Shown: piece by piece, positions 1 through 64,000 of the stretch
Layout: the number at the start of each line of letters is the position of its first letter
Numbering within the stretch: the stretch's first letter is position 1
Notes under the pieces: model-generated
Seen by the model: the letters and a program-made list of their open reading frames with translations, nothing else
The model's database searches: none
Told to the model about the DNA's origin: nothing
Assembly (NCBI GenBank): GCA_964532325.1
Contig: CAZHGS010000013.1
Coordinates: forward strand, 3,396 to 67,395
Length of the DNA stretch: 64,000 nucleotides
Reading direction: 5' to 3'
Origin: an uncultured Gemmatimonadaceae bacterium
GTDB lineage: Bacteria; Gemmatimonadota; Gemmatimonadetes; Longimicrobiales; Gaopeijiaceae
Made by a program: the position numbers and the translations under genes

Positions 1-384
1 AACGCACGCGTCCACGCGATCCGTGGGCACATGCACCTGCTCGGTGCCTACAACGTGCTCGAGGTCGTCTATCCCGACGGCCGCTACGAGCTGATCAACA
101 AGCTCGATTGGGACCAGCGGTGGCACACGGCGTTCCTGTATGAGGACCATGCGATGCCGCTCCTCCCCAAGGGTACGACGGTCATCATCACCTCCGTGTT
201 CGACAACACCGGGAACAACCTGGCGAACACGGACCCCGATCAGTGGATCACGGGAGGCTCTCGGACGGTGGACGAGATGTTCCGCCTGCGGCTAGGGATG
301 ACCTTCTACACCGATGAGGACTTCGCTCAGCTGGTAGAGGAGAGAGAGGCCCAGGAGCGGATCGCCCGGCGGTCGGACGGCTGA
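1..384 (+). CDS. C-terminal fragment (5' end outside window) of cytochrome-c-fused PHM/DBH-like copper monooxygenase paralog (L0)
   Basis: Frame 1 is open from base 1 (NARVHAIRGHMHLLGAY...). It aligns by eye over its whole length with the C-termini of 1411..2871 and 15310..16692, including HxH (GHMHLLG) and the downstream Met motif (VDEMFRLRLGMTFY). Confidence 0.8.
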   Translation, partial: NARVHAIRGHMHLLGAYNVLEVVYPDGRYELINKLDWDQRWHTAFLYEDHAMPLLPKGTTVIITSVFDNTGNNLANTDPDQWITGGSRTVDEMFRLRLGMTFYTDEDFAQLVEEREAQERIARRSDG

Positions 385-394
385 GAGACGCCAC

Positions 395-1348
395 GTGCTG
401 AGGGTCCCTCATGTCCTGGTCCTGGCGGGGGCACTCGCCCTCGCGGGGACTTCGGCGTGGCCCTCGTCCGCTCTCGGCCAGCTGGTCCCGCGACCCCCGA
501 TCACCCAGCAGGACTGGCAGCTGCGCACGGTCCGCGAGTCGGGCCAGCCGGTGATCCCGATATTCGAGGGATGGTATCCCGAGGAGAACGGGACCTACAG
601 CCTCTGTTTCGGTTTCTTCAGCCTGAACCGGTCGGAGGCGCTGCACATTCCCGTGGGTCCGGACAACTTCATCGAGCCGGCCCGCTTCGACGGAAGCCAG
701 CCCACCCATTTCTCGCCCCTCGGCCCCGACGGGATGACCCGCGAGTACTGCGTGTTCACCGTGAACGTGCCGTCAGACATCGCCGACGAGCGCGTCTGGT
801 GGAACCTGCAGGTCGACGGCCACATCTACCGCGTCCCCGGCCATATCACCGCTCGACCGTGGCGGGTCGACAACCTCGTGAACTCGGTCGCGGCAGCCTC
901 GATGAGCAGCGAGACCGTGGCCCCGGTGGCGGGATCGCTGGTCGCACCGGTCGTTACGCTCGAGGGCGCGTCGGGCCGGGAGGCGAGGGGCAAGTCCGGG
1001 GCCACGGCCGGGCAACTGACGGGCCGGGTCGGAAGCGGACTCCCGATCACGATCTCGGTCGCGTTGCCGGAGGAGGATGAGTTTGGCGACGACCTGGATC
1101 CGGACGAGGAAGGCGTCCTCGTCCGCCAGCTCGTGAAGTGGACGAAGTTCCGCGGCCCGGAGGGTGCGGTGCGTTTCAGCCGGGACGCCGTCGAGTTCGA
1201 GCTGGGTCCCGAGCCCGTCGAACAGACCGTCATCGCCACGTTCCAGGAGCCCGGCAACTACACTCTTCTGGCGCAGGTTCTGAGCGGCAGCTTCAGCAGC
1301 CAGTGCTGTTGGACGAACGCATATGTGAACGTGAAGGTAGAACAGTAG
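395..1348 (+). CDS. Secreted partner protein S1 of the monooxygenase cassette (unknown function)
   Basis: GTG start 11 nt after the L0 stop. Signal peptide (VLVLAGALALAGTSA). Paralog of 2868..3749 with shared blocks SGQPVIPIFEGWY, LCFG(F/Y)FSLN, GPDNxIEPARxDGxQPTxF, YCVF, VPGH and C-terminal QCCW(T/S)N. Confidence 0.75.
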   Translation: MLRVPHVLVLAGALALAGTSAWPSSALGQLVPRPPITQQDWQLRTVRESGQPVIPIFEGWYPEENGTYSLCFGFFSLNRSEALHIPVGPDNFIEPARFDGSQPTHFSPLGPDGMTREYCVFTVNVPSDIADERVWWNLQVDGHIYRVPGHITARPWRVDNLVNSVAAASMSSETVAPVAGSLVAPVVTLEGASGREARGKSGATAGQLTGRVGSGLPITISVALPEEDEFGDDLDPDEEGVLVRQLVKWTKFRGPEGAVRFSRDAVEFELGPEPVEQTVIATFQEPGNYTLLAQVLSGSFSSQCCWTNAYVNVKVEQ

Positions 1349-1410
1349 CCCGCCACGGCGAGGGAACCGAGGCAGTGGCCTCGGATGCCGACAACCATTA
1401 TGGGGAGGCG

Positions 1411-2871
1411 ATGATGGGAACCACGACAAGATCTGGCCACGTAGCGGTGCTTCCCCTTCAGCTGGCCGCACTGGCTCTCGGGAGCCTTCTGGTCCTTCCG
1501 GGGGTGGCCGCCTCCCAGGCGCAACCTGAGGAGGTCACCTTCGCCCGCGATGTCGCCCCGATCCTGCAGGAGAAGTGCGAGACCTGTCATCGGGACGGCT
1601 CGATCGGCCCCATGCCGCTCACGACGTACGACGAGGTCCGTCCGTGGGCGCCGCTCATCAAGGAAAAGGTCGTCAGCCTCGTGATGCCCCCATGGCCGAT
1701 CGACCGCACGATCGGCATCCAGAGGTTCAAGAACGACCGGTCGCTGAGCGACGAGCAGATCCAGACCATTTCGGACTGGGCCGACGCCGGCGCACCGCTT
1801 GGCGACGTGGCTGAGCTTCCGGCGCCACTGGAGTGGCCGGAGTGGTCGGACGTATGGCGCTTCGAGGAGGAGCTGGGCCGGCCCCCGGATCTGGTCGTCT
1901 CATCCCCCGCCTACATGGTGGCGGCCAACAGCGCCGACGACTGGCCCTGGCTTGAATCCCCGATCGAGGGCATCGACGAGCAGCGCTGGATCAAGGCTGC
2001 CGAGTTCCGGCCGGGAACAGCGGACACTTGGAATGTGTTCCACCACGCGAACCCGGGCATCGTCAAGCTCGACGGCACCTCAGACGGATCTCTCCGCCAG
2101 ACCCGGGGCAACGAGGGGACGATCTACGCCGACGACTCGGGCACGCCCCTCGATCCCGGCGACATCGTGCGCTGGAACATGCACATGTACGCTATCGACC
2201 GGGATGTCGACGCAGTCCTCCAGCTCGGATTCTGGCTGTATCCGAAAGATGAGCCGCCCACTTACAGGGCAGACGGCGCAGACGGTTTCAGCTGCAGCCA
2301 GTACACGGGCCACGGATTCGCATCCGACCCCCTGCCGTGGCGCTTCGGCCCGGAGCTGCGAGGAGGACCTCGCGGACTGAGCACCAATCCCCAAATCGTC
2401 CGGCAGGGAGACCTTCTCCTCCCGCCGAACAGCTGGGCAACCTATCGGGGCGTCTACGTGATGGACCGGTCCGCCCGGCTCGAGATCGCGAGAGCCCACC
2501 TGCACCTCCGGGGCCGCTACCAGATCCTCGAGGCCGTCTATCCCGACGGTCGCTGGGAGGTGATCAACAAGTTCCACTTCGACCACGACTGGCAGACCGG
2601 ATTCCTCTACGAGGATGATGCGATGCCTCTCTTCCCGAAGGGCACTGTCCTGATCGTGACGGGGGTCTTCGACAACACGGCCGACAACCCCCACAATCCC
2701 GATCCGGACCAGTGGGTCGTGCGTGGCGACCGGACCGTGGACTCGATGTGCCACTTCCGGATGGGGCTCACGTATTTCGAGAGCGATGAGGAGTTCCAGG
2801 CGGCGGTCGATGAACGCGAAGCGCTGCTTCGCCGCGAGCGGCCCGTGTCGGATGGAGACGGGGGCGAATGA
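1411..2871 (+). CDS. Cytochrome-c-fused PHM/DBH-like copper monooxygenase (L1)
   Basis: ATG at 1411 preceded by GGGGAGG. Signal peptide, then one CxxCH (CETCH). HH (VFHHANP), H (NMHMYAI), HxH (AHLHLRG) and Met (VDSMCHF) are arranged like CuH/CuM ligands of copper type II monooxygenases. The track ORF 1138..2871 has an implausible N-terminal extension overlapping S1. Confidence 0.85.
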   Translation: MMGTTTRSGHVAVLPLQLAALALGSLLVLPGVAASQAQPEEVTFARDVAPILQEKCETCHRDGSIGPMPLTTYDEVRPWAPLIKEKVVSLVMPPWPIDRTIGIQRFKNDRSLSDEQIQTISDWADAGAPLGDVAELPAPLEWPEWSDVWRFEEELGRPPDLVVSSPAYMVAANSADDWPWLESPIEGIDEQRWIKAAEFRPGTADTWNVFHHANPGIVKLDGTSDGSLRQTRGNEGTIYADDSGTPLDPGDIVRWNMHMYAIDRDVDAVLQLGFWLYPKDEPPTYRADGADGFSCSQYTGHGFASDPLPWRFGPELRGGPRGLSTNPQIVRQGDLLLPPNSWATYRGVYVMDRSARLEIARAHLHLRGRYQILEAVYPDGRWEVINKFHFDHDWQTGFLYEDDAMPLFPKGTVLIVTGVFDNTADNPHNPDPDQWVVRGDRTVDSMCHFRMGLTYFESDEEFQAAVDEREALLRRERPVSDGDGGE

Positions 2872-3749
2872 AGCGAGCGCTCCGCCCGCCATTGGCCGGC
2901 GTACTGCTGGGGCTTCTGGCCACGACCGGCCCACTCGCGGCTCAGGCCAACTTCCGCGGTGCCGCCGGGCCGGAGATGGTCCGCAATCTCCGGCCCTCCG
3001 GACAGCCCGTCATCCCCATCTTTGAGGGGTGGTACGAGAATCCGGACGGATCACACGGACTCTGCTTCGGCTATTTCAGCCTGAATCTCGAGGAGGTGCT
3101 CGAGATTCCGCTCGGTCCTGACAACGCGATCGAGCCCGCCCGGTACGACGGGATGCAGCCGACGCAATTCATGCCCGTTCCGAGCCGCGACGAGGGATAC
3201 GACCGCCGCTACTACTGCGTTTTCTCGGTTATCCTTCCACCGGGCTCGGAGGGCGACCGCGTGGTCTGGACACTCCGGCTCGGAGACGAAAGCTACTCGG
3301 TCCCGGGGCACGTGCAGTCGCCCGACTACCGGATCGAGGAGCCCGACCAGCCGGGAAGGAACAGCGTGTCCCCTCTCATTCGGTTCCTGGAACCGGCGGG
3401 TCCGGAGGGCAGAGGCCGCGGGACCGTCCTCGTCGCCGGACCGGTGAGAGCGCGGATCGGCGAGGCGCTGCCGATCCGCATTGCCGTCGTCGAACCGGGG
3501 GGTGACAATCCGCACTCGGGCTTCCAGAACGTGCTCGCGCTCTGGGCAAAACACCAAGGGCCCGGCAACGTGGCATTCGGTCCCGGAAGGCAAACGCCCG
3601 CCGCCGGGGGCATCGAAACGGAAACCACGGCGCACTTCACGGAGGCTGGCGACTACCTCCTCCGGATTCAGGCCTACGAGGGCTCCCGTCCCTGGGGAGC
3701 CCAGTGTTGCTGGAGCAACGGATACCTACGGGTCACCGTCGACCCGTAG
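2868..3749 (+). CDS. Secreted partner protein S2 of the monooxygenase cassette (paralog of S1)
   Basis: ATGA start/stop overlap with L1. Signal peptide (LLGLLATTGPLAAQA). Same conserved blocks as S1 and ends AQCCWSNGYLRVTVDP. Confidence 0.8.
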   Translation: MKRALRPPLAGVLLGLLATTGPLAAQANFRGAAGPEMVRNLRPSGQPVIPIFEGWYENPDGSHGLCFGYFSLNLEEVLEIPLGPDNAIEPARYDGMQPTQFMPVPSRDEGYDRRYYCVFSVILPPGSEGDRVVWTLRLGDESYSVPGHVQSPDYRIEEPDQPGRNSVSPLIRFLEPAGPEGRGRGTVLVAGPVRARIGEALPIRIAVVEPGGDNPHSGFQNVLALWAKHQGPGNVAFGPGRQTPAAGGIETETTAHFTEAGDYLLRIQAYEGSRPWGAQCCWSNGYLRVTVDP

Positions 3750-3796
3750 AAAAAGACCGCGTCCCGCTGGCGCATGGCAGCGCCGGCGGGACGCGG
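3750..3796 (-). terminator. Intrinsic terminator hairpin in the convergent gap (U-tract on the minus-strand transcript)
   Basis: CCGCGTCCCGC (3757-3767) pairs with GCGGGACGCGG (3786-3796), extended by inner GGCGC/GCGCC. A5 at 3750-3754 reads as U5 after the hairpin for the minus-strand phosphatase operon. Confidence 0.7.
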
Positions 3797-3819
3797 AAGT
3801 TCGACCCGGGCCGGTCTCC

Positions 3820-5043
3820 TCAGACCTCCCATGTGAAGTTCCGGGTGAGATCGATGCTTAGGCGGTAGGCTCCGATGTCCACGCTCCGGCCATAACAGAG
3901 AATCGGAACCGAAGTTTCGTACCGCGACCCGTGCGAGCGGATCGCGACCTCATCCTCGGTCCGGTCCAGATCCCCGAAGACGACGTGTCTCTCGCCAAGT
4001 AGGAAGATGTCGCCGATCCGGCTTTCGTACAGCCGGAATTCTTCCGCCGCCGCCTGCCTCCGGTAGACCTCCTCCACCCCACGAAGCCCGCCCAGAAGCT
4101 CGAAGGCCCGCTCCACGTCAGACTCATCGGCCAGATACACATAGCAGGCGCCACCCAAGTTGCCGTGGTGCACGATGTAACGATCCCGGATGATGGGCAC
4201 AGCCTCGCCCCGGATCCCGTGCTCGGCGATCACCCTCCCGATGTCGATCGCCTCGGTCTTCGCGGACATCCCGTGATCCGCTGTTACGTACACTTCGATA
4301 CCGGGGTGGTCGTTCAGGATACGACCCAGGTGCTCGTCCAGCGTTTGGAGGTGTTGCTGGGACCGTTCGTCCGACGGCGGATACGTGTGCATCATGTAGT
4401 CCGTCGTGGCGAGATAGACGAGCTGGCAGTCTGCCTCCCCGAGAAAGTGCCGCGCAGCCCGGAGGGACCAGTAGTTGATGTCGGGCGAGTAGACATCCTG
4501 GGCGGGCCCGACGGTGGCCGCCATTCCAGAATCCGGGCTCTCGGCGGCGACCGCAAAGTCCGCGCCCCGTGCAAGGAACATGAGCTTGGCCTTAGACGTC
4601 ACAAATGCCGTACGGACCCCTAGGCTCCGTGCCCGCTCGAAGAGAGTGGGCCGGAGCAAGTACTCCGCCGACTCCATGAACGTCCCTTCCCCCGTCCTGC
4701 GGTCGTAGTAGTAATTGCCCGTGATGCCGTGCCGATCCGGGAAGGATCCCGTCAGGATCGACGCATTGTTCACGTTCGTGAGCGACGGCATGATCCCCGT
4801 CCCTTCCACGTACGCCCCCGACCCGATCATCGCCTTGAGATTCGGCATGTCGCTCTCCGCCAGGTAGTCCGGGCCGAACCCGTCGAGACAGGCGAAAAGC
4901 ACCTTGCGCTCCTGCGGCCACCGTTCGGGGCGCTGCAGGGCAGCAAGGGAGGTGAGGGATCCGGACCCCGCGGCGAGCAGCGAGCCGGCTGACGCGGCGA
5001 GAAACTCGCGGCGGCCAACGGCGTGATCGGCAAAACGGCTCAT
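3820..5043 (-). CDS. TAT-signal alkaline-phosphatase-superfamily enzyme, phosphonoacetate hydrolase/NPP-like
   Basis: Twin-arginine motif GRREFLAASAG. Blocks LDGFGPDY and MPSLTNVNNASILTGSFPDRHGITGNYYYD resemble the Thr-nucleophile region of PhnA/NPP-type enzymes. Start chosen at ATG 5043 (alternatives 5061, TTG 5091). Confidence 0.75.
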   Translation of the reverse strand: MSRFADHAVGRREFLAASAGSLLAAGSGSLTSLAALQRPERWPQERKVLFACLDGFGPDYLAESDMPNLKAMIGSGAYVEGTGIMPSLTNVNNASILTGSFPDRHGITGNYYYDRRTGEGTFMESAEYLLRPTLFERARSLGVRTAFVTSKAKLMFLARGADFAVAAESPDSGMAATVGPAQDVYSPDINYWSLRAARHFLGEADCQLVYLATTDYMMHTYPPSDERSQQHLQTLDEHLGRILNDHPGIEVYVTADHGMSAKTEAIDIGRVIAEHGIRGEAVPIIRDRYIVHHGNLGGACYVYLADESDVERAFELLGGLRGVEEVYRRQAAAEEFRLYESRIGDIFLLGERHVVFGDLDRTEDEVAIRSHGSRYETSVPILCYGRSVDIGAYRLSIDLTRNFTWEV

Positions 5044-5091
5044 GTGACTCCGCCTCCCCATGCGTGTGTGTGTCGTGACGAGCCCGGCCAA

Positions 5092-6465
5092 TTATGCCAG
5101 TTCGGACGCCGTGATCGTCACCCCGTACAGCTCACGCCCCCCGGCATTCTGGAAGCGGGCATCGAGCACGGGCTCAGCCCCGCCCGTGTCAACGGTCAGG
5201 AGAAGGAACGCGTGCGGCTCCCCCGAATCATGGATCAGTGCCGGGTGGGGAGCGTTCGCCTCCTCGATCACGCTCGCGTGGATCGGCGATGTGATCAGCT
5301 CGGTGAGCGCATAGCCCGCCAGATCCGATGTCGGGTGGCGAAGTACCCGCGTGCGGTGGACGTCCCCGCCTACGAGGACGACGCCGGTGATCCCCTCATC
5401 GCCGATAAACCGGAAGAGGGCTTCCCGCTCTTCCGGATAGCTGCCCCAGTGATCCTGCTTGCCGGGCCGCACAGCCCCGTTCCAGATGAGTCCCGAGGCG
5501 AGGAACTTGAAAGGCGCGGTCGACGACCGCAGGCCGTCGCGGAGCCACTCCCACTGTCCCGAACCGAGGAGTGTGCGTCCGGCCGCGATTGGAGAAGGGC
5601 CGGATCCCGCGAAGTAGCGCGTATCGAGCAGGAATACCTCTGCCCCTCCCAAGCGGAAGCGTGTGTACACGCCCTCCGTGCCGTCCCCGTAGGAAGGGTT
5701 CGCGTGGAACTCGACGAACGCCCGGCGGGAATTCTCCTTGCCGGCCAGACTCCCGTCGGTGTCGTTGGCTCCGAAGTCGTGGTCGTCCCACGTCGCGTAC
5801 AGGGGACGGTTGCGAAGGAGGGACGCGAAGTCGGGAACAGCCGCGAACTCCCTGTAGCGGGTTCTCTGCACTGCCAAGTCGGTGGAGTCGATGTAGGGAG
5901 TGTCCCCGAGGAGTACCAAGGCGTCAGGATCGAGCGAAGCGATCCGGCGCCATACCGAAGCGGAGCCCTCGCCCTCGCGCGCGCATGATCCGATCGCGAT
6001 GCGGACCTCCCCGGGCATGTCGGGTGGAGCCGGCGTCGCGAAGAACGCACCTTCGGCCGTGAAGAGCGTGCGCTGCCCCTGGACGATCTCGTAACGGTAT
6101 CGCGCCTCCGGCTGGAGCCCGGCCAGCTCCCACACGACGGCCCCGTCGGTGCCGGCGTCCGCCACGACTCCCGCGGAGTGCTCTCCTCCGGGTCCGCGGG
6201 CAACCAGCCGGTATTCTCCCGGCTCGCTGAACCGCGCCCAGATCCTCACGGCGGACGGGGTCACATGGCCGATGAACGGGCCGTGCGCCAGCGGACCCTG
6301 ATGTGCGCGACCCGCCACCGGCTGGCCTGCGGCTTCAAGTGGAGCCGGCCGCCCCCGGAGGCGATCCGCGAGACGGTGTACCGCTGCCGCAGCGCCCCCC
6401 GCAAGCGCCCGGACGAGAAAGCCTCTCCGCGTCGATCCCAAACCCATGGTACCAGAGTGGCGCAT
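5092..6465 (-). CDS. phoD: PhoD-like alkaline phosphatase/phosphodiesterase with TAT signal
   Basis: TRRGFLVRALAGGAAAA TAT motif. PhoD_N-like GPFIGHVTPSAVRIWARF. Metallophosphatase blocks LLGDTPYID and WDDHDFGANDTDG. Confidence 0.75.
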   Translation of the reverse strand: MRHSGTMGLGSTRRGFLVRALAGGAAAAVHRLADRLRGRPAPLEAAGQPVAGRAHQGPLAHGPFIGHVTPSAVRIWARFSEPGEYRLVARGPGGEHSAGVVADAGTDGAVVWELAGLQPEARYRYEIVQGQRTLFTAEGAFFATPAPPDMPGEVRIAIGSCAREGEGSASVWRRIASLDPDALVLLGDTPYIDSTDLAVQRTRYREFAAVPDFASLLRNRPLYATWDDHDFGANDTDGSLAGKENSRRAFVEFHANPSYGDGTEGVYTRFRLGGAEVFLLDTRYFAGSGPSPIAAGRTLLGSGQWEWLRDGLRSSTAPFKFLASGLIWNGAVRPGKQDHWGSYPEEREALFRFIGDEGITGVVLVGGDVHRTRVLRHPTSDLAGYALTELITSPIHASVIEEANAPHPALIHDSGEPHAFLLLTVDTGGAEPVLDARFQNAGGRELYGVTITASELA

Positions 6466-6568
6466 GGGACACGCCGGGACAACCCGTCCGGTCGGCCCGT
6501 TGGTGGATGGTTATCCGGCGCCAGGTACTCCATCCCCTTGGGCAGCCGCTTCGGGCCCGGACCGCGGA

Positions 6569-7570
6569 CTACCAACGGACAAGCGCGCTCCCCCATGTGA
6601 ACCCGCTTCCGAACGCCACGAGCCCGAGGAGATCGCCGCGGTGGAGTCGCGCCGAATGGACACATTCGTCCAGAGCGATCGGAATCGTCGCGGCCGTCGT
6701 GTTGCCGTAGCGCTGTACGTTGTTGTACACCCGCTCCTCGTCGAGCCCCAGCTGGTGCGCGACCGCCTCGTTGATCCGGAGATTCGCTTGGTGCGCCACG
6801 AGCAGGTCGATATCGCCGGGGCCGAGACACTCCGCGTCGAGAAGGGCGCGAAGCGCCTCCGGCATCAGCTTCACGGCGTGCCTGAAGACCTCCCGACCGG
6901 CCATCCGCGGGTAGTGTTTCCCCTCGTCAAGGTGTGTCCGGGTCAGCCAGGGCGAGTCCCGCATCCCGACGCCCTCCACCCAGAGGAGCTCGGCGAACCG
7001 TCCGTCGGCGAAGAGATTCACGCCCATGATACCCCGCGAATCATCCTCGGTCGGTCCGAGGATTGCCGCTCCGGCCCCGTCTCCGAAGAGAACACCGACA
7101 TTCCGTCCCTCAGGGCGGTCGTACTCGAGCGCGAGCGAGTGTACCTCGGCACCCACGAGGAGGACACGCCGGTACTGGCCCGTCCGGATCCACCCGTCCG
7201 CTATGGAAAGGCCGTAGAGGAATCCCGAGCACTGGTTCCTGACATCCAGCGCGGGAATTCCCGGGACGCCGAGCTTGCGCTGCAGGAAGACGCCGCCGCC
7301 GGGGAAGTAATGCTCGGGACTCAGCGTGGCGTAGATGATGCAATCGAGCGCCGACGCAGGCATGCCGGCGCTGTCGAGCGCCTTTCTCGTCGCTTCCAGG
7401 GCCAAGTCGGATCCCGTCTCTCCCCGGGGCTCCACCCAACGACGTGTCTCGATGCCGCTCCGCGCCCGGATCCACGCATCCGACGTATCCCAGTACTCGG
7501 CCAGCTCCTCGTTCGCCACGACCCTCTCCGGGACGTGATGACCCGTGGCAATGAACTCCGTTCTCGGCAT
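6569..7570 (-). CDS. fabH: 3-oxoacyl-ACP synthase III
   Basis: ITGTGxxVPerVVxNeEL-type N-terminus, active-site CSGFLYGL, VAHQANLRINEAV, GNTTAATIPIALDE, AFGSGFTWGSALVRW. Confidence 0.9.
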   Translation of the reverse strand: MPRTEFIATGHHVPERVVANEELAEYWDTSDAWIRARSGIETRRWVEPRGETGSDLALEATRKALDSAGMPASALDCIIYATLSPEHYFPGGGVFLQRKLGVPGIPALDVRNQCSGFLYGLSIADGWIRTGQYRRVLLVGAEVHSLALEYDRPEGRNVGVLFGDGAGAAILGPTEDDSRGIMGVNLFADGRFAELLWVEGVGMRDSPWLTRTHLDEGKHYPRMAGREVFRHAVKLMPEALRALLDAECLGPGDIDLLVAHQANLRINEAVAHQLGLDEERVYNNVQRYGNTTAATIPIALDECVHSARLHRGDLLGLVAFGSGFTWGSALVRW

Positions 7571-7751
7571 CGGCGACTCAATTCTCCCGGCCCGTGGCGG
7601 ATGTCCTCAAAACGGTATCGCGTTCGGGACGCCCGGGGGTCGGCGCGCTTCTCGCACACGCCGCGCCGGGAGCACAGATTGGTGCCCGGCTGATTCCGGC
7701 GTTCTACAATCTCTCTGGCGCCGTCCCGTTCACGCGCTCTGACTGGTAGAC

Positions 7752-8333
7752 ATGACCAACCTTCACGTCATTCTCACCCTGCTCAACTTTCTTCTCCTCA
7801 TACCGGGCGTGACGCTTCCGATCTACGGAGTCGCGATCGCCACCCGGGTCGAAGCGGCGATCCTGGCAAGTCCGGTCGAGGTGACGGTCTTCGAGCAGAC
7901 GCGCTCGATTCTCGGCACGGTCCGCGAGCTGTGGAATTCCTCCGACCACCTGGTGTCCTTCCTGATCCTCCTATTCAGCATCATCGTTCCCGTCGCGAAG
8001 GCATGCGCCCTCCTGATCTCGCTCCGCGTGGAACGCCCGGATCTCAGGAACAGACTGACCAAAGTGGTCGACGTGATCGGGAAGTGGTCGATGGCCGATG
8101 TCTTCGTCGTCGCCGTCTTCCTCGCCTTCCTCGCCACACGTGACCAGGCGCAGACGACCGCGCTGAGCGTTCCCTTCTTCCTCCAACAGATCGACGTCGG
8201 GATGGAGACCCGGCTCACTTCGACGCTGGGCTCTGGGTTCTACTGCTTCCTGGGGTACTGCATCCTCTCGATCCTGTGGACACAGCTCCTCCGCCACGGG
8301 GGCGGGGACGCAGGGACCGGCGCGCGGAGCTAA
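7752..8333 (+). CDS. PqiA (paraquat-inducible protein A) family membrane protein, single-repeat form
   Basis: Four hydrophobic segments. PVAKACALL and GKWSMADVFVVAVFLAF resemble PqiA family blocks. Confidence 0.6.
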   Translation: MTNLHVILTLLNFLLLIPGVTLPIYGVAIATRVEAAILASPVEVTVFEQTRSILGTVRELWNSSDHLVSFLILLFSIIVPVAKACALLISLRVERPDLRNRLTKVVDVIGKWSMADVFVVAVFLAFLATRDQAQTTALSVPFFLQQIDVGMETRLTSTLGSGFYCFLGYCILSILWTQLLRHGGGDAGTGARS

Positions 8334-8350
8334 GCCCGGCCCCGGACGGC

Positions 8351-8374
8351 GGCGGCCCGGACAACCGGGCCGCC
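8351..8374. terminator. GC-rich hairpin in convergent intergenic gap
   Basis: GGCGGCCCGG (8351-8360), loop ACAA, CCGGGCCGCC (8365-8374). Lies between the 3' ends of 7752..8333(+) and 8454..10613(-). No U-tract. Confidence 0.5.
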
Positions 8375-8453
8375 GGCGAAACGGTGGACCGACCGCGGAG
8401 CGGATCCCAGGACCGCCCAGGCCCCGGAAGCAATTCGCGCCGGATATCCGGGT

Positions 8454-10613
8454 CTACGGAAGCGCCAGCGCGACGAGCGACCCCGGGAAATCCATGTGGA
8501 CGCTCCCGGTCTGGACCACGATGTACTGCTTCCCCTCGTGCATATACGTCATCATCCCGTACTGCGCAGGCGCCGGGAGGGGCACGCTCGCCAGGATCTC
8601 GCCGGTGGCCTTGTCACGGGCGTGGAGCTCGAGCGGAGCATCCGGGACGATCTGGGCCGTCCCCTGGCTCAGGGCCCGGGTCTGGACGAGGAGACTCCCG
8701 GTGACGATCTGGATGGACCAGCCGTTCCCTCCGGAATTCGGCACCTCGACGCCGGCCAGCCTCGGGTGGTTGCGGATCTGCTCCCGAGTCTCCCCGACGG
8801 GGATCGTCCAGATCCGCCGGCCCGTGCCCATCCGGTGCGCCGAGAGCGCGTTGTCGAGCGGGCGCCAGAGACGCAGCCCGTCGATCGTCTCGAGACCGCC
8901 CCCACCGCCGGGCAGCCAAGCGGCCACCGTCGTTCCCGTTGTCGGCGTGTAATTCGGCGTCGCGTACCCGGCCCCGGGCGCGGCGTATTCCTCCCTCGGA
9001 TCGTCGATCCCACCCGTGGGCTCCATGAAGGCCGGGGCCGTGCAGTTCCGGGTGTGGGAGGAATAGAGTAGACCGGTCTCCGGGTCCGCCGTCGGGGGGT
9101 GCGGGATGACGTTCCCGCCGCCCTGACACCCCACATTGTTCAGGAACTCATTCGTGTGGTCGTGCGGGAGCGGCGGGACATAGAGTCCGCCGACCCGGTA
9201 GTTGCTCAGGATCTCGAGCGCCTCCGCGCGGAGCTCCGGGGTGTAGTCGATCACGAATTCCTCGGTAAGCCCGCTCAGGACGATCGGGTCCACCGGCTCG
9301 GGAAGCGTCGGGTACGGCTGCGTCGGGGAGGTGTAGTTGCCCGGCACCTCGGTCTGGATCACCGGCCGCTCCTCGATGGGCCAGAGCGGTTCGCCCGTCT
9401 CGCGGTTGAATGCGAAGACCAGACCCTGCTTCGTGCTCTGGACGAGGGCGGGGACCCGCTCACCGTCCACCGTGAGATCCATCAGGATCGGGGCAGCCCC
9501 GATGTCGTAGTTCCACTGGTCGCTGTGGTGGATCTGGAAGTGCCACCGGCGCTCCCCCGTCGCCACGTCCAGCGCGAGAACGCTTCCGCCGAAGAGGTTG
9601 TCGCCCGGCCGGTGGCCCGTGTAGGTCTGCACTGTGGAGGCGTTCGTGACGATGTACACGAGCCCCAGCTCGGGATCGGCCGAGGCGGGAGCCCACGACG
9701 ACATGTCGCCGGAGAACTGCCACGCATCGTTCTCCCACGTGTCGTGGCCGAACTCGCCGGGCCTCGGAATCACATGGAACTTCCAGAGGAACTCGCCTGT
9801 CCGCGCATCGAATCCCATGATGTCACCGGGAACATTCTCGATACGGGTCTGCTCGTAGCTGGGCTCGTGCCCGACGAGAACCACGACCACCCCATTGACC
9901 ACGATCGGTGGCGACGAGCTCGTCACCATGCCGAGTTCCCTCGGGATCCCGTAGTCCGGATCGTAGGTGCCGCCACCGGCGACGTAGTCCTGCCACCGGC
10001 CCCAGTCGCCGAGGAGGTCGGGGAGAAGGTCGACGACACCTGTTCCCGAGAAACTCTCGAGCGGCACCCTAGCTCCCCACTCCTCGAGCGGCCGTCCGGT
10101 CTTCGCGTCGAGCGCCCAGAGGAAGAAACCCGGCGTCGTGATGTAGATCACGCCCCGGCCATCCACCTCTCCGTAGGCCACCCCCTTTCCGTAGGCCTGC
10201 CGGGGCGAGCGCAGGTGCCGGACCGTCTCGGGCTCACGGAAGGTCCAGAGCGTCTCCCCCGTCGCCGGATCGATTGCCACCACCTGCCGGCGCGGCGTGG
10301 CCACGGTGTAGAGCAGTCCGTCGGCGTAGACCGGGGTGGAGCGGAAGAAGTAGTCGATGTTCGGACCGAAGTTGTCGCCGCGCCATATCCAAGCCACCTC
10401 GAGATCCTCGAAGTTCGCGGCATCGATCTGGTCAAGCGGAGACGATCGCGTGTGCCCCGCGTCACCCCCGAGGTAGCGCCACTCCCCGTTCTCCGTTCCG
10501 GGAAGGCGCTGTGCGGAGAGAGGAGTGCCGGCCCCGATGGTGAGCGCCAGACCAAGAGTGAGAGCGAGAGTCCTGGCTGCGCATCGGCGCGGGAACATCC
10601 GGGTGCTCTTCAT
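8454..10613 (-). CDS. PQQ-dependent (quinoprotein) dehydrogenase, secreted
   Basis: Signal peptide. N-terminal GENGEWRYLGGDAGHTRSSPLDQIDAANFEDLEVAW is typical of quinoprotein glucose/alcohol dehydrogenases. Repeated W-containing propeller motifs run through the 719 aa. Confidence 0.85.
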   Translation of the reverse strand: MKSTRMFPRRCAARTLALTLGLALTIGAGTPLSAQRLPGTENGEWRYLGGDAGHTRSSPLDQIDAANFEDLEVAWIWRGDNFGPNIDYFFRSTPVYADGLLYTVATPRRQVVAIDPATGETLWTFREPETVRHLRSPRQAYGKGVAYGEVDGRGVIYITTPGFFLWALDAKTGRPLEEWGARVPLESFSGTGVVDLLPDLLGDWGRWQDYVAGGGTYDPDYGIPRELGMVTSSSPPIVVNGVVVVLVGHEPSYEQTRIENVPGDIMGFDARTGEFLWKFHVIPRPGEFGHDTWENDAWQFSGDMSSWAPASADPELGLVYIVTNASTVQTYTGHRPGDNLFGGSVLALDVATGERRWHFQIHHSDQWNYDIGAAPILMDLTVDGERVPALVQSTKQGLVFAFNRETGEPLWPIEERPVIQTEVPGNYTSPTQPYPTLPEPVDPIVLSGLTEEFVIDYTPELRAEALEILSNYRVGGLYVPPLPHDHTNEFLNNVGCQGGGNVIPHPPTADPETGLLYSSHTRNCTAPAFMEPTGGIDDPREEYAAPGAGYATPNYTPTTGTTVAAWLPGGGGGLETIDGLRLWRPLDNALSAHRMGTGRRIWTIPVGETREQIRNHPRLAGVEVPNSGGNGWSIQIVTGSLLVQTRALSQGTAQIVPDAPLELHARDKATGEILASVPLPAPAQYGMMTYMHEGKQYIVVQTGSVHMDFPGSLVALALP

Positions 10614-10985
10614 GCCGTTTTCCTCACGGAGAGAGTGCGGGGCCAGCCGGTCCGCTCAAGCCGATGAACGGACGACGCGGGAATCGTAGGCTTGTGCGTC
10701 CTCAGGTGTCAACGCGATCCGCAATGGAATGCCGGACAACACGGCCCGCGGCCGGCAACAGCACGCGGAGGGGTTCTCGGGCGCTCCCGCAAGACGCCGC
10801 GTTGAGTGCGGCCGTCGCTCGTGGTACATTTTGCGGCCGGCACCGTCTGGAGCCGATGAACGGCGAGCTGAGAGCGTGACGCCTCCGTCGCGTCCGGACA
10901 GCCCGGGGTCGCCCGGCCGTGTCCGGCGTTGCCGGCTCCGTCAGCCTGCCCTTCCCCGAGCACCTCCCACTCCGAACCGACTGCC

Positions 10986-11456
10986 ATGGGACGCTCCGCC
11001 ACTAGAGGTGCACCGGCCCGTATTCGGACGGTGGCCGCCGTTCTCTCGATGTCCCTCATCTGGACGGGATGCCAGGCTTCGGAGGCACGTGAGGACGCCG
11101 CCGCCGGTCTCTATTACGCACGCGGCGACACCCGTGTGGCGGACCCCGTGGTGCCGGGTGTCAGACAAACCGGGCCGAACCGCTATGAAGTGGTTGTCAT
11201 TGCCTTCGAGGGTGGCTTCGACCCCACGGAGATCAGGATTCCCGTGGGTGCCGAGGTACGCTTCCGCGTGCGGTCGGCGGACGTCGGCCACGGCATCCAG
11301 ATTGAGGGTACCGACATCGCGATCGAGGCCCCCGAGGGCGTCGGGTTCTCGGAAGCGACATACACCTTCACTGAAGCTGGCGAATACCCTTTCCTCTGCC
11401 ATATCTATTGCATCGGGGGACACGAACTGATGACGGGAGTCGTGATCGTCGAGTAG
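10986..11456 (+). CDS. Stand-alone CuA-type cupredoxin lipoprotein (cytochrome oxidase subunit II-like domain only)
   Basis: Lipobox-like LIWTGC. Ligand pattern H-x35-C-x3-C-x3-H-x2-M (VGHGIQ ... LCHIYCIGGHELM) equals the binuclear CuA motif. No transmembrane helices of COX2 and no COX1 gene nearby. Confidence 0.75.
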   Translation: MGRSATRGAPARIRTVAAVLSMSLIWTGCQASEAREDAAAGLYYARGDTRVADPVVPGVRQTGPNRYEVVVIAFEGGFDPTEIRIPVGAEVRFRVRSADVGHGIQIEGTDIAIEAPEGVGFSEATYTFTEAGEYPFLCHIYCIGGHELMTGVVIVE

Positions 11457-11653
11457 CACGGCCGGCGGGCAGCGGGCTTGAGCGCAAGCGGCACCGGTCG
11501 GCGCCACTACGGGGAGCAAGGATGATGCGAGGCCGATGCACACGGCACGGGCCGTGGAGGTGGATCCCGCTCCTCGCCCTGATCCCTCTCCTCTCCGCCC
11601 CGCCCGGAGCATTCGCCCAGGCCGGGGCGACGACCGATGCCGATCTCCCTGCG

Positions 11654-12268
11654 ATGATTCCAATCTTCCCCCTCTCCGACGTCACGCTCTTTCCCAACGT
11701 GCGGCGTCCGTTCCACGTCTTCGAGCCGCGATACAGGGCAATGGTGGCGGATGCCCTCGAGGGCGACCGGATCATCGGGATGGTGCACCTCGAGCCCGGC
11801 TATGAAGCCGACTACCAGGGGCGCCCCCCCGTCTATGCTGTGGGTTGCGCGGGTGTGATCGTGGGCTCCGAGCAGCTGCCGGACGGCCGCTACAACATCG
11901 TCCTCGAGGGCCTGACCAAGTTCCGGATCGTGAGCGAGGATGAGAGCCGCCCCTACCGCCTCGCCAGAGTCGAGTCACTCGAGGAGACGCTCGCTGCGGA
12001 GGACCGGCCCGTTCTCGAGGAGCGGAGGCGGCAGCTCGAGGAAGCGCTCACCGATCTCTTCCCGGGAGCCGATCTCCCGCTCTCGGAGTTCTCCGACGTG
12101 GAGATCGTCGACGAGCTCTCCCTCACGCTCCCGCTCCCACCGGCGCGCCGCCAAGAGCTTCTCGAGGCCGACGGAACACTCGCACGCGCCTCCCGGCTGA
12201 TCGGCCTCCTGCGTGGTAGCGTTCAGGCTGCACGCCGGGCGCGGACGAACGGGGCGCCTGTCGAGTGA
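11654..12268 (+). CDS. LON substrate-binding (Lon N-terminal) domain protein
   Basis: MIPIFPLSDVTLFPNVRRPFHVFEPRYRAMV is the canonical start of stand-alone LON N-domain proteins. An upstream in-frame ATG at 11522 would add a signal-like extension, which I consider less likely. Confidence 0.7.
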   Translation: MIPIFPLSDVTLFPNVRRPFHVFEPRYRAMVADALEGDRIIGMVHLEPGYEADYQGRPPVYAVGCAGVIVGSEQLPDGRYNIVLEGLTKFRIVSEDESRPYRLARVESLEETLAAEDRPVLEERRRQLEEALTDLFPGADLPLSEFSDVEIVDELSLTLPLPPARRQELLEADGTLARASRLIGLLRGSVQAARRARTNGAPVE

Positions 12269-15105
12269 GTCGTACCGCCGTCGGTCCCTCCGGACTGGCG
12301 CATACGCGGAGGTGCAAGGCAGCTACGTCCGTCGCCGCCGTCGCACTTCTGCTCACGCCCCCATCCGCCTCCGGCCAGACGTCGACAGAGGGACAGGGCG
12401 ACCTCCCGCCCCCGGAGGCGGTCCCGGGTGCCCCCGGATATCGCCATGAACTCGCTCCGAGAGCGCTCGCGGTCCGCGCCACAGGCGAAATCATCCTCGA
12501 CGGCCGGCTGAACGAATCCGTCTGGCGCGAAGCGCCGCCGGTGACGGAGTTCATCCAGGAGGATCCGGCCGAAGGGGAGCCGGCCACGCAGCGGACGGAG
12601 TTCCGGGTCGCTTACGACGAGGTCGCGATCTACATCGGTGCGACGCTGTACGATTCGGACGAGGTGACCACGCGGCGCGCGCGGCGTGATCCCCGGCGGG
12701 GTGACTTCGACTTCATCCAGGTCGGGCTCGACAGCTACCACGACCACGAGACCGTCTACCGGTTCTCCGTGAATCCGTCAGGCACGAGGCGTGATGCTGT
12801 TTCCGGGCGCGGGCGGGGAGGACCTGGAGGAAGAGGAGGAGGCGACGACTCCTGGGATCCGGTCTGGGAAGCCGCCACCGAGATCCATGCGTCGGGATGG
12901 TCGGCCGAAATGCGGATCCCGTTCAGCCAGCTGCGCTTCCAGCCGGATGAAGAGCAGGTCTGGGGCATCGAGTTCCGGAGGAACATCCACCGCAACCAGG
13001 AGACCGTGACCTTCCCGTTCGTGCCAACGCTCGAGCAGGGAGGGGCTTCCCGGTTCGCCCATCTCGACGGAATCGCGGGCATCGAACCGGGACGCAGGCT
13101 CGAGCTCATGCCGTACCTGGCCGGACGTGCCGAGTACCTCGTCGAGGGCGATCCAGGCGGGATCGGCTTCAACAACCCGTTCGGGAGCGGCCCCGATCAC
13201 CTCGCAGCCGCGGGTGCGGATCTCAAGTACCGCCTGACGTCGAACGTGACCGTCGACGGCACTGTGAATCCCGACTTCGGACAGGTGGAGCTTGATCCGT
13301 CTGTGATTAACCTAACCGCCTACGAAACCCGGTATCAGGAGCGGCGGCCGTTCTTCGTCGAAGGCGCCGACGTGTTCCGCTTCGGCGAGGGAGGACCCGG
13401 TGGCGGTGGCACCGTCCCCGCGCCCCAACTCCTCTATTCCCGCCGGATCGGGAAGCCACCCTCCGGCGCCGTGCCGTCCGAGGCCATTTTTTCGGACGCG
13501 GCGCCCTGGACCACCATCCTCGGTGCGGCGAAGATGACCGGCCGGATCGGCAACGGGTGGTCTCTCGGGCTCCTCGAGGCCATCACCGCCCGGGAGACGG
13601 CCCTCTATGTTGACGCAAGCCAGCGGATCACCGAGGCGGTGGTCGAACCCCGGGCCAACTTTCTCGCCGGGCGCCTGCGCAGGCAGATGCGGGGTGGCGA
13701 CAGCCGATTCGGACTCATGGCCACGGCCGTGCACCGCGATCTCGCGGGGACGGGGCTCGCCGGACGCCTGCGCTCGGCTGCCTACGCTGGCGGAGTGGAC
13801 TTCGGCCATGAGTGGTCAGACCGGACCTACCAGGTGACGGGCACCTTCCAGCTGAGCCGGCTGGAGGGCGATCCAGATGCTCTTGTTCGCGCCCAGCGGT
13901 CGTCGGCGCGGTACTTCCAGCGGCCCGACGCGGACCACCTCAAGCTAGATCCTGCGCGGCCGTCGCTCTCCGGCTACTACGCAGGGGCAACCGCCGCCAA
14001 GCAGGCCGGCGCGTTCGGGGCACGGATCGCCGCTGCCGCCATCAGCCCCGGCTACGAGGTCAATGACCTCGGGTTCCAGCCGGCCGCTGACCGGCTTGTC
14101 ATCGACACGAATCTGAGCTACAACCAACCGAATCCGGGCCGGTTCCTCCGGCAGTGGAACGTCAGGGGAAGTCCCGACGCGATGTGGAACTACGGGGGCG
14201 ACCGCATCTTCATGCAGGTCAACGGCAACTTCGGCTGGGAGCTCCTGAATTACTGGGGCGGGGACGTACGGTTCGCCTACACGCCGCCCCACGACGACGA
14301 CCGGCTGACCCGGGGCGGACCCCTCGCGCGCACGCCGACGGTGTACGGCGGATGGCTCAACCTGAATTCCGACGCGAGACGCTCGGTCGTCGGGCAGACG
14401 AGCTGGAACTGGGAGAGGGACTCGACGGGTTCACGAAGCCACAGCGTCAACGCCAATGTTTCGGTGAGCGCAAGCGAGACTCTTGAGTTCCGCCTTGGAC
14501 CGTCGCTACAGCGGCGCCACGAGTCCGCGCAATACATCACATCCGTGGAAGATCCGCTCGCTACGCGCACCTATGGCCGACGCTACATCTTCGGCACGCT
14601 TGACCAGACGACGGTGTCGATGGAGGCGAGGGTGAACCTGACCTTCACGCCTGATCTCTCGCTTCAGCTCTACCTCGAGCCGTTCATCTCGACCGGTGAC
14701 TACGGCCACCTGAAGGAATTTGAGCGGCCGAACGCATTTCGCTTCCTCGAGTACGGGACAGACACGGGCACTGTCCGGGAGGACCGGGAGGGCGGATATT
14801 TCATCGACCCGGACGGGACGTCCCCGCCCGGCGCAGACGATGCGGTCCCATTCCACGTCCAGAACGAGGACTTCAGCTACCGGAGCCTGCTCGGAAGCTT
14901 CGTGCTCCGCTGGGAGTGGCGTCAGGGCTCAACCCTGTTTCTCGTGTGGCAGCAGCGCCGGCTTGACTCGCGCACCGGACACGGACCGGACGGGATGTCC
15001 CCTTGGGTAGGCGGCTTCGATCTCGGGCGGGACATCGGCGACATGGTCTCGACGCACCCCGACAATATCTTCGTCGTCAAGGCGAGCTACTGGCTGAACC
15101 CGTAG
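12265..15105 (+). CDS. DUF5916 / carbohydrate-binding family 9-like outer-membrane-type protein
   Basis: GTGA overlap with the upstream gene and a signal peptide. N-terminal ILDGRLNESVWREAPPVTEFIQ...EFRVAYDEVAIYIGA resembles the CBM9-like domain that heads DUF5916 proteins. The long C-terminal part has an alternating beta-strand-like pattern. Confidence 0.75.
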   Translation: MSRTAVGPSGLAHTRRCKAATSVAAVALLLTPPSASGQTSTEGQGDLPPPEAVPGAPGYRHELAPRALAVRATGEIILDGRLNESVWREAPPVTEFIQEDPAEGEPATQRTEFRVAYDEVAIYIGATLYDSDEVTTRRARRDPRRGDFDFIQVGLDSYHDHETVYRFSVNPSGTRRDAVSGRGRGGPGGRGGGDDSWDPVWEAATEIHASGWSAEMRIPFSQLRFQPDEEQVWGIEFRRNIHRNQETVTFPFVPTLEQGGASRFAHLDGIAGIEPGRRLELMPYLAGRAEYLVEGDPGGIGFNNPFGSGPDHLAAAGADLKYRLTSNVTVDGTVNPDFGQVELDPSVINLTAYETRYQERRPFFVEGADVFRFGEGGPGGGGTVPAPQLLYSRRIGKPPSGAVPSEAIFSDAAPWTTILGAAKMTGRIGNGWSLGLLEAITARETALYVDASQRITEAVVEPRANFLAGRLRRQMRGGDSRFGLMATAVHRDLAGTGLAGRLRSAAYAGGVDFGHEWSDRTYQVTGTFQLSRLEGDPDALVRAQRSSARYFQRPDADHLKLDPARPSLSGYYAGATAAKQAGAFGARIAAAAISPGYEVNDLGFQPAADRLVIDTNLSYNQPNPGRFLRQWNVRGSPDAMWNYGGDRIFMQVNGNFGWELLNYWGGDVRFAYTPPHDDDRLTRGGPLARTPTVYGGWLNLNSDARRSVVGQTSWNWERDSTGSRSHSVNANVSVSASETLEFRLGPSLQRRHESAQYITSVEDPLATRTYGRRYIFGTLDQTTVSMEARVNLTFTPDLSLQLYLEPFISTGDYGHLKEFERPNAFRFLEYGTDTGTVREDREGGYFIDPDGTSPPGADDAVPFHVQNEDFSYRSLLGSFVLRWEWRQGSTLFLVWQQRRLDSRTGHGPDGMSPWVGGFDLGRDIGDMVSTHPDNIFVVKASYWLNP

Positions 15106-15309
15106 CGGGTTCCGGCCACTCGCGACGGGGCGTGGCGCGCGCCGGTTGCGGTCGGAGACGCCACGATATTTCGCTCTCTCCCCGGGAGCGTTACGTTGCC
15201 GAAGTGTCCAGCTGGATTCACGCCTACGGGGCACACGGCCCGTACCCCCGGTGGGCGCTTCGCACGGGCAGCGGCGGTCACGTCCTCACCAGCGAACCGG
15301 AGGGTTCGG

Positions 15310-16692
15310 ATGCGTACGATCAAGGATCTCAAGGATCTCTGGCTCCTGCTCGTCGGCCTCGGGCTGGCCATCACGCTCGGAGCCCCGGAGGCCGGAGCAG
15401 CACAGGAGGTAACCTACGCGGGAGATGTTGCTCACATCCTCCAGGAGAACTGCGTACGGTGCCACCGTCCTGGCACGGCCGCGCCGATGTCGCTCCAGAC
15501 CTACGAGCAGGTGCGGCCCTGGGCACCGATGATCAAGGAAGCGGTCGTGAACCGGATGATGCCACCGGGCTGGTACGTCGACAGGACGGTCGGGATCCAG
15601 GATTTCAAGAACGACCCGTCGCTCCCTGAGGAGACGATCCAGACGATTGCGAATTGGGTGGACTCCGGGATGCCGATGGGAGATCCGTCCCTTCTGCCCG
15701 AACCGGTCGAATGGCGCGCCGAGCACGAGTACTGGCAGCTCGAGGACGACCAGGGCTGGGGACCGCCGGACCTCATCCTGACCTCGCCGCCTTACACCGT
15801 TCCGGCCGCGAGCGGTGACCAGTGGTGGGAGCCGGACGTGCCGATCAACAACGTCCTGAACACCCCCCTCGTCGACCGCCGGTGGGTCCGGGCCGTCGAA
15901 ACGCGGCCGGCCGACGCCGAGAGCGGATACGTCTTCCATCACGCCAACACCTTCATCACGCGTGAAGGGGAGACGTGGGAAGGCGGCGGGAGGCTTTCCG
16001 GCGCGGCCGTGGGAAAGAGAATGGACATGTATCCGTCCGATTCGGGGAAGCTCCTCCTCCCCGACGATATCGTGCACTTCGCGCTCCACCTCTATCCGAT
16101 CGGCCGGGAAGTCGCCAATGCGCGGATCCAAGTCGGGGTCTGGCTCTATCCGGAGAGCCAGGAGCCGGAGTACGTCACCCCCGACGAGATCTCGTTCAAT
16201 TCAGGCGAAAGCCGCGACCTTGGACTGCCCCGGTATACGGATCTCCTGATTCCGCCGAACGGGTACCAGCTTCTTCGCGGCCACTTCGTGCTCGACGAGA
16301 ATGCCCGGGTGCACTCGATCCGCGGTCACATGCATCTGCGCGGCGGATACCAGATGATGGAGGTCGTATACCCGGACGGGAGGCGCGAGGTGATCAACAA
16401 GATCGACTGGAATCACCTCTGGCACACGACGCACGTCTATGAGGACTGGGCCCAGCCGCTGCTTCCGAAGGGGACGCTGATCATCGCCACCTCGCTTCTG
16501 GACAACACGGCGAACAATCCGTCCAATCCCGATCCGGACCAATGGGTGGTCTACGGGAGGAGAAGTGCGAGCGAGATGGCACACGTCCGCTTCGGGATGA
16601 CGTACATCCCGGATGAAGACTTCGAGGATATGGTCGTCGAGCGGGAACGTATCCTGAGAGACAGGGAGACCCGACCCGCCGCCGACCAGTGA
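15310..16692 (+). CDS. Cytochrome-c-fused PHM/DBH-like copper monooxygenase (L3, third paralog)
   Basis: ATG 15310 after GGAGGG. Signal peptide, CVRCH heme motif, then YVFHHANT, ALHLYPI, GHMHLRG and SEMAHVRFGMTY. Collinear with L1. Confidence 0.85.
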   Translation: MRTIKDLKDLWLLLVGLGLAITLGAPEAGAAQEVTYAGDVAHILQENCVRCHRPGTAAPMSLQTYEQVRPWAPMIKEAVVNRMMPPGWYVDRTVGIQDFKNDPSLPEETIQTIANWVDSGMPMGDPSLLPEPVEWRAEHEYWQLEDDQGWGPPDLILTSPPYTVPAASGDQWWEPDVPINNVLNTPLVDRRWVRAVETRPADAESGYVFHHANTFITREGETWEGGGRLSGAAVGKRMDMYPSDSGKLLLPDDIVHFALHLYPIGREVANARIQVGVWLYPESQEPEYVTPDEISFNSGESRDLGLPRYTDLLIPPNGYQLLRGHFVLDENARVHSIRGHMHLRGGYQMMEVVYPDGRREVINKIDWNHLWHTTHVYEDWAQPLLPKGTLIIATSLLDNTANNPSNPDPDQWVVYGRRSASEMAHVRFGMTYIPDEDFEDMVVERERILRDRETRPAADQ

Positions 16693-16716
16693 TCGCGCGG
16701 GCACGGGACTAGCAGC

Positions 16717-16760
16717 GATCCGGATCCGGATCCGAGGCAACGTCGAGGTCCGGATCCGGC
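16717..16760. repeat. (GATCCG)3 tandem repeat plus repeated 10-bp palindrome CCGGATCCGG
   Basis: GATCCG x3 at 16717-16734. Perfect CCGGATCCGG at 16720-16729 and 16750-16759, and a 9/10 copy at 16726-16735. Located between L3 and the next CDS. Confidence 0.6.
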
Positions 16761-16895
16761 CGCGACACGTTTGTCGGGTCACCGGAAAGCCGGTGCCGAG
16801 TCCGCGAGTCGGGGATTCATGGTCCGGCACAGTCCGGGGGAACCGCCACTTCGTCTAGAGCGCATCCAGTCACCCAAGGCCAACAAGGTGAAACA

Positions 16896-17948
16896 ATGAG
16901 ACCGGGATCCGCCGCTTCATTGGTCGCAGCAGTCTCCGCGCTGGTTCTTCTAGGTTCTCCAGCTCCTGGAGCGGGGCAAGCTCAACCTTCCACCGGCGCC
17001 ATCCCGAGAACGCCGGAGGGAATACCGGACCTGCAGGGAAACTGGTCCAATTCGACGCTGACGCCCTTCCAGCGCGAGGAGGGGCGCGGACCGGTCTTCA
17101 CCTGGGAGGAGGTCGCGGTACTTGAGCAGGGTCTGGACGGATGTCCCCCGAATCCCGGGACGGTCGAGTGCGGGCGCGAGGACAACCAGGACGACGCATC
17201 CCTCACCAACGAGGTCCGGTTGCGGGGTGCGGAATACAACGAGGTCTACTGGGAGAGGGGCACGCGGATCGCCATCGTGAATGGTGAGCCCCGCACCTCT
17301 CTCGTGACCCGGCCCCGGGACGGGCGCATACCGGCGCGCACCGAGGCGGCCCAACAAGCACTCCGGGAACGTCAAGAATTCCGGAGCCGGTTCGAGCCGT
17401 ACGACCATGTCGAGTTGAGGCCGTTCGCCGAGCGCTGTATCCTCTTCGGTTCCCCGTCCGGACCTCCGATGATGCCGGTCGGGGCCTACAACTCGAACTA
17501 CGTGATCGTCCAGACACCCGACCACGTGATGATCATGTCGGAGATGGTCCACGACGCACGGATCATCCGGCTGGGAGACCCGAACCCGCTTGCGAAGCAT
17601 GTCCGTCCGTACTTCGGCGACTCCTGGGGCCGTTGGGAGGGCGATACCCTCGTGGTCGAGACCACGAACATCAGCCCGAGCCAGTTGATCTCGGGCGGGC
17701 CCCTCTCGGAAGACGCGAGGGTCACCGAACGGTTCACTCTCGTCGATCCAGAGACGATCCTCTACGAGTTTACGGTCGATGACCCCAAGACATTCGTCGA
17801 AGCGTGGGGCGGCGAGATCCCCATCAACCGCCTCCACGCCCGGGTCTACGAATACGCGTGCCACGAGGGAAACTACAGCCTCGAGGGCGTGCTGAGCGGA
17901 GCCCGCTACCAGGAGGCGATGGAAGCGGCGGAGGTCGGTCGGGAGTAG
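16896..17948 (+). CDS. Secreted hypothetical protein
   Basis: Signal peptide (LVAAVSALVLLGSPAPGAGQA), IPDLQGNWSNSTLTPFQR block, balanced composition. Not similar to S1/S2. Confidence 0.6.
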   Translation: MRPGSAASLVAAVSALVLLGSPAPGAGQAQPSTGAIPRTPEGIPDLQGNWSNSTLTPFQREEGRGPVFTWEEVAVLEQGLDGCPPNPGTVECGREDNQDDASLTNEVRLRGAEYNEVYWERGTRIAIVNGEPRTSLVTRPRDGRIPARTEAAQQALRERQEFRSRFEPYDHVELRPFAERCILFGSPSGPPMMPVGAYNSNYVIVQTPDHVMIMSEMVHDARIIRLGDPNPLAKHVRPYFGDSWGRWEGDTLVVETTNISPSQLISGGPLSEDARVTERFTLVDPETILYEFTVDDPKTFVEAWGGEIPINRLHARVYEYACHEGNYSLEGVLSGARYQEAMEAAEVGRE

Positions 17949-18145
17949 GCGCTGGGAGGTCCGTCACCACCGGGCGCAGGGGCCACACCGAACTTCCGGT
18001 TCCGTCGAGCGGGACACGTCCGTTCGGCTCTCCGGACTAAAGCGACACCTCCGCACTGGGCGTCTGCCACGTGCCGGGGGGGCCAGCATCGGCCGGCACT
18101 CGGGTCCGACCGGTAGCCGTTCGTCCGGTCCGCATGGCCAACCCG

Positions 18146-19303
18146 TCAGGCGCCCCCGCCAGGAACTCCGCTCTCCGCCATGTGGCCATCCGGCGGCGGA
18201 GCTTCCTCGCCGGTCCGTCGCTCGGGAAAGAGCCGATAGAGGCCTGCGGGCGAAGCATCGCAGAGCCCTCGGTCGGTGATCAGCCCCGTGACAAGGCGCG
18301 CGGGAGTAACGTCAAACGCATGGTTCACGGCGGGGCTTCCTTCCGGGGTCAGGTGCACGATGACGGTCGAGCCGTCAGGCGCACGGCCCTCCATGTGCGT
18401 CACCTCCCTCTCCGGCCGCTTCTCGATCGGGATCGCCGACCCCGTCGTCTCTTCCCAGTCCACGCTCGAGTGCGGGAGTGCCACGTAGAAGGGCACGCCG
18501 GTGTCCTTCGCGGCAAGGGCCTTCAGGTACGTCCCTATCTTGTTGCACACATCACCCGAGATGAGCGTGCGGTCGGTCCCGGTGATGCAGAGGTCCACCT
18601 CTCCGCGCTGCATCAGGTGTCCACCTGCATTGTCGGGGATCACCGTATGCGGCACGCCATGCTGCGCCAGCTCCCATGCGGTGAGGCTCGCGCCCTGGTT
18701 GCGGGGCCGCGTCTCGTCGACCCACACATGCAGGTCGATTCCCTCGTCATGGCCCGCATAGATAGGCGCAAGGGCGGTCCCCCAATCGACGGTCGCAAGC
18801 CATCCCGCATTGCAGTGGGTGAGGACGTTCACGGGCCCGCTGCCGCGCTTCCCTGCCTCTGCTGCCCGGATGAGTCTGACCCCGTGCCGGCCGATCGCCT
18901 CGCACGCACGGACGTCAGCATCGCAGATCTCCGCCGCGGCTGCGTACAGAGCGTCCACTCTTTCCCGCACCGGGACTTCTCGCGCCAGGTCGCGGAGCTT
19001 GTCCAGGGCCCATCGGAGATTGATTGCCGTTGGACGCGCGGCGAGAAGTGCCTCTCTTCCGACATCCAGAGAGCGGTCAGAGGCATCCTCCCGGGCCCAG
19101 AGACAAAGTCCGTAGGCCGCCGTGGCCCCGATTAACGGGGCTCCACGCACCACCATCGTCCGGATCGCCTCTGCCGCGTCCCCGAGGGACGTCAGTCGGT
19201 GGACCACGAACTCGTGCGGAAGCCGCGTCTGGTCAATGACCTTGACCGACCACCCGTCGGCAGCCGTCCAGATCGACCGGTAGTGCCTTCCCCCTATCCT
19301 CAT
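18146..19303 (-). CDS. mtnA: S-methyl-5-thioribose-1-phosphate isomerase (eIF-2B family)
   Basis: IDQTRLPHEF, VRGAPLIGATAAYG and GTDRTLISGDVCNKIGTY blocks. Start at ATG 19303 (MRIGGRHY). The track ORF extends 96 codons further with Arg-rich junk. Confidence 0.85.
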   Translation of the reverse strand: MRIGGRHYRSIWTAADGWSVKVIDQTRLPHEFVVHRLTSLGDAAEAIRTMVVRGAPLIGATAAYGLCLWAREDASDRSLDVGREALLAARPTAINLRWALDKLRDLAREVPVRERVDALYAAAAEICDADVRACEAIGRHGVRLIRAAEAGKRGSGPVNVLTHCNAGWLATVDWGTALAPIYAGHDEGIDLHVWVDETRPRNQGASLTAWELAQHGVPHTVIPDNAGGHLMQRGEVDLCITGTDRTLISGDVCNKIGTYLKALAAKDTGVPFYVALPHSSVDWEETTGSAIPIEKRPEREVTHMEGRAPDGSTVIVHLTPEGSPAVNHAFDVTPARLVTGLITDRGLCDASPAGLYRLFPERRTGEEAPPPDGHMAESGVPGGGA

Positions 19304-19434
19304 GGCGCCGATCCCGTTCGGCGTCGCACCGCGGGAATCGCGGGCGCCGCAACCGGTCTTCCTAGCACGGAATCCTGATGCTCCCGTGCACAACATGCGC
19401 GGGGGCCGCGTGGTGTACGCCTGCCATCGGCCTG

Positions 19435-20169
19435 TCAGGCGAGCAGCTCGATCGTGACCGTGACGGGCACGTCCGCCTCGGGCAAGTCCACGGCGGGAAC
19501 GAAGCGGGTGACGCCGCGGACATGGTCCCGGATCGTGTACCGCTCGTTCGAAACCACGCCGCCCGGACAGCTGAACAGGCAGGCGATGCACCCGGAATCC
19601 CAGAGCGGATCGTGCTCCTCGTTGCCGCCGAACCGGAAGGCGACTCCCCGCCCGCCGGAGTCCCCCAGGAGCTCGGAGAGGTCACGTGGAGACTCCCATT
19701 CTTCCCACGCGGCCCGGATGCGGACCGGTGTGCCGGTCACGCGGGTGTCGGGAGCACGGACCAGAGGCAGGTGCCTGAGGTTCCATGCCGCCATCGGGAC
19801 CCCGCCCCCGTCCCGGGCACCGAGCTCCCTGAGCCTCCCGGCCACCTCAAGATCCGACACCGGAGTCGTGAGGAGGGCCTTCGCCGCAGCGCCGCCGCCC
19901 TCGTGCACGAGCGCGTGATAACCTGCGTCTTCCCCGGAAGCGGACCCGAACGACCGGGCCCGGAGCGTGGCCGGAAGCTCCAGGTACCGGACCGGGTCCG
20001 GGGAGAGGGCGCGGAAAGATCTCGGAAGAAGACCGCCGGCGACTGCCATCCCGAGCAGTGACCCGCGGAGAAAGTTCCGTCGGTCGAGCGGGTGCGGTGC
20101 CGGTGCGTATCCGGGGCCGGCAGAGGAGTCGACGCCAGCTTTCCTGATGTAGCGGGAAGCCCGATTCAT
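19435..20169 (-). CDS. TAT-signal exported hypothetical protein
   Basis: RRNFLRGSLLGMAVAGG twin-arginine signal. ATGA overlap with the upstream cupin gene. Conserved-looking DSGCIACLFSCPGG block. Function unknown. Confidence 0.55.
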   Translation of the reverse strand: MNRASRYIRKAGVDSSAGPGYAPAPHPLDRRNFLRGSLLGMAVAGGLLPRSFRALSPDPVRYLELPATLRARSFGSASGEDAGYHALVHEGGGAAAKALLTTPVSDLEVAGRLRELGARDGGGVPMAAWNLRHLPLVRAPDTRVTGTPVRIRAAWEEWESPRDLSELLGDSGGRGVAFRFGGNEEHDPLWDSGCIACLFSCPGGVVSNERYTIRDHVRGVTRFVPAVDLPEADVPVTVTIELLA

Positions 20170-20705
20170 CTCCCGCCCGGGTCGATGCGGACAATCGTGT
20201 ATACAAGCGACTGCGGGATCTCGGCGAAATAGTGCGGCGTCCCTGCCGGAATGATGACCATGTCCCCGGCCACGAGTTCGCGGCTCACCGCTCCCTCCAT
20301 GCCCGTTCCCGTCATGCTGGGTCCGGATGTTCCCGGCCGGCGGGGCGCATCTCCACTACCCCGGGGTCTCGGATCGATCAGCCGCCCGCCCGTCACGATG
20401 GTGCCGGAACCCTCCAGAATCGTGTATACCTCCGTCACCTCGGTATGGATCGTTCCGGCAACCACGTCCGTGGCCGGGCCGCGAGAGACCACCGCAATGC
20501 CCACGTCGTAGTCACCCGCGTCGAGGGTGCGTATCGGCGTATCGATGATCCCGGGCGCGACCTCCGGAGTGGTCTCAAGGGTGTTCCGGATCTCCGCGGC
20601 CGTGACGTCCACCGCCGGGATCGACCCCGGGCTCACCTGCGTGACGAAGAGCAGGACTCCAAGCATGTTCTGCATGGACCGGTTCTCCCGATAAGGCGGT
20701 CTCAC
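20166..20705 (-). CDS. Cupin-fold protein with signal-like N-terminus
   Basis: GTIHTEVTEVYTILEGSGTIV and GDMVIIPAGTPHYF correspond to cupin motifs 1 and 2. Hydrophobic N-terminus MLGVLLFVTQVSPG. Confidence 0.6.
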   Translation of the reverse strand: MRPPYRENRSMQNMLGVLLFVTQVSPGSIPAVDVTAAEIRNTLETTPEVAPGIIDTPIRTLDAGDYDVGIAVVSRGPATDVVAGTIHTEVTEVYTILEGSGTIVTGGRLIDPRPRGSGDAPRRPGTSGPSMTGTGMEGAVSRELVAGDMVIIPAGTPHYFAEIPQSLVYTIVRIDPGGR

Positions 20706-20939
20706 GTGTCCGGTTCGGTCCCTCGCAGTATACGCGTGCAGAGGTCGTCCTGCCTCTCCGCCTACACCGTACGGCGGATCCCGAGCCGCCGGGACTTCCC
20801 CTGGCGCGGCCGTCCCGGCCGGGACGGTGGGGAGCAGGCAAGCGCGAGTCGCCCGGAGCCCTGGGAAGTGCGGGAGGCCCGGCGCAAACGTATCTTGCTT
20901 GATCCGGTCATACCCCGTTCACGGAAGGGAGCTTCTGCC

Positions 20940-21842
20940 ATGCGCGTAATTTCCAGACTCATGCTGCTACTCGCATTCGCGGCCGCCGGAACCCTTCAGG
21001 CCCAGGGATTCGACGACGTCGAGATCGAGACCCAGCGCCTTACCGACAACGTCTACATGCTGATCGGACAGGGCGGCAACATCGGTGTTTCCGCAGGCGA
21101 CGACGGCGTCTTCATCATTGACGACCAGTTCGCGCCTCTGACCGAGAAGATCGTCGCCGCCATCCGCCAGATCACCTCCGAGCCGGTCCGGTTCGTCTTC
21201 AACACCCACTGGCACGGCGACCATACAGGCGGCAACGAGAATCTGGGCGAGGCCGGTGCGCTGATCGTCGCCCACGACAACGTGCGTGAACGGATGAGCG
21301 TCGAGCAGGTACTCGAACGCATCGGACGGCCGGCGGCCACCGAGCCGGCCGCGCCTGACGGGGCCCTGCCGGTAGTGACCTTTGGCGGCGACGTGAGCTT
21401 CCACATCAACGACGACCTCCTGCACGCCTTTCACGTCGAGGCAGCACACACCGACGGAGACGCGATCGTACACTTCCAGCGAGCCAATGTCGTCCACATG
21501 GGGGACACATTCTTCCGGGACCGCTTCCCGTTCATCGACACAGCGACGGGGGGATCAATTGACGGGATGATCGCCGCAGCTGGTGCGGCGCTGGCTCTGA
21601 TGGATGCCGAAACGCAGGTCATCCCGGGCCACGGTCCCCTGTCCTCGCGGAACGACCTGACAGCGTACCGCGACGCACTGCGGACGATGCGGAACTCCGT
21701 CGCCGCGCTGAAGGAAGAGGGGCTTACCCTGGACGAGATCCAGGCGCGTCGTCCCATTCGCCGCCAAGCCGAGGCGTGGGGCCAGGACCGGGCGGCCGAA
21801 GACAACTTTGTCGCGACGATCCACGACGGCCTCTCGCCCTGA
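20940..21842 (+). CDS. MBL-fold metallo-hydrolase, secreted
   Basis: ATG 20940 (MRVISRLMLLLAFAAAGTLQAQ signal peptide). HWHGDHTGGN (HxHxDH) and downstream H/D ligands. The track ORF 20232..21842 has a spurious 236-codon extension antisense to the cupin gene. Confidence 0.85.
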   Translation: MRVISRLMLLLAFAAAGTLQAQGFDDVEIETQRLTDNVYMLIGQGGNIGVSAGDDGVFIIDDQFAPLTEKIVAAIRQITSEPVRFVFNTHWHGDHTGGNENLGEAGALIVAHDNVRERMSVEQVLERIGRPAATEPAAPDGALPVVTFGGDVSFHINDDLLHAFHVEAAHTDGDAIVHFQRANVVHMGDTFFRDRFPFIDTATGGSIDGMIAAAGAALALMDAETQVIPGHGPLSSRNDLTAYRDALRTMRNSVAALKEEGLTLDEIQARRPIRRQAEAWGQDRAAEDNFVATIHDGLSP

Positions 21843-22561
21843 GGGTCGTCGGAGTGGAGACCGCAACCTGCTGTCAGCCCGGCTGACCACCGGTTGAGCT
21901 GTCACGATCCAGCTGTCGCCGGCATCCCGGCACACTCCTGGGAGCACTTGGGGCAGCGACAAGGAGGCACCCGGCCGTAGTAGCCGGCGCTACGACACCG
22001 GCACCCGGGCTCGGAAACGCGTGACGCGGCTCTCGTCCCGGATGGAGCGGCTGCCCCGCTCCTTGGTGTGATCCGCCGACCTCCGGATCGCCTCCCTCTC
22101 TGCCACTGTGGGTGGGCCACCTGCCGGGTCAGGTATTCCTGAAGGGGGCAGAGGTTGTCGCGACCACCCGGGGAGGGAAGGACGGTGGCGATCAGACCGC
22201 CCAAGCGGCCCCCGACACTCAATCGGCACAACGGTTCGATCGCCGTTCACGCCGGATGCCCGCTCCGGCTTATAGGCTCACTTCCGACGCGCGGACGCGG
22301 CCCTCTCGTTACCTCCATCCCCTCCACGAGCGCTCCTCCAAGCACGATCACTTTGCAACTACTCGTTCCGTCGAGCCTCAATTCCGCACCGGAGTCGAGG
22401 CCTGCAGCCGCATCCGTTGGACGATGAGACGAACCGGCCGGTGCGGCCCATCGCGGGGATGTTCCCATCGCTCTCCTCACGGCACAACCGGAAACGAAGA
22501 GTGGCGAGACCACCATCGGCGGCCCCGCCACTCTGGCCCAAACTCCGGGGTGGCTCCGATG

Positions 22562-23485
22562 CTACATCGAGCAGCTGCTCCCCGACCGTTCGCCGCGCAC
22601 CCACGCCGCGAGCATCTGCCACTCTGGGTCGTCGCGCGTCTGCCACCGCCGGACCCCGTTATGCGTATACGAGCCGCCGCCGTCGGGATGGAGGGGCTTG
22701 AGAAGCCACCGGCTCTCCTCGGGGTTGCCCGGCAGGACCAAGCGCGAGATCACATCGAACCCGCGCTGCGCCTCTGCGTCACTCCACGAGGTGCCATTTG
22801 CGGGCCGCGGAGCAAACCCGATTGTCCCACCGCTGTGGCACGCCGCGCAGGGCAACTGCCCGGGTCGCGGATTCCCCATGACCACTTCCTGAACGCATGC
22901 CCGGTAGAACTCGAAGTCGAGTGTCGGCTCCGGCGGAGGCGTAAAGTCGGTTGCGGGCAGCAACTCGATCCACTCGAGAATCGCCTGATACTCGGGGTCA
23001 TCCGTGGAATTCCAGTAGTTTCCGCCCGTGTGGCCCTCCCCACCCGCATCAGTGGACAGGGGCTTCAGCAGGAGCTTGCTGCTAGCGGGGTCGGAAGCGT
23101 TGACCAGCTGCGTAACCACCTCGTAGTTCCGCATCGACTGTTCATCCGTCCAGCTCCAACTCCCGCCGATCTCCGTCATGTCCTCGAGGGCGAAGCGCAG
23201 GCTCGTCTGCCACACATGACACATCACGCATGCAGCGGTCGGTTCCCCCTGGGGGTAACCCCGGGGCCGCACGAAGATCGGCTCGACGTTCTCACGGTAG
23301 ACATCGAAATCCAAACGCTCGGTGCCTACGTCAGTCTCGGCACCCGCCGGGCCACCTGAAACGGCCTCTCCCGGAGCTGCCAGTCCGATCGCAGCAAAGG
23401 CTCCGACACCAGCGGCCAGCACGACCGCTCCGAGCCACCCCGCGCTGCTCCCGGGACGTCTGTTCCTCGGGATCATCTTCCTCAC
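22562..23485 (-). CDS. Diheme c-type cytochrome-like protein with internal duplication
   Basis: N-terminal membrane anchor or signal. Two CxxCH motifs (CVMCH, CAACH), each followed by LL(L)KPL...GG..H.GG...W...DDPE(Y/W)Q.L..W. Confidence 0.7.
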   Translation of the reverse strand: MRKMIPRNRRPGSSAGWLGAVVLAAGVGAFAAIGLAAPGEAVSGGPAGAETDVGTERLDFDVYRENVEPIFVRPRGYPQGEPTAACVMCHVWQTSLRFALEDMTEIGGSWSWTDEQSMRNYEVVTQLVNASDPASSKLLLKPLSTDAGGEGHTGGNYWNSTDDPEYQAILEWIELLPATDFTPPPEPTLDFEFYRACVQEVVMGNPRPGQLPCAACHSGGTIGFAPRPANGTSWSDAEAQRGFDVISRLVLPGNPEESRWLLKPLHPDGGGSYTHNGVRRWQTRDDPEWQMLAAWVRGERSGSSCSM

Positions 23486-23504
23486 CTCCTCGCTGGATTC
23501 CGGA

Positions 23505-24611
23505 CTAACCGCCCGCCGTCGTGTTCACCCGGTCCGGCGGCAGGACGGCCGTGTCGATGCGGGCAGGACGGGCACCGGTCCTCATCTGCGCCACGATCTC
23601 AAGGCTCTCCAAGTCGATCGCGATCGTGTGGTCGGAGCCCGAGACCGCGACATACATGTATCGGCTGTCGGGCGTCGAGGTCATCCAGTTGGCCGTCGGC
23701 CCCACCTCCACCGCTCCGATGTACTCGAGGTCTGGGAGCGACCAGCCGTAGATCCGGCTGTCGAGCCGGCTCGACGCCCATACCGCCGACCTATCGGGAA
23801 GCACCTCCAACCCATGCATCGGCGCCCCCTGGTTGCCGTCCGCGTTCCTCATCCAAGCCGGCAGGTTCGGCGGAAAGAGAATCCTCTCCTTCGTCCGCGT
23901 TTCCCAGTCGATGACCCAGACGCCGTTCACGCCTCCTCCGTGCGCGAAGAGCTTGTCGGTAGACCCATCCTCCGCCGCCAAAAATGCCATCGGCCGCACG
24001 CGACGGTCTTCCCCGCGGTCGTCGATGAGAGTGATGGCATCAACGACCTCGTCGACATCGGGGTCGATGATCTCGATCGATCCCTCGTCACGCGCATTGA
24101 GGCCCGCCACCACCCACTCTCCGTCGGGGCTCACATACACGTTGTGGATCCCGGTCGACACCGGGATGCTCTTGAGCTTTGCATGCGTGTCCAGATCGAA
24201 GACATCGACAAACGGCGCGGCCGCGATTCCCACGTAGATCTTCCGGCGCTGCTTGTTGATCGCGCCCTTGTTGGGCCGGTCCGTGAGGGCAATCTGCTCG
24301 ACGAGCTCGAGGCTCCGCGTATCGAAGACGTCGAGGGTGTTGTCCGTCTCGTTCGTGCAGTAGAAGTAGAGCCCATCCGGGTGGGTGAAGACGTTGTGGG
24401 GCCGCGGGCACCCCTCGATCACTCCCACGACCTGATTGGTCATCGGATCGATGATGTGCTGGGTGTCTCCCGCATTGTTGCTCTGGAGAATGCGGACCAC
24501 GACCCCGTCGTAGGAATCGAGCCGGGTCACCTTCTGGGCGGAGAGGGGCGCTCCGAGAACGCCGAGTCCTGCGAACAGCAAGAAAAGTCGGGTGAGGCGC
24601 GGCCAGCTCAT
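23505..24611 (-). CDS. YVTN/YNCE-like beta-propeller repeat protein, secreted
   Basis: Signal peptide. Repeated ...H.V..SPDG....V.... units (HNVFTHPDGLYFY, HNVYVSPDGEWVV, MTSTPDSRYMYVA). Confidence 0.75.
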   Translation of the reverse strand: MSWPRLTRLFLLFAGLGVLGAPLSAQKVTRLDSYDGVVVRILQSNNAGDTQHIIDPMTNQVVGVIEGCPRPHNVFTHPDGLYFYCTNETDNTLDVFDTRSLELVEQIALTDRPNKGAINKQRRKIYVGIAAAPFVDVFDLDTHAKLKSIPVSTGIHNVYVSPDGEWVVAGLNARDEGSIEIIDPDVDEVVDAITLIDDRGEDRRVRPMAFLAAEDGSTDKLFAHGGGVNGVWVIDWETRTKERILFPPNLPAWMRNADGNQGAPMHGLEVLPDRSAVWASSRLDSRIYGWSLPDLEYIGAVEVGPTANWMTSTPDSRYMYVAVSGSDHTIAIDLESLEIVAQMRTGARPARIDTAVLPPDRVNTTAGG

Positions 24612-25015
24612 CGTTGTCCTCCGGGTTGGAATGCGTACGCGTACTCACGTTTCGCACCCCCATATTGGTCCAATCGGGGCTCCCACCGCAAGCCGTGGAC
24701 CGGAGCCCGGCGGGAAGCCGGGGGGCGGCAGCCCCCCTCGCGCGATGGTCTGGATGCCACTCGCGGTCCGTGCCAGGACCAGCCCACAACCTGCGCCGGC
24801 GACGACCGTTTCCGGAACACGGTTGGAATGCCCGCACCGGAGCCGCCACACATTCATGGGCGGCGGCCAGTTGGAGACTGCCGCGCGACAGCATGCGGAT
24901 GGGCACGGGATGCGAACGCAGCGTGTGAACGAACCGGCCAGCGTGGCGTACAGCAACTGGTCGCTCCGAAGCAGTCATGTCGATCCGGCTCCGGCCGGCC
25001 GGGAGGAGTATGGGG

Positions 25016-26551
25016 ATGCGCAGTCCGATCCTGATTGCAGCCATGGCCTCGCTGGTACACGGATATGCGGGCGCAATGCCCCGGCAGATCACCGAGAATC
25101 CGCTCCCCGCGCCGGTGGAGAAGCTCGGCCTCGAAGTCGAGGTGCGGGATCTCGTCCGGCTGCCCGAGACTCGCGGAGTCCGGCCTCCCGAGCTGGACGT
25201 GCGTCCCCCCGGCTGGGCCCGCGTAAGCTATGTCCGCGACCTTCCTGACGGCAGGCGGTTCGTCAACGACTCCCGCGGATTCCTCTACCGGCTCGAGGAT
25301 AGCGAGCCGCCCGGCCTCTATCTCAACTTCGCGGAGGTCTTTCCCTACACGGTCTACAACAGGCTGCTCAGCGGATTCGTCGGCTTCGACTTCCACCCGG
25401 AATTCGAAGACAACGGGCTGTTCTACACGGTGCATGGAGAGTATGCGCAGGACAATCCGGCCACGCCCGACTTTATCCCTCCCGGCTTCTCCCCCAGAGA
25501 CGTGACGTTCCACAATGTCGTCACCGAGTGGCGGGCCCGCGATCCCTCAGCCGACCGATTCGCCGGAACCCGGCGTGTGCTTCTCCGCGTCGCGCACGTG
25601 GTGGAAACGCTCACCCACCCGCTCGGCCACGCGGCCTTCAACCCGACCGCAACCCCCCGCGATGACGACTACGGGCTCCTCTACATCGGGGGCACCGACC
25701 TCGGATTCAGCAATGGAGCGGGCCCGAACGCAAACAATCCGGGCCAGCTCCAGCGCCTTGACAGCCTTGTCGGCGCAATACTGCGCATCGATCCCCGTAG
25801 CCCGTCGGTCTCGGGAGGTGAGATGGGGGTCGGGGACTACACGATCCCCCCCGCGAACGCCTTCGCCTCCGACGGGAACGCGGAGACGCTTGGCGAGATC
25901 TACGCCCATGGCTTCCGCAACGCGCACAGGCTCTCCTGGGATCTCACCGACGGAACGATGTACGCCTCCGACATCGGGATGAACCACATCGAAGAGATCA
26001 ACATCGTCCGCAATGGGGAGAACTACGGGTGGATGGCACGCGAGGGATTCTTCGAGAACGGCGTGGGCCGTCCCGGAGGCGCGCTGAACGAACTCTACCC
26101 GCTCCCCCGTGAGGTGCTCTCGGGAGAGGTCGGAGACGCGTTCACCTACCCGGTGGCGGTCTACGACCACGACGAGGGCCGTGCCGTATCGGGCGGCTTC
26201 GCCTACCACGGCCGTATTGAGGTGCTCAGAGGAAAATTCGTCTTCGGGGACCTAAACAACGGGAGGCTCTTCGCGGCCGACCTCGAAGCGATGAAGGAAG
26301 CCGACGACGGCGTTCCGGAGACCGCGGCCCCGGTCGAAGAGATCCAGCTCTACATCCGCGACGGGAGCGGCACTCGCGAGGACATCTCGTTCGCGGAGCT
26401 CGTCGAACGGGCGAACGGAGCCCCCGTGTCGCGCGCAGACCTCCACATTAGTCGCGGCCGCGACGGTGAGCTCTTTCTCACTTCGCGGCAGGACGGGATG
26501 GTCCGGATGCTCGTGCCGGATTCGGGTGGGGCGACCGCCGGCCGGCGCTGA
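25016..26551 (+). CDS. PQQ-dependent sugar dehydrogenase (soluble glucose/sorbosone dehydrogenase family)
   Basis: GGGAGGAG precedes ATG 25016 by about 7 nt. Signal peptide. YAHGFRNAHRLSWD and IVRNGENYGWMAREG match GSDH family blocks. Confidence 0.8.
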   Translation: MRSPILIAAMASLVHGYAGAMPRQITENPLPAPVEKLGLEVEVRDLVRLPETRGVRPPELDVRPPGWARVSYVRDLPDGRRFVNDSRGFLYRLEDSEPPGLYLNFAEVFPYTVYNRLLSGFVGFDFHPEFEDNGLFYTVHGEYAQDNPATPDFIPPGFSPRDVTFHNVVTEWRARDPSADRFAGTRRVLLRVAHVVETLTHPLGHAAFNPTATPRDDDYGLLYIGGTDLGFSNGAGPNANNPGQLQRLDSLVGAILRIDPRSPSVSGGEMGVGDYTIPPANAFASDGNAETLGEIYAHGFRNAHRLSWDLTDGTMYASDIGMNHIEEINIVRNGENYGWMAREGFFENGVGRPGGALNELYPLPREVLSGEVGDAFTYPVAVYDHDEGRAVSGGFAYHGRIEVLRGKFVFGDLNNGRLFAADLEAMKEADDGVPETAAPVEEIQLYIRDGSGTREDISFAELVERANGAPVSRADLHISRGRDGELFLTSRQDGMVRMLVPDSGGATAGRR

Positions 26552-26580
26552 ACCTACACCTCCCGGAGCCCCCACGGGGA

Positions 26581-26614
26581 GGGGGCCGGAGGTGCGTGAC
26601 AACCTCCGGCCCCC
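26581..26614. terminator. Perfect 13-bp hairpin in convergent gap
   Basis: GGGGGCCGGAGGT (26581-26593), 8-nt loop, ACCTCCGGCCCCC (26602-26614). A second 7-bp hairpin GCGGGGC/GCCCCGC lies at 26642-26659. No U-tract. Confidence 0.55.
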
Positions 26615-26677
26615 TCCCCCCCGGACCGCGCCGCGCGGCCAGCGGGGCTTACGCCCCGCCCCTCGGGGATGCCGGGG

Positions 26678-29356
26678 CTAGTTCGAACCCCAGCTGTAGT
26701 TCACGCGCGCGTAGTAGTAGGAGCCGTTGAAGCCGAACGGCCCGAACTGCCCGTAGTCGTTCCCGGTCCCCCCGGCGGCCAAGGGATGCTTGTCGGGATA
26801 CGTGTTCAGGAGGTTCCGCGCACCGACCGAGAGCGTGAGACCCATGTCGAGCGGAACGCCAACCTCGAGGTCGACGAGCGCCTTGCCCGAATACAGCTCG
26901 TACCTCGGCGACAGGTTCGCGTCGCCGAGTGTCACCGAAGCCCAGTTCCGAGCGTCCTCGCGGTCCCAGTACGAGCCGTAGTAGCTCAGGCGGGAGCTCA
27001 CCGTGAAGAGGTCGGCCGCATGGTTCACGCCGATGTTCCACCGGGCCTCCGGGATTCCGCGCTCAAGCGAGCTCCGGCGGTCATCGTCGATCGTTTCCGA
27101 CGTGAAATCGGTCACCTCGGTCTTCGTGAAGTTGAACACGGCGGTGAAGAGCGTCTGCCCGCCCAGGAGCTCCGTCGCGTACGTGGACACGAGGTCGACA
27201 CCCTGCGTCAGGGTCGCGAAGTCGTTCACGAAGAAACGGAAGGCCTGCAAGTTCGCCGCCTCGGCGAATCCGCCGGCGATGAGAGACTGCGTCTCAGCGG
27301 ATGTCAGCGAGAAGTTCTTCGTAAGAGTGAGCCGGTCGGACACGGTGATCCGGAAGTAGTCGGCGGTGAAGATGAACGGACCGGTGTTGACCACGGAACC
27401 GATCGAGATGCTCGTCGAATTCTCAGGCTCGAGGTCCGTGCCCTCTCGGAGCAACGCGGGGGGCGAGGTCGATGGGATCGTGCCGTTGTTGACCAGGTCT
27501 CCGAGATCGAAGTCATACTCGGTCGTCACGTTGAAGGCGTTCTGCTGGCCCGGTGTCGGTGCGCGGAATCCAGTACTGACCGCACCGCGGAGGGCCATCG
27601 CCTGCGAGAGCGCCACGCGAGCCGAGACCTTCCCGTTCAGCGTCGTCCCGAACCCGTCGAAGTTCTCGAAGCGGAGAGCGCCGCCCAGGTTCCAAGCTTC
27701 GTCATCCCCGCGAAGTTCGACGTCACCGTAGAGCGCGATATTGGCGCGGGCCCAGGTGCCGGAGTTCTCGGGCCGTGTCCCGTTATACCCGTTCGAGCCC
27801 GAGCTGAAACCCTGCTGGGCATACGGACCGATATCCCAGGAGGCCCGATCGCCAGCGCCAAGGTGGTACTCCTCCTCACGCCACTCGGCCCCGGCCGCGA
27901 TGTTGACCATCTCGCTCACGGCGTACGAGGTGTCCAGGTTGAAGCCGAGAGCGGTCTGCCGAAGGAGGTTCGGGCGGAAACTCGTCGGGCTCTGCGGCCC
28001 CATGGAGGCGTTGACCGTGTCGAAGATGAAGGTGTCGACGCTGTTCCGGCCCCAGTTCATGCTCAGGTCCCAGTCCAGATTCGCGAACATCAGACCTCGG
28101 AGCCCCGTCACCACGGAGGCATCGAAGACATCGCCGCCGAACTGGGGAGTGAACCCACCCCGGAGCCCGTTCGGGGCCCCCACGAAGGGCTCGTGGAAGG
28201 TGAAGCAGTTCGGATCGTTCGCGACCCGCGCGGCGGCCGCCGGGTCCGGCTGGTTGTTGATGACCCGGACTGTCGGACAATTCGCCGTTCCTGAGCCGTT
28301 CGCCTCGAGCACATCGCCGACCAGGAGCGTCCGGCCGCCGTCACCGCTGAAGACGGCACCGCGGGTGTACGGGTTCCGGAAGTAGAAGCCGCCGGTCACC
28401 TTCTTCGTGTGGTAGTTCGTGTGCCCGTACCACTGCAGCTGGTCGTTGAAGACGGTCCCGAAGTTCCCGAACAGCTTGAGGTCGTCCTCGATGAGGGGGG
28501 AACCCCAAACCTGTGCGGTGTTGCGGACGAATGTGTTGCCGGCCGAACGGATGCCTGCCGCGTCGTTTCGCTGGATGGCCCGGTTCGTCGGATCCGTGCC
28601 GCCGTACTCGAAGCTCAGGTTCGCGAACCCGGTCCCGCCGAGGGGAAGGCCCACATTGCCCGAGACGGCATACTGGTTCGCCCTCCCGTCGATCCCGTTG
28701 CAGGAGGTCCCGATCGAGCCGCAGGTCGCGGCCGCTCCGGTGTTCTCGTCAAGGTGGGTGCCGCCACGCACCTCGATGCTTCCCCCGGAACGGGCGTTTT
28801 TCAGCTGGAAGTTGAGCACGCCCGCGATGGCGTCGGAGCCGTACTGCGCCGACGCCCCGTCGCGAAGAACCTCGACCTGATCGATGGCAACCGCCGGAAT
28901 GACCGACATGTCGGGGCCCTGCGAACCGTCTGCGATCCCGTTTCCGAGCCAGGTGATGACCGCCGCCCGGTGACGCCGCTTCCCGTTGACCAAGATCAGT
29001 GTGTGATCCGGCGCCAGGCTGCGCAGGTTGACGGGCCGCACGATCGAGGCCGCGTCGCTGATCGGTTGCGCGTTCACGTTGAACGACGGAACGAGCGCGC
29101 GAAGCTGGTTGGTGAGGTCCGACTCGCCCTGACGCAGGAAGTCCTGGACCGGAACCACATCGACCGGCACTGCCGATACCGTCACGGACCGCGGCTGGGC
29201 GCGGCTCCCGACCGCGACGATCGGATCGAGAATGAAGGTGGGGGTCTCCTCTTCCTGCTCCTGCAGGCCCTGCAGGCCCGCGACCGGCATCAGGGCAGCG
29301 AACGCGGCTGCGGTCGCTATCGCGACCACACTTGAGCGACATTTCATCCTTTCCAT
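26678..29356 (-). CDS. TonB-dependent receptor
   Basis: Signal peptide. Plug-like N-terminus (ILDPIVAVGSRAQPRSV..VPVDVV, IEVLRDGASAQYGSDAIAGVLNF). An 892-aa barrel with a C-terminal aromatic-rich strand (YYYARVNYSWGSN). Confidence 0.9.
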   Translation of the reverse strand: MERMKCRSSVVAIATAAAFAALMPVAGLQGLQEQEEETPTFILDPIVAVGSRAQPRSVTVSAVPVDVVPVQDFLRQGESDLTNQLRALVPSFNVNAQPISDAASIVRPVNLRSLAPDHTLILVNGKRRHRAAVITWLGNGIADGSQGPDMSVIPAVAIDQVEVLRDGASAQYGSDAIAGVLNFQLKNARSGGSIEVRGGTHLDENTGAAATCGSIGTSCNGIDGRANQYAVSGNVGLPLGGTGFANLSFEYGGTDPTNRAIQRNDAAGIRSAGNTFVRNTAQVWGSPLIEDDLKLFGNFGTVFNDQLQWYGHTNYHTKKVTGGFYFRNPYTRGAVFSGDGGRTLLVGDVLEANGSGTANCPTVRVINNQPDPAAAARVANDPNCFTFHEPFVGAPNGLRGGFTPQFGGDVFDASVVTGLRGLMFANLDWDLSMNWGRNSVDTFIFDTVNASMGPQSPTSFRPNLLRQTALGFNLDTSYAVSEMVNIAAGAEWREEEYHLGAGDRASWDIGPYAQQGFSSGSNGYNGTRPENSGTWARANIALYGDVELRGDDEAWNLGGALRFENFDGFGTTLNGKVSARVALSQAMALRGAVSTGFRAPTPGQQNAFNVTTEYDFDLGDLVNNGTIPSTSPPALLREGTDLEPENSTSISIGSVVNTGPFIFTADYFRITVSDRLTLTKNFSLTSAETQSLIAGGFAEAANLQAFRFFVNDFATLTQGVDLVSTYATELLGGQTLFTAVFNFTKTEVTDFTSETIDDDRRSSLERGIPEARWNIGVNHAADLFTVSSRLSYYGSYWDREDARNWASVTLGDANLSPRYELYSGKALVDLEVGVPLDMGLTLSVGARNLLNTYPDKHPLAAGGTGNDYGQFGPFGFNGSYYYARVNYSWGSN

Positions 29357-29383
29357 GCGTCAAACCCCCTTCAGGTGAAGTCC

Positions 29384-29416
29384 GGGCCGGGGTCGGGCCC
29401 ATCGAAGCCCCGGCCC
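29384..29416 (-). other. Stem-loop between the ABC-3 operon stop and the TonB-dependent receptor start (terminator or leader structure)
   Basis: GGGCCGGGG (29384-29392) pairs with CCCCGGCCC (29408-29416). It lies 27 nt upstream of the receptor ATG and about 97 nt downstream of the permease stop. Confidence 0.4.
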
Positions 29417-29512
29417 CATACGTCTGGTACACTACAAGGCGCGCCGACAAACTTCAACCTGTATCGGCGAAATCTTTGAGAGGTCAAACAATACGGTCCG
29501 AGGCCGCCGCAT

Positions 29513-30625
29513 CTATCTCGTCATCTGGTGTCGGGCAGCCTCCCGGCCGAGGGGAGTCAGCCTGAGCAGGTCGCCCCTGTCCCGGACGATTAGCCCTTGG
29601 CGCTCGGCGTACCAGATCACCCTGGGAGCAAAGTCGCCCGACCACCGGAAGTGCTCCTGAAGGTGTGCTTTGCGGCTTTCCCGTTCCGCGGAAGGGCCGC
29701 CTTCGTGGTGAAGCAGGTGCGTCGTGAGCATTACGCTCGCGAACGCCAGCTTCTGGCGAGCCCGACGGCGCATCCCGGCAACGATCCCACGATCCGGGGC
29801 AAAGAGAAGGACGGCGAGGAAGACGACGCCCGACATGCTCGCCATTGAACCGGCGATTGAAACATCGGCGGCCCGGGCGAGCCAATAGCCGGCAAGCGCG
29901 GCCAGCGTCCCGAGCGCACCGCTCAGCAGGAGAAGGCGTGGCAGGTGATTCGTGAGGAGATACGCGGCAGCGGGGGGAGCGATCATCAGGGCCACGACCA
30001 GGATCGAGCCCACAGCATCGAACGCCCCCACAGCAGTGGCCGACACAAGGGTCATGAAGCCGTAGTGGACCAACGCCGGCGAGAACCCGAGAGCGTGGGC
30101 AAGGCCGACGTCGAAGGTGGCGAGCTTGAGTTCCTTGAAGAAGACCGTGATGACGACGAGGTTCGCGGCAAGGAGTGCCCCCATCAGCCAGAGACTCCGC
30201 GGACCGAGATCCGCCCCGCCGATCTGGACGCGGCGAAAGGGAGCGAAGGCGATCTCGCCGAGAAGGACGGCATCCAGGTCGAGATGGACATCTTCGGCGA
30301 AGCGGGAGATCAGGATGACGGCGATCGAGAAGAGCGCCGGGAAGACGAGCGCGATGGCCGCATCTTCCTTGACGCGCCCGGTCCGGTGGAGGAGTTCGAC
30401 CAGTGCTACCGTGAGCACGCCCGTCGCCGTGGCGGCACCGACGAGGAGCGGAGAGGTGATATCCTCGGCGATGAAGAACCCGAGCACGATGCCGAGCAGG
30501 ATCGAGTGCGAGATCGCGTCGCTCACCAGCGCCATCCGACGAAGCACGAGAAAGACTCCCGGAAGTGCGCAGCTCACCGCTACGACGACAGCCAGAAGCT
30601 GGATCTCGATGTCGGCTACCGTCAC
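29513..30625 (-). CDS. ABC-3 family metal (Mn/Zn/Fe) ABC transporter permease with C-terminal winged-helix-like tail
   Basis: GTGA overlap start at 30625. Typical ABC-3 blocks (LVSDAISHSILLGIVLGF, multiple TM helices). An extra roughly 90-aa tail ends ...VIWYAERQGLIVRDRGDLLRLTPLGREAARHQM. Confidence 0.85.
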   Translation of the reverse strand: MTVADIEIQLLAVVVAVSCALPGVFLVLRRMALVSDAISHSILLGIVLGFFIAEDITSPLLVGAATATGVLTVALVELLHRTGRVKEDAAIALVFPALFSIAVILISRFAEDVHLDLDAVLLGEIAFAPFRRVQIGGADLGPRSLWLMGALLAANLVVITVFFKELKLATFDVGLAHALGFSPALVHYGFMTLVSATAVGAFDAVGSILVVALMIAPPAAAYLLTNHLPRLLLLSGALGTLAALAGYWLARAADVSIAGSMASMSGVVFLAVLLFAPDRGIVAGMRRRARQKLAFASVMLTTHLLHHEGGPSAERESRKAHLQEHFRWSGDFAPRVIWYAERQGLIVRDRGDLLRLTPLGREAARHQMTR

Positions 30626-31788
30626 CGTCCCTGCCCGGCCGCCGGTGGCGCGTCCGCTTCGAACTCCGCCCGGAACCCCTCCCGGGCACGCGCCGCTCCC
30701 GCCGTCGTGAGAGACCATTCGCCCGGTCGAGCTTCACGGGCCCAACCGTCCGCCTCAAGCCGCCGCAGACTTCGCTCCACACCACCATTGGTGCTATGCA
30801 TCGCCTTAAGCACGGCGACGGGATGCGGGTGTCCGGTCCGTCCGGGGTGCTGACACGCAAGCGCGTAGAGGTCCGCGAGCACACCGTCCGCACGGACACG
30901 CCGCCGCGTTCGAGCATCGCGGACGAGGCGGGAGGCCAGACCCCGCTCCGGAGCAGCGAGCAGCGAGAAGACCACGGCGCCGGTCGCAATGAGTACGATT
31001 GTCGGCCCTGTCGGAATCCCGCTCGCGAACGAACTCAGGAGCGCACCGCCTGCGCCAGCGATGGCACCCAGGACGCCGGCCAGTCCCACCATGACGGAGA
31101 GTGAGTTCGTCCACTGCCGCGCCGCCGCCGCAGGCGCGACAATCAACGCGCTCATCAGCACCACGCCAACGGCCTGGAGCCCCAGGACGATGGCTGCAAC
31201 GAGGAGTCCCGTCAGGAGCAGATCGAGCCGGGTAGCCGACAGGCCGATCGAGACCCCGAACTCCCTGTCGAACGTCAGGAGCTTGAACTCCTTCCAGAGG
31301 AGCGCGAGGACGAGAACCGCAGAAGCCCCAACCACCACGATCAGAGCCACGTCCCGTTCGAGAAGTGTTGCAGCCTGACCGAAGAGAAAGGTCTCGAGGC
31401 CCGCCTGGGCGGCGGTGGGCCGCCGCTGGGCGAGTGTGAGCACCACGAGTCCGAACCCGAAGAAGACCGAGAGCACGATACCGAGTGCAGCGTCCTCGGG
31501 GATCCGCGAATTCCTAACGATCCCCAGCACGAAGAGCGTCCCGAGCCAGCCCGCGAGCGCCGCTCCGAGGACGAGAACCGGCATCGCCCGGTTCCCCGTC
31601 AGGAGGAATGCCAAGCCGATCCCCGGAAGCGCCGCATGGGAAATTGCGTCCCCGAGCAGACTCTGTCGTCTGAGCAGCGCGAAACATCCCAGCGCTCCGG
31701 CCAGCGCTCCGAGTGCGGCCGACCCGATCGACACCGTGCGAATGGTATAGTCCGTGAGAACGAGACCGACGAACTCGCCCGGGCTCAA
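30622..31788 (-). CDS. ABC-3 family metal ABC transporter permease with C-terminal winged-helix-like tail
   Basis: ABC-3 blocks ([20 protein letters not shown]). A roughly 100-aa tail contains [32 protein letters not shown]. Confidence 0.85.
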
Positions 31789-32540
31789 GGCTCCCCCTGC
31801 CCCGCCACCGCCTGCAGAAACGGGACCCGCCCCCCGTAGGTCGCCCGGAGATTCTCCTCGGTGAAAACATCCTCCACACTGCCGGATGCCACCTTCCGGA
31901 CATTCAGCAGCACGACGTCGTCGAAGTACTCGGGGACGCTCTGAAGAGCATGGTGGACCGCGACCACCGTCCGACCCTGCGTCCTGATTTCCTTGAGGAC
32001 ATCCACGATCGCCCGTTCCGTGCGGGCATCGACGCCCTGGAAGGGCTCGTCCATCAGATACAGCCGGGCATTCTGGATCAGGGCCCGCGCAAGGAAGACC
32101 CGCTGCTGCTGACCGCCCGAGAGCTGGCTGATCTGCCGGTCCCGAAAGGCCTCGAGACCGACCTTCTCAAGGGCCTCGACGGCCGCTGCTCGCTCCCTGA
32201 CACCGGGCCGGCGGACCCAGCCCAGCGCGCCGTAACTCCCCATCAGCACCACGTCGATCACTGAAGTCGGGAAATCCCAGTCAACCGAACCCCGCTGCGG
32301 CACGTAGGCCACGTCCCGCCTCGCCTCGCGGTACCTGCGGCCCAGCACCCGTACCCGCCCAGCAGCGAGCGGCACGAGCCCGATGATGGACTTGATGAGC
32401 GTCGTCTTCCCGGCGCCGTTCGGACCCACGACGGCGGTGAGGGCACCCGCACGCACGGTCAGGTCGATGTCCCAGAGGACCGGGTGCTGGCGGTAGGCGA
32501 CAGTGAGATCGTCGATCTCGACGACGGCGGGCGCGCTCAA
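31785..32540 (-). CDS. Metal ABC transporter ATP-binding protein
   Basis: Walker [10 protein letters not shown], signature LSGGQQQR, Walker [13 protein letters not shown]. 4-nt overlaps with both neighbours. Confidence 0.9.
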
Positions 32541-33490
32541 CCGTCCTCCGCAAGCCCTCTCGGCCTGAGAAGCACCCCGACGATTGTGTCGACGTTGTGG
32601 CGCACCATGCCCGGATAGGTGCCCTCCCCGGTTCCCGGATCACCCATCGCGTCGGAGAAGAGCGTCCCGCCGATCTCGACATGCCTCCCGCGGGCGCGCA
32701 CCGCCGCCTGTACCGCCTCGATCGTCCGGACGGGAATCGAGGATTCCACGAAGATCGCGGGCACCCCGGTCTCCAAGATGAGGCTGACGAGGCGGCCAAC
32801 GTCGCCGGCTCCCGCCTCGGCGGCGGTGGAAAGTCCGAGCAGTCCCTCCACCCGGAAGCCGTAGGCCTTCCCGAAATAGTTGAAGGCGTCATGCGCTGTA
32901 ACGAGAACGCGGTGCTCCTCGGGGACTTCCGCGACCCGTTCGCGGATCCACGAATCCAGCTGCTCGAGTTCGCGAGTCAGCACGTCGGCGTTCGTACGGT
33001 AGCCGGGGCCACCCGCCGGATCGACCTCCTCGAGCGTCCAGGCCACCGTACCCACCGCGTGAATCCAGAGCGATACATCAAACCAGACGTGCGGATCGAA
33101 CTGCCCGGGAAACCCGGGCGGCGAGAGAAGCCGTCCGGACGGAATCCCCCCGGTGACCGCCTGCGTCCGCACCCGGCCATCCATCTCGCCGAGCACTTCG
33201 CCCATCGCAGCCTCGAGGTGAAGCCCGTTATAGAAAATCAGGTCGGCCATGGAGAGCGTGCGCACGTCCCCGGCGCTCGCCTTGTACAGGTGAGGGTCGA
33301 TGCCCGGCCCCATGAGGCCCGTCACCCGCACCCGCTCACCCCCCACCCTTGCCACGATGTCGGTGATCATCCCGGTGGTGGTGACTACATCGAGGCGCCT
33401 CTCCTCGCCCGACCGGGCGGGAGCACACGCCAAGACACCCGTCAGCAGGGCCACAAGCGTGGGCAGTACCCTGAACGCGAGTCGAGTCAT
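32537..33490 (-). CDS. Metal ABC transporter substrate-binding lipoprotein (ZnuA/MntC/TroA cluster 9 family)
   Basis: Lipobox LTGVLAC. GIDPHLY, DPHVW and TAHDAFNYF blocks are typical of cluster A-I metal SBPs. Start chosen at ATG 33490. Confidence 0.85.
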
Positions 33491-33540
33491 GGCATCTCGT
33501 AGGGATCTCGGTGCCGAGCCCAGGTTGCCCGGCACAACGG

Positions 33541-33584
33541 TAATTTAGGCAAGCCTAAAATTAAATTTAGGCTTGTCTAAATAT
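33541..33584. promoter_or_regulatory. AT-rich double palindrome resembling DtxR/IdeR/MntR-family operators
   Basis: TTAGGC-AA-GCCTAA (33545-33558) and TTAGGC-TT-GTCTAA (33567-33580), 22 bp apart centre to centre. This is the only strongly AT-rich island in the window, immediately upstream of the metal ABC operon and divergent from murB. Confidence 0.5.
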
Positions 33585-33761
33585 CGACCGGGACGCAGAT
33601 ACGTCAAGACGTTACGAGCGCGCGGGAACCGCTGGGCCGCCGGGCCACCAACGCCCGGCGCCGGGACCGGCCCCGCCAGTCGACGGAGGGCGTAACGGCG
33701 CGCCAGGGGGCAGGCGGATCAAGTGTACCCGCGGCGGGCGACTCGATACCTTCCGTGCGGA

Positions 33762-34709
33762 ATGAAACGCCAGTGCAGCTATCCGACGTCGGCCCTGGAA
33801 GACCGGCTTGAGGGCGCCACACTCGAGTTCCAGGTTCCGCTCGCGCCGCTCACCACATTCCTCATCGGCGGGCCGGCGGACCTCTTCGTGCGTGCGCTGA
33901 CGGCGGAGCAGCTCGCGGCCGCGGTGTCGGCGGCTCGAGAGCTGGGAATCCCGTACTTCCTCCTCGGACGGGGCGCCAACATTCTCGTTTCCGACGCGGG
34001 ATTCCGGGGCCTCGTCGTGCAGAGCGCCGTCGACGGGATCCGGTTCCTCGATCCGGTTCGCGTCGAGGCTGGCGCCGGCGTGCACACCTTCCGCGATCTC
34101 ATCGAAGCCACAGTGTCGCGCGGGCTCGGGGGATTGCACCATTACGTCGGGATCCCGAGCACCGTCGGCGGTGCCCTCTGGCAGAATCTCCACTTCCTCT
34201 CGCCGTCCCGCGCGCGGACCGTGTTCATCGAGGAGGTTGTCGAATCCGCGTGCCTCCTCACGGAGGAGGGCACGCTGGCGACGGTCGGAGTGGAGTACTT
34301 CGAGTTCGGTTACGACGAATCCGTCCTCCACCGCCGTGACGACACCGTGCTCACGGCGACCTTCCGGCTCGAACCAGCTCCCGAAGCGGAGCTCCGGCGG
34401 GTCATGCGGGAAAACCTGGCGTGGCGCGACGATCGCCACCCCGACCTCTCCCTATACCCATGCGTGGGATCGGTCTTCCGGAAGGTGGAGGGCATCGGCG
34501 CGGGGCGCCTGATCGACGAGTGCGGCCTGAAGGGCTACGTGAAGGGCCGCGCGGGTATCTTTCACAAGCACGCGAACATCATCGTCAACTTCGGCGGTGC
34601 GAGCGCCCGCGAGGTCTGCCACCTGATCGAACTGGCCGCAGCAACGGTCCGGCGCGAGACAGGATACGAACTCGTACCCGAGATCACCTTTGTGGGAGAC
34701 TTCGGTTAG
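33762..34709 (+). CDS. murB: UDP-N-acetylenolpyruvoylglucosamine reductase
   Basis: PLAPLTTFLIGGPADLF and LLGRGANILVSDAGFRGLVV FAD-binding blocks. C-terminal GSVFRKVEG...AGRLIDECGLKG. Confidence 0.9.
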   Translation: MKRQCSYPTSALEDRLEGATLEFQVPLAPLTTFLIGGPADLFVRALTAEQLAAAVSAARELGIPYFLLGRGANILVSDAGFRGLVVQSAVDGIRFLDPVRVEAGAGVHTFRDLIEATVSRGLGGLHHYVGIPSTVGGALWQNLHFLSPSRARTVFIEEVVESACLLTEEGTLATVGVEYFEFGYDESVLHRRDDTVLTATFRLEPAPEAELRRVMRENLAWRDDRHPDLSLYPCVGSVFRKVEGIGAGRLIDECGLKGYVKGRAGIFHKHANIIVNFGGASAREVCHLIELAAATVRRETGYELVPEITFVGDFG

Positions 34710-34741
34710 GGGATTTTCCCGGGGGAGCGCGGGGGCGGCCC

Positions 34742-35590
34742 CTATCCGCCAGCGTCCTGCTCCCCTGAAGGCGCGAGGGTCTCCACACGCGCCGCGGCCG
34801 CCACCACCCCGGCCGCGAGCGCGGCACTGAAACCCATCCGCTCCATCTCGTTCAGACCGGCGATCGTGCACCCGGCAGGCGTCGTGACCTGGTCGATCTC
34901 CACCTCGGGATGTTCCTGGTTCGCGAGGAGGAGATCGCCGGCGCCTTTGGCGACCTGCGCCGCCATCCGTGTCGCCTGGTCGGCATGGAAGCCGATCTCG
35001 ACGCCGCCCTGCACGGCGCCCCGGATCGCCCGGAGGAAGAAGGCGACGCCCGAGGCGCAGAGCGCAACCGCCGCGTTCATCTGGCCTTCGCCGATCCGGA
35101 CCGTCTCGCCCATCCCCCTGAAGAGCGTCTCCACCTCGGCCACCGCCGCCTCGGATTCCGGGTCAGATGCGAGGCACGTCATGGAGTTCAGGGTCTGGAT
35201 GCCGAGGTTCGGCATCGCCCGCACGATCGGGACTCCCGGGCCCGTAAACCGGCGGAGACGCTCGAGCGGCACGCCGGCAACGGTCGACACGACGGTGTGC
35301 CGTTCCAGATCGAGCGCGGGCCCGAGCTCGGCGAACAGGGCCCCGACGTCAGCCGGTTGCACGCTCACAACCAGTATCTTTGCTGCGCCGGCGGCCGCCG
35401 CGTTGTCGCGCCCGGTCGGGTGGCCGCGGTCCGCGAACCTCGCCAAGGTAGCCGGCTCGAGCGAGGTGAGATGGACCTCCTCCGGCTCGCGGAACCCGGA
35501 CCGCACGATCCCGCGCGCGATCGCCGAGCCGAGGTTCCCGGCCCCGAGCACGGCGACCGGCCAGGCAGTGCTCCTGACACCGTCCTTCAT
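34742..35590 (-). CDS. proC: Pyrroline-5-carboxylate reductase
   Basis: VAVLGAGNLGSAIARGIV Rossmann motif. C-terminal VTTPAGCTIAGLNEME block. ATG 35590. The track ORF adds 71 implausible codons. Confidence 0.9.
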   Translation of the reverse strand: MKDGVRSTAWPVAVLGAGNLGSAIARGIVRSGFREPEEVHLTSLEPATLARFADRGHPTGRDNAAAAGAAKILVVSVQPADVGALFAELGPALDLERHTVVSTVAGVPLERLRRFTGPGVPIVRAMPNLGIQTLNSMTCLASDPESEAAVAEVETLFRGMGETVRIGEGQMNAAVALCASGVAFFLRAIRGAVQGGVEIGFHADQATRMAAQVAKGAGDLLLANQEHPEVEIDQVTTPAGCTIAGLNEMERMGFSAALAAGVVAAAARVETLAPSGEQDAGG

Positions 35591-36057
35591 CTTGTTGCCA
35601 GCCTTCGGCCGGATTCGCCGCCGATCGAGGAGCGGGAGCGCCGGCGTGCGGGTGAATCTCGTGCTCCGAACACGCCGCCCTGCCCAAGAGGCGGCATCCG
35701 GCGTTGTCCGGGGCCCTGCGGACTCAACTACCCACGAGCCGTTGATGGGTCCCGCACGCGGCAGGGGATGCAGCGGTACCGGAACGGGACCTCCGGGCCG
35801 CACGCGCCGCCGAGCCCCGCGTCCGCACCGAAAGCCGAGTGATCAGCTAACGTCCGGGCAGCGTCTCCGACCGCCGATCCCGGCCAATGCCCGATCCGGT
35901 CGGCGCCACCACGGCTCCGCGGGACCCGCGGGGGACAACGCCTCGGGATCCGGGCCGACCAGTCAGCCGAAATGACCGGGAGTCGCTTCCGGCGGATCTT
36001 CTCCCAATGGCACGGCAGGCTGCGGACGCCGGAACTTCCGGCCCCGCCCGGCCCCGG

Positions 36058-37269
36058 TCATTGACCGGCTGAACGCCCCCCGCCGGCAGGTTCCAGCCGA
36101 ACGATCGGAGTGAGGCCGCCGCCACGCCGGTCATCGATCGCGACGTAGATCAGGTCGTCCGGACCCTGGGTGATGGCCCGGATCCGGCCGAAGCCGAGCA
36201 TCAGCGGGGGCCGCTCAAGCTCGCCCACATAGACGTCCTCACCCTCGCCGATGAGTGGCATCCGTGCGATCTGGGGGTGGGCCAGTCCACCCATGAAGAT
36301 ACTGTTCCGCCACTCGGAAAAGCGCTCGCCGGTGTAGACCATCAGACCAGAGGGAGCGATCGACGGGGTGAAGTGCTGGAGCGGCTCCTCCATCCCAAGC
36401 ACCTCTCTCGTCGAAACGAGGCGCTCGCCGCCGTACTGCGACCCGTACCCGGCGACAGGCCATCCGTAGTTCCGCCCCCGGAGCACGAGGTTCAGCTCAT
36501 CCCCGCCCTGCGGCCCGTGCTCGCTCATATAGATGTCCCCGGTCTCGGGGTGGATCGCGAGACCCTGCGGACTGCGGTGTCCGTAGCTCCAGATCTCGGG
36601 CAGGGCATCGCTGTGCCCAACGAACGGATTGTCAGCGGGTACGCGGCCGTCGTCATGCAGGCGCACGATGGTGCCTTGATGGTTCGTCAGGTCCTGTGAC
36701 GGGTGCAGGTAGGCGGTTTCCATCGCGGGCGATGCGCCCCGGTCCCCGATCGTGACAAAGAGGTAGCCGTCCGCATCAAAGGCAAGCCGCGATCCGAAGT
36801 GCGCCCCGCCACCACCCCAGGCAACGGCCTCGAATATCTCCTCGACGCCGGTGAGCTCCCCGCCATCCAGCCGCCCGCGCACCACGGCCGTCGTGGCCTC
36901 GCTTCCGTCCGCGCTCGGCTTGGAGAAGCTCAGGTAGATGAGCCCGTTCGAATCGAAGTCCGGGTGCAGGACGACGTCGAGAAGACCCCCCTGCCCCTGG
37001 AACCAGACTTCGGGCGTCCCGCCGACCGGATCGGGATCGAGGACCCCGTTGCGGACGGTCCGGAGCCGCCCGGGTCGCTCCGTCACCAGCATCACGTCCC
37101 CGGGGAGGAAGGCGATCGACCACGGGTCCTGGAGGCCGTCGACGACCGTCACAACGTTGTACGGCCCGCTCTCGGACTGGTAGGTCGTCGTCTGGGCCGA
37201 GGCGGGAAGGGCGAGTGCCAGCCCGAGAACGACCGCACTCCCCATGCCAGCTGAACGGATGGCTTGCAT
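36058..37269 (-). CDS. PQQ-dependent sugar dehydrogenase (soluble aldose/sorbosone dehydrogenase, YliI-like)
   Basis: Signal peptide. PWSIAFLPGDVMLVTERPGRLR, GLLDVVLHPDF and YGHRSPQGLAIHPETGDIYMSEHGPQGGDELNLVLRGRNYGWP. Confidence 0.85.
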   Translation of the reverse strand: MQAIRSAGMGSAVVLGLALALPASAQTTTYQSESGPYNVVTVVDGLQDPWSIAFLPGDVMLVTERPGRLRTVRNGVLDPDPVGGTPEVWFQGQGGLLDVVLHPDFDSNGLIYLSFSKPSADGSEATTAVVRGRLDGGELTGVEEIFEAVAWGGGGAHFGSRLAFDADGYLFVTIGDRGASPAMETAYLHPSQDLTNHQGTIVRLHDDGRVPADNPFVGHSDALPEIWSYGHRSPQGLAIHPETGDIYMSEHGPQGGDELNLVLRGRNYGWPVAGYGSQYGGERLVSTREVLGMEEPLQHFTPSIAPSGLMVYTGERFSEWRNSIFMGGLAHPQIARMPLIGEGEDVYVGELERPPLMLGFGRIRAITQGPDDLIYVAIDDRRGGGLTPIVRLEPAGGGRSAGQ

Positions 37270-37479
37270 CTGAACCTCCTCATCGGACGCGATCCGAAAA
37301 TTGTAAGGCGCGCGCTCTCAACCCCACCGGGGACGGCTGCACCTAGCAACACCGGGGTTATCCTCGCCAACCTGCCCGCGCATGACAAGTCGCCTCCGGC
37401 CGCCCGCTCGCCGCGCGGCCGGACGTCCCAGCAGGCGCTCCGGGCCGGGCCGAAGGCGAACAGCCGGACCCGCGGAGGC

Positions 37480-38472
37480 CTACGCCCCGGGCAGGTCCTC
37501 GACGAGGTCGATCATCCGCCGCAGGTGTTCGGCGGTCGGCAGCCGGCCCCGGCCTCCGCCGAGGTTGTCGACCATGTGCTCGGCGTCCCCGGTCCCGGGC
37601 ACGGCCACGGTGACCGCAGGGTGTGCGACCACGAATTTCAGCATGAACTGAGCCCACGTCGACGCGTCGAACTCGGAAGCCCATTCCGGGAGGTGCCGGT
37701 CCCCGATCCTCGCCCACATCCGGCTCCGCCCGAACGGGAGGTAGACCATGACCGCGACCCCCTGGTCGAGCGCGGCCGGGAATACGGCCTCCTCGGCCAG
37801 CCGGTTGTCGATCGCATAGTCAACGCCGATGAAATCGATGGGGTAGTCCTCCATGACCCGCACGAGTTCAGGGTACTGTCGCTCACTCGTTGTGGTGATG
37901 CCGATATAGCGGATCCGTCCGGATGCCTTGTATTCCTGGAGGACGCCGAGCTGCGTCGGCGGATCGCCCATGTTGTGGACCTGGTTGAGGTCGATCACGG
38001 GAATCCTGAGCCGCTCGAAGGACCGGTCGATCTGCCTGCGCACGTCGGCGGGATCCACTGAACCACCCCCGCGCCCCGCCACGTTGACTTTTGTCGCCCA
38101 GAAGATGTCCTCCTGGAACCTGTCTTCCTCCGCCCACCTGCCCGCGTACTCCTCGGACCCACCGCCGCCGTAGCCGGCCGCGGTATCGAACACCCGGCCG
38201 GCACCTTCCGCCCCGTTTGCCAGGGCCCGGAGAACGGCGCGGTGCCCCGCAAGCTCCTCCTGCCCTGCCCGGGTCGAGATCCACCGGCCGCCCAGGCCGA
38301 TCACGGGAATCCGTTCACCACTCGAAGGGATCGGCTTCAGGATCATGTCCTGAACCCCGGTTCCCGGATTTCCCCCACACAATCCACCCGCGTCGTCGAA
38401 CCGCCACCCCGCCACGGTCAGTGCCGCGCCTGCGCCCACAGCAGTTCGAAGCCACTCCCTCCTCGATATCAT
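37480..38472 (-). CDS. Aldo/keto reductase with twin-arginine signal peptide
   Basis: MISRREWLRTAVGAGAALTVAG TAT-like signal. AKR catalytic tetrad context is present (FDTAAGYG, FWATKV, LNQVHNM). Alternative ATG at 38496. Confidence 0.8.
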   Translation of the reverse strand: MISRREWLRTAVGAGAALTVAGWRFDDAGGLCGGNPGTGVQDMILKPIPSSGERIPVIGLGGRWISTRAGQEELAGHRAVLRALANGAEGAGRVFDTAAGYGGGGSEEYAGRWAEEDRFQEDIFWATKVNVAGRGGGSVDPADVRRQIDRSFERLRIPVIDLNQVHNMGDPPTQLGVLQEYKASGRIRYIGITTTSERQYPELVRVMEDYPIDFIGVDYAIDNRLAEEAVFPAALDQGVAVMVYLPFGRSRMWARIGDRHLPEWASEFDASTWAQFMLKFVVAHPAVTVAVPGTGDAEHMVDNLGGGRGRLPTAEHLRRMIDLVEDLPGA

Positions 38473-39007
38473 CCTCACCCTCCTTGGCTCGTGCATGAGC
38501 TGGCCGGTAATGGACTGTTGCCGTGCGGCGGCTCGCGGACCAATCTCCACCGCCGGGGGAGCTCGTGGGGATCCTGCGGGCCTTGGCGCGAAATACCACA
38601 ACGCGGGCCTGCGGGAGCGGAACGATGCCTCCGTAGTATACCGCCGCGCCGGAGGCCGTGCGAGACGCCCCGTTGCGTGGGACGCACCCACGGTTCGCAG
38701 CCCCGGGACGCCGGCGCACCGGAGAGTAGCGGCCACGCGACGCCGCCGAAGCTGCCGGTGCCGCGAGGAAAGACGCGGGAGCTGCGAAGTCACCGCAGCT
38801 GCGGCCCGGACGACACTGCGCGAACCGTGTCCGGTCAGTCGACCGGTCGCGCACGGCCGGCAGGGTGAGAGTTGCCGCTTCGCCGGCTCGAGCCTCCTCC
38901 GACACATCGGCGGGCGGATCCCGCAGGTCGCCCGTTCCTTCCCGACTCCGTGCTCGGGAGGCCGGGGCCGACCCGACTGCTTTTTCCTGGATGGACGACG
39001 CGAACCA

Positions 39008-40300
39008 ATGGCCGATCTTTCGACAAAGGCCCCCAAGGCCGTCAACAGGCCGGGGCAGGTTCTCTTTGCGAGCCTCGTAGGCACGACGATCGAGTTCTTC
39101 GACTTCTACATATACGCCACCGCGGCGGTTCTCGTCTTCCCCGAACTCTTCTTCCCGGCAACCGACCCCGTTTCCGCCACGCTGGCTTCGCTCGCCACAT
39201 TCGGGATCGCCTTCCTCGCGCGACCATTCGGTTCGGCACTCTTCGGACACTTCGGTGACCGCGCGGGTCGGAAGGTCACCCTCGTCGCGGCACTCCTCAC
39301 GATGGGCCTGTCCACGGTCGCCATCGGGCTGCTCCCGACATACGCGACGATCGGCGTGGCGGCTCCCGCCCTCCTGGCCCTCTTCCGGTTCGGGCAGGGA
39401 CTCGGACTCGGCGGTGAATGGGGAGGCGCCGTGCTCCTAGCGGTTGAGAATGCACCGCCGGAGAAGCGGGCGTGGTACGGGATGTTCCCACAGCTCGGCG
39501 CCCCCCTCGGGTTCTTCTTCTCGGGCAGCGTCTTTCTCGTGCTGTCGACTTGGCTGAGCGAGGACCAGTTCTTCGCCTACGGGTGGCGGATCCCGTTTCT
39601 CGCGAGCGCGGTGCTCGTCGTCGTCGGGCTGTACGTGCGGCTCATGATTACCGAGACACCGGTGTTTGCGCGCGCGATGGAACGGCAGGAGCGGGTGAAG
39701 ATCCCGATATGGGTCGTATTCCGGCACCACACTAGGCGGCTCGTCACCGGTACCGCCGCTGCACTCGCGACCTTCGTACTCTTCTACCTGATGACGGTCT
39801 TCACGCTCTCCTGGGGAACCACCGCGCTCGGATTTAGCAGGAACGCCTTCCTCCTGATCCAGCTGTTCGGCATTCTCTTCTTCGCGGCGACGATTCCGTA
39901 TGCCGCGCGACTTGCAGATCGCTGCGGCCGGCGCCGCACGCTCATCTGGTCGACAGTCGCCATTGCCCTGTTCGGTTTCGTCTACGCGCCGCTTCTGGAA
40001 GCCGGAGCCTGGGGCGCCGTTGCCGTCACGGCACTCGGACTTGCGCTCATGGGGTTCACGTACGGACCTCTCGGCACCGCCCTTTCGGAGCTTTTCCCGA
40101 CCCGGATCCGCTATACCGGGAGCTCGTTCACCTTCAACCTAGCGGGGATTTTCGGCGCGTCGCTCGCGCCGTACGCCGCGACTTGGCTGGCACAGAACCA
40201 TGGGCTGCGATTCGTGGGCTACTACCTGACGCTCGCGGCAGCCTTGACGCTCGCGGCCTGGATCGCGACCGAGGAGACGAAACACAAGGAGTTCGCCTGA
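39008..40300 (+). CDS. MFS transporter, metabolite:H+ symporter (ProP/KgtP-like) family
   Basis: VGTTIEFFDFYIYATAAVLVF and GHFGDRAGRK blocks with about 12 TM segments. ATG 39008. The upstream 171 codons of the track ORF are non-protein-like. Confidence 0.85.
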   Translation: MADLSTKAPKAVNRPGQVLFASLVGTTIEFFDFYIYATAAVLVFPELFFPATDPVSATLASLATFGIAFLARPFGSALFGHFGDRAGRKVTLVAALLTMGLSTVAIGLLPTYATIGVAAPALLALFRFGQGLGLGGEWGGAVLLAVENAPPEKRAWYGMFPQLGAPLGFFFSGSVFLVLSTWLSEDQFFAYGWRIPFLASAVLVVVGLYVRLMITETPVFARAMERQERVKIPIWVVFRHHTRRLVTGTAAALATFVLFYLMTVFTLSWGTTALGFSRNAFLLIQLFGILFFAATIPYAARLADRCGRRRTLIWSTVAIALFGFVYAPLLEAGAWGAVAVTALGLALMGFTYGPLGTALSELFPTRIRYTGSSFTFNLAGIFGASLAPYAATWLAQNHGLRFVGYYLTLAAALTLAAWIATEETKHKEFA

Positions 40301-40396
40301 CATCCATCCGAGCGCCACCCGGATGGGGTGCCCACGAACGAAAGGCATCCAGCTCCGCCCTGCCAGACCGGGCACGGACCTCCGACACACCCTCAG

Positions 40397-40467
40397 TTGG
40401 CCCGGGTGGACTCGAACCACCACCGCCGGTTCCAAAGACCGGTGTCCTGCCATTAGACGACGGGCCA
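40397..40467 (-). tRNA. tRNA-Gln (anticodon UUG)
   Basis: Manual cloverleaf of the reverse complement. Acceptor TGGCCCG/CGGGCCA with U1-A72. D arm GTCT..AGAC-like. Anticodon stem CCGGT/ACCGG with loop CTTTGGA (UUG). T arm GGTGG-TTCGAGT-CCACC. CCA is not encoded. Confidence 0.9.
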
Positions 40468-40756
40468 TCGCCTCCGCGCGTCACCGGGCGCGCGCCGCGT
40501 TACCGACGGCGGGCCCCAAGACAAGATGGAACAGGAGCCGGGAAGACCCAACCCCCCCGTTGCGCCACTCACACGCCCCCGCGAAGGCGCCGTGCGGGTG
40601 CCGTCGGATCCGAAGCCCGGCGGGGATCTCGGATGCCGGATCCCGCGTGCGCGAACCGACCTCCGGGATGCCCGCGTGGTTCGACGCGGGGAATGCGCCG
40701 GCGACATCCGCCCGATCCCGGCGGGGGGATCCCGCCCCCGGTGGGCAGGGACTGTC

Positions 40757-41662
40757 TCAGCCGTGCGCCGGGTCCAGTGTCCGGGTACGGATGAGCCGCT
40801 GCACCGCACACACGCCGGCCAGCTCGCGTTCCGCTGCGGACGCCTCGGCCTCCGAGCCGAAGATACCGAAGAGGGCCGAACCGGTGCCGGACAGGAGGGC
40901 GGGGCGCGCGCCCGCGGCCGCGAGGGCGCCACGGATCTCCGCCAGGTCCGGCCGCAGGGGAAAGAGCACCGGCTCGAAGTCGTTCACCGCATCCGCCGCG
41001 ACCCCACTCCAGCAGCCCGGGGGCGACCGGAAGGTGTACTCGCACGCGGCGCACCCAGCGGCGGCGCGCGCACGGGCCAGCCGGCCGTAGGCCCACGGGG
41101 TGGAGACCGGCTCCGCGGGGAGGCCCAAGACGACCTCACGCGGAGGAAGAGACTCGAGGGGAAGGATGCGCTCGCCCCGTCCCGTTCCGAGCGCCCGCGA
41201 GGCTCGAGATACGAAGAAGGGAACGTCCGACCCCAGCGTGGCACCGATTCGCATCAGCTCCGCGCCGGAGAAGGGATGTCCGCTGAGCCGACTCATTCCC
41301 CTGAGGACGGCAGCCGCGTCGGAAGAGCCGCCTCCGAGCCCTGCCCCGTGCGGCACATTCTTCCTGAGCGCGATCCGGACACCGAGCGGCCGGCGGCCCC
41401 GCGTAGAGAGCGCCCCATTGAACGCACGCGCCGCGCGAACGGCGAGATTCTCCTCGGGCGGGCCGAGCGCACCACGATGCACACCAGTGAGTTCGAGCTC
41501 GACCCCGTCGCCTTCGCGGGCCTCGATCTCGAGGCGGTCCGCAAGTTCGAGAAGCTGGAAGATGGTCGCGATCCGGTGGTAGCCCGACGTTTCCCTCCCA
41601 AACACGGCGAGTCGAAGATTCACCTTCGCGGGCGCGGCACCCGACCACTTCCGGAGGCTCAC
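40757..41662 (-). CDS. ispE: 4-diphosphocytidyl-2-C-methyl-D-erythritol kinase
   Basis: APAKVNLRLAV N-terminus and GHMP-kinase motif VPHGAGLGGGSSDAAAVL. GTGA overlap start at 41662. The track ORF 40757..42649 is over-extended. Confidence 0.85.
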   Translation of the reverse strand: MSLRKWSGAAPAKVNLRLAVFGRETSGYHRIATIFQLLELADRLEIEAREGDGVELELTGVHRGALGPPEENLAVRAARAFNGALSTRGRRPLGVRIALRKNVPHGAGLGGGSSDAAAVLRGMSRLSGHPFSGAELMRIGATLGSDVPFFVSRASRALGTGRGERILPLESLPPREVVLGLPAEPVSTPWAYGRLARARAAAGCAACEYTFRSPPGCWSGVAADAVNDFEPVLFPLRPDLAEIRGALAAAGARPALLSGTGSALFGIFGSEAEASAAERELAGVCAVQRLIRTRTLDPAHG

Positions 41663-42753
41663 GGCCCGCCGACCGCCCGAACGTGGCGCCTGGCGGCAGC
41701 TGACTGCCCCGCCCTCCCGAGCTCCGGAAGCGAGAGGCCGATCCGTCCCGCGTACCAGAGGCCGAGGAAGGTCACCGGGAAGAATCCCCCCAAGTGATAA
41801 CCGAAGGCGAACGCCAGGGTGGCCTCCTCGGCGACGCCGTACACCTCGTGCAGCCCGACGAGCGCGGCGGCATGGAACGTCCCGAAGTAGCCCGGCGCGG
41901 AGGGCACGGCCACGCCGAGTGCAATCACGCCCTGCACGAAGAGCGCCGCTGCGTATCCCCGGTCGATCCCGAAAGCTAGGAACGCAAGCCAGAAGGAGAC
42001 CGCATTCCACGCCCAGATCGCAAGCGACCAACTGAGGGCCTGGCCGAAGAGCCGCAGATCCCGGAGTGCCCCGAGGCCTTGGAGAAAGAACTCGACGAGC
42101 TCGCGTAGGCGCCTCCCCCGGCCGCCGGGCACCAGACGCAGTCCCCGGTCGAGAATCCTGAGAGCCGGCGCAGGAAATATCACCGGGAGGAACAGGACGA
42201 GGACACCCGCGCCCCCGACGGCGAAGATCATGAGAAGAACCCCCACGAGGGGGCGGCCCCCGATCGTCGCGTTCGCGGGGAACCCGGGAAGGAGGACCGC
42301 GGCACCGAGCAGGAGCAGGATCGCAACACCGTCGAGGAAGCGCTCGGCCACAAGCGAGCCGAGCGTGCCGCTGATCGGTACAGGCTCGATCCTGGAGAGC
42401 GACCAGGCGCGGGCGAGCTCGCCCGCCCGCGCCGGCAGGAGGTTGTTCAGTGCGAACCCGATGCAGACCGCCGCGAAACGGCTCCCGATACCCGTCCCGG
42501 GACGGATGGGGTAGAGAATCACCCTCCAGCGGAGTGCTCGGGTCAGGAACCCGGAGGTCGCAACCGCGACCGCCGCCAGAAGGAGCCAACCGTTCGCATC
42601 CCTCAGCTCCACCAGAAGCCGTCCGGGCTCCACATCCCTGAGGACCCACCAGATCAGCAGGACGCTGATGGAAACCCCGAGAACCGCCCTCCAGCCACCC
42701 CGCACGGAATCAGTAGCCGATCGGCGGGATCCAGGTGCCGTGCTCACGCACAC
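41659..42753 (-). CDS. Flippase-like / lysylphosphatidylglycerol-synthase TM-region family membrane protein (UPF0104)
   Basis: About 8 TM segments. N-terminal ...[10 protein letters not shown]...RALRWRVIL pattern is typical of the family. The start may be internal to the 44-nt overlap with pdxJ. Confidence 0.7.
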
Positions 42754-43480
42754 GCGACGGGGCGCGGTGGATAAGGCGCCGCATCTCCCGCACCGCGGCG
42801 GTCATCCCGGTCGTGAGGGCCCGCGACACGATCGAGTGTCCGATGTTCAGCTCCTCGATCAGCTCCAGAGCCGCCACCGGGGTCACATTCGCGTAGGTGA
42901 GCCCGTGGCCGGCGTGGACCGAGAGCCCCGCCTCCGCCGCCAGCTCCGCCGCACTCCGGATGCGCCTGAACTCCCGTGCCCTATCCCGATCGGCCGCGGC
43001 ATTCGCGTACTCGCCCGTATGAAGCTCGATGGCCTCCGCGCCGAGCGCCTTCGAGGCCGCCACCGAGGCCTCGTCGGGATCGATGAAGAGCGAAACGCGG
43101 ATGCCTGCGGCCACGAGCCGGGCGACGGCATCGCCGGTCGCCCTGCGAACCGCGGGCGCGCCCAGATTCAGTCCCCCCTCCGTCGTCAGCTCCTCGCGCC
43201 GCTCGGGGACGAGGGTGGCCTGCATCGGACGGACCTCTTCGGCGATCGACAGCACTTCATCGGCGGCCGCGAGCTCGAGGTTCATCCCGGTCCTCACCGT
43301 TCCGGCCAGCAGACGGATGTCCCGGTCCGAGATGTGGCGGCGGTCCTCGCGAAGATGCACGGTGATCCCGTCCGCGCCCCCCAGCTCGGCGGAGAAGGCA
43401 GCATGCACGGGATCGGGTTCGTTCGTGCCTCGCGCCTCGCGCACGGTCGCGACGTGGTCGACATTCACATAGAGTCTCAT
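42710..43480 (-). CDS. pdxJ: Pyridoxine 5'-phosphate synthase
   Basis: [43 protein letters not shown] and HAGHGL blocks. ATGA overlap with the hflX stop. Confidence 0.9.
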
Positions 43481-44688
43481 GCGCCCTCCCGGTGACCGGT
43501 CATGCGGACGAGCGGCTCCCCCCTGAGCCGGCCTACGAGCGGCGCGGGCAGACGGGCCGTCAGACGAATGCGTGCGCCGTTGTCCTGCTGCTCCAGCACC
43601 TCGCCCTCCCTGTGCACACGGGCGAGAAGCGCACCCTCGCCGGGCGGGATCTCCAGGGTTACGCGGGGGCGGCTGGCCCGGACGCGGGCGCGAAGCGCGT
43701 CCCTCAGGGGCTCGAGCCCGGCAGGCTGTATCGCGGATCCGAAAACACACGGGGACTCGCCAAGCGCGTTTATCCGGCTCCGGACAACCGCCTCCTCCCG
43801 GTGTGTGATCCGGTCGACCTTGTTGAAGAGGAGCAGCTGCGGACGCCCGGCAAGGTCGAGGCCTGACAGCACCTCGTCGACGACGCCCTGCTGCTCCTCC
43901 CATTCCGGATGCGAGACGTCCACGACGTGCACGAGGAGATCCGCTTCGCGCGCCTCTTCCAGCGTGGAGCGGAAGGATGCCACGAGGTGGTGCGGAAGCT
44001 TCCGGATGAACCCGACCGTATCGGTGACGAGTGCGTTGTAGCCGCCGCCCAGCCCGACATTGCGTGTTGCCGGGTCAAGTGTCGCGAAGAGCCGGTCCTC
44101 CACCCGGAGTTCGTCCCCGGAGAGTGCGCGAAGCACCGACGACTTGCCGGCGTTCGTGTATCCGACGAGCGCCGCCCGGTACTGTCCGCGCCGCCCCCGG
44201 CGCTGAGTCTGCCGCGCCTCGGCCACTCGGGCGAGCTTTTTTCTGAGTTCGGCGATGCGCTGGCCGACGAGACGGCGGTCCGTCTCGATCTGCGTTTCGC
44301 CAGGGCCCCGGAGGCCGATTCCGCCCCGGATGCGCGAGAGGTGGGTCCACATCCGGGCGAGGCGGGGCAGCAGGTACTCGAGCTGCGCGAGTTCGACCTG
44401 GATCTTCGCCTCGCGCGTCCGGGCCCGCGATGCGAAGATGTCGAGGATCAGCTCGGAGCGGTCCATCACGCGCACGCCGAGCGCGGTCTCGAGGTTCTTC
44501 GCCTGTCCGGGCTTGAGCTCCTCGTCGAAGATGACGAGCTCTGCCTCCGCCGCCTCCACGAGGCGCGCCAGCTCGCGGACTTTCCCTGCTCCGATATAGG
44601 TGTGCCGGTTCGGGGACTCAAGCCGCTGCACCAGCGTGCCGGCGATCTCGCCCCCGGCCGTCAGCGTCAGCTGACGGAGTTCATCCAT
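43477..44688 (-). CDS. hflX: GTPase HflX (5' end probably extends upstream of the first canonical start; see findings)
   Basis: HflX N-domain ([38 protein letters not shown]) and G-domain ([20 protein letters not shown]). Confidence 0.85.
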
Positions 44689-44865
44689 GTGCTCGTCGAC
44701 GACCCGCGCCTCGACGCCACGGCGCGGCGCGCCAACGAGGATGGTCCGCTCGACCGGTGTCCGATTCTCCAGCAGCTGCGTCGGGATCTTAGTCGCCCCC
44801 GTACTGGTGTCCGCCCATGACCCGCCCCGCGACGGGCGCCAGACCGGCCCGTCGGTCCGGGTGCC

Positions 44866-46257
44866 CTACCCCGTTCCCTCCGGTTCGTGTCGGGACCCGG
44901 ACGCGTTCGGCGCATCCCCGGATGCAGCCGCCGGCCCGGCCTTCCCCCGCCGGCGCTCCCACCACGCGATCCGCTCGGCGATCCTCGCCTCGAAGCCCAT
45001 CGACCCCGGCCGGTAGAACTGGGTCCCGAGAAGCGCGTCCGGAAGATAGTGCTGCACGGCAAGGCCGCCCGACTCCTCGGGGTCGTAGCGGTAACCCCGG
45101 CCGTAGCCCCAGGCCTTCATCTCCGGGGTGGGCGCATTCCGGATGTGCAGCGGGACGGGCTCCGAGCCCGTGTCTTCCGCCGCCTTGAGCGCCTCCTGCC
45201 ACGCCCGGTACAGGCGGTTCGACTTCGGCGCCGTCGCGAGGAAGACCGCCGCCTCGGCGAGTGCCAAGTCTCCTTCAGGCGAGCCAAGGAAGTCGTATGC
45301 ACGCCATGCGGTCACGGCGATGCGGATCGCCAGCGGGTCGGCGAGACCGATGTCCTCGACGGCCATCCGGACGAGCCGCCGGGCCAGATACGCCGGGTCC
45401 TCCCCGCCGCGCATCATCCGGGCAAGCCAGTAGAGCGCCCCTTGGGGATCGCTCCCCCGGACCGCCTTGTGGAGCGCAGAGATGAGGTTGTAGTGCTCCT
45501 CCCCCGATTTGTCGTAGAGTGCGAACCGGTGTTGGAGTGCCTCGCGCGCCGTCCCCGCATCGATCCTCCCCCCGGGCCCGGCAAGATCGGCCGCCACTTC
45601 GAGCGCGCCGAGTGCGCGGCGGGCGTCCCCGTCGGCACCGGCCGCAAGGATGTCGACCGCCGCTTCGTCCCAGTCGAGCCCCCTCCTGCCCACCCCGCGC
45701 TCCCCGTCCCCGAGCGCGCCGAGAAGGATCTCCCGGAGATCGGCCGCGGAGAGCGGCTCGAGGATGAAGACCGGCGCCCGGGAGAGAAGCGGCCGGTTCA
45801 CTTCGAAGGACGGATTCTCGGTCGTGGCCCCGATCAGGACGATCGTGCCGTCCTCGACATGCGGCAGGAACGCGTCCTGCTGGCTCTTGTTGAAACGGTG
45901 GATCTCGTCGCAGAAGAGGATCGTCCGGCGCCCGGTCGCGGCCAGCCGTTCGCGCGCCTCCGCAATGACGCCGCGCACGCGGGCAACGCCCTCCGTTACG
46001 GCTGAGAACGAGACAAATGCTGCGTCAGCCCGGTCCGCGAGCAGTCGGGCGAGTGTGGTCTTCCCGCTTCCCGGCGGCCCCCAGAAGATGCAGCTGGAGA
46101 GCGCTCCGCCCTCGAGCATTCGCCCGAGCGCCCGGTCGGGTCCGAGGAGGTGTGACTGGCCTCGGACCTCCGCCAGGTTCCGCGGTCTCATGCGGGCCGC
46201 AAGCGGGCGGTGTGAGTCGCCGGACACATTCCCGAAGAGATCCATGCTCCCGTTCAT
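44866..46257 (-). CDS. rarA: Replication-associated recombination protein A (AAA+ ATPase)
   Basis: PLAARMRPRNLAEVRGQSHLLG, GPPGSGKTTLARLLA, FCDEIHRFNKSQQDAFLPHVE, and MgsA C-terminal blocks (HYNLISALHKAVRGSDPQGALYWLARM). Confidence 0.9.
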   Translation of the reverse strand: MNGSMDLFGNVSGDSHRPLAARMRPRNLAEVRGQSHLLGPDRALGRMLEGGALSSCIFWGPPGSGKTTLARLLADRADAAFVSFSAVTEGVARVRGVIAEARERLAATGRRTILFCDEIHRFNKSQQDAFLPHVEDGTIVLIGATTENPSFEVNRPLLSRAPVFILEPLSAADLREILLGALGDGERGVGRRGLDWDEAAVDILAAGADGDARRALGALEVAADLAGPGGRIDAGTAREALQHRFALYDKSGEEHYNLISALHKAVRGSDPQGALYWLARMMRGGEDPAYLARRLVRMAVEDIGLADPLAIRIAVTAWRAYDFLGSPEGDLALAEAAVFLATAPKSNRLYRAWQEALKAAEDTGSEPVPLHIRNAPTPEMKAWGYGRGYRYDPEESGGLAVQHYLPDALLGTQFYRPGSMGFEARIAERIAWWERRRGKAGPAAASGDAPNASGSRHEPEGTG

Positions 46258-47660
46258 CCGCCGGCACCGCCGTGCCGCGGGTTGCGCTCCCGCGCCGTGA
46301 TCCAGAGGCGGGCCTCGCGCTCAAGTGCCGCGGGCTCGTTGAGCGCCGGGTCACCGAGGGTCCTGTCAAGGAGGTGGCGGAGGAGGTCGCCGAATGCCGG
46401 CCCCGGCGCGAGCCCCAGCCTGATGAGATCGCGCCCGGAGAATGCAAGCTCGCCGACGGTGAGCGGAACGCCGGAACGCGCGATCGACCGAAGACGCCGG
46501 ATGAGTGCCGCGAGTTCGGGAGCCGGAGGCCACCCCCACCCCGACGTCCCGGCGGGATCCCCGTGCAACGCGGAGGCGCGTGCCGCGGCGATCCAGAGCC
46601 GGCAGAGGTCGGGGAGAGCGTCGCGTCCCGTCCGGGCGAGCCAGCGCCGGAGCTCCCCGGCGGTTGCCCCTCCGGCGGGCGGGCGGAGAATCCATGCGCT
46701 CCGGTGCGCCGTCCGGCGCACCATCGCATTCGAGGCACGCAACCGTTCGAGCAGTGCCGTGGACCGGCGCGCCGTTCGCTCCGCGGGGTCTGGCGCGCCC
46801 GCCTCCCCGCCATCCGGTCCCTCCGGCTCCCCGACGGCCTGGAGGAGCGCCGCCCAGCGACGGCGCGTCTGACCCGGCGGGCGCACCGGGAGGAGGTCAA
46901 CCGCGCGGAGAGAGTGCGAGTACCAGTCTCCCCGCGCCGCCCGCGAGAGCCCGACGAGCGCGGCGAGTTCGGGATAGAGGACCCTGAGCACTCCGGCGGC
47001 CGCATAGAGGCCGAGCGCCCCAGACGGGAAGGCGTCGTCCCTGAGAATCCGCTCCATCTCCTCGCGGATCCGCTCCGGCGAGAGATGCCGGGTCTGTTCC
47101 ACGGCTCCCGTCAGCGCCCGCCACGTCCCCTCCTCGATCCTGAAGCGGAACCGGCCCGCGAACCGAAGCGCTCTCAGGATCCTCAGGTAGTCTTCCCGGA
47201 ACCGTGCGACCGGATCCCCGACCGTCCTGAGAATGCCGCGCTCGAGATCGGCCCTCCCCTCGAACGGGTCGCGGAGCCGCCCGTCGAGCGGGTGCCACGC
47301 AACGGCGTTGATCGTGAAGTCGCGCCGCGCGAGATCCTCGTCGAGCGAATCGGAGAAGGCGACGACCGCATGGCGGCCGGTCGTCTCGACATCCCTCCGG
47401 AAGGTTGTGACCTCGTAGAGCGTTCCTCCGCTGTCGAGGACGCCAACAGTCCCGTGGGCCACCCCCACGGGGACCGTTCGGCGAAAGAGCGCCTGCACGT
47501 CGGCCGGGGTGGCCCGCGTGGTGAGGTCCCAATCCCCGGACGCCTTGCCGCGGAACCTGTCGCGGACCGCGCCCCCGACAGTCCAGGTCTCGAACCCTGC
47601 TTCCTCCAGGGTCCGGGCGATCCACCGGACCGCGGGCGGGACGGCGAGGGCCACCTTCAC
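46254..47660 (-). CDS. cca: CCA-adding enzyme / poly(A) polymerase family tRNA nucleotidyltransferase
   Basis: GGAVRDRFRGKASGDWDLTT, TFRRDVETTGRHA and RRDFTINAVA. GTGA overlap start at 47660, ATGA overlap with rarA at the 3' end. The track ORF is over-extended. Confidence 0.8.
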   Translation of the reverse strand: MKVALAVPPAVRWIARTLEEAGFETWTVGGAVRDRFRGKASGDWDLTTRATPADVQALFRRTVPVGVAHGTVGVLDSGGTLYEVTTFRRDVETTGRHAVVAFSDSLDEDLARRDFTINAVAWHPLDGRLRDPFEGRADLERGILRTVGDPVARFREDYLRILRALRFAGRFRFRIEEGTWRALTGAVEQTRHLSPERIREEMERILRDDAFPSGALGLYAAAGVLRVLYPELAALVGLSRAARGDWYSHSLRAVDLLPVRPPGQTRRRWAALLQAVGEPEGPDGGEAGAPDPAERTARRSTALLERLRASNAMVRRTAHRSAWILRPPAGGATAGELRRWLARTGRDALPDLCRLWIAAARASALHGDPAGTSGWGWPPAPELAALIRRLRSIARSGVPLTVGELAFSGRDLIRLGLAPGPAFGDLLRHLLDRTLGDPALNEPAALEREARLWITARERNPRHGGAGG

Positions 47661-48487
47661 CGAGCAGGGGCCGCCGCGGGGCGGTCCGTACAGGGGAGCT
47701 CCCGATCCCACTCGACGGGGGGCACCGGGAGCGGATCCTCCCCCCGGCAGATCCTCCCCGGGTTCGTGGCGGTCAGAAGCATCCAGACGTCTTCCGCCCC
47801 GCGCAGTCGGAACGCCGCGCGGGCGGCCCCGATGTAGAGCCTGAGATGGGGCCGGCAGTGGAAATCGGTGGCGAGGCAGTCTACCCACCCCCGGGAGAGA
47901 AGGCGCGCGGCGTTCGCGCGCGCCCGGCGACCGTAGCGGCCAGCCAGGGACCCGTAGTTCACTTGGAGGAACGCACCCTCCTCCCGCCATGCTCCGGGCA
48001 GCCCCGGACGGCCGCGGTAGCCCCGATAGCGCTCCGGATGCGCGACGAGCGGCCGCACGCCCTGCGAGCCGAGCGAGCGGAGTATTGAGAGGGTCCCGGA
48101 GGAGGGGACCCGCAGATATGGCCACTCCACGAGAACGGCGTCGGAGCGGTCCAGCCGTATCCTCGCATCGGAGAGGTCGGGGTCCGCCACATCCAGGCTG
48201 ACCTCGTGCCCCCGAAGGAAGCGGATCCCGGGAAAGGCGTCCCGCACCTCGCGCCGGCCATCTCCGTAAGCGTCGTCCACACGGCCGAGGAAGTCTTCGA
48301 GCCAGCCCCGGCTCCGGGTCATGCTCCCGTCGAGGTGCGGGGTCGTGACGATGGTCCGGACACCGCGCTCCACCATCCGGCCGACCCCGTCCCGGACGGC
48401 CTTGAGCGACCTCGCTCCGTCGTCGACGCGTGGTACGAGGTGGGAGTGCAGGTCGAAGATGGGGGATGCGGCCACAGGGAGGGTCAA
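47657..48487 (-). CDS. PHP-domain protein-tyrosine phosphatase (CpsB/CapC/YwqE family)
   Basis: IFDLHSHLVPRVDDG and TPHL blocks. Later H/D metal ligands (VAHPERY, TDFH). Start is TTG 48487 or GTG 48475. Confidence 0.7.
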   Translation of the reverse strand: MTLPVAASPIFDLHSHLVPRVDDGARSLKAVRDGVGRMVERGVRTIVTTPHLDGSMTRSRGWLEDFLGRVDDAYGDGRREVRDAFPGIRFLRGHEVSLDVADPDLSDARIRLDRSDAVLVEWPYLRVPSSGTLSILRSLGSQGVRPLVAHPERYRGYRGRPGLPGAWREEGAFLQVNYGSLAGRYGRRARANAARLLSRGWVDCLATDFHCRPHLRLYIGAARAAFRLRGAEDVWMLLTATNPGRICRGEDPLPVPPVEWDRELPCTDRPAAAPAR

Positions 48488-48489
48488 CG

Positions 48490-48783
48490 CTATCCCGGGG
48501 TGCCCCCGGCGGCGAGCCTCCCGATCAATTCCCTCATGCGGGCCGCGGGCTCGTCAGCCGCGAGGTGGCGGTCGACCGCCCCGGTCATGAGCGCGTCCGC
48601 CGCGAGGAGCGCGAACGCGGTTTCCCGCGATCGACCCCGCCGTGCGACCGCATCGGCGAGGGCGCGGAACGCACCGTCAGCCAGCGCATCCGCCCCGGTA
48701 CCGCGATCGACCCCGCCGTACCGGTCCATCCAGTCACGGAGTTCCGCGGGCACACCCGAAGCGCGCGATCTCTCCCGGTTCAC
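48490..48783 (-). CDS. Small hypothetical protein (97 aa), translationally coupled to alaS
   Basis: GTGA start/stop overlap with alaS, and its stop lies 2 nt before the next gene. Third-position GC is similar to its neighbours. Ala-rich helical sequence with no recognisable family. Confidence 0.4.
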   Translation of the reverse strand: MNRERSRASGVPAELRDWMDRYGGVDRGTGADALADGAFRALADAVARRGRSRETAFALLAADALMTGAVDRHLAADEPAARMRELIGRLAAGGTPG

Positions 48784-51515
48784 GTCGACCCGCCCTCCAG
48801 AACCCGGCTGAGCACGGCCTCGCCGCCCAGGAGTGCCGCCTCAAGCCGGTTCGGATCCCCAATTCCGCCCTGCGCCATGTGTGGCCGGCCCCCACCCCGG
48901 CCCCCGGCCAGGGCCGCGATCTCGCGCACCATGCTCCCGGCCGAAACACCGATCCGGATCAGATCGTCCGTAACGAAAACGAAGAGGGTGATTCGCCCGT
49001 CCGGCGTTTCGCTGGCGAGCGCGAGGAGCGCGGCGGATTCCCGTCCGCGGAACGCGTCCCCGTACGCCCTGGCGTCACGGGCATCCTTGACCCTGAGCCG
49101 AAGCGCACGGTACGTGACGCGTCCGCCATCGGGAGAGGGAAGTTCGGCCTGGTGGACGGGCGTACCCGTTCCGCCCCCGCCGCGGCGGAGCTCGGCGAGG
49201 AGCTCCTCAAGCTCCGCACGTTCACCGAGGAGTTCCTCGATCCGGCGGCTGACCCGCTCCCGGGGCACCTTCACGAGCGCCGAGATACGCTCAAGTTCCC
49301 GCTCCGCCCGGCGAAGATGCGCGAAGGCAGCTGGTCCGGTCAGCGCTTCGACTCTCCGCACCCCGGCGGCGACCCCGGCTTCGCGCACGATTACGAAGAG
49401 GCCGGCCTCGCCCGTATGCCGGAGGTGGGTGCCCCCGCAGAGCTCAATGCTGACTCCCGGGATTTCCACGATCCTGACCTCGGCCCCGTACTTCTCCCCG
49501 AAGAGGGCCATTGCACCCCGCTCGAGCGCATCCTCCCTCGTCGAGATCTCCCAGCGAACCGGATGATCCGCCCAGATGCCCCCGTTCACCTCTCTCTCCA
49601 CCGCCCGGATCTCGTCCTTCGTGAGAGGCTGCGGATGGGAGAAGTCGAAGCGGAGGCGTTCGGGACCGACGAGGGAGCCGCGCTGCGTGACATGGTCGCC
49701 CAAGATCTGTCGGAGTGCGGTGTGGAGGAGGTGCGTGGCCGTGTGGTTCCGTTCGGTGTCGTGCCGAACCGCGGGGGTGACCTCGGCTGTCACCCGAATC
49801 CCGGCACCGGATGCGCGGCCCGGGTCTAGCAACGGAAACTCGCCCTCAGGCCGTCCGGCAACGGCCGTCCGGCCAGCCACCCGGCCGACCTCATCCACCC
49901 GGAGCATCCATCCCTCCCCCATCACCCGGCCGGTGTCGGAGACCTGTCCGCCCGCCTCGGCGTAGAACGGGTTCTCCGCGAGGAGGAGGCCCACGCGATC
50001 GGTGTCCCCCGTCAGGGCGACGACCCGCGTTTTAGCGCTGGTCGCCTCCCACCCGACCCACTCCTGCTCACGCAGGGGATCGAGAATTGTCCACATGTCG
50101 AGATCGGGCACGAGCACGGACGCGTCCACTGCCCCCTTGCGGTCCGCCCGGCTCTGGGCACGCTGCCCCTCGAGCGCGGCGCGAAAGCCTTCTCGGTCCA
50201 CCTCGTATCCCCGCTCACGCGCCATGACCTGCGTCAGGTCGAGGGGGAAGCCGTAGGTGTCGTAAAGGCGGAACGCCTCGGCGCCGTCGATCACGCCGGG
50301 CCCGGCCGGCCGGCCGTCTCCCGCGCCTGCGACGGCGTCCACCCGCGCCTGGGAAAGCGCGGGCGCGATCCGGTCGAAGCGCTCCATGCCGGCCTCGATC
50401 GTCAGCATGAACCGCTCTTCCTCGGAACGGGTCGTTCTTAGGATGGACTCCCCCCGCTCCGTGAGTTCCGGATAGGTACCGGACATGCACCGGATGACCT
50501 CGTCAACCACCTCGACGAGCGCCGGCTCCCGCAGGCCGAGAAGCCAAGCGTGGCGTACCGCGCGCCGGAGGATCCGGCGGAGCACATAGCCCCGGCCCTC
50601 GCTCGACGGGAATACCCCGTCGGCAAGGAGGAAGGCCACGGCGCGCGCGTGATCCGCCAGCACCCGGTAGCTAACGCTCTCCGGGTCTCCCGCATCGTAG
50701 CCACGGCCCACGACGTGGCCGACCCGATCAAGGAGCGGCAGGAAGAGATCGGTGTGATAGTTGGAGGCCACGCCCTGAAGCACCGCGGCTATCCGCTCGA
50801 GCCCGAGCCCCGTGTCGATCGAGGGAGAAGGGAGGGGTCGCGCGACCCCGGCGGCGTCCCGGTCAAACTGCATGAAGACGAGGTTCCAGAGCTCGACGAT
50901 CTCGCCCGCGTCGCCAAGCGCGCAGAACGCCTCCGTGGTCAGGACGCTCCGGTCCCCATCCGCCCGCCGGTCGTAGTGCAGCTCCGAGCACGGTCCACAC
51001 GGCCCCGTGTCGGCCATCTGCCAGAAGTTGTCCTCGTCGCCGAGCCGGAAGATCCGGGCGGGATCCAGCCCGGCCACCTCCTGCCAGAGCCCGTGGGCCT
51101 CGTCGTCTGTATGGTGCACCGTCGCGAAGATGCGGTTTGGCTCGAGGCCAAATTCACCGGTCAGCAGCTCCCACGCGTACCCGATCGCCTCACGCTTGAA
51201 GTAGTCCCCGAACGAGAAGTTACCGAGCATCTCGAAGAACGTGTGGTGGCGCGCCGTGACGCCGACTTCCTCGAGATCGTTGTGCTTGCCGCCGGCACGC
51301 ACACACTTCTGCGCCGTGACCGCCCTGGGCCGGGCAGTCTCCTCGACCCCTTGGAACACCCCCTTGAACTGGACCATACCGGCATTCGTGAAGAGAAGGG
51401 TCGGATCGTCGGACGGGACGAGCGACGAACTCGCGACAGGCTCGTGCCCCCGCACCGCAAAGAACTCCACAAACCCCTGCCTGATCGAGGAAGCTGTCAT
51501 GGGGGATCGCATCAC
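48780..51515 (-). CDS. alaS: Alanine--tRNA ligase
   Basis: IRQGFVEFFAVRGHEPVASSSLVP, FTNAGMVQFK, RHHTFFEMLGNFSFGDYFK, editing-domain HTATHLLH and CGGTH, C-terminal DHHA1-like GGGRPHMAQGG. Confidence 0.95.
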   Translation of the reverse strand: MMRSPMTASSIRQGFVEFFAVRGHEPVASSSLVPSDDPTLLFTNAGMVQFKGVFQGVEETARPRAVTAQKCVRAGGKHNDLEEVGVTARHHTFFEMLGNFSFGDYFKREAIGYAWELLTGEFGLEPNRIFATVHHTDDEAHGLWQEVAGLDPARIFRLGDEDNFWQMADTGPCGPCSELHYDRRADGDRSVLTTEAFCALGDAGEIVELWNLVFMQFDRDAAGVARPLPSPSIDTGLGLERIAAVLQGVASNYHTDLFLPLLDRVGHVVGRGYDAGDPESVSYRVLADHARAVAFLLADGVFPSSEGRGYVLRRILRRAVRHAWLLGLREPALVEVVDEVIRCMSGTYPELTERGESILRTTRSEEERFMLTIEAGMERFDRIAPALSQARVDAVAGAGDGRPAGPGVIDGAEAFRLYDTYGFPLDLTQVMARERGYEVDREGFRAALEGQRAQSRADRKGAVDASVLVPDLDMWTILDPLREQEWVGWEATSAKTRVVALTGDTDRVGLLLAENPFYAEAGGQVSDTGRVMGEGWMLRVDEVGRVAGRTAVAGRPEGEFPLLDPGRASGAGIRVTAEVTPAVRHDTERNHTATHLLHTALRQILGDHVTQRGSLVGPERLRFDFSHPQPLTKDEIRAVEREVNGGIWADHPVRWEISTREDALERGAMALFGEKYGAEVRIVEIPGVSIELCGGTHLRHTGEAGLFVIVREAGVAAGVRRVEALTGPAAFAHLRRAERELERISALVKVPRERVSRRIEELLGERAELEELLAELRRGGGGTGTPVHQAELPSPDGGRVTYRALRLRVKDARDARAYGDAFRGRESAALLALASETPDGRITLFVFVTDDLIRIGVSAGSMVREIAALAGGRGGGRPHMAQGGIGDPNRLEAALLGGEAVLSRVLEGGST

Positions 51516-51593
51516 CGCCGAGGGACCAGATCCCCCCGCAGGGTATTCTACATCCCGGCAGGGGAGGGATTTCGGGAAGTCTGCCGGTATGCC

Positions 51594-51606
51594 GGGGGGG
51601 GGGGGG
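51594..51606. repeat. G13 (C13 on the alaS strand) homopolymer tract
   Basis: Counted directly: G at 51594-51606. Lies in the recA-alaS spacer about 80 nt upstream of the alaS start. Confidence 0.9.
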
Positions 51607-51636
51607 AGTATAACGCGGCTGGCGCGGCGACTTCAA
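51607..51636 (-). promoter_or_regulatory. Sigma70-like promoter candidate for alaS (TTGAAG-N18-TATACT)
   Basis: On the minus strand, TTGAAG (51636-51631), an 18-nt spacer, then TATACT (51612-51607), immediately followed by the C13 tract. Confidence 0.45.
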
Positions 51637-51725
51637 GCAAGCGCGGACGCGCGCATCCGCACCCAGTCACCCCCCTCAGGACGCGGCACGCTTCCGGCGG
51701 TCAGCATGCGGCAGCGAGGGCGGCC

Positions 51726-52790
51726 TCAGCTCGCCGGGATCGGAGCCCCGGCGACGGCATCCACTGTGAGACCGAGCAGCTTCCGGAGCCGCTCCTCGAC
51801 CTCCTCGGTCACGTCCGGGTTCTCGGTGAGGAACCGGCGGGCGTTCTCCTTCCCCTGCCCGAGCCGGAGATCCCCGTACGAGTACCAAGCGCCCGACTTC
51901 CTGAGGACACCCTTCTCCGCGCCGAGATCGATCAGGAGGCCCGAGTGCGAGACGCCCTCGTCGTACATGATGTCGAACTCGGCCTGCTTGAAGGGCGGCG
52001 AGCACTTGTTCTTGACCACTTTCACGCGTGTCCGGTTGCCGACGATATCCGCTCCGTCCTTAACGGCACCGATCCGGCGAATATCCAGCCTGACCGAGGC
52101 GTAGAATTTGAGCGCCCGCCCCCCGGACGTGGTCTCGGGGTTACCGAACATGACACCGACCTTCTCGCGGATCTGGTTCGTGAAGATGACAGAGGTCTGT
52201 GAGCGGTTGACGGCTCCGGTGAGCTTGCGAAGCGCCTGGCTCATCAGCCTGGCCTGGAGCCCCACGTGCGTGTCACCCATCTCGCCCTCGATCTCGGCAC
52301 GCGGCACCAGCGCCGCGACGGAGTCGATCACCACAACGTCGACCGCGTTCGAGCGGATCAGCATCTCGGCAATCTCGAGCGCCTGCTCACCCGTATCGGG
52401 CTGGGACACGAGTAGCCCGTCCACATCTACGCCCAGCTTGCGGGCATACTGGACGTCGAGGGCATGCTCGGCATCGATGAAGGCCGCGATCCCGTCCGCC
52501 TTCTGGGCGTTGGCGATCACGTGGAGACAGAGCGTCGTCTTGCCAGAGGACTCCGGCCCGAAGATCTCGACGATCCGGCCCCGCGGGATCCCTCCGATCC
52601 CGATCGCCGCATCCAGGTTGAGCGCGCCCGTGGGGATCGCATCGAGCTCGACGCGAGCACCCTCGACCCCGAGTCGCATGATCGCACCCTTACCGTACGC
52701 GCGCTCGATCTGGGTCAGCGCCGTCGCCAGATCCTTCTTGCGCTGCTCCCGCTTCCTCTCGCCGTTCAACTCCGCCGCTGCCCGTCGCAT
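51726..52790 (-). CDS. recA: Recombinase A
   Basis: [45 protein letters not shown], and L1/L2 loop regions ([24 protein letters not shown]). Confidence 0.95.
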
Positions 52791-53107
52791 GTCGTGTCTC
52801 CCGTATGACGTGCCAATGCCCGTCTGTATAGCCCTTCCGCCCGGCTCCGCGCCACTCCCGGACCAGAGAGACCTCCGAGGCGCAGGGAAACGGGCCGTTC
52901 ATCTGGTTCCGACCGGAATATACCGGTACCGAAGATAACGCGAAAGGATCCGGTTTCCCACGCCGCATCCTATTCTGTGGGGGAAACGTCGAAACGCCTC
53001 CGGCCCGTACCCACCGAGGCGGCGCCCCCGGGCGCAGGTAGGCGGGCGCCTGGGATCGGGTTCGGTGTTGCCGGCGCTATTCGGGAGGACTGGAGGCGCG
53101 GAGGCCC

Positions 53108-54520
53108 ATGCCGACGAAGGAATTCGACCTAATCGCGATCGGGGGCGGTACGGCGGGACTCGTCTCCGCCTCCGGGGGCGCCTATCTCGGCGCACGGGTG
53201 GCGCTGGTCGAGAAGCACAGGCTGGGCGGCGACTGTCTCTGGACGGGGTGCGTCCCATCGAAGGCACTCCTTGCCGCGGCCCGGAGCGCGGAGGAGGCCA
53301 GAAGGGGAGAGCGGCTTGGCCTGCCTCTTCTCACGGTTACCCCGCACTTTGGCGACGTGATCACCCGGGTCCGGCGTGCCCGCGCGCTCGTGGCCAAGCA
53401 CGACGAACCGGACCGGATCCGGGCACGCGGGATCGATGTCTGCTTCGGACTGGCGCGCTTCACCGGACCGGGGACGGTCGACGTGGAGGGCGTCGGGACG
53501 CTCCACTCGAAGAGAATCGTCCTCGCGACCGGCGCCCGCCCGGCGATTCCCCCGATTCCAGGTCTCGGGGAGGCGGGGTACCTGACCCATGAGACAGCGT
53601 TCGACCAAGACACGCTTCCGGCATCCATCGTGATCCTGGGGGCCGGCCCCATCGGCCTCGAGTTCGCTCAGGCCTACCGGCGCCTCGGGGCGGAGGTGAC
53701 GGTGATCGAGCGCCTTGGGGAGGCGTTGCCGCTCGACGACCCGGAGGCGGCGGGCGTCGTTCGCCGGATGCTTGAGGTGGAGGGGGTGCGGTTCTCCTTT
53801 GGCACTATGGCCTCGGCGGTCGAGAAAGAGGAGGGGAGCGTCCGTGTGCTCGCCGCTGACGGGCGGGAGTTCCGCGCGGAATCGATCTTCGTGGCGACGG
53901 GCAGACGTCCCAACATCAGGGGGCTCGAGCTCGCGCGGGGAGACGTCGACGTCACCCGGGGTGCAGTCCGGGTGGATGCGCGCCTCCGGACGACAGCCCG
54001 GGGCGTCTGGGCCGCCGGAGACGTGACGGGAGGGCCCCAGTTCACGCATGCGGCGGACGCGATGGCGAAGACCGTCGTCCGCAACGCCCTACTTCCCCTC
54101 TCTTCGAAATCCGACCTCTCGAATGTTCCGCGGGTCACGTACACCGACCCGGAAATCGCCCACGTGGGCCTCTCCCACACGGAGGCTGCGGCCCGGGACG
54201 CACAGGTCTACCGCTACGAGTTCGGGGACCTCGACCGGGCGATCGCCGATGGCGCCACGGCGGGGTTCACCAAGATCTCGGCAGACCAGCGCGGACGGAT
54301 CCTCGGCGCGACGGTCGTGGCGCGAAGCGCCGGAGAGCTCCTCGTGCCAGTGGTGTTGGCAAGGCGCCACGGCCTTCGCCTGGCTGACATCTCGGCAACG
54401 ATATTCCCCTACCCGACAATGGCCGAGGGACTCAAGCGCACGGCGGATGCCTACCAGCGCGGACGGCTTGCGGGAACGGCCGGGAAGGTGCTTCGGGGAG
54501 TGGTCCGGTGGCTGAAGTAA
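53108..54520 (+). CDS. Pyridine nucleotide-disulfide oxidoreductase, mercuric reductase/dihydrolipoamide dehydrogenase-like
   Basis: FDLIAIGGGTAGL FAD motif, redox disulfide GGDCLWTGCVPSK, second Rossmann ILGAGPIGLEFA, C-terminal dimerisation domain (IFPYPTMAEGL). Confidence 0.85.
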   Translation: MPTKEFDLIAIGGGTAGLVSASGGAYLGARVALVEKHRLGGDCLWTGCVPSKALLAAARSAEEARRGERLGLPLLTVTPHFGDVITRVRRARALVAKHDEPDRIRARGIDVCFGLARFTGPGTVDVEGVGTLHSKRIVLATGARPAIPPIPGLGEAGYLTHETAFDQDTLPASIVILGAGPIGLEFAQAYRRLGAEVTVIERLGEALPLDDPEAAGVVRRMLEVEGVRFSFGTMASAVEKEEGSVRVLAADGREFRAESIFVATGRRPNIRGLELARGDVDVTRGAVRVDARLRTTARGVWAAGDVTGGPQFTHAADAMAKTVVRNALLPLSSKSDLSNVPRVTYTDPEIAHVGLSHTEAAARDAQVYRYEFGDLDRAIADGATAGFTKISADQRGRILGATVVARSAGELLVPVVLARRHGLRLADISATIFPYPTMAEGLKRTADAYQRGRLAGTAGKVLRGVVRWLK

Positions 54521-55392
54521 CCGGGGCCGGAGCTCGGCTGCGTCTCGGAGTCCTCGTGCTCCTGATCGTCGCGGGCGTTCTCCTCCTCAGGCTCACGCCC
54601 GCGGGCGAACTCCTCTCGCGTGAGGGGATCTTCAGCGTGATCTCCTACCTGCGCTCTTCCTCCTGGGCGCCCGTCCTCTTCGTCGCGATCTACGCTGCGG
54701 CCGTGGCGCTCGCCATCCCGGGAACGATCCTCACGCTGACCGGCGGGGCAGTGTTCGGGTTCTGGGGTGGCGTGCTCCTGAACTCGGTTGGGGCGAACAT
54801 CGGCGCGAATCTCGCCTTCGCACTTTCGCGGAGTCTGGGAAGGAGCGGGATCCGGGGGCTCCTCAGGGGCGAAAACCTCCAGCGTCACATGCGCCGCCTC
54901 GACGCGGTTGCCGGGCGTCACGGCTTCCGGGGGCTCCTCGTGCTTCGACTGATCCCGGCCGTCCCCTTCAATGTCCTCAACTTCGGTTCAGGGCTCACGG
55001 CGATGAGGTGGAAGGCATACGCGGGCGCCACAGCTCTCGGGATCATCCCGGGGACGGCCGTCTACACGCTCTTCGCGGACGCGCTCCTGCAGGGCTCCCA
55101 GGAGGCTTCCCGGACGGCGTTCGGACGCGTGCTTCTGGCGGGTGTGCTCCTAGCTGCCCTCACGCTGATCCCGGCCATCCTGAAGAAGCGCGGGATCTCG
55201 CTGCCCGGAAGCGCGGGGGCACTGGTCCTCCTCGCGATCCTCCCCCGGACGGCGGAGACCGCGTCATCCGCCTTTTCCGGGGTGCCGGAGCCCGCCGCCG
55301 TGTGTGGAGCTCCGCTCGCGGAAGAGGAGCGCACGACTGGGTCACCGGGAGAGGCGCTACTGGGGGATCGGCGGGACATCCGACTCCGTTGA
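54508..55392 (+). CDS. TVP38/TMEM64 (DedA superfamily) membrane protein
   Basis: 13-nt overlap with the upstream oxidoreductase. IPGTILTLTGGAVFG and LRLIPAVPFNVLNFGSGLT are family blocks. Confidence 0.8.
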   Translation: MAEVTGAGARLRLGVLVLLIVAGVLLLRLTPAGELLSREGIFSVISYLRSSSWAPVLFVAIYAAAVALAIPGTILTLTGGAVFGFWGGVLLNSVGANIGANLAFALSRSLGRSGIRGLLRGENLQRHMRRLDAVAGRHGFRGLLVLRLIPAVPFNVLNFGSGLTAMRWKAYAGATALGIIPGTAVYTLFADALLQGSQEASRTAFGRVLLAGVLLAALTLIPAILKKRGISLPGSAGALVLLAILPRTAETASSAFSGVPEPAAVCGAPLAEEERTTGSPGEALLGDRRDIRLR

Positions 55393-56105
55393 TTTCCAAG
55401 GGATGCGAGGCCGCCCCCCCCGAGCTCGGGGTCGTGATCCCGACGCTCGACGAGGAGGAGACGCTCCCGCGCCTGCTCGAGGATCTCGACGCCCTCGCGG
55501 TTCCCGTGGAGGTCATCGTCGCCGACGGCGGCTCCCGGGACCGGACGCTGGAGGCGGCCCGGAAGCGCGGTGCGCGGACGGTCCGCACGAGTGCGGGCCG
55601 GGGCCGCCAGATGAACGCCGGCGCGAGAACGCTCGCTTCGCCCTGGATCCTCTTCCTCCACGCGGACTCCCGCATGCCGAGCGAGACGCGGGACGCGCTC
55701 CTCGGCTGGCTCCGCTCACCCGCCTCCGCCGAAGCAGCGCACTTCACGTTCCGGCTCGACAGGGACGGACTCGGGTGGAGCCTGATCGAGCGCGGACAGC
55801 GAATCCGGGAGCGGCTCACCGGGCTCACCTACGGAGACCAGGGACTCCTCATCTCCCGCACGCGATACGAGGCCGTGGGCGGCTTCCCGGAAATCCCGGT
55901 CATGGAGGACGTCGAGGTGGTCCGGCGGTTGCGCCGGGACGGAGGCCTCGACCGGATCGGTGCCCCCCTCATCACGAGCGCGAGGCGCTACGAGAGCGAG
56001 GGACCCGTTCGTGCCTGCCTTCGGAATCTCGGGCTCATTCTCCTCTACTGCCTCTCCATGCGGCCCGACCGGCTCGCCCGCTGGTATCGGCCCAGATGTG
56101 GATAG
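55389..56105 (+). CDS. Family 2 glycosyltransferase of the rSAM/selenodomain-associated transferase 2 type (TIGR04283-like)
   Basis: LGVVIPTLDEEETLPRLL, VIVADGGSRDRT, LFLHADSRMP, YGDQGLLISR, PVMEDVE. Start is uncertain: TTG 55389 overlaps the upstream TGA. Confidence 0.7.
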   Translation: MISKGCEAAPPELGVVIPTLDEEETLPRLLEDLDALAVPVEVIVADGGSRDRTLEAARKRGARTVRTSAGRGRQMNAGARTLASPWILFLHADSRMPSETRDALLGWLRSPASAEAAHFTFRLDRDGLGWSLIERGQRIRERLTGLTYGDQGLLISRTRYEAVGGFPEIPVMEDVEVVRRLRRDGGLDRIGAPLITSARRYESEGPVRACLRNLGLILLYCLSMRPDRLARWYRPRCG

Positions 56106-56703
56106 CCCGGACTGCTCCCCACGGCACACGTCGGGAGGCACAGTATCGACGCCACAGAGGGTCGAACGGCTCGCGAACGTGCTGGTCCCGCCGCATCCCG
56201 AGCCGGGAGGCTCGACGCGCGCCGTCTGCGCCTGCACACCGAGACCGACATGGCGGCCACGCGGGTCGCGACGGATCACGAGACGGCTTGGGAACGCAAC
56301 GTCCAAGATGTCCATGAGCAGAATCTCAGCTGCGATGTGATCAGCCCCGATCCGCGCCCGGTGAGCTGCGGTTGATCGGGGTCAAGGGGCTCGCCGTGCC
56401 CGGCGGAAACATCCTTCTTCCGCGAACGAGCGCTGCGTGGCCGACGACCGCCCCGATTGCTACCGGAGGTAGGTCGTGACGAATGGCGGGGACCACCGGG
56501 ATTCACAGGAACCGATCAGAATCCCGCCCGGTTCCCGCGGGAGCGCGTCGGGCGTAGCGCGAGCACTTCCGGAGTGCTGGAAACAACGACATGGCGGGCT
56601 TACGCTGTATCGTCATCGCTCCTCCTGTCCTGAAGCGGCCATGTTGTTGGACGAGAACGATAAGGAGACGTCCCCGGGCCGGTGCTCTTACCCGCGGCGA
56701 GAG

Positions 56704-57567
56704 ATGCAGGCCCGCCGGGCTGCCGAGAAACCCCGGTGTGTCGTATTCGTCTTCGTCAAGGCACCCGTTCCCGGCCGCGTCAAGACCCGCTTGGCCTCAG
56801 CGCTGGGCAACATCGGGGCGGCCCGCCTCTACCGGGCGCTCGCCCGCCGGATCGTCCAGCGGGTGGGAACGGGGGAGTATCGCACGGTCGTCTACTTCGA
56901 CCCTCCCGGGGCCGAGAAAGACATCCGGGAATGGCTGGGAGCGGAATGGGAGTACCGGCCGCAGCCCGGGGGCAACCTAGGCGAGCGGCTCCGCCGGGCC
57001 TTCGCAGTCGGCTTCCGGGAGGCTGACTGCGTCGCGGTCGTCGGGACCGACATCCCGGAGCTGGACGCGCGGGTGGTCGTCCGCGCATTCGATCTGGTGT
57101 CTGGACCCGGGAGTGCCGATGTGGTCTTCGGCCCTGCCCTCGACGGAGGATATTACCTGTTAGCGCTCGACCGGCCAGCACCCGGACTCTTCGAGGGGAT
57201 CGCCTGGAGCACCGGGACGGTCCTCGCGGAGAGCATCCGGAGGGCGGAGGATCTCGGTCTCAATGTCAGGCTTCTCGATCCTCTTGCCGACATCGATCGC
57301 GAGGAGGATCTCACCGGTGAGCTATCAGCCGAGCTTCTCCTCGACTCGCCGGACCCGTCGCAGGATAGCGACGATCCAAGCGAACAGGATAACCCAAGCG
57401 AGCGCATAGGCGATGAAGACGTGCCAGAAATGGCGCATTTCGAGCCGGGTCGCCTCGGGCATCTGGGCGACGAGGCCGCCCGGCGCCAACCAGATGAGCG
57501 CGGTGACGGCCAGTCCGGCCAGGAGCCGCACACATCCGGTCGGCCGCAAGAGCGCCTGCCCTCCTGA
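56704..57567 (+). CDS. DUF2064 protein of the rSAM/selenodomain-associated transferase 1 type (TIGR04282-like), with an acidic C-terminal tail
   Basis: VVFVFVKAPVPGRVKTRLA, GNLGERL, VGTDIPEL, GPALDGGYYLLAL, WSTGTVL. Alternative ATG at 56641. The domain ends near 57300, but the frame stays open to 57567. Confidence 0.7.
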   Translation: MQARRAAEKPRCVVFVFVKAPVPGRVKTRLASALGNIGAARLYRALARRIVQRVGTGEYRTVVYFDPPGAEKDIREWLGAEWEYRPQPGGNLGERLRRAFAVGFREADCVAVVGTDIPELDARVVVRAFDLVSGPGSADVVFGPALDGGYYLLALDRPAPGLFEGIAWSTGTVLAESIRRAEDLGLNVRLLDPLADIDREEDLTGELSAELLLDSPDPSQDSDDPSEQDNPSERIGDEDVPEMAHFEPGRLGHLGDEAARRQPDERGDGQSGQEPHTSGRPQERLPS

Positions 57568-57615
57568 AACTAGCTTCAGCACGTCCATATTCTCCTTGGA
57601 TCGACGGGACCGCAC
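57325..57615 (-). CDS. ccmD: CcmD-like small membrane protein (heme exporter protein D)
   Basis: Directly downstream of ccmC. The C-terminal half MRHFWHVFIAYALAWVILFAWIVAILRRVRRVEEKL has the CcmD pattern (one TM then a basic stretch). The true start may be internal (57465 or 57438). Confidence 0.55.
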   Translation of the reverse strand: MRSRRSKENMDVLKLVSGGQALLRPTGCVRLLAGLAVTALIWLAPGGLVAQMPEATRLEMRHFWHVFIAYALAWVILFAWIVAILRRVRRVEEKLG

Positions 57616-57623
57616 GTGCGGCG

Positions 57624-58313
57624 TCAGCCCCCCTCCAGTACTAGGTTGTCCACCTTCGACTCGAACCGCCCCGCCGTGTACCGAAGGAGGATCAGTGACG
57701 CCAGCAGGATCGTCCAGGCCAGGAGAGCCATCATCAGGGTGATCAGCATATCGGGCGGGAGGGCGGGGCCGTCCTGGCGTGCGACTACCGGCTCCGGGTG
57801 TAGAGAGCGGAACCAGAGTACGCTCACATGGATGAGCGGGATGTTCACTGCGGCCACCAACCCGATCACCGCGGCATACATCTTCCCCTTCTCGGGGTTG
57901 TCCGTCGCGTTACGGACGAGGAGGTAGCCGATGTAGATGAAGAAGGCGAGGAGACTCAGCGTAAGCCGGGGCTCCCAAGTCCACCACGTCCCCCACGCCA
58001 GTCGGGCCCACAGCGGCCCGCTGGTGAGTCCGATCGCAAAGAAGACGATCCCCCCCTCGGCCGCGGCTCGGCCCACCTCGTCGAGCCGGTCGTCACGGAG
58101 CCAGAGATACATCGCGCTACAAAGCGCCACGACGATGAAGGCGAGGAGACCGCTCCACATCCCGGCAACATGGATGTAGAAGATGCGCTGGCTGATCCCG
58201 AGGGTAGCCTCAGTTGAGACCCAGAAGAAGACCATCCAGTGAAATACGAGGGTCAGCGCGACGCCGAGGATACCGAGCGCGAGCGCGCTCCAGCGAATCG
58301 AGCTGAGCGTCAT
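57624..58313 (-). CDS. ccmC: Heme exporter protein C
   Basis: ATG 58313 (1-nt overlap with the ccmB stop). W-rich motif WARLAWGTWWTWEPRL and conserved His residues (FYIHVA, IHVSVLWF). The track ORF is over-extended to 59150. Confidence 0.9.
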   Translation of the reverse strand: MTLSSIRWSALALGILGVALTLVFHWMVFFWVSTEATLGISQRIFYIHVAGMWSGLLAFIVVALCSAMYLWLRDDRLDEVGRAAAEGGIVFFAIGLTSGPLWARLAWGTWWTWEPRLTLSLLAFFIYIGYLLVRNATDNPEKGKMYAAVIGLVAAVNIPLIHVSVLWFRSLHPEPVVARQDGPALPPDMLITLMMALLAWTILLASLILLRYTAGRFESKVDNLVLEGG

Positions 58314-58993
58314 TATTCCTCCACGATGTAACGGAAGAGCGCCATCCCGCACGCGAGGGCGAGGAGCGAAAACGCCGCCAAGAGCCTCAAACTGCCATAA
58401 ACCGTTGTGGCAGGAAAGCCCGCAAGGAGCGTCGATGTCGCGGACGCGCCGAAGACCACCAGGGGGACGAGGAGGGGGAAGAGGAGCACCGGAAGGAGCG
58501 TCTCGCCCATCCGGGTGCCAGCCGTGATTCCGCTGAAGAGCGTGCCCAGCGAGACGAACCCGACTGTGCCGAGACCGAGAACGGCCGCGACCGGCAGGCC
58601 GTTGGGGATGAAGTTGACCTGGAAGAAGAGCGCGACGGCGAAGAGCGCGATCACCTCCACGGCTGCTAGAAGGACGCAGTTGGCCACCACCTTCCCGAGA
58701 AAGAGCGCGTCCCTCCGGACCGGGGCCACGAGCAGACCCTGCATCGCCCCGTCTTCCTTCTCGAGCTCGAATGTGCGGCCAAGCCCGAGGAGCCCGCCGA
58801 GCACGATGATCATCCAGATGAGCGCCGAGGCCAGGTCCTGCGGGCTCACGACCGTCCAGTCCACCGCATAGTTGAAGAGGAGGGCGCTCAGGACGACGAA
58901 GGCGGTCATCGACGCGAAGCGCTCGCGGGTGCGGAACTCGACCCGCAGGTCCTTGGCTGCGAGTGCCCGGACTTCCGCGAGGTAGCTTCTCAC
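58313..58993 (-). CDS. ccmB: Heme exporter protein B
   Basis: Six TM segments, FRTRERF and L.APV.R..LFLGK-like blocks. GTGA overlap with ccmA. Confidence 0.85.
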   Translation of the reverse strand: MRSYLAEVRALAAKDLRVEFRTRERFASMTAFVVLSALLFNYAVDWTVVSPQDLASALIWMIIVLGGLLGLGRTFELEKEDGAMQGLLVAPVRRDALFLGKVVANCVLLAAVEVIALFAVALFFQVNFIPNGLPVAAVLGLGTVGFVSLGTLFSGITAGTRMGETLLPVLLFPLLVPLVVFGASATSTLLAGFPATTVYGSLRLLAAFSLLALACGMALFRYIVEE

Positions 58994-59790
58994 CGGACGC
59001 CGACCGCGCCTTCCCGCTCCGTGTCCTGGCGGAGCGAGGATCCGGCCGGCCCGCCGCCATCCGACCCGGAGGACGGACCGGTGGGACGCTCCACGGCATC
59101 CCGGTAGAAGCGCTCCTCATCACCCGCGGGGATCTCGGACGGATCGCCAAGAAATGCGAATCGGCCGTGGTGCTGGATCGCCACCCGGTCGGAGAGGGCG
59201 AGGCCCTCGGAGAGGTTGTGGGTCACTAGGATCACCGTCCGCCGACCATCCTTCAGCCGGGCTAGGACATCTCTCAGGAGCGCGGACGCGTGTATGTCGA
59301 GTCCGGTGAACGGCTCGTCGAGGAAGATGAGCGCCGGGTCGTGAAGCAGCGTTCGCGCCAGCGCGAGCCGCTGGCGCATCCCCCGGGAGTATTCCCGGAC
59401 CCACCGATCCGCCGCCGCTTCGAGCCCCACCCCGGCGAGACTCGCCTCGATCCGCTCGGCGAGGTCGGCAAGACCGTAGATCCGGCCGAAAAAGGTCAGG
59501 TTCTCCCGGGCCGTGAGTGCGCCGTAAAGCCAGGTGCGGTGGGAGAGAACCCCGATCTCCCGCCGCCACTCCGTCGCCCCGGCGTCGCGGAGCTCTCCCC
59601 GGAACCGGATCTCGCCCGCCTGTGGCCGGAGCGATCCGCCGAGGAGGCCGAGCAGCGTGCTCTTGCCCGCCCCGTTCGGACCGAGCACGGTGAGCAGCTT
59701 GCCCTCGTCGAGGGAGAAGGAAATCCCGTCGACGGCCCGGATCGGGCCGAAAGTGCGGACGAGGCCCCGGGCCTCGAGGAGCGGCTCCAC
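58990..59790 (-). CDS. ccmA: Heme ABC exporter ATP-binding protein, with about 50-aa C-terminal extension
   Basis: GPNGAGKSTLL Walker A, SRGMRQRLALARTL signature region, IFLDEPFTGLD Walker B. Position in the ccm cluster. Confidence 0.85.
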   Translation of the reverse strand: MEPLLEARGLVRTFGPIRAVDGISFSLDEGKLLTVLGPNGAGKSTLLGLLGGSLRPQAGEIRFRGELRDAGATEWRREIGVLSHRTWLYGALTARENLTFFGRIYGLADLAERIEASLAGVGLEAAADRWVREYSRGMRQRLALARTLLHDPALIFLDEPFTGLDIHASALLRDVLARLKDGRRTVILVTHNLSEGLALSDRVAIQHHGRFAFLGDPSEIPAGDEERFYRDAVERPTGPSSGSDGGGPAGSSLRQDTEREGAVGVR

Positions 59791-59793
59791 GCC

Positions 59794-60309
59794 TCAGCCA
59801 CTCCCGACAGACCCGCGAACGGCCCGATCTGCGGGCGACCCCGGAACCGGGAGCCTCGAGCCGCAGTCCCCGCAGTAGCGGCTGCCCTTCGGATTCGGAC
59901 TCCCGCACTGGGGACAGATGACACCAGCACGGATCGAGTCCCGCAGCGCGGCAATCTCCGCCTCGAGAGCGGCCCTTGCCCCCGGAGGCGGCTCTCCCTC
60001 CTCCCGCTCCGGGTCCGCGGGCTCCGCGTGGCGCGCCAGCCACTCGGCTTCCTCCTCGTCGATCGCCCTGAGCGCCTCGGCCGAGATCTCCTGCTTCAGA
60101 CGCCCATAGTCCGCCGCGTCGAGCTTTCCGGCATGGAAGTCGTACTCGACATCCCTCAGCGCGAGAAGCGCCACATTCCGCCGGTGCTGCGCCTCGGTCA
60201 GTTCCTCCTCGTCCCACTCCATCTGGGCCTCAAGTCCAGAAACGATCGGGTAGAGGACGAAGACGACCATCGCCAGAGCGAGGATCACGCCCGGAACGAG
60301 AGCGCTCAT
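59794..60309 (-). CDS. Membrane-anchored coiled-coil protein with CcmI-N-like segment and C-terminal zinc ribbon
   Basis: ATGA overlap with the ccmF stop; its own stop lies 3 nt before ccmA. N-terminal TM (GVILALAMVVFVLYPIV). HRRNVALLALRDVEYDFHAGKLDAADYGRLKQE resembles the CcmI N-terminal region. CPQCGSPNPKGSRYCGDCG is a CxxC-x10-CxxC ribbon. Confidence 0.65.
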   Translation of the reverse strand: MSALVPGVILALAMVVFVLYPIVSGLEAQMEWDEEELTEAQHRRNVALLALRDVEYDFHAGKLDAADYGRLKQEISAEALRAIDEEEAEWLARHAEPADPEREEGEPPPGARAALEAEIAALRDSIRAGVICPQCGSPNPKGSRYCGDCGSRLPVPGSPADRAVRGSVGSG

Positions 60310-62393
60310 CCCAGCGTCGCGGCAGCGTCCGATCGCGGGGTGGGGGCGGGGGTGGAGGTGTCCCGTCGCTGGCTCCCGGAGCCGAGCCGGCTTGTCCGGG
60401 TGGGGACGCCCGCGCCGGGCCAGAGTCCGATCAGCGCGCCGGCGGCGATCACGAGTCCGCCGTACCAGATCCAGGGGACGAGCGGATTGATCTGGAACTG
60501 GAAGGTGGCCCGCTGGAACTCCGGTTCATTGCTTCCCAGAAGCACTTCGTCGTCGACCGTGGCCAGGATCAGGTAGAGGTCCTCGACAAACGTCGAGCGG
60601 ATCCCCACCTCGCTGATCGGCTGCGGTGGCGAGACGGCGAGGTTCAGCTGGCGCTGGGTCGTGATCGAGCCTGCGGGCACCCCATCCTTCTCGACCGAGA
60701 AGAGCGCGATCGCCTGCCGCATGCTCGGGACGAGCGTCGTCGAGAGCCCCTGGTAGGTGAGGACATACTCGTGTCCGAAGGGGGAGTCCACCGCGACGCT
60801 GTCGCCCGGTACCATGCTCTGGCGTACCTCGCGGTTGAAAGCGCTCCCGGCAAAGCCCATGAACATGACGACGACGCCCACGTGCACGATGTAGCCGCCC
60901 CAGCGGCGACGGTTTCGCCTGACGAGATGCACGAATGCGGTGAACGCGTTCTCCCGCTCGATCCGGGCCCGTGCCCGTGTCCCCTTCCAGAACTCGACGA
61001 CGATGACCGTGAGCACGAATGCGCCGATCGAGAAGGTGAGAAGGGCGTAGGGGTGGCGCACTCCCGCAGAGAAGAGCACGGCCGCCGTGGAGACGAAGAC
61101 CGCGACGGGCAGGAGGAAGTTCTTCTTCAGGTTCCGCGCGCTCGCCTTCCGCCACGCGATCACGGGACCGATCCCCATCAAGGCGAGGAGGATGAGGCCG
61201 ATCGGGATGTTGACCTGATTGAAGAAGGGCGGTCCGACAGCCACCTTCGAGCCGGTGAGCCCTTCGGTCAGGAGGGGGAACATCGTGCCCCAGATCACCG
61301 CGAAGGCGGCACCGAGAAGAACGAGATTGTTCAGCAGGAAGGCAGATTCCCTCGAGAGGGCCGACTCGAACTGCCGCTCGCTCACGAGCACCGGGTAGCG
61401 CCAGACGATAAGGACGAGGCAGACGGCGCCCGTGATCCCCATGCACCCGAGGAAGATCCACGCGATCGTGAGGTTCTGGGCGAAGGAGTGGACGGACTCG
61501 ATCAGCCCGGACCGGGTCAGGAAGGTCGCGAAGATCGTCATGAGAAAGGTCAGGAGCACGAGCCCCATGTTCCAGACCTTGAGCATCCCCCTGCTCTCCT
61601 GGATCATCACCGAGTGCAGGAAGGCGGTGGCCACGAGCCAGGGAAGCAGCGAGGCGTTCTCGACCGGATCCCAGAACCAGAACCCGCCCCAACCGAGCTC
61701 CTCGTACGCCCACCGCATCCCGAAGATGATGGCGAGGGTGAGGAAGAACCAGCTTGTGAGGATCCACTTGCGGGTCGCCTGGATCCAGCGAGCGTCCAGC
61801 CGTCCGACCATGAGCGCGCTGATCGCGAAGGCGAATGGCACGTTGAACGAGGTGAACCCGACGTACATCGTCGGCGGGTGGATCGTCATCCAGTAGTTCT
61901 GGAGCTGCGGATTCAGGCCCCGCCCGTCGGCGGGCGTGAAGCCGAGCTGCTCGAACGGCGGGGTGACGAAGAGGGAGATCGAGATGAAAAAGCCGATGAA
62001 CGCCAAGAGAACCCCGTTCATGTACGGCATGAGGTCGCGGTTACGCGAACGGTTCATCCACACCGCGAGCGAGGAGAAAAGGCTCAGGTTCAGCCCCCAG
62101 AAGAGGAGCGAGCCCCGCTGGCCGGCCCAGAGTCCGGCGAACTTGAAGAACGGGTGGAGATTCGTGCTCGAGTAGTTGTACACGTACCAGTACTGGAACT
62201 GGTCGCGCATGAAGGCGGTGATGATCCCAATCGACGCGATCACGAAGAGGATCGAGATCGCGTATGTGCTGCGCTCGGCCGAGAGGACGAGGTCGCCCCG
62301 GTTCCAGCGCCCGCCCAGGAAGGCGAGCACGCAACCCCAAATTGATATGGGCAGGGCGATCCAGAGTGCGAACTCGCCCAGCGCGGGGATCAC
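60306..62393 (-). CDS. ccmF: Cytochrome c heme lyase subunit CcmF
   Basis: 695 aa and polytopic. WWD motif WGGFWFWDPVENASLLPWL. Conserved His residues flank it. Confidence 0.9.
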   Translation of the reverse strand: MIPALGEFALWIALPISIWGCVLAFLGGRWNRGDLVLSAERSTYAISILFVIASIGIITAFMRDQFQYWYVYNYSSTNLHPFFKFAGLWAGQRGSLLFWGLNLSLFSSLAVWMNRSRNRDLMPYMNGVLLAFIGFFISISLFVTPPFEQLGFTPADGRGLNPQLQNYWMTIHPPTMYVGFTSFNVPFAFAISALMVGRLDARWIQATRKWILTSWFFLTLAIIFGMRWAYEELGWGGFWFWDPVENASLLPWLVATAFLHSVMIQESRGMLKVWNMGLVLLTFLMTIFATFLTRSGLIESVHSFAQNLTIAWIFLGCMGITGAVCLVLIVWRYPVLVSERQFESALSRESAFLLNNLVLLGAAFAVIWGTMFPLLTEGLTGSKVAVGPPFFNQVNIPIGLILLALMGIGPVIAWRKASARNLKKNFLLPVAVFVSTAAVLFSAGVRHPYALLTFSIGAFVLTVIVVEFWKGTRARARIERENAFTAFVHLVRRNRRRWGGYIVHVGVVVMFMGFAGSAFNREVRQSMVPGDSVAVDSPFGHEYVLTYQGLSTTLVPSMRQAIALFSVEKDGVPAGSITTQRQLNLAVSPPQPISEVGIRSTFVEDLYLILATVDDEVLLGSNEPEFQRATFQFQINPLVPWIWYGGLVIAAGALIGLWPGAGVPTRTSRLGSGSQRRDTSTPAPTPRSDAAATLG

Positions 62394-62860
62394 CCGATCA
62401 ACCCCCCGTATCCGGCGCCGGCGCCGGCCTGCTGCGGCATCTCGGGCATCGCCTCATAGCGCGAGCCGCACTTCGTGAGCACCTCGGTGGCCTCGAAGAC
62501 TCCATCGGGTCGGTAGCGTCCCTGCATCACGACCTCGACCTCGACCTCGCCCGAGTCGTCGAAGGTGTCCGGGAGCGGATGGCGGAATTCGACGGCCATC
62601 CGGACGGAGGTGTCGTCCGGATCCTCCACGACGAAGGTGTGCAGCAGCTCGTCGGTCGAGTTCGCGTAGCTTCCCGGAACCAGCATCCCGCTGACCTTGA
62701 CCCCCTGGTCGCGCGTTTCGGGACTCAACTCGACGCGCGCGAGGAGCTCGGCGGGGGTCAGATAGTAGACCATCGTGTCGGAGATCCCCGTGTAAATCAG
62801 GTAGCTGACCACCGCAGCCACACCGACCAGACCAGCAAAGAACCTGCGATCTCTACGCAT
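62390..62860 (-). CDS. ccmE: Heme chaperone CcmE, CxxxY variant
   Basis: ATG 62860. N-terminal anchor (FFAGLVGVAAVVSYLIY), YYLTPAEL, OB-fold-like core. C-terminal LTKCGSRYEAMPE has Cys where canonical CcmE has the heme-binding His of HxxxY. Confidence 0.85.
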   Translation of the reverse strand: MRRDRRFFAGLVGVAAVVSYLIYTGISDTMVYYLTPAELLARVELSPETRDQGVKVSGMLVPGSYANSTDELLHTFVVEDPDDTSVRMAVEFRHPLPDTFDDSGEVEVEVVMQGRYRPDGVFEATEVLTKCGSRYEAMPEMPQQAGAGAGYGGLIG

Positions 62861-62933
62861 GGGACACTCCTCGGAAGGATCCGCGCGCCATCGGGTTCGA
62901 GCACGGGGAAAATACGGGGTCGCCGACCGCCGC

Positions 62934-64000
62934 TCAAGCCGACCCGGACGGGCCTTCGCCAGCGGGGACCGGCACCCCTGCGAAACGCCTCGCCGCACGG
63001 ACGGCGCGCCGCCAGCCGGCGAGAAGCCCTGCCCTCTCGTTCTTCCCCATTCCGGGAAGAAAGGTCCGCCCTTCCCGCCGGCGCGCGAGGAAGTCTCCGG
63101 GGCGCCAGAGCCCGGCGCTGAGCCCCGCAAGCCCGGCCGCGCCGAGGACTGTCGTCTCGGCCGTCGCCGGCCGGCGCACCGGGATGCCGAGGACATCTGC
63201 CTGGAATCCCATGAGCCAGTCGTTGCCGGAAGCGCCGCCGTCGACACGCAGCTCCGTCGCCTCCCGTCCGCAGTCGAGCGCCATCGCCTCCAGGACCTCG
63301 ACCGTGCCGTAGGCCATCGCCTCCAAAGCGGCCCGGGCGATGTGCGCCGGGGTCGTGCCGCGCGTCAGGCCGAGGATCGCACCCCGGACCTCCGGATCCC
63401 AGTGCGGCGCGCCGAGTCCGACGAAGGCAGGCACGAAGTAGACGCCCTCGTTCGTGGCAAGCGACCGGGCCATCGCCGCCGACTCCGCCGCCGAGCCGAG
63501 GAGGCCGAGCCTGTCGCGCAGCCATTGGAGCGCCGCGCCCGCGATGAAAATGGAGCCCTCGAGCGCGAAGGCCCGCCCGCCCGTCGGGCTGCAGGCGGCC
63601 GTCGAGAGGAGCCCGTGGCCCGACCGGGCTCTCTCGTTTCCGGTATGGAGGAGAAGGAACGCCCCCGTTCCGTAGGTATTCTTCGCGAGCCCGGCCTCCC
63701 AGCACCCCTGTCCGAAGAGCGCCGCCTGCTGGTCACCGGCGATCCCCGTGATCGGCGCCTCGATCCCGAGGAGGCCGCCGTCAGCGACGCCGAAGTCGCC
63801 GGCGCTCGGCCGGATCTCGGGGAGGAGAGCCGCCGGTACGCCGAAGAGCGCCAGCAGCTCCTCGTCCCAGGCACCCCGATCGAGGTCGCAGAGGAGAGTG
63901 CGCGACGCATTCGTGGGATCGGTCGCGTGTACGCGGCCACGGGTGAGCGCGTGTACGAGCCAAGTATCGATCGTTCCCGCAGCCAGGTCTCCGGACTCCG
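62934..64000 (-). CDS. glpK: Glycerol kinase (5' end outside window)
   Basis: My own translation shows the frame open from 64000 down to the stop at 62934. GTIDTWL, ITGIAGDQQAALFGQGC, KNTYGTGAFLL, EGSIFIAGAALQWLRD, VYFVPAFVGLGAPHWD, LRVDGGAS. The track only lists the part after an internal Met (62934..63473). Confidence 0.9.
   Translation of the reverse strand, partial: ESGDLAAGTIDTWLVHALTRGRVHATDPTNASRTLLCDLDRGAWDEELLALFGVPAALLPEIRPSAGDFGVADGGLLGIEAPITGIAGDQQAALFGQGCWEAGLAKNTYGTGAFLLLHTGNERARSGHGLLSTAACSPTGGRAFALEGSIFIAGAALQWLRDRLGLLGSAAESAAMARSLATNEGVYFVPAFVGLGAPHWDPEVRGAILGLTRGTTPAHIARAALEAMAYGTVEVLEAMALDCGREATELRVDGGASGNDWLMGFQADVLGIPVRRPATAETTVLGAAGLAGLSAGLWRPGDFLARRREGRTFLPGMGKNERAGLLAGWRRAVRAARRFAGVPVPAGEGPSGSA

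Follow-up and report, generated by a model that had tools for sequence, protein, structure and literature searches.

Organisation of the L and S genes

The stretch of DNA analysed here (the window, 64,000 nucleotides from an uncultured Gemmatimonadaceae bacterium) opens with two kinds of genes, termed L and S, arranged on the + strand in the order L0 (partial)-S1-L1-S2. This order and its tight packing had been proposed in an earlier reading made from the sequence alone (the sequence-only reading) and were borne out by the ORFs, as was the presence in the truncated L0 of the C-terminal HxH/Met part (GHMHLLG and VDEMFRL). A third L gene lies further downstream. The genes and associated features are as follows:

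1..384, + strand: L0, last 127 codons of an L-type gene, with a CuM-type HxH (GHMHLLG) and Met (VDEMF)
395..1348, + strand: S1, 317 aa, GTG start; predicted secreted two-Ig-domain partner of L0
1411..2871, + strand: L1, 486 aa, full-length heme-c and PHM-like protein; ATG start with GGGGAGG ahead
1411..1515, + strand: signal-peptide-like N-terminus of L1, residues 1-35, read by eye and of low pLDDT
2868..3749, + strand: S2, 293 aa, predicted secreted two-Ig-domain partner of L1, with an invariant vicinal C280-C281
3757..3796, no strand assigned: GC-rich inverted repeat CCGCGTCCCGC ... GCGGGACGCGG
15310..16692, + strand: L3, 460 aa, third L paralogue, retaining every heme and copper ligand position

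Recounting placed 10 nt, and not 11, between L0 and S1 when the GTG start is used, and confirmed both the 62 nt separating S1 from L1 and the ATGA overlap between the L1 stop codon and the S2 start. Hydrophobic, signal-like N-terminal segments were found in L1, S1 and S2. S2 converges with a phosphodiesterase gene, and the inverted repeat lies between the two, where it probably signals the end of the operon; because it has no T run, it was not flagged by the terminator scan.

L0 and the C-terminus of L1 were 54% identical (E 2e-48) and S1 and S2 40% identical (E 5e-56), both values being far above chance; L3 was 45% identical to L1 and no S gene adjoined it. The two pairs do sit side by side, as expected for tandem two-gene cassettes, but a recent tandem duplication did not hold up. 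The L protein of locus L018 was 80% identical to L0, and L1 was 57% identical to the L proteins of loci L004 and L028. Since L0-S1 and L1-S2 are each closer to orthologues in other genomes than to each other, they read as old paralogous cassettes rather than as the outcome of a recent duplication. In a near-identical metagenome contig, L0 is complete (460 aa) and has a PQQ dehydrogenase gene directly upstream.

L proteins have the predicted fold and putative copper ligands of PHM

The sequence-only reading had likened L to the copper monooxygenases PHM and DBH on the basis of short motifs, all of which are present in L1 (CETCH, MPPW, VFHHANP, NMHMYAI, AHLHLRG and VDSMCHF). The structural side of this proposal was upheld: the 26 best PDB matches (Foldseek) of the AlphaFold (AF2) model of L1 (pLDDT 81) were all PHM or DBH (best E 1e-9, probability 1.00), with TM-scores, normalised to the target, of 0.48-0.59 for PHM entries and 0.37 for DBH. 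PNGase F was not in the PDB fold-match list of the model. Residues 299-334 were of low confidence, and the Foldseek alignments of L1 to PHM reached only 11-14% identity. The core comprises two regions:

1879..2295, + strand: PHM-like N-terminal beta-sandwich of L1, with CuH-type H211 and H212 (nt 2041-2046) and H258 (nt 2182-2184)
2413..2778, + strand: PHM-like C-terminal beta-sandwich of L1, with CuM-type H363 and H365 (nt 2497-2505) and M446 (nt 2746-2748)

The six putative copper ligands map to VFHHANP (H211/H212), NMHMYAI (H258), AHLHLRG (H363/H365) and VDSMCHF (M446), and were invariant in 50/50 and 91/91 relatives. A profile alignment (hhalign) to rat PHM, of low weight given its probability of ~3%, placed five of the six in register (H211/H212 with H107/H108, H363/H365 with H242/H244, and M446 with M314); H258, left unaligned by hhalign, was equated with PHM H172 by local motif and strand order only. 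Fold search, alignment and, for H258, motif and strand order thus give L the fold of two consecutive antiparallel beta-sandwiches, the CuH HH and H positions and the CuM HxH and Met positions of PHM and DBH. The same alignment (probability ~3%) paired R361, two residues before the HxH, with PHM R240. R361 was invariant in the 50 closest L relatives, but 33 of 91 L proteins have Gln at this position. The positions of PHM N316 and Y318 are occupied in L by H448 and R/W450, respectively; the roles of R240 (carboxylate binding), N316 and Y318 in PHM come from PHM-substrate structures.

The Pfam searches that had been expected to recover the copper monooxygenase families turned out negative. L1 gave nothing significant against Pfam or NCBIfam models, nor against PHM in PDB phmmer/hmmsearch searches. 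Among the 50 L relatives, PF03712 (Cu2_monoox_C) was matched below threshold by 8 (best E 0.0028) and PF01082 (Cu2_monooxygen) by none, so that L has no significant match to the PHM/DBH family sequence models. More distant members of the L superfamily also match PF03712. The L family is very large and overlooked by standard annotation, and no characterisation of it was found in the sources searched. Taken together, the results support the view of L as a secreted protein made of a cytochrome c domain and a very divergent copy of the animal peptide-hormone-amidating copper hydroxylase.

O2-activating uncoupled binuclear copper monooxygenases (PHM, DBH, TBH) are recognised by a His3 and a His2Met site on two facing beta-sandwiches. 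The presence of this pair in L, with its six positions strictly invariant across deep divergence, argues against the idea that L has the PHM fold and ligands but acts as a copper/heme electron-transfer protein, an oxidase, or a peroxide-using or copper-handling protein. A further argument against it is that the operons of L include genes for PAL-like lyases and PQQ alcohol dehydrogenases (see below), whose substrates are hydroxylated products. Redoxin domains of the AhpC/TSA type occur as fusions in relatives from the wider superfamily, hinting at peroxide/thiol chemistry in at least some branches; even so, we regard a function other than monooxygenation as very unlikely.

The N-terminal domain of L1 is a predicted mono-heme cytochrome c

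Two features of the window bear on the heme domain:

1528..1800, + strand: mono-heme cytochrome c domain of L1, approximately residues 40-130, with CxxCH at nt 1576-1590 and Met92 at nt 1684-1686
60309..62393, - strand: CcmF, System I cytochrome c maturation

The heme motif C56-E-T-C59-H60 sits within VAPILQEKCETCHR, and the invariant Met92 of MPPW is the probable distal heme ligand, as judged from conservation. C56, C59, H60 and M92 were invariant in the 50/50 closest relatives and in 91/91 of the larger set (CxxCH domain counted in 89/89 sequences). The L1 model shows three helices across residues 44-125, and Cytochrome_CBB3 was matched, weakly, by 50/50 L relatives (best E 3e-6). Sequence and model therefore show the features of a class I c-type cytochrome, namely CxxCH, a candidate distal Met and a helical fold, in a domain that we take to resemble the Planctomycete-type PSCyt1 cytochrome domains. 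Its best sequence match, weak and non-significant (E 0.018), was hydrazine synthase alpha (PDB 5C2V). The presence of CcmF in the window indicates that the organism is able to attach heme to CxxCH motifs.

S is an Ig-like protein closely tied to L

According to its structural model (pLDDT 86, well folded, ~290 aa), S is a novel protein of two predicted Ig-like domains, the C-terminal one PKD-like. The fold search returned generic Ig-like matches only and no specific DOMON match. S was found to lack both conserved His or Met residues and any recognisable cofactor site, and the invariant vicinal C280-C281 was not accompanied by any other cofactor motif.

Co-occurrence of both genes across genomes, predicted when S was first seen duplicated together with L, was confirmed from either side. 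A same-strand S gene was located at <=400 nt from L in 76 of 91 L-centred loci, and, taking S as the starting point in independent metagenome contigs, 72 of the 73 genes that could be evaluated had an L gene next to them. The 15 L genes (of 91) with no adjacent S include L3 of the window. Gene order is reversed between clades with adjacency retained, and the L and S trees are congruent (mirror-tree r 0.845; permutations reached at most 0.10). In addition, natural fusions exist in both orders, L-S and S-L, forming one cluster of 19 and another of 6 sequences drawn from independent sources. Adjacency, congruent trees and natural fusions together make a physical partnership of S with L most likely.

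The alternative that S is no permanent subunit, but rather a copper-insertion chaperone acting through its vicinal Cys-Cys, a substrate-presenting carrier or the protein substrate of L, would fit the invariant C280-C281 as sole cofactor-like motif, the 15/91 L genes devoid of adjacent S and the generic nature of the Ig-like fold matches. Recurrent fusions in both orders and tight co-divergence are more readily explained by a stable complex than by a transient chaperone, and neither the C-terminal ends of S1 (VEQ) and S2 (VDP), which carry no Gly, nor the size and well-folded model of S resemble what would be expected of a precursor peptide substrate. We therefore consider a role of S other than that of a subunit unlikely.

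In relatives, L-S genes share operons with those of PQQ dehydrogenases and PAL-like proteins

Further genes of the window provide context for the L-S cassettes:

8454..10613, - strand: PQQ-dependent dehydrogenase, 719 aa, 4.7 kb downstream of the cassette
16896..17948, + strand: 'c4' family protein, downstream of L3

The 'c4' protein had no Pfam or NCBIfam match, and relatives of it were found at <=10 kb from 22 of 91 L genes. PQQ dehydrogenases were the commonest neighbours of L in raw counts (39/91 at <=3 kb and 53/91 at <=10 kb), and those directly adjoining L that were checked (loci L035, L045 and L006) have a cytochrome c domain at the N-terminus. The PQQ dehydrogenase of the window could possibly be a periplasmic electron source or the next enzyme of a pathway. 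TonB-dependent receptors and DUF5916/CBM9-like outer-membrane proteins also recur near L genes, and genomes hold many L paralogues.

In Gammaproteobacteria, Acidobacteriota and others, PAL-like NHL genes form tight operons with L-S. Their products keep the R533/H585/Y654/H690/R706/H786 signature, which was exact (RHYHRH) in 13 of 33 NHL neighbours and near-complete in 4 more. Their profile aligned with 3FVZ, against which the reference PAL sequence had been verified, in a single stretch (residues 22-321 of 329, E 2e-40). The NHL neighbours in related loci thus combine a collinear six-bladed NHL propeller with the residues that we take to be the zinc ligands of PAL (H585, H690 and H786) and with Y654, R533 and R706, presumed to be functional as well. 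No PAL-like gene was found in the 64-kb window. The sharing of operons between L-S, PQQ dehydrogenases and PAL-like NHL proteins in several phyla was a new finding of this analysis.

These neighbourhoods bear on the substrate. L might, by the same chemistry, hydroxylate something other than a glycine derivative, attacking aliphatic or benzylic C-H bonds of small organic molecules in the manner of DBH, as the first step of a periplasmic catabolic route; this we hold to be a tentative possibility. Equally tentative is its corollary, that the adjoining PQQ alcohol dehydrogenases oxidise the alcohol product and return electrons via heme c. Such a role would agree with the frequency of PQQ dehydrogenases around L, one of them directly upstream of L0 in the near-identical contig, with the recurrent outer-membrane proteins, with the number of L paralogues per genome and with the lack of a PAL-like gene in the window. 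It is at odds with the PAL-like lyases of complete catalytic signature that are co-operonic with L-S in several phyla, and with the fact that R361, in the clade of the window, aligns with R240, which binds carboxylate in PHM; to our knowledge, DBH has no Arg equivalent to R240.

Proposed mechanism and substrate

In the reading that we prefer, L0, L1 and L3 are probably Sec-exported periplasmic copper monooxygenases of the PHM/DBH type with a built-in electron supply, each L paired with an S. Single electrons would enter the N-terminal heme c (C56xxC59H60, with Met92 as distal ligand) from a periplasmic donor, likely a soluble cytochrome or the PQQ quinoproteins or quinohemoproteins whose genes adjoin L in many genomes. 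From the heme they would pass to the CuH-type site (H211, H212, H258) and on to the CuM-type site (H363, H365, M446), where O2 would be activated and a substrate C-H bond hydroxylated. Heme c would in this way replace ascorbate as the electron donor of L, as the sequence-only reading had already suggested. S would be a stoichiometric, non-catalytic subunit that binds its own L, with candidate roles in substrate presentation, in stabilisation, or in redox or copper handling through the vicinal Cys-Cys.

Because R361 aligns with R240 in the clade of the window and PAL-like genes are co-operonic in relatives, a carboxylate-bearing substrate is favoured. We tentatively propose one of the N-acylglycine or peptidyl-glycine type, whose alpha-hydroxylated product would be cleaved to amide and glyoxylate where a lyase is present. 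The operons that L-S form with PQQ dehydrogenases and PAL-signature NHL proteins further suggest a periplasmic, ascorbate-independent, PAM-like two-step pathway. An S-bound, heme-c-fed PHM-like hydroxylase would alpha-hydroxylate glycine-terminated or N-carboxymethyl amides, a PAL-like zinc lyase would free the amide and glyoxylate, and the co-operonic PQQ quinohemoprotein would oxidise a product and send two electrons back, heme to heme, to the monooxygenase. That several phyla possess in this trio of hydroxylase, lyase and quinohemoprotein a counterpart of the animal peptide-amidating pathway is a rather doubtful proposition at present; if true, the overall reaction would need O2 alone, and the evolutionary root of PAM would be placed in bacteria.

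Comparison with known systems

The closest likeness of L is to PHM, the catalytic core of PAM (1PHM, 1SDW, 3MLL). PHM entries were among the best fold matches of L1 and share with it the two-beta-sandwich fold, the order HH...H / HxH...M with 5 of 6 ligands in register, and an Arg two residues before the HxH (R361 for R240). L differs from PHM in being a bacterial periplasmic protein in which a fused heme c domain stands in place of soluble ascorbate, in having a separate and obligate-looking partner, S, in carrying a 35-residue low-confidence insertion between its domains, and in showing H448 and R/W450 where PHM has N316 and Y318. The catalytic fold is also that of DBH, tyramine beta-hydroxylase and MOXD1, 4ZEL being the second-best match of L1. 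In DBH the catalytic core is accompanied by further beta-sandwich modules (DOMON and dimerisation domains), and by analogy S may supply such modules in trans; S has no specific DOMON match, though, and L is no eukaryotic secretory-granule protein and has heme c where DBH depends on ascorbate.

With the bifunctional PAM of animals and algae, the L-S relatives have in common the co-operonic six-bladed NHL propellers collinear with PAL and with zinc ligands kept. The components are encoded by separate genes in those relatives, the window has no PAL-like gene, and a PQQ dehydrogenase and S are added on the bacterial side. The context of L-S looks catabolic, with nothing in it pointing to hormone maturation.

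The heme domain of L weakly resembles the C-terminal heme domain of hydrazine synthase alpha (5C2V) in the pattern V.F.RD[VI].PIL...C..CH and a later helix ...[IV]..W[VI]..GA, the likeness being confined to this one domain and the remainder of L being unrelated. Bacterial redoxin(AhpC/TSA)-cytochrome c-'Cu2_monoox_C' proteins belong, by the L profile, to the same superfamily and likewise combine heme c with a PHM-like core, but they have their own N-terminal thioredoxin-fold and C-terminal TPR, hydrolase or EF-hand domains. Lastly, heme proteins are known to feed copper oxygenase sites, as in the transfer from the cytochrome of cellobiose dehydrogenase to LPMO and from cytochrome b561 via ascorbate to PHM or DBH. 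These systems offer a precedent for a heme protein acting as one-electron donor to the mononuclear copper site of an oxygenase. There the heme is of b type and on a separate protein, and the copper enzyme is either unrelated to L (LPMO) or dependent on an ascorbate shuttle (PHM and DBH), whereas L has its c-type heme fused to the putative copper core.

Gene layout of the L-S cassette and age of its two pairs

ORF calling placed four plus-strand genes within the window's first 3.75 kb, coding in turn for putative heme-c, PHM-like proteins (L) and for two-Ig-domain partner proteins (S); PHM and PAL are the two catalytic parts of the animal peptide-amidating enzyme PAM. A third L paralogue was found further downstream.

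Features of the L-S cassette and of the third L paralogue
1..384, + strand: L0, ORF cut by the window edge
395..1348, + strand: S1, ORF
1411..2871, + strand: L1, ORF with an ATG start and GGGGAGG before it
2868..3749, + strand: S2, ORF
3757..3796: GC-rich 11-bp inverted repeat between S2 and the convergent phosphodiesterase gene
15310..16692, + strand: L3, 45% identity to L1, no S gene alongside

All the L motifs quoted in the sequence-only reading of this DNA were located in the window sequence, and the tight packing it described was confirmed for the 62 nt between S1 and L1 and for the ATGA overlap of L1 with S2, the gap between L0 and S1 being 10 nt and not 11. A promoter and terminator scan of positions 1..4200 yielded nothing informative. 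In a near-identical metagenome contig (97% at the protein level), L0 is a complete gene of 460 aa and the gene order is PQQ dehydrogenase, L0, S1, L1, S2. L0 shares 54% identity with the C-terminus of L1 (E 2e-48), and S1 shares 40% with S2 (E 5e-56). Nevertheless, the tandem duplication that had been read from this layout did not hold up as a recent event once orthologues were compared. Because L0 is 80% identical to its nearest relative, which a different genome encodes beside an S that has 61% identity to S1, and only 54% identical to L1, the L0-S1 and L1-S2 pairs are, judged by these identities, old paralogues.

Several other genes were recorded in the surroundings. Convergent with the cassette, positions 3820..6465 (-) encode a type I phosphodiesterase/nucleotide pyrophosphatase and a PhoD-like phosphatase, a pair that the near-identical contig shares and whose apparent function is phosphate scavenging, unrelated to L-S. 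In that contig an IS605 OrfB/TnpB (Cas12f1-like) gene (1618-2802, -) also precedes the cassette by about 5 kb. Upstream of L3 (window 12265..17948, +) there is a 946-aa DUF5916 protein; a relative from the DUF5916 family also gave a weak CBM9 match. Downstream of L3 lies a 350-aa protein of a family here called 'c4', in which the motif YEYACHEGN occurs and for which neither Pfam nor NCBIfam gave a match; both the DUF5916 and the 'c4' family recur around the L genes of other loci. The window also encodes two members of the glucose/sorbosone dehydrogenase (GSDH) family and one TonB-dependent receptor, at 24977..26548 (+), 36061..37269 (-) and 26681..29356 (-). Four sizeable ORFs with coding-like GC3 had no Pfam match at E up to 1e-5 (19438..20355 (-), 22565..23524 (-), 34710..35972 (+) and 40526..41794 (+)), and ORF 10729..11430 was discarded as a gene, since it looks like a high-GC non-coding artefact. 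The GC content of the window ranged from 64 to 72% in 2-kb windows.

L proteins as divergent PHM/DBH-type candidates fused to heme c

The assignment of L to the copper monooxygenases of the PHM and dopamine beta-hydroxylase (DBH) type was not recovered by family models: in Pfam, L gave no significant match to Cu2_monooxygen or Cu2_monoox_C and only cytochrome matches below threshold, NCBIfam returned no match, and PHM was not reached from L by phmmer or by a profile hmmsearch of PDB sequences. Among the 50 relatives aligned to L1 (45-78% identity), Pfam Cytochrome_CBB3 matched weakly in all 50 and Cu2_monoox_C below threshold in 8. The best, though weak, sequence match of the L heme domain was the C-terminal heme domain of hydrazine synthase alpha (E 0.018).

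An AlphaFold2 model of L1, built on the 50-relative alignment (mean pLDDT 81, pTM 0.77), showed an N-terminal three-helix domain followed by two beta-sandwiches. When this model was searched against the PDB with Foldseek, the best 26 matches were PHM entries and human DBH (best E 1e-9, probability 1.00; target-normalised TM-score 0.48-0.59 for the PHM entries), with cupins far behind, so the fold search with the predicted structure bore out the proposed PHM/DBH fold. A PNGase F-like fold was also considered and rejected because no PNGase F occurred among the 50 fold matches listed.

The copper ligands proposed from the motifs were then only partly matched to PHM. With hhalign, the L profile and the single rat PHM sequence aligned at a probability of only ~3%, with the HH, HxH and Met positions in register (H211/H212 with H107/H108, H363/H365 with H242/H244, M446 with M314) and R361 paired with R240; H258 was equated with H172 solely from the local motif and its place on the penultimate strand of domain 1. 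Residues C56, C59, H60, M92-P-P-W, H211, H212, H258, R361, H363, H365, H392 and M446 (L1 numbering) were invariant in the 50-relative alignment. In a wider set that joined 80 genome loci, the near-identical contig and the window (91 L genes), the six putative His/Met ligand positions and M92 were kept in 91/91, and CxxCH was present in 89/89 L sequences. A CcmF gene is present in the window. Taken together, the invariant residues, the fold match, the PHM alignment, the weak family matches and CcmF suggest that L joins a mono-heme cytochrome c and a strongly diverged PHM/DBH-type catalytic core in one secreted protein.

The L family is very large and has been overlooked by standard annotation. 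A word-indexed search gave 1,720 matches, and a full profile run against 1.84 billion cluster representatives (clusters at 50% identity) gave 2,818 clusters at E up to 1e-30 and 11,412 at E up to 1e-10, the weaker of which may match the heme domain only. Where named in their sources, members were labelled 'hypothetical protein' or 'cytochrome c'. The wider superfamily also includes proteins in which an AhpC/TSA redoxin, a cytochrome c and a PHM-like core are combined, with TPR, alpha/beta-hydrolase or EF-hand additions, as well as double modules in tandem that reach 1251 aa (P0249, P0337, P0351, P0386, P0363 and P0259 for these architectures).

The Ig-like partner S and its linkage to L

S1 and S2 had no significant Pfam or NCBIfam family match. 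A weak Pfam match to PKD, seen in 19 of 48 S relatives, was placed in the C-terminal domain with the help of the S model (pLDDT 86), which predicts two Ig-like sandwiches; a fold search with this model returned generic tandem-Ig matches only. The invariant residues of S include the vicinal C280-C281, within the motif CCW[TS]N, while C66 and C117 are almost invariant, and the S alignment contains no conserved His or Met. The 350-aa protein downstream of L3 was ruled out as an S counterpart, as it is not S-like.

That L and S genes should co-occur in other genomes was borne out from both sides. An S gene lay on the same strand within 400 nt of 76 of the 91 full-length L genes. In an S-centred survey of 80 independent metagenome loci, 72 had a same-strand adjoining L, 6 were cut by the contig edge and 1 was not confirmed as S, so that just one of the 73 evaluable loci was without L. 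The order was L to S in some clades and S to L in others, following the L phylogeny, and the L and S distance matrices of the 76 pairs correlated with r 0.845 (highest of 500 permutations, 0.10). Natural fusions occur in both orders, namely L-S (P0254, which represents 19 clustered proteins from JGI, ENA, NCBI and Logan, and P0256, which represents 6) and S-L (P0247); in P0262 the L module sits between the two S domains. Because of this adjacency in both directions, the tree correlation and the fusions, the linkage pattern is a classical signature of two proteins acting, as far as genome comparison can tell, as one unit.

PQQ dehydrogenases and PAL-like proteins around L genes

Most L carriers belonged to Gemmatimonadota (Longimicrobiales), Acidobacteriota or Gammaproteobacteria (Pseudohongiella and its relatives), and many of the carriers had several L loci in one genome. 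The NCBI proteins 97% identical to those of the window (P0001) come from MAGs labelled 'Gammaproteobacteria bacterium', and the most similar genome loci (55-57% identity) bear the label Longimicrobiales or Gemmatimonadetes; the Gammaproteobacteria label of those MAGs may be wrong.

Neighbour genes were clustered across the 80 genome loci, with raw counts taken around the 91 L genes. The commonest neighbours were PQQ-dependent dehydrogenases of the methanol/ethanol family TIGR03075 (NCBIfam), within 3 kb of 39 of the 91. The L-adjoining ones that were checked have an N-terminal cytochrome c domain (locus L035, 8403-10565; L045, 11339-13483; L006, 7670-9844), which fits heme-to-heme electron transfer to L. 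In the window, the nearest PQQ dehydrogenase lies 4.7 kb downstream of the cassette on the opposite strand. The PQQ dehydrogenases of L035 and of the near-identical contig also score, below cut-off, on TIGR04528 ('acido-empty-quinoprotein group A'), and their PQQ cofactor is putative.

NHL propellers were encoded within 10 kb of 31 of the 91 L genes and in 16 of the 80 S-centred loci, where flanks were only 4 kb. Tight operons had the order S-L-PQQ-NHL in Gammaproteobacteria, NHL-L-S-PQQ in an Acidobacteriota MAG, and NHL-L-S, L-S-NHL or L-NHL elsewhere. The NHL neighbours were aligned to rat PAL, whose sequence was verified against 3FVZ; we take H585, H690 and H786 of PAL to be zinc ligands and Y654, R533 and R706 to be catalytic. 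This signature was exact in 13 of 33 NHL neighbours and near-complete in 4 more, and another 10 carried one or the other of two variant signatures.

PAL-signature NHL genes in L-S operons, among others (R533, H585, Y654, H690, R706 and H786 kept)
L035, 10559-11794
L075, 411-1736
L012, 12312-13556
L083, 7895-9124
L050, 1769-2965

A profile of 14 NHL neighbours matched PAL over a single stretch (residues 22-321 of 329, E 2e-40), whereas other NHL proteins match PAL blade by blade only. By these alignments, L and the PAL-like NHL proteins look like a split bacterial PHM and PAL pair. A PAL-like gene lay within 10 kb of 25 of the 56 L genes with Arg361, compared with 6 of the 33 with Gln361; none is present in the 64-kb window.

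Proposed mechanism and substrate

In the proposed scheme, whose metal binding, electron flow, complex formation and chemistry are deduced from the established PHM/DBH mechanism, heme c would receive single electrons from a donor in the periplasm, the likeliest being the neighbouring quinoprotein/quinohemoprotein or a soluble cytochrome, and would reduce CuH, and CuM would activate O2 and hydroxylate a C-H bond of the substrate, with S as a bound, non-catalytic subunit. The gene layout, conserved residues, L-S linkage and operon partners on which this scheme draws were directly observed, and the fold is that of the predicted model. In the clade of the window the substrate could, quite tentatively, be carboxylate-bearing and N-acylglycine-like; on that reading, loci with the lyase would go on to a PAL-like cleavage of the carbinolamide, after which the PQQ enzyme might recycle electrons. 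The main rival is a DBH-like hydroxylation of other small molecules, whose products would feed PQQ alcohol dehydrogenases; the frequency of PQQ dehydrogenases beside L can be set on its side, and the PAL signatures in L-S operons on that of the amidation-like route.

Comparison with known systems

Electron transfer from one copper site of PHM to the other, distant one is a long-standing open question, and the fused heme could aid its study, as it can be followed by spectroscopy and sets the point at which single electrons enter. The PAL-like lyases and PQQ enzymes linked to L suggest that Gemmatimonadota, Acidobacteriota and marine Gammaproteobacteria have an oxidative pathway in the periplasm that has yet to be described, and this pathway may be relevant to how peptide amidation arose. 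The reviews covered treat PHM/DBH-type copper monooxygenases as eukaryotic and ascorbate-requiring, and those on PAM cover eukaryotic PHM and PAL only; in the literature covered, which was incomplete mainly for subscription journals, we found no description of a bacterial heme-fused PHM-like enzyme or of a bacterial PHM and PAL pair. Redoxin-cytochrome c-PHM-like multidomain proteins belong to the wider superfamily of L. With PHM and DBH themselves, L appears to have the fold and the ligand set in common, and its working mode is likened to theirs, although it does not reach the thresholds of that family's sequence models and differs in its fused c-type heme, its location in the bacterial periplasm, its dedicated Ig-like partner and, in relatives, its co-operonic PQQ and PAL-like enzymes.

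Follow-up and report, generated by a model that had tools for sequence, protein, structure and literature searches.

We consider it highly probable that the ccm cluster found between positions 57325 and 62860 of the window (the whole 64,000-nt stretch of DNA that was analysed) is the single, functional cytochrome c maturation system of the organism, and that this system is System I*, the variant of System I with a Cys-type CcmE. The host is an uncultured Gemmatimonadota bacterium of the order Longimicrobiales, represented by a MAG (87.9% complete, 64 contigs). The seven ccm ORFs, co-directional on the minus strand and mostly overlapping, follow one another in the order ccmE, ccmF, X (coding for a protein of 171 aa), ccmA, ccmB, ccmC and a ccmD-like gene. 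This order, and the chaining of the genes by small overlaps or gaps, had been proposed in a sequence-only reading of the window, and all seven ORFs lie where it placed them. Read from the sequence, the E/F (GTGA) and F/X (ATGA) junctions are 4-nt overlaps, X and ccmA are separated by a 3-nt gap, ccmA and ccmB overlap at a GTGA, ccmB and ccmC share 1 nt within TAATG, and ccmC is followed, after 8 nt, by a GTG at 57615 and, after 35 nt, by an ATG at 57588. None of the frames in the cluster is broken, and its overlapping start and stop codons resemble those of translationally coupled operons. Moreover, the order E-F-X-A-B-C-D recurs in 33 of the 45 loci labelled Gemmatimonadota or Longimicrobiales, the remaining loci being truncated or having one gene under the BLAST threshold.

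The first gene, ccmE (62390–62860, minus strand), is preceded by a GAGGAG upstream of its ATG at 62860 and codes for a 156-aa haem chaperone of the Cys type (PF03100, 74 bits), comprising an OB-fold domain and a membrane anchor at the N-terminus. The C-terminal end of the protein reads ...EVLTKCGSRYEAMPEM..., matching the sequence-only reading, and the codons for the CxxxY haem-binding motif, C131-G-S-R-Y135, occupy positions 62456–62470 of the minus strand (TGC at 62470–62468, TAT at 62458–62456). In HMMER alignments, K-C131-GSRY aligns with K-H130-DENY of the E. coli CcmE (8CE8, 1SR3) and with the His position of the Shewanella CcmE (1J6Q), while C131 also aligns with the Cys of TKC in the D. 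vulgaris CcmE (2KCT); the earlier claim that a Cys stands in place of the haem-binding His is borne out, Cys131 falling on His130 of E. coli. The 156-aa homologues cover 100% of CcmE, and C[GAS]SRY is present in all of the 120 closest ones, those bearing names being from the Gemmatimonadota group. Among the nearest 150 CcmE clusters (at 50% identity), 20 are fragments and 130 show a legible motif, which is of the Cys type in 129 and HAEEY in one; the motifs in these 130 clusters include CPSKY (61), CGSRY (21) and CASKY (18). Judging from these nearest-cluster motifs, CcmE groups with the Cys-type CcmEs and is not a His-type protein in which the His was recently changed to Cys. Outside the phylum, its closest relatives belong to Thermodesulfobacteriota and Dadabacteria (35–39% identity), and the NCBIfam CcmE equivalog models all score far under their cut-offs (at most 48 bits against 126–310). 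In M. acetivorans, both the haem staining of CcmE and the maturation of cytochromes depend on this Cys (Gupta et al., 2022; PMC9084895). Whether the Cys of CcmE binds haem covalently is disputed: a covalent bond is reported for D. desulfuricans, a non-covalent one for D. vulgaris (PMC3884852).

The haem lyase CcmF (60306–62393, minus strand; 695 aa; PF16327, 189.8 bits; PF01578, 122 bits) carries the WWD motif WGGFWFWDPVEN and aligns over 660 residues to the Thermus thermophilus CcmF 6ZMQ (E = 2.9e-93). Its best NCBIfam match is to the NrfE model TIGR03145 (407.9 bits), with the general CcmF/NrfE model TIGR00353 scoring slightly lower (402.8 bits), and one could take the protein for a specialised NrfE-type lyase, acting on an unusual haem motif such as CxxCK, rather than for a general lyase. 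We find this very improbable, because both scores lie so far under the respective cut-offs of 927 and 569 that they do not discriminate, and because CcmF, which is placed in a full ccmE...D operon and not beside nrfA, is the only CcmF-type gene product of the genome, where many CxxCH cytochromes need a general lyase. CcmF is best regarded as that general lyase. The genome has 20 ORFs with at least two CxxCH motifs, including four octahaem proteins and a pentahaem cytochrome c7-like protein, in line with the many c-type cytochromes that had been put forward as client proteins.

The haem-handling ABC complex has CcmA (58990–59790, minus strand; 266 aa) as its ATPase. CcmA matches PF00005 and reaches 129.1 bits with TIGR01189, whose cut-off is 131.6; the position of its gene before ccmB is conserved in relatives. 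The membrane subunit CcmB (58313–58993, minus strand; 226 aa) matches PF03379 (106 bits) and TIGR01190 (63 bits). CcmC (57624–58313, minus strand; 229 aa; TIGR01191, 134.6 bits; PF01578, 84 bits) aligns to the E. coli CcmC 7F02, with equivalents of the haem ligands His60 and His184 present. Its WWD motif, WGTWWTWEPR, has Glu114 where E. coli has Asp126, and this WEPR form is conserved in six family genomes. The last gene of the cluster is called ccmD-like from its position after ccmC (57325–57588, minus strand, in an ORF open to the GTG at 57615) and would code for a small membrane protein of 87 aa from the ATG at 57588; this ATG seems a likelier start than the GTG at 57615, since an AAGGAG is found 5 nt before it. 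The conserved core of the protein is MRHFWHVFIAYALAWVILFAWIVAILRRVRRVEEKL, and its scores are under both CcmD cut-offs (TIGR04391, 17.0 bits against 24; TIGR03141, 14.8 bits against 25.95). In 20 of 21 genomes of the family, ccmC is immediately followed by this gene.

A search for a second ccmE or for a System II, which the sequence-only reading had recommended, leaves the cluster single-copy as well as intact. CcmE is the one PF03100 match in the genome, and the three PF01578 matches are CcmF, the only one of CcmF size, CcmC and the product of a HemX-like gene. The HemX-like gene is located between hemB and hemA. No ResB was found in the genome, where the best PF05140 match (11.1 bits) falls inside ccmF; within the family, the ResB cut-off is exceeded in 1 of 31 genomes, and some of these 31 are complete assemblies of a single contig that lack ResB. 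At 87.9% completeness, about an eighth of the host genome is missing from the assembly, and a System I of the canonical His type, or else a System II, encoded there could in principle do the work, the cluster then being a redundant or decaying second copy. This is hardly credible, however, with a single CcmE, a single CcmF and no ResB in the assembly, a ResB over the cut-off so rare in the family, unbroken frames joined as in translationally coupled operons, and a gene order kept in the 33 related loci. We retain the view that the cluster is the one functional system of the organism.

X (59794–60309, minus strand; 171 aa) lies between ccmF and ccmA in relatives also, and a search of 151 genomes of the phylum gave matches in 118. 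The gene had been left anonymous in the sequence-only reading; its CcmI N-terminal-like product narrowly passes the NCBIfam model TIGR03142, made for the membrane and cytoplasmic-loop part at the N-terminus of CcmI (29.8 bits against a cut-off of 29.3), by 0.5 bits and over profile positions 7–83 of 118. The protein consists of one N-terminal TM helix, a helical region with DVEYDFHAGKL, an acidic linker and a C-terminal CxxC...CxxC zinc ribbon, which is matched by the Pfam models PF13240, PF12773 and PF24463 and conserved as CxxC...CxxC in 119 of 120 homologues. Neither the second TM helix of CcmI nor its periplasmic TPR domain, which binds apocytochrome, is present in X, which has one hydrophobic segment, no match to a TPR model and a C-terminus hit by zinc-ribbon models only. 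On this marginal pass, X may be described as the N-terminal module of CcmI joined to a zinc ribbon and devoid of TPRs, and proteins of this architecture also follow ccmF in Thermodesulfobacteriota and Dadabacteria. The zinc ribbon is predicted to be cytoplasmic, and X would most likely dock on CcmF, in the way reported for the membrane segment at the N-terminus of CcmI in Rhodobacter capsulatus. CcmI enhances System I* but is not required for it (PMC3601427).

No credible frame of the 64,000-nt window contains a WCxxC or an LRCxxC, and the earlier statement that ccmG and ccmH are missing holds for the cluster and for the window. It does not hold for the genome, where a search detects a gene of the CcmH family (contig C1, L002:1456–2037, minus strand; PF03918, 42.9 bits against a cut-off of 25), although one whose product has no CxxC; no CcmG/DsbE equivalog (TIGR00385) was found in the genome, the best thioredoxin scoring 47.8 bits against a cut-off of 123.15. 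In the CcmH-like protein, RLYSPFC aligns with ELRCPKC of 2HL7, so that the redox-active dithiol motif LRCxxC is missing, and CxxC is found in none of 120 homologues. An AlphaFold model of its periplasmic domain has a pLDDT of 93–97 over residues 51–110, and the best PDB matches of the model in Foldseek are the CcmH structures 2HL7 and 2KW0 (probability 1.00; TM 0.63 and 0.59, respectively; rmsd 2.6–3.2 Å); the protein is predicted to have a three-helix periplasmic domain like both of them. In other Gemmatimonadota orders, a Cys-rich relative of CcmH is encoded between ccmF and X (for example, RCPCPCGLDVFTCRTTDFTC in L052–L054). In contrast to those orders, a five-Cys CcmH is missing both from the host genome and from its family, and the family keeps only the two-Cys SPFC-x7-C paralogue, outside the operon. 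Probably, a divergent CcmH, with SPFC-x7-C and without CxxC, has moved out of the operon in the host family.

The location of this gene outside the operon and the absence of CxxC from its product could also be taken to mean that the system runs without CcmH, CcmABCDEF and X being sufficient, and that the CcmH-family protein is unrelated or on its way out. In agreement with this scenario, the System I* of D. desulfuricans works in E. coli without CcmH or CcmG (PMC3601427), and the archaeal CcmABCEF is sufficient (PMC9084895). We nevertheless regard it as unlikely. The CcmH-like protein does not appear to be decaying: S-P-[FY]-C-x7-C is present in 118 of 119 homologues (SPFC-x7-C in this one), which also share a conserved tail at the C-terminus and are invariant at many other positions; the location of the gene between carB and an M24 peptidase gene is kept across the family; orthologues of the same subtype are found inside the cluster, between ccmF and X (gene order F-H-X-A-B), in G097 and G106, which represent sister families within the same taxonomic order; and PF03918 matches exceed the cut-off even in a genus where the search with the CcmH-like protein gave none. 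From its homology, and from its synteny in other families, we infer that the CcmH-like protein may well be involved in maturation. Away from the cluster, the genome further codes for a CcdA and for a membrane-anchored, TlpA-like thioredoxin with WCVPC. This thioredoxin, a redoxin by its matches to PF00578 and PF08534, is the one with the best TIGR00385 score, and its gene is not linked to the ccm genes.

The original descriptions of System I* are reportedly those of Allen in 2006 and Goddard in 2010, and the 2006 definition is said to have included the absence of CcmH. The host has the aligned Cys, the Tyr four residues on (in the variant, rarely a Phe), the grouping with the Cys type, and intact CcmABC and CcmF; CcmH is not absent from its genome, given the PF03918 protein without CxxC. 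A 2011 review, however, does not consider the absence of CcmH characteristic of the Cys-type system (Stevens, 2011; PMC3601427). That a Cys-type variant of System I is known from archaea and Desulfovibrio, as the sequence-only reading stated, agrees with the literature, and experiments in D. desulfuricans and M. acetivorans have demonstrated that Cys-type systems are functional (PMC3601427; PMC9084895). The 2011 review places System I* in delta-proteobacteria, chloroflexi and firmicutes and does not name Gemmatimonadota (PMC3601427). The wider distribution proposed for the variant stands to the extent that the host phylum is absent from that list, but the extension is only modest, because all 120 of the closest CcmE homologues already have C[GAS]SRY and the named ones are of the Gemmatimonadota group.

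The system resembles the Desulfovibrio System I* in that a Cys replaces the haem-binding His of CcmE, with a Tyr four residues on; in that ccmE and ccmF adjoin, with ccmABCD alongside; in the presence of a CcmI-type accessory gene; in an operon lacking both a CxxC CcmH and CcmG; and by sequence, the host CcmE falling among Cys-type proteins whose nearest members outside the phylum include those of Thermodesulfobacteriota. It differs in its motif, KCGSRY instead of the predominant CPSKY, in the SPFC-x7-C CcmH-family protein kept elsewhere in the genome, and in belonging to Gemmatimonadota (Longimicrobiales). The streamlined Ccm of Methanosarcina acetivorans (CcmABCEF) likewise has a CxxxY CcmE; archaea, however, lack CcmD, CcmH and CcmI and have scattered ccm genes, whereas the host has CcmD-like, CcmI-N-like and CcmH-family genes and its core in one operon. 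With the canonical System I of E. coli (CcmABCDEFGH; 8CE8, 7F02, 1SR3, 2KW0), CcmA, B, C, E and F are homologous and can be aligned over their whole length, and the WWD motifs and His ligands are conserved. In the host, in contrast, His130 of CcmE is replaced by Cys, the Asp of the CcmC WWD motif by Glu, and LRCxxC of CcmH by LYSPFC...C; CcmI has no TPR domain and no second TM helix but has gained a zinc ribbon; and there is no CcmG equivalog in the genome.

In a mechanism modelled on the homologous systems of E. coli, Desulfovibrio and Methanosarcina, CcmC, through its WWD motif and two His ligands, would present haem to the periplasmic OB-fold domain of CcmE, which would capture it through Cys131, with Tyr135 as an axial ligand. 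CcmAB, assisted by the CcmD-like protein, would then hydrolyse ATP to release holo-CcmE, and CcmF would take the haem and link it through thioether bonds to the CxxCH motifs of apocytochromes exported by Sec. The branch of the pathway that handles apocytochromes and thiols would be encoded away from the operon, with CcdA and the TlpA-like thioredoxin supplying reductant. The operon is a member of the already described System I*, here with lineage-specific accessory parts.

Profile searches identified seven co-directional ORFs on the minus strand between positions 57325 and 62860 of the window. The first, ccmE (62390–62860), codes for a protein of 156 residues that matches PF03100 with 74 bits; it is followed by ccmF (60306–62393; 695 residues; PF16327, 189.8 bits; PF01578, 122 bits), whose product aligns over 660 residues with the Thermus CcmF structure 6ZMQ (E = 2.9e-93), and by a gene for a 171-residue protein that we call X (59794–60309). 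Then come ccmA (58990–59790; 266 residues; TIGR01189, 129.1 bits against a cut-off of 131.6), ccmB (58313–58993; 226 residues; PF03379, 106 bits), ccmC (57624–58313; 229 residues; TIGR01191, 134.6 bits), which has both His ligands in an alignment with E. coli CcmC (7F02), and a ccmD-like ORF (57325–57615; up to 96 residues) that stays under the cut-offs of both CcmD models. The genes are tightly chained, as had been read from the sequence alone, the junctions being GTGA, ATGA, a 3-nt gap, GTGA and TAATG. The cluster is preceded by the 3' end of a glycerol-kinase-like gene and followed by a convergent DUF2064 gene; a scan of 57000–63200 for promoters and terminators showed nothing promoter-like and a single terminator-like site, within ccmF and under the shuffle expectation. 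The WWD motif of CcmC reads WGTWWTWEPR (residues 107–116; 57966–57995, minus strand), with Glu114 (57972–57974) at the position of Asp126 in the E. coli protein, and six relatives from the host's family share the WEPR form. Because an AAGGAG precedes the ATG at 57588, this codon is taken as the start of the ccmD-like gene, giving a protein of 87 residues whose N terminus holds an additional hydrophobic segment; in 20 of 21 genomes of the family, ccmC is followed by a homologue, the shared core being xRPYWHVFxAYAxAWLLxxGWVxSIARRL. On the opposite strand, the DUF2064 ORF (56476–57567) has its first stop only at 57567; its last ~80 residues, past the end of the Pfam domain (near residue 246–280), are of low complexity, and their antisense overlap with the conserved ccmD-like gene amounts to ~243 nt (57325–57567).

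CcmE ends in ...EVLTKCGSRYEAMPEM, and the proposal of the sequence-only reading that a Cys takes the place of the haem-binding His is borne out by HMMER alignments, in which K-C131-GSRY pairs with K-H130-DENY of E. coli CcmE (8CE8, 1SR3) and with Shewanella CcmE (1J6Q), so that the Cys does fall on His130. The same Cys131 pairs with the TKC of the Cys-type CcmE of D. vulgaris (2KCT). We relied on these Pfam and PDB alignments since the NCBIfam CcmE equivalogs, all far under their cut-offs, neither confirm nor refute the assignment. The motif is no accident of this genome, because C[GAS]SRY is present in all 120 of the closest homologues, at identities down to 56%. Moreover, a search with one representative per 50%-identity cluster, covering about 15 billion proteins, found CPSKY in 61, CGSRY in 21, CASKY in 18 and CASRY in 8 of the 150 nearest clusters, and other Cys forms in the rest, the exceptions being a single HAEEY and 20 fragments without the motif. 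An independent His-to-Cys switch within the Gemmatimonadota is therefore rejected; judged by its nearest relatives in sequence, CcmE belongs to the established Cys-type group. Named homologues are labelled Gemmatimonadota, Gemmatimonadales or Longimicrobiales, the closest named loci being Longimicrobiales MAGs (CcmE identity 87–94%); outside the phylum, the nearest named relatives are MAGs of Thermodesulfobacteriota, Dadabacteria and 'Deltaproteobacteria' (35–39% identity). One MAG labelled Gammaproteobacteria (locus L072, JAHEKL010000271.1) has a CcmE 81% identical to the present one and a protein, P0242, 95% identical to the CcmH-like protein described below; the public record most likely contains an error of binning or labelling.

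The operon could in principle be a redundant or decaying copy, with cytochrome c maturation left to another system elsewhere in the genome. The genome is a 3.0 Mb MAG of 64 contigs, 87.9% complete, and this incompleteness is the one caveat that still speaks for such a copy. Against it, the MAG has a single PF03100 match, one CcmF and no ResB, the only ResB match being one of 11 bits inside ccmF itself; in the family, the ResB cut-off is exceeded in just 1 of 31 genomes, and those without it include complete, single-contig genomes. PF01578 (Cytochrom_C_asm) matches three proteins of the MAG: CcmF, CcmC and a HemX-like protein of 269 residues without an obvious WWD motif (L007:1492-2301, plus strand; contig C7:39102-39872). 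We rejected the latter as a System II CcsA, as its gene lies between hemB and hemA in a genome without ResB; it is probably a regulator of haem synthesis and not a cytochrome c lyase. With a single CcmE, no ResB and a family in which nearly all genomes stay under the ResB cut-off, the redundant or decaying copy is very unlikely. The client proteins claimed for the system are indeed there: 20 ORFs of the MAG hold at least two CxxCH motifs, one dihaem protein being encoded within the window, and two of the multi-CxxCH proteins were confirmed by Pfam as members of multihaem cytochrome families. Among the 20 are four octahaem proteins (C3:15027-16997, C3:53494-54777, C16:43839-45944 and C39:12988-15024) and one pentahaem protein (C2:157884-158480). 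Three of the octahaem cytochromes are paralogues of ~650–700 residues with a common C-terminal non-haem domain, and the pentahaem protein, of 177 residues, is cytochrome c7-like and resembles the ActA subunit of alternative complex III.

The sequence-only reading also noted that ccmG and ccmH are lacking from the cluster and the window. This is true, but the MAG encodes on contig C1 a 193-residue protein over the PF03918 cut-off (42.9 bits against 25; L002:1456-2037, minus strand; C1:94204-94782). Its signal peptide is followed by a periplasmic domain, which a membrane anchor near the C terminus and the conserved tail RLRSAIRDIELSEDPSF complete. A phmmer search of the PDB gave a marginal match (E = 0.68), so that a fold comparison was needed: the AlphaFold model, with pLDDT 93–97 across the periplasmic domain, has the CcmH structures 2HL7 and 2KW0 as its best matches (probability 1.00; TM 0.63 and 0.59). 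When ELRCPKC of P. aeruginosa CcmH is aligned with RLYSPFC of this CcmH-like protein, the first active-site Cys is replaced by Ser and the second is kept; a further Cys follows eight residues on. The pattern S-P-[FY]-C-x7-C is found in 118 of 119 complete homologues, none of which has a CxxC. A nearly invariant His-Pro stands directly after the signal peptide, and the tail after the membrane anchor, RLRxAIREIELSEDPSF, is strongly conserved; neither is known as part of canonical CcmH. In the host's family, the gene has a constant place, with carB on one side and an M24 peptidase gene on the other, and in two sister families of the order (G097 and G106) the same SPFC-x7-C subtype is encoded between ccmF and X. 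Other orders of the phylum have in that slot a five-Cys relative (RCPCPCG...TC...C), as in L052, L053 and L054 (from G102, G131 and G147) and in L049, with for example RCPCPCGLDVFTCRTTDFTC; many of these genomes carry the SPFC-x7-C type as a second, unlinked copy, and thus two CcmH paralogues coexist. An empty protein search in genus g2 had suggested a lineage free of CcmH, but this was dropped, as the PF03918 profile exceeds its cut-off in all five g2 genomes. Also encoded elsewhere in the MAG are CcdA (PF02683, 54 bits) and a membrane-anchored redoxin with WCVPC, which we name TlpA-like and not CcmG because it scores 47.8 bits against a CcmG cut-off of 123; by their sequences, the two would constitute the reductant branch.

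X clears the cut-off of TIGR03142, the model for the N-terminal domain of CcmI, by a margin of half a bit (29.8 against 29.3) and is the sole such match in the MAG. Its single TM helix, at the N terminus, is followed by the segment RDVEYDFHAGKLDAADYGRL, an acidic linker and a zinc ribbon of the form CxxC-x11-CxxC; it has neither a second TM helix nor a TPR domain, which excludes a full CcmI. If X is oriented as CcmI is, its bulk should be cytoplasmic. X was matched in 118 of the 151 genomes of the phylum, and wherever a related locus is complete, its gene stands between ccmF and ccmA. The architecture also occurs directly after ccmF, in the order A-B-C-E-F-X, in 22 of 31 loci from Thermodesulfobacteriota, Dadabacteria and 'Deltaproteobacteria' (L109–L140). 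The X-type proteins of these other phyla have the TM helix, a DIEFDYGLGKL helix, the acidic linker and the zinc ribbon, with FCSKCGAKL. Some X-type proteins are already annotated as CcmI in public records.

The operon is in itself an expected housekeeping system. The observation made from the sequence stands, and its interpretation is supported in part: the reading as a Cys-type operon holds, but a CcmH relative is encoded outside the window. System I*, the published Ccm variant with a Cys-type CcmE, is reported to have been defined in 2006 and demonstrated as functional in 2010. Its hosts were named in a 2011 review, from which we also took the gene order and CcmI of the Desulfovibrio operon, as delta-proteobacteria, chloroflexi and firmicutes, with CPSKY as the main motif (PMC3601427), whereas the present operon has KCGSRY. 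According to the same review, roughly one in three bacterial genomes of the Cys type has CcmH, and CcmI is helpful without being essential (PMC3601427). In M. acetivorans, the Cys of CcmE is required (PMC9084895), and reports on two Desulfovibrio species disagree on whether haem is bound covalently or non-covalently (PMC3884852). A literature search found no paper substantively linking Gemmatimonadetes with CcmE. Specific to the lineage are the KCGSRY motif, the relocated two-Cys CcmH and the zinc-ribbon CcmI-N protein, and only the last two may have some prospect of novelty. We tentatively suggest, as a possibility that we rate well below even, that in the Longimicrobiales, and more widely in the Gemmatimonadota, the half of System I that handles apocytochromes has a third layout, distinct from the others. 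There, a Cys-type CcmE and CcmF would be partnered by remodelled forms of CcmH and CcmI. The first would be a CcmH with Ser for the first active-site Cys and a conserved Cys gained eight residues on, S-P-F-C-x7-C implying a thiol chemistry different from that of LRCxxC. The second would be a CcmI of which the membrane module is left, joined to a zinc ribbon on the cytoplasmic side. Proteins of this type are conserved behind ccmF in Gemmatimonadota, Thermodesulfobacteriota and Dadabacteria at least; instead of chaperoning the apocytochrome in the periplasm, this CcmI may join the lyase to something cytoplasmic.

Gemmatimonadota are common in soil and sediment and rich in multihaem cytochromes. 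A Cys-type Ccm system is here placed in this phylum, which is absent from those named in the 2011 review (PMC3601427). In this lineage, the Cys-type CcmE is untied from the loss of CcmH and co-occurs with remodelled relatives of CcmH and CcmI. These natural variants are material for asking which part CcmH and CcmI have in attaching haem, and how the Cys-haem adduct of CcmE is resolved.
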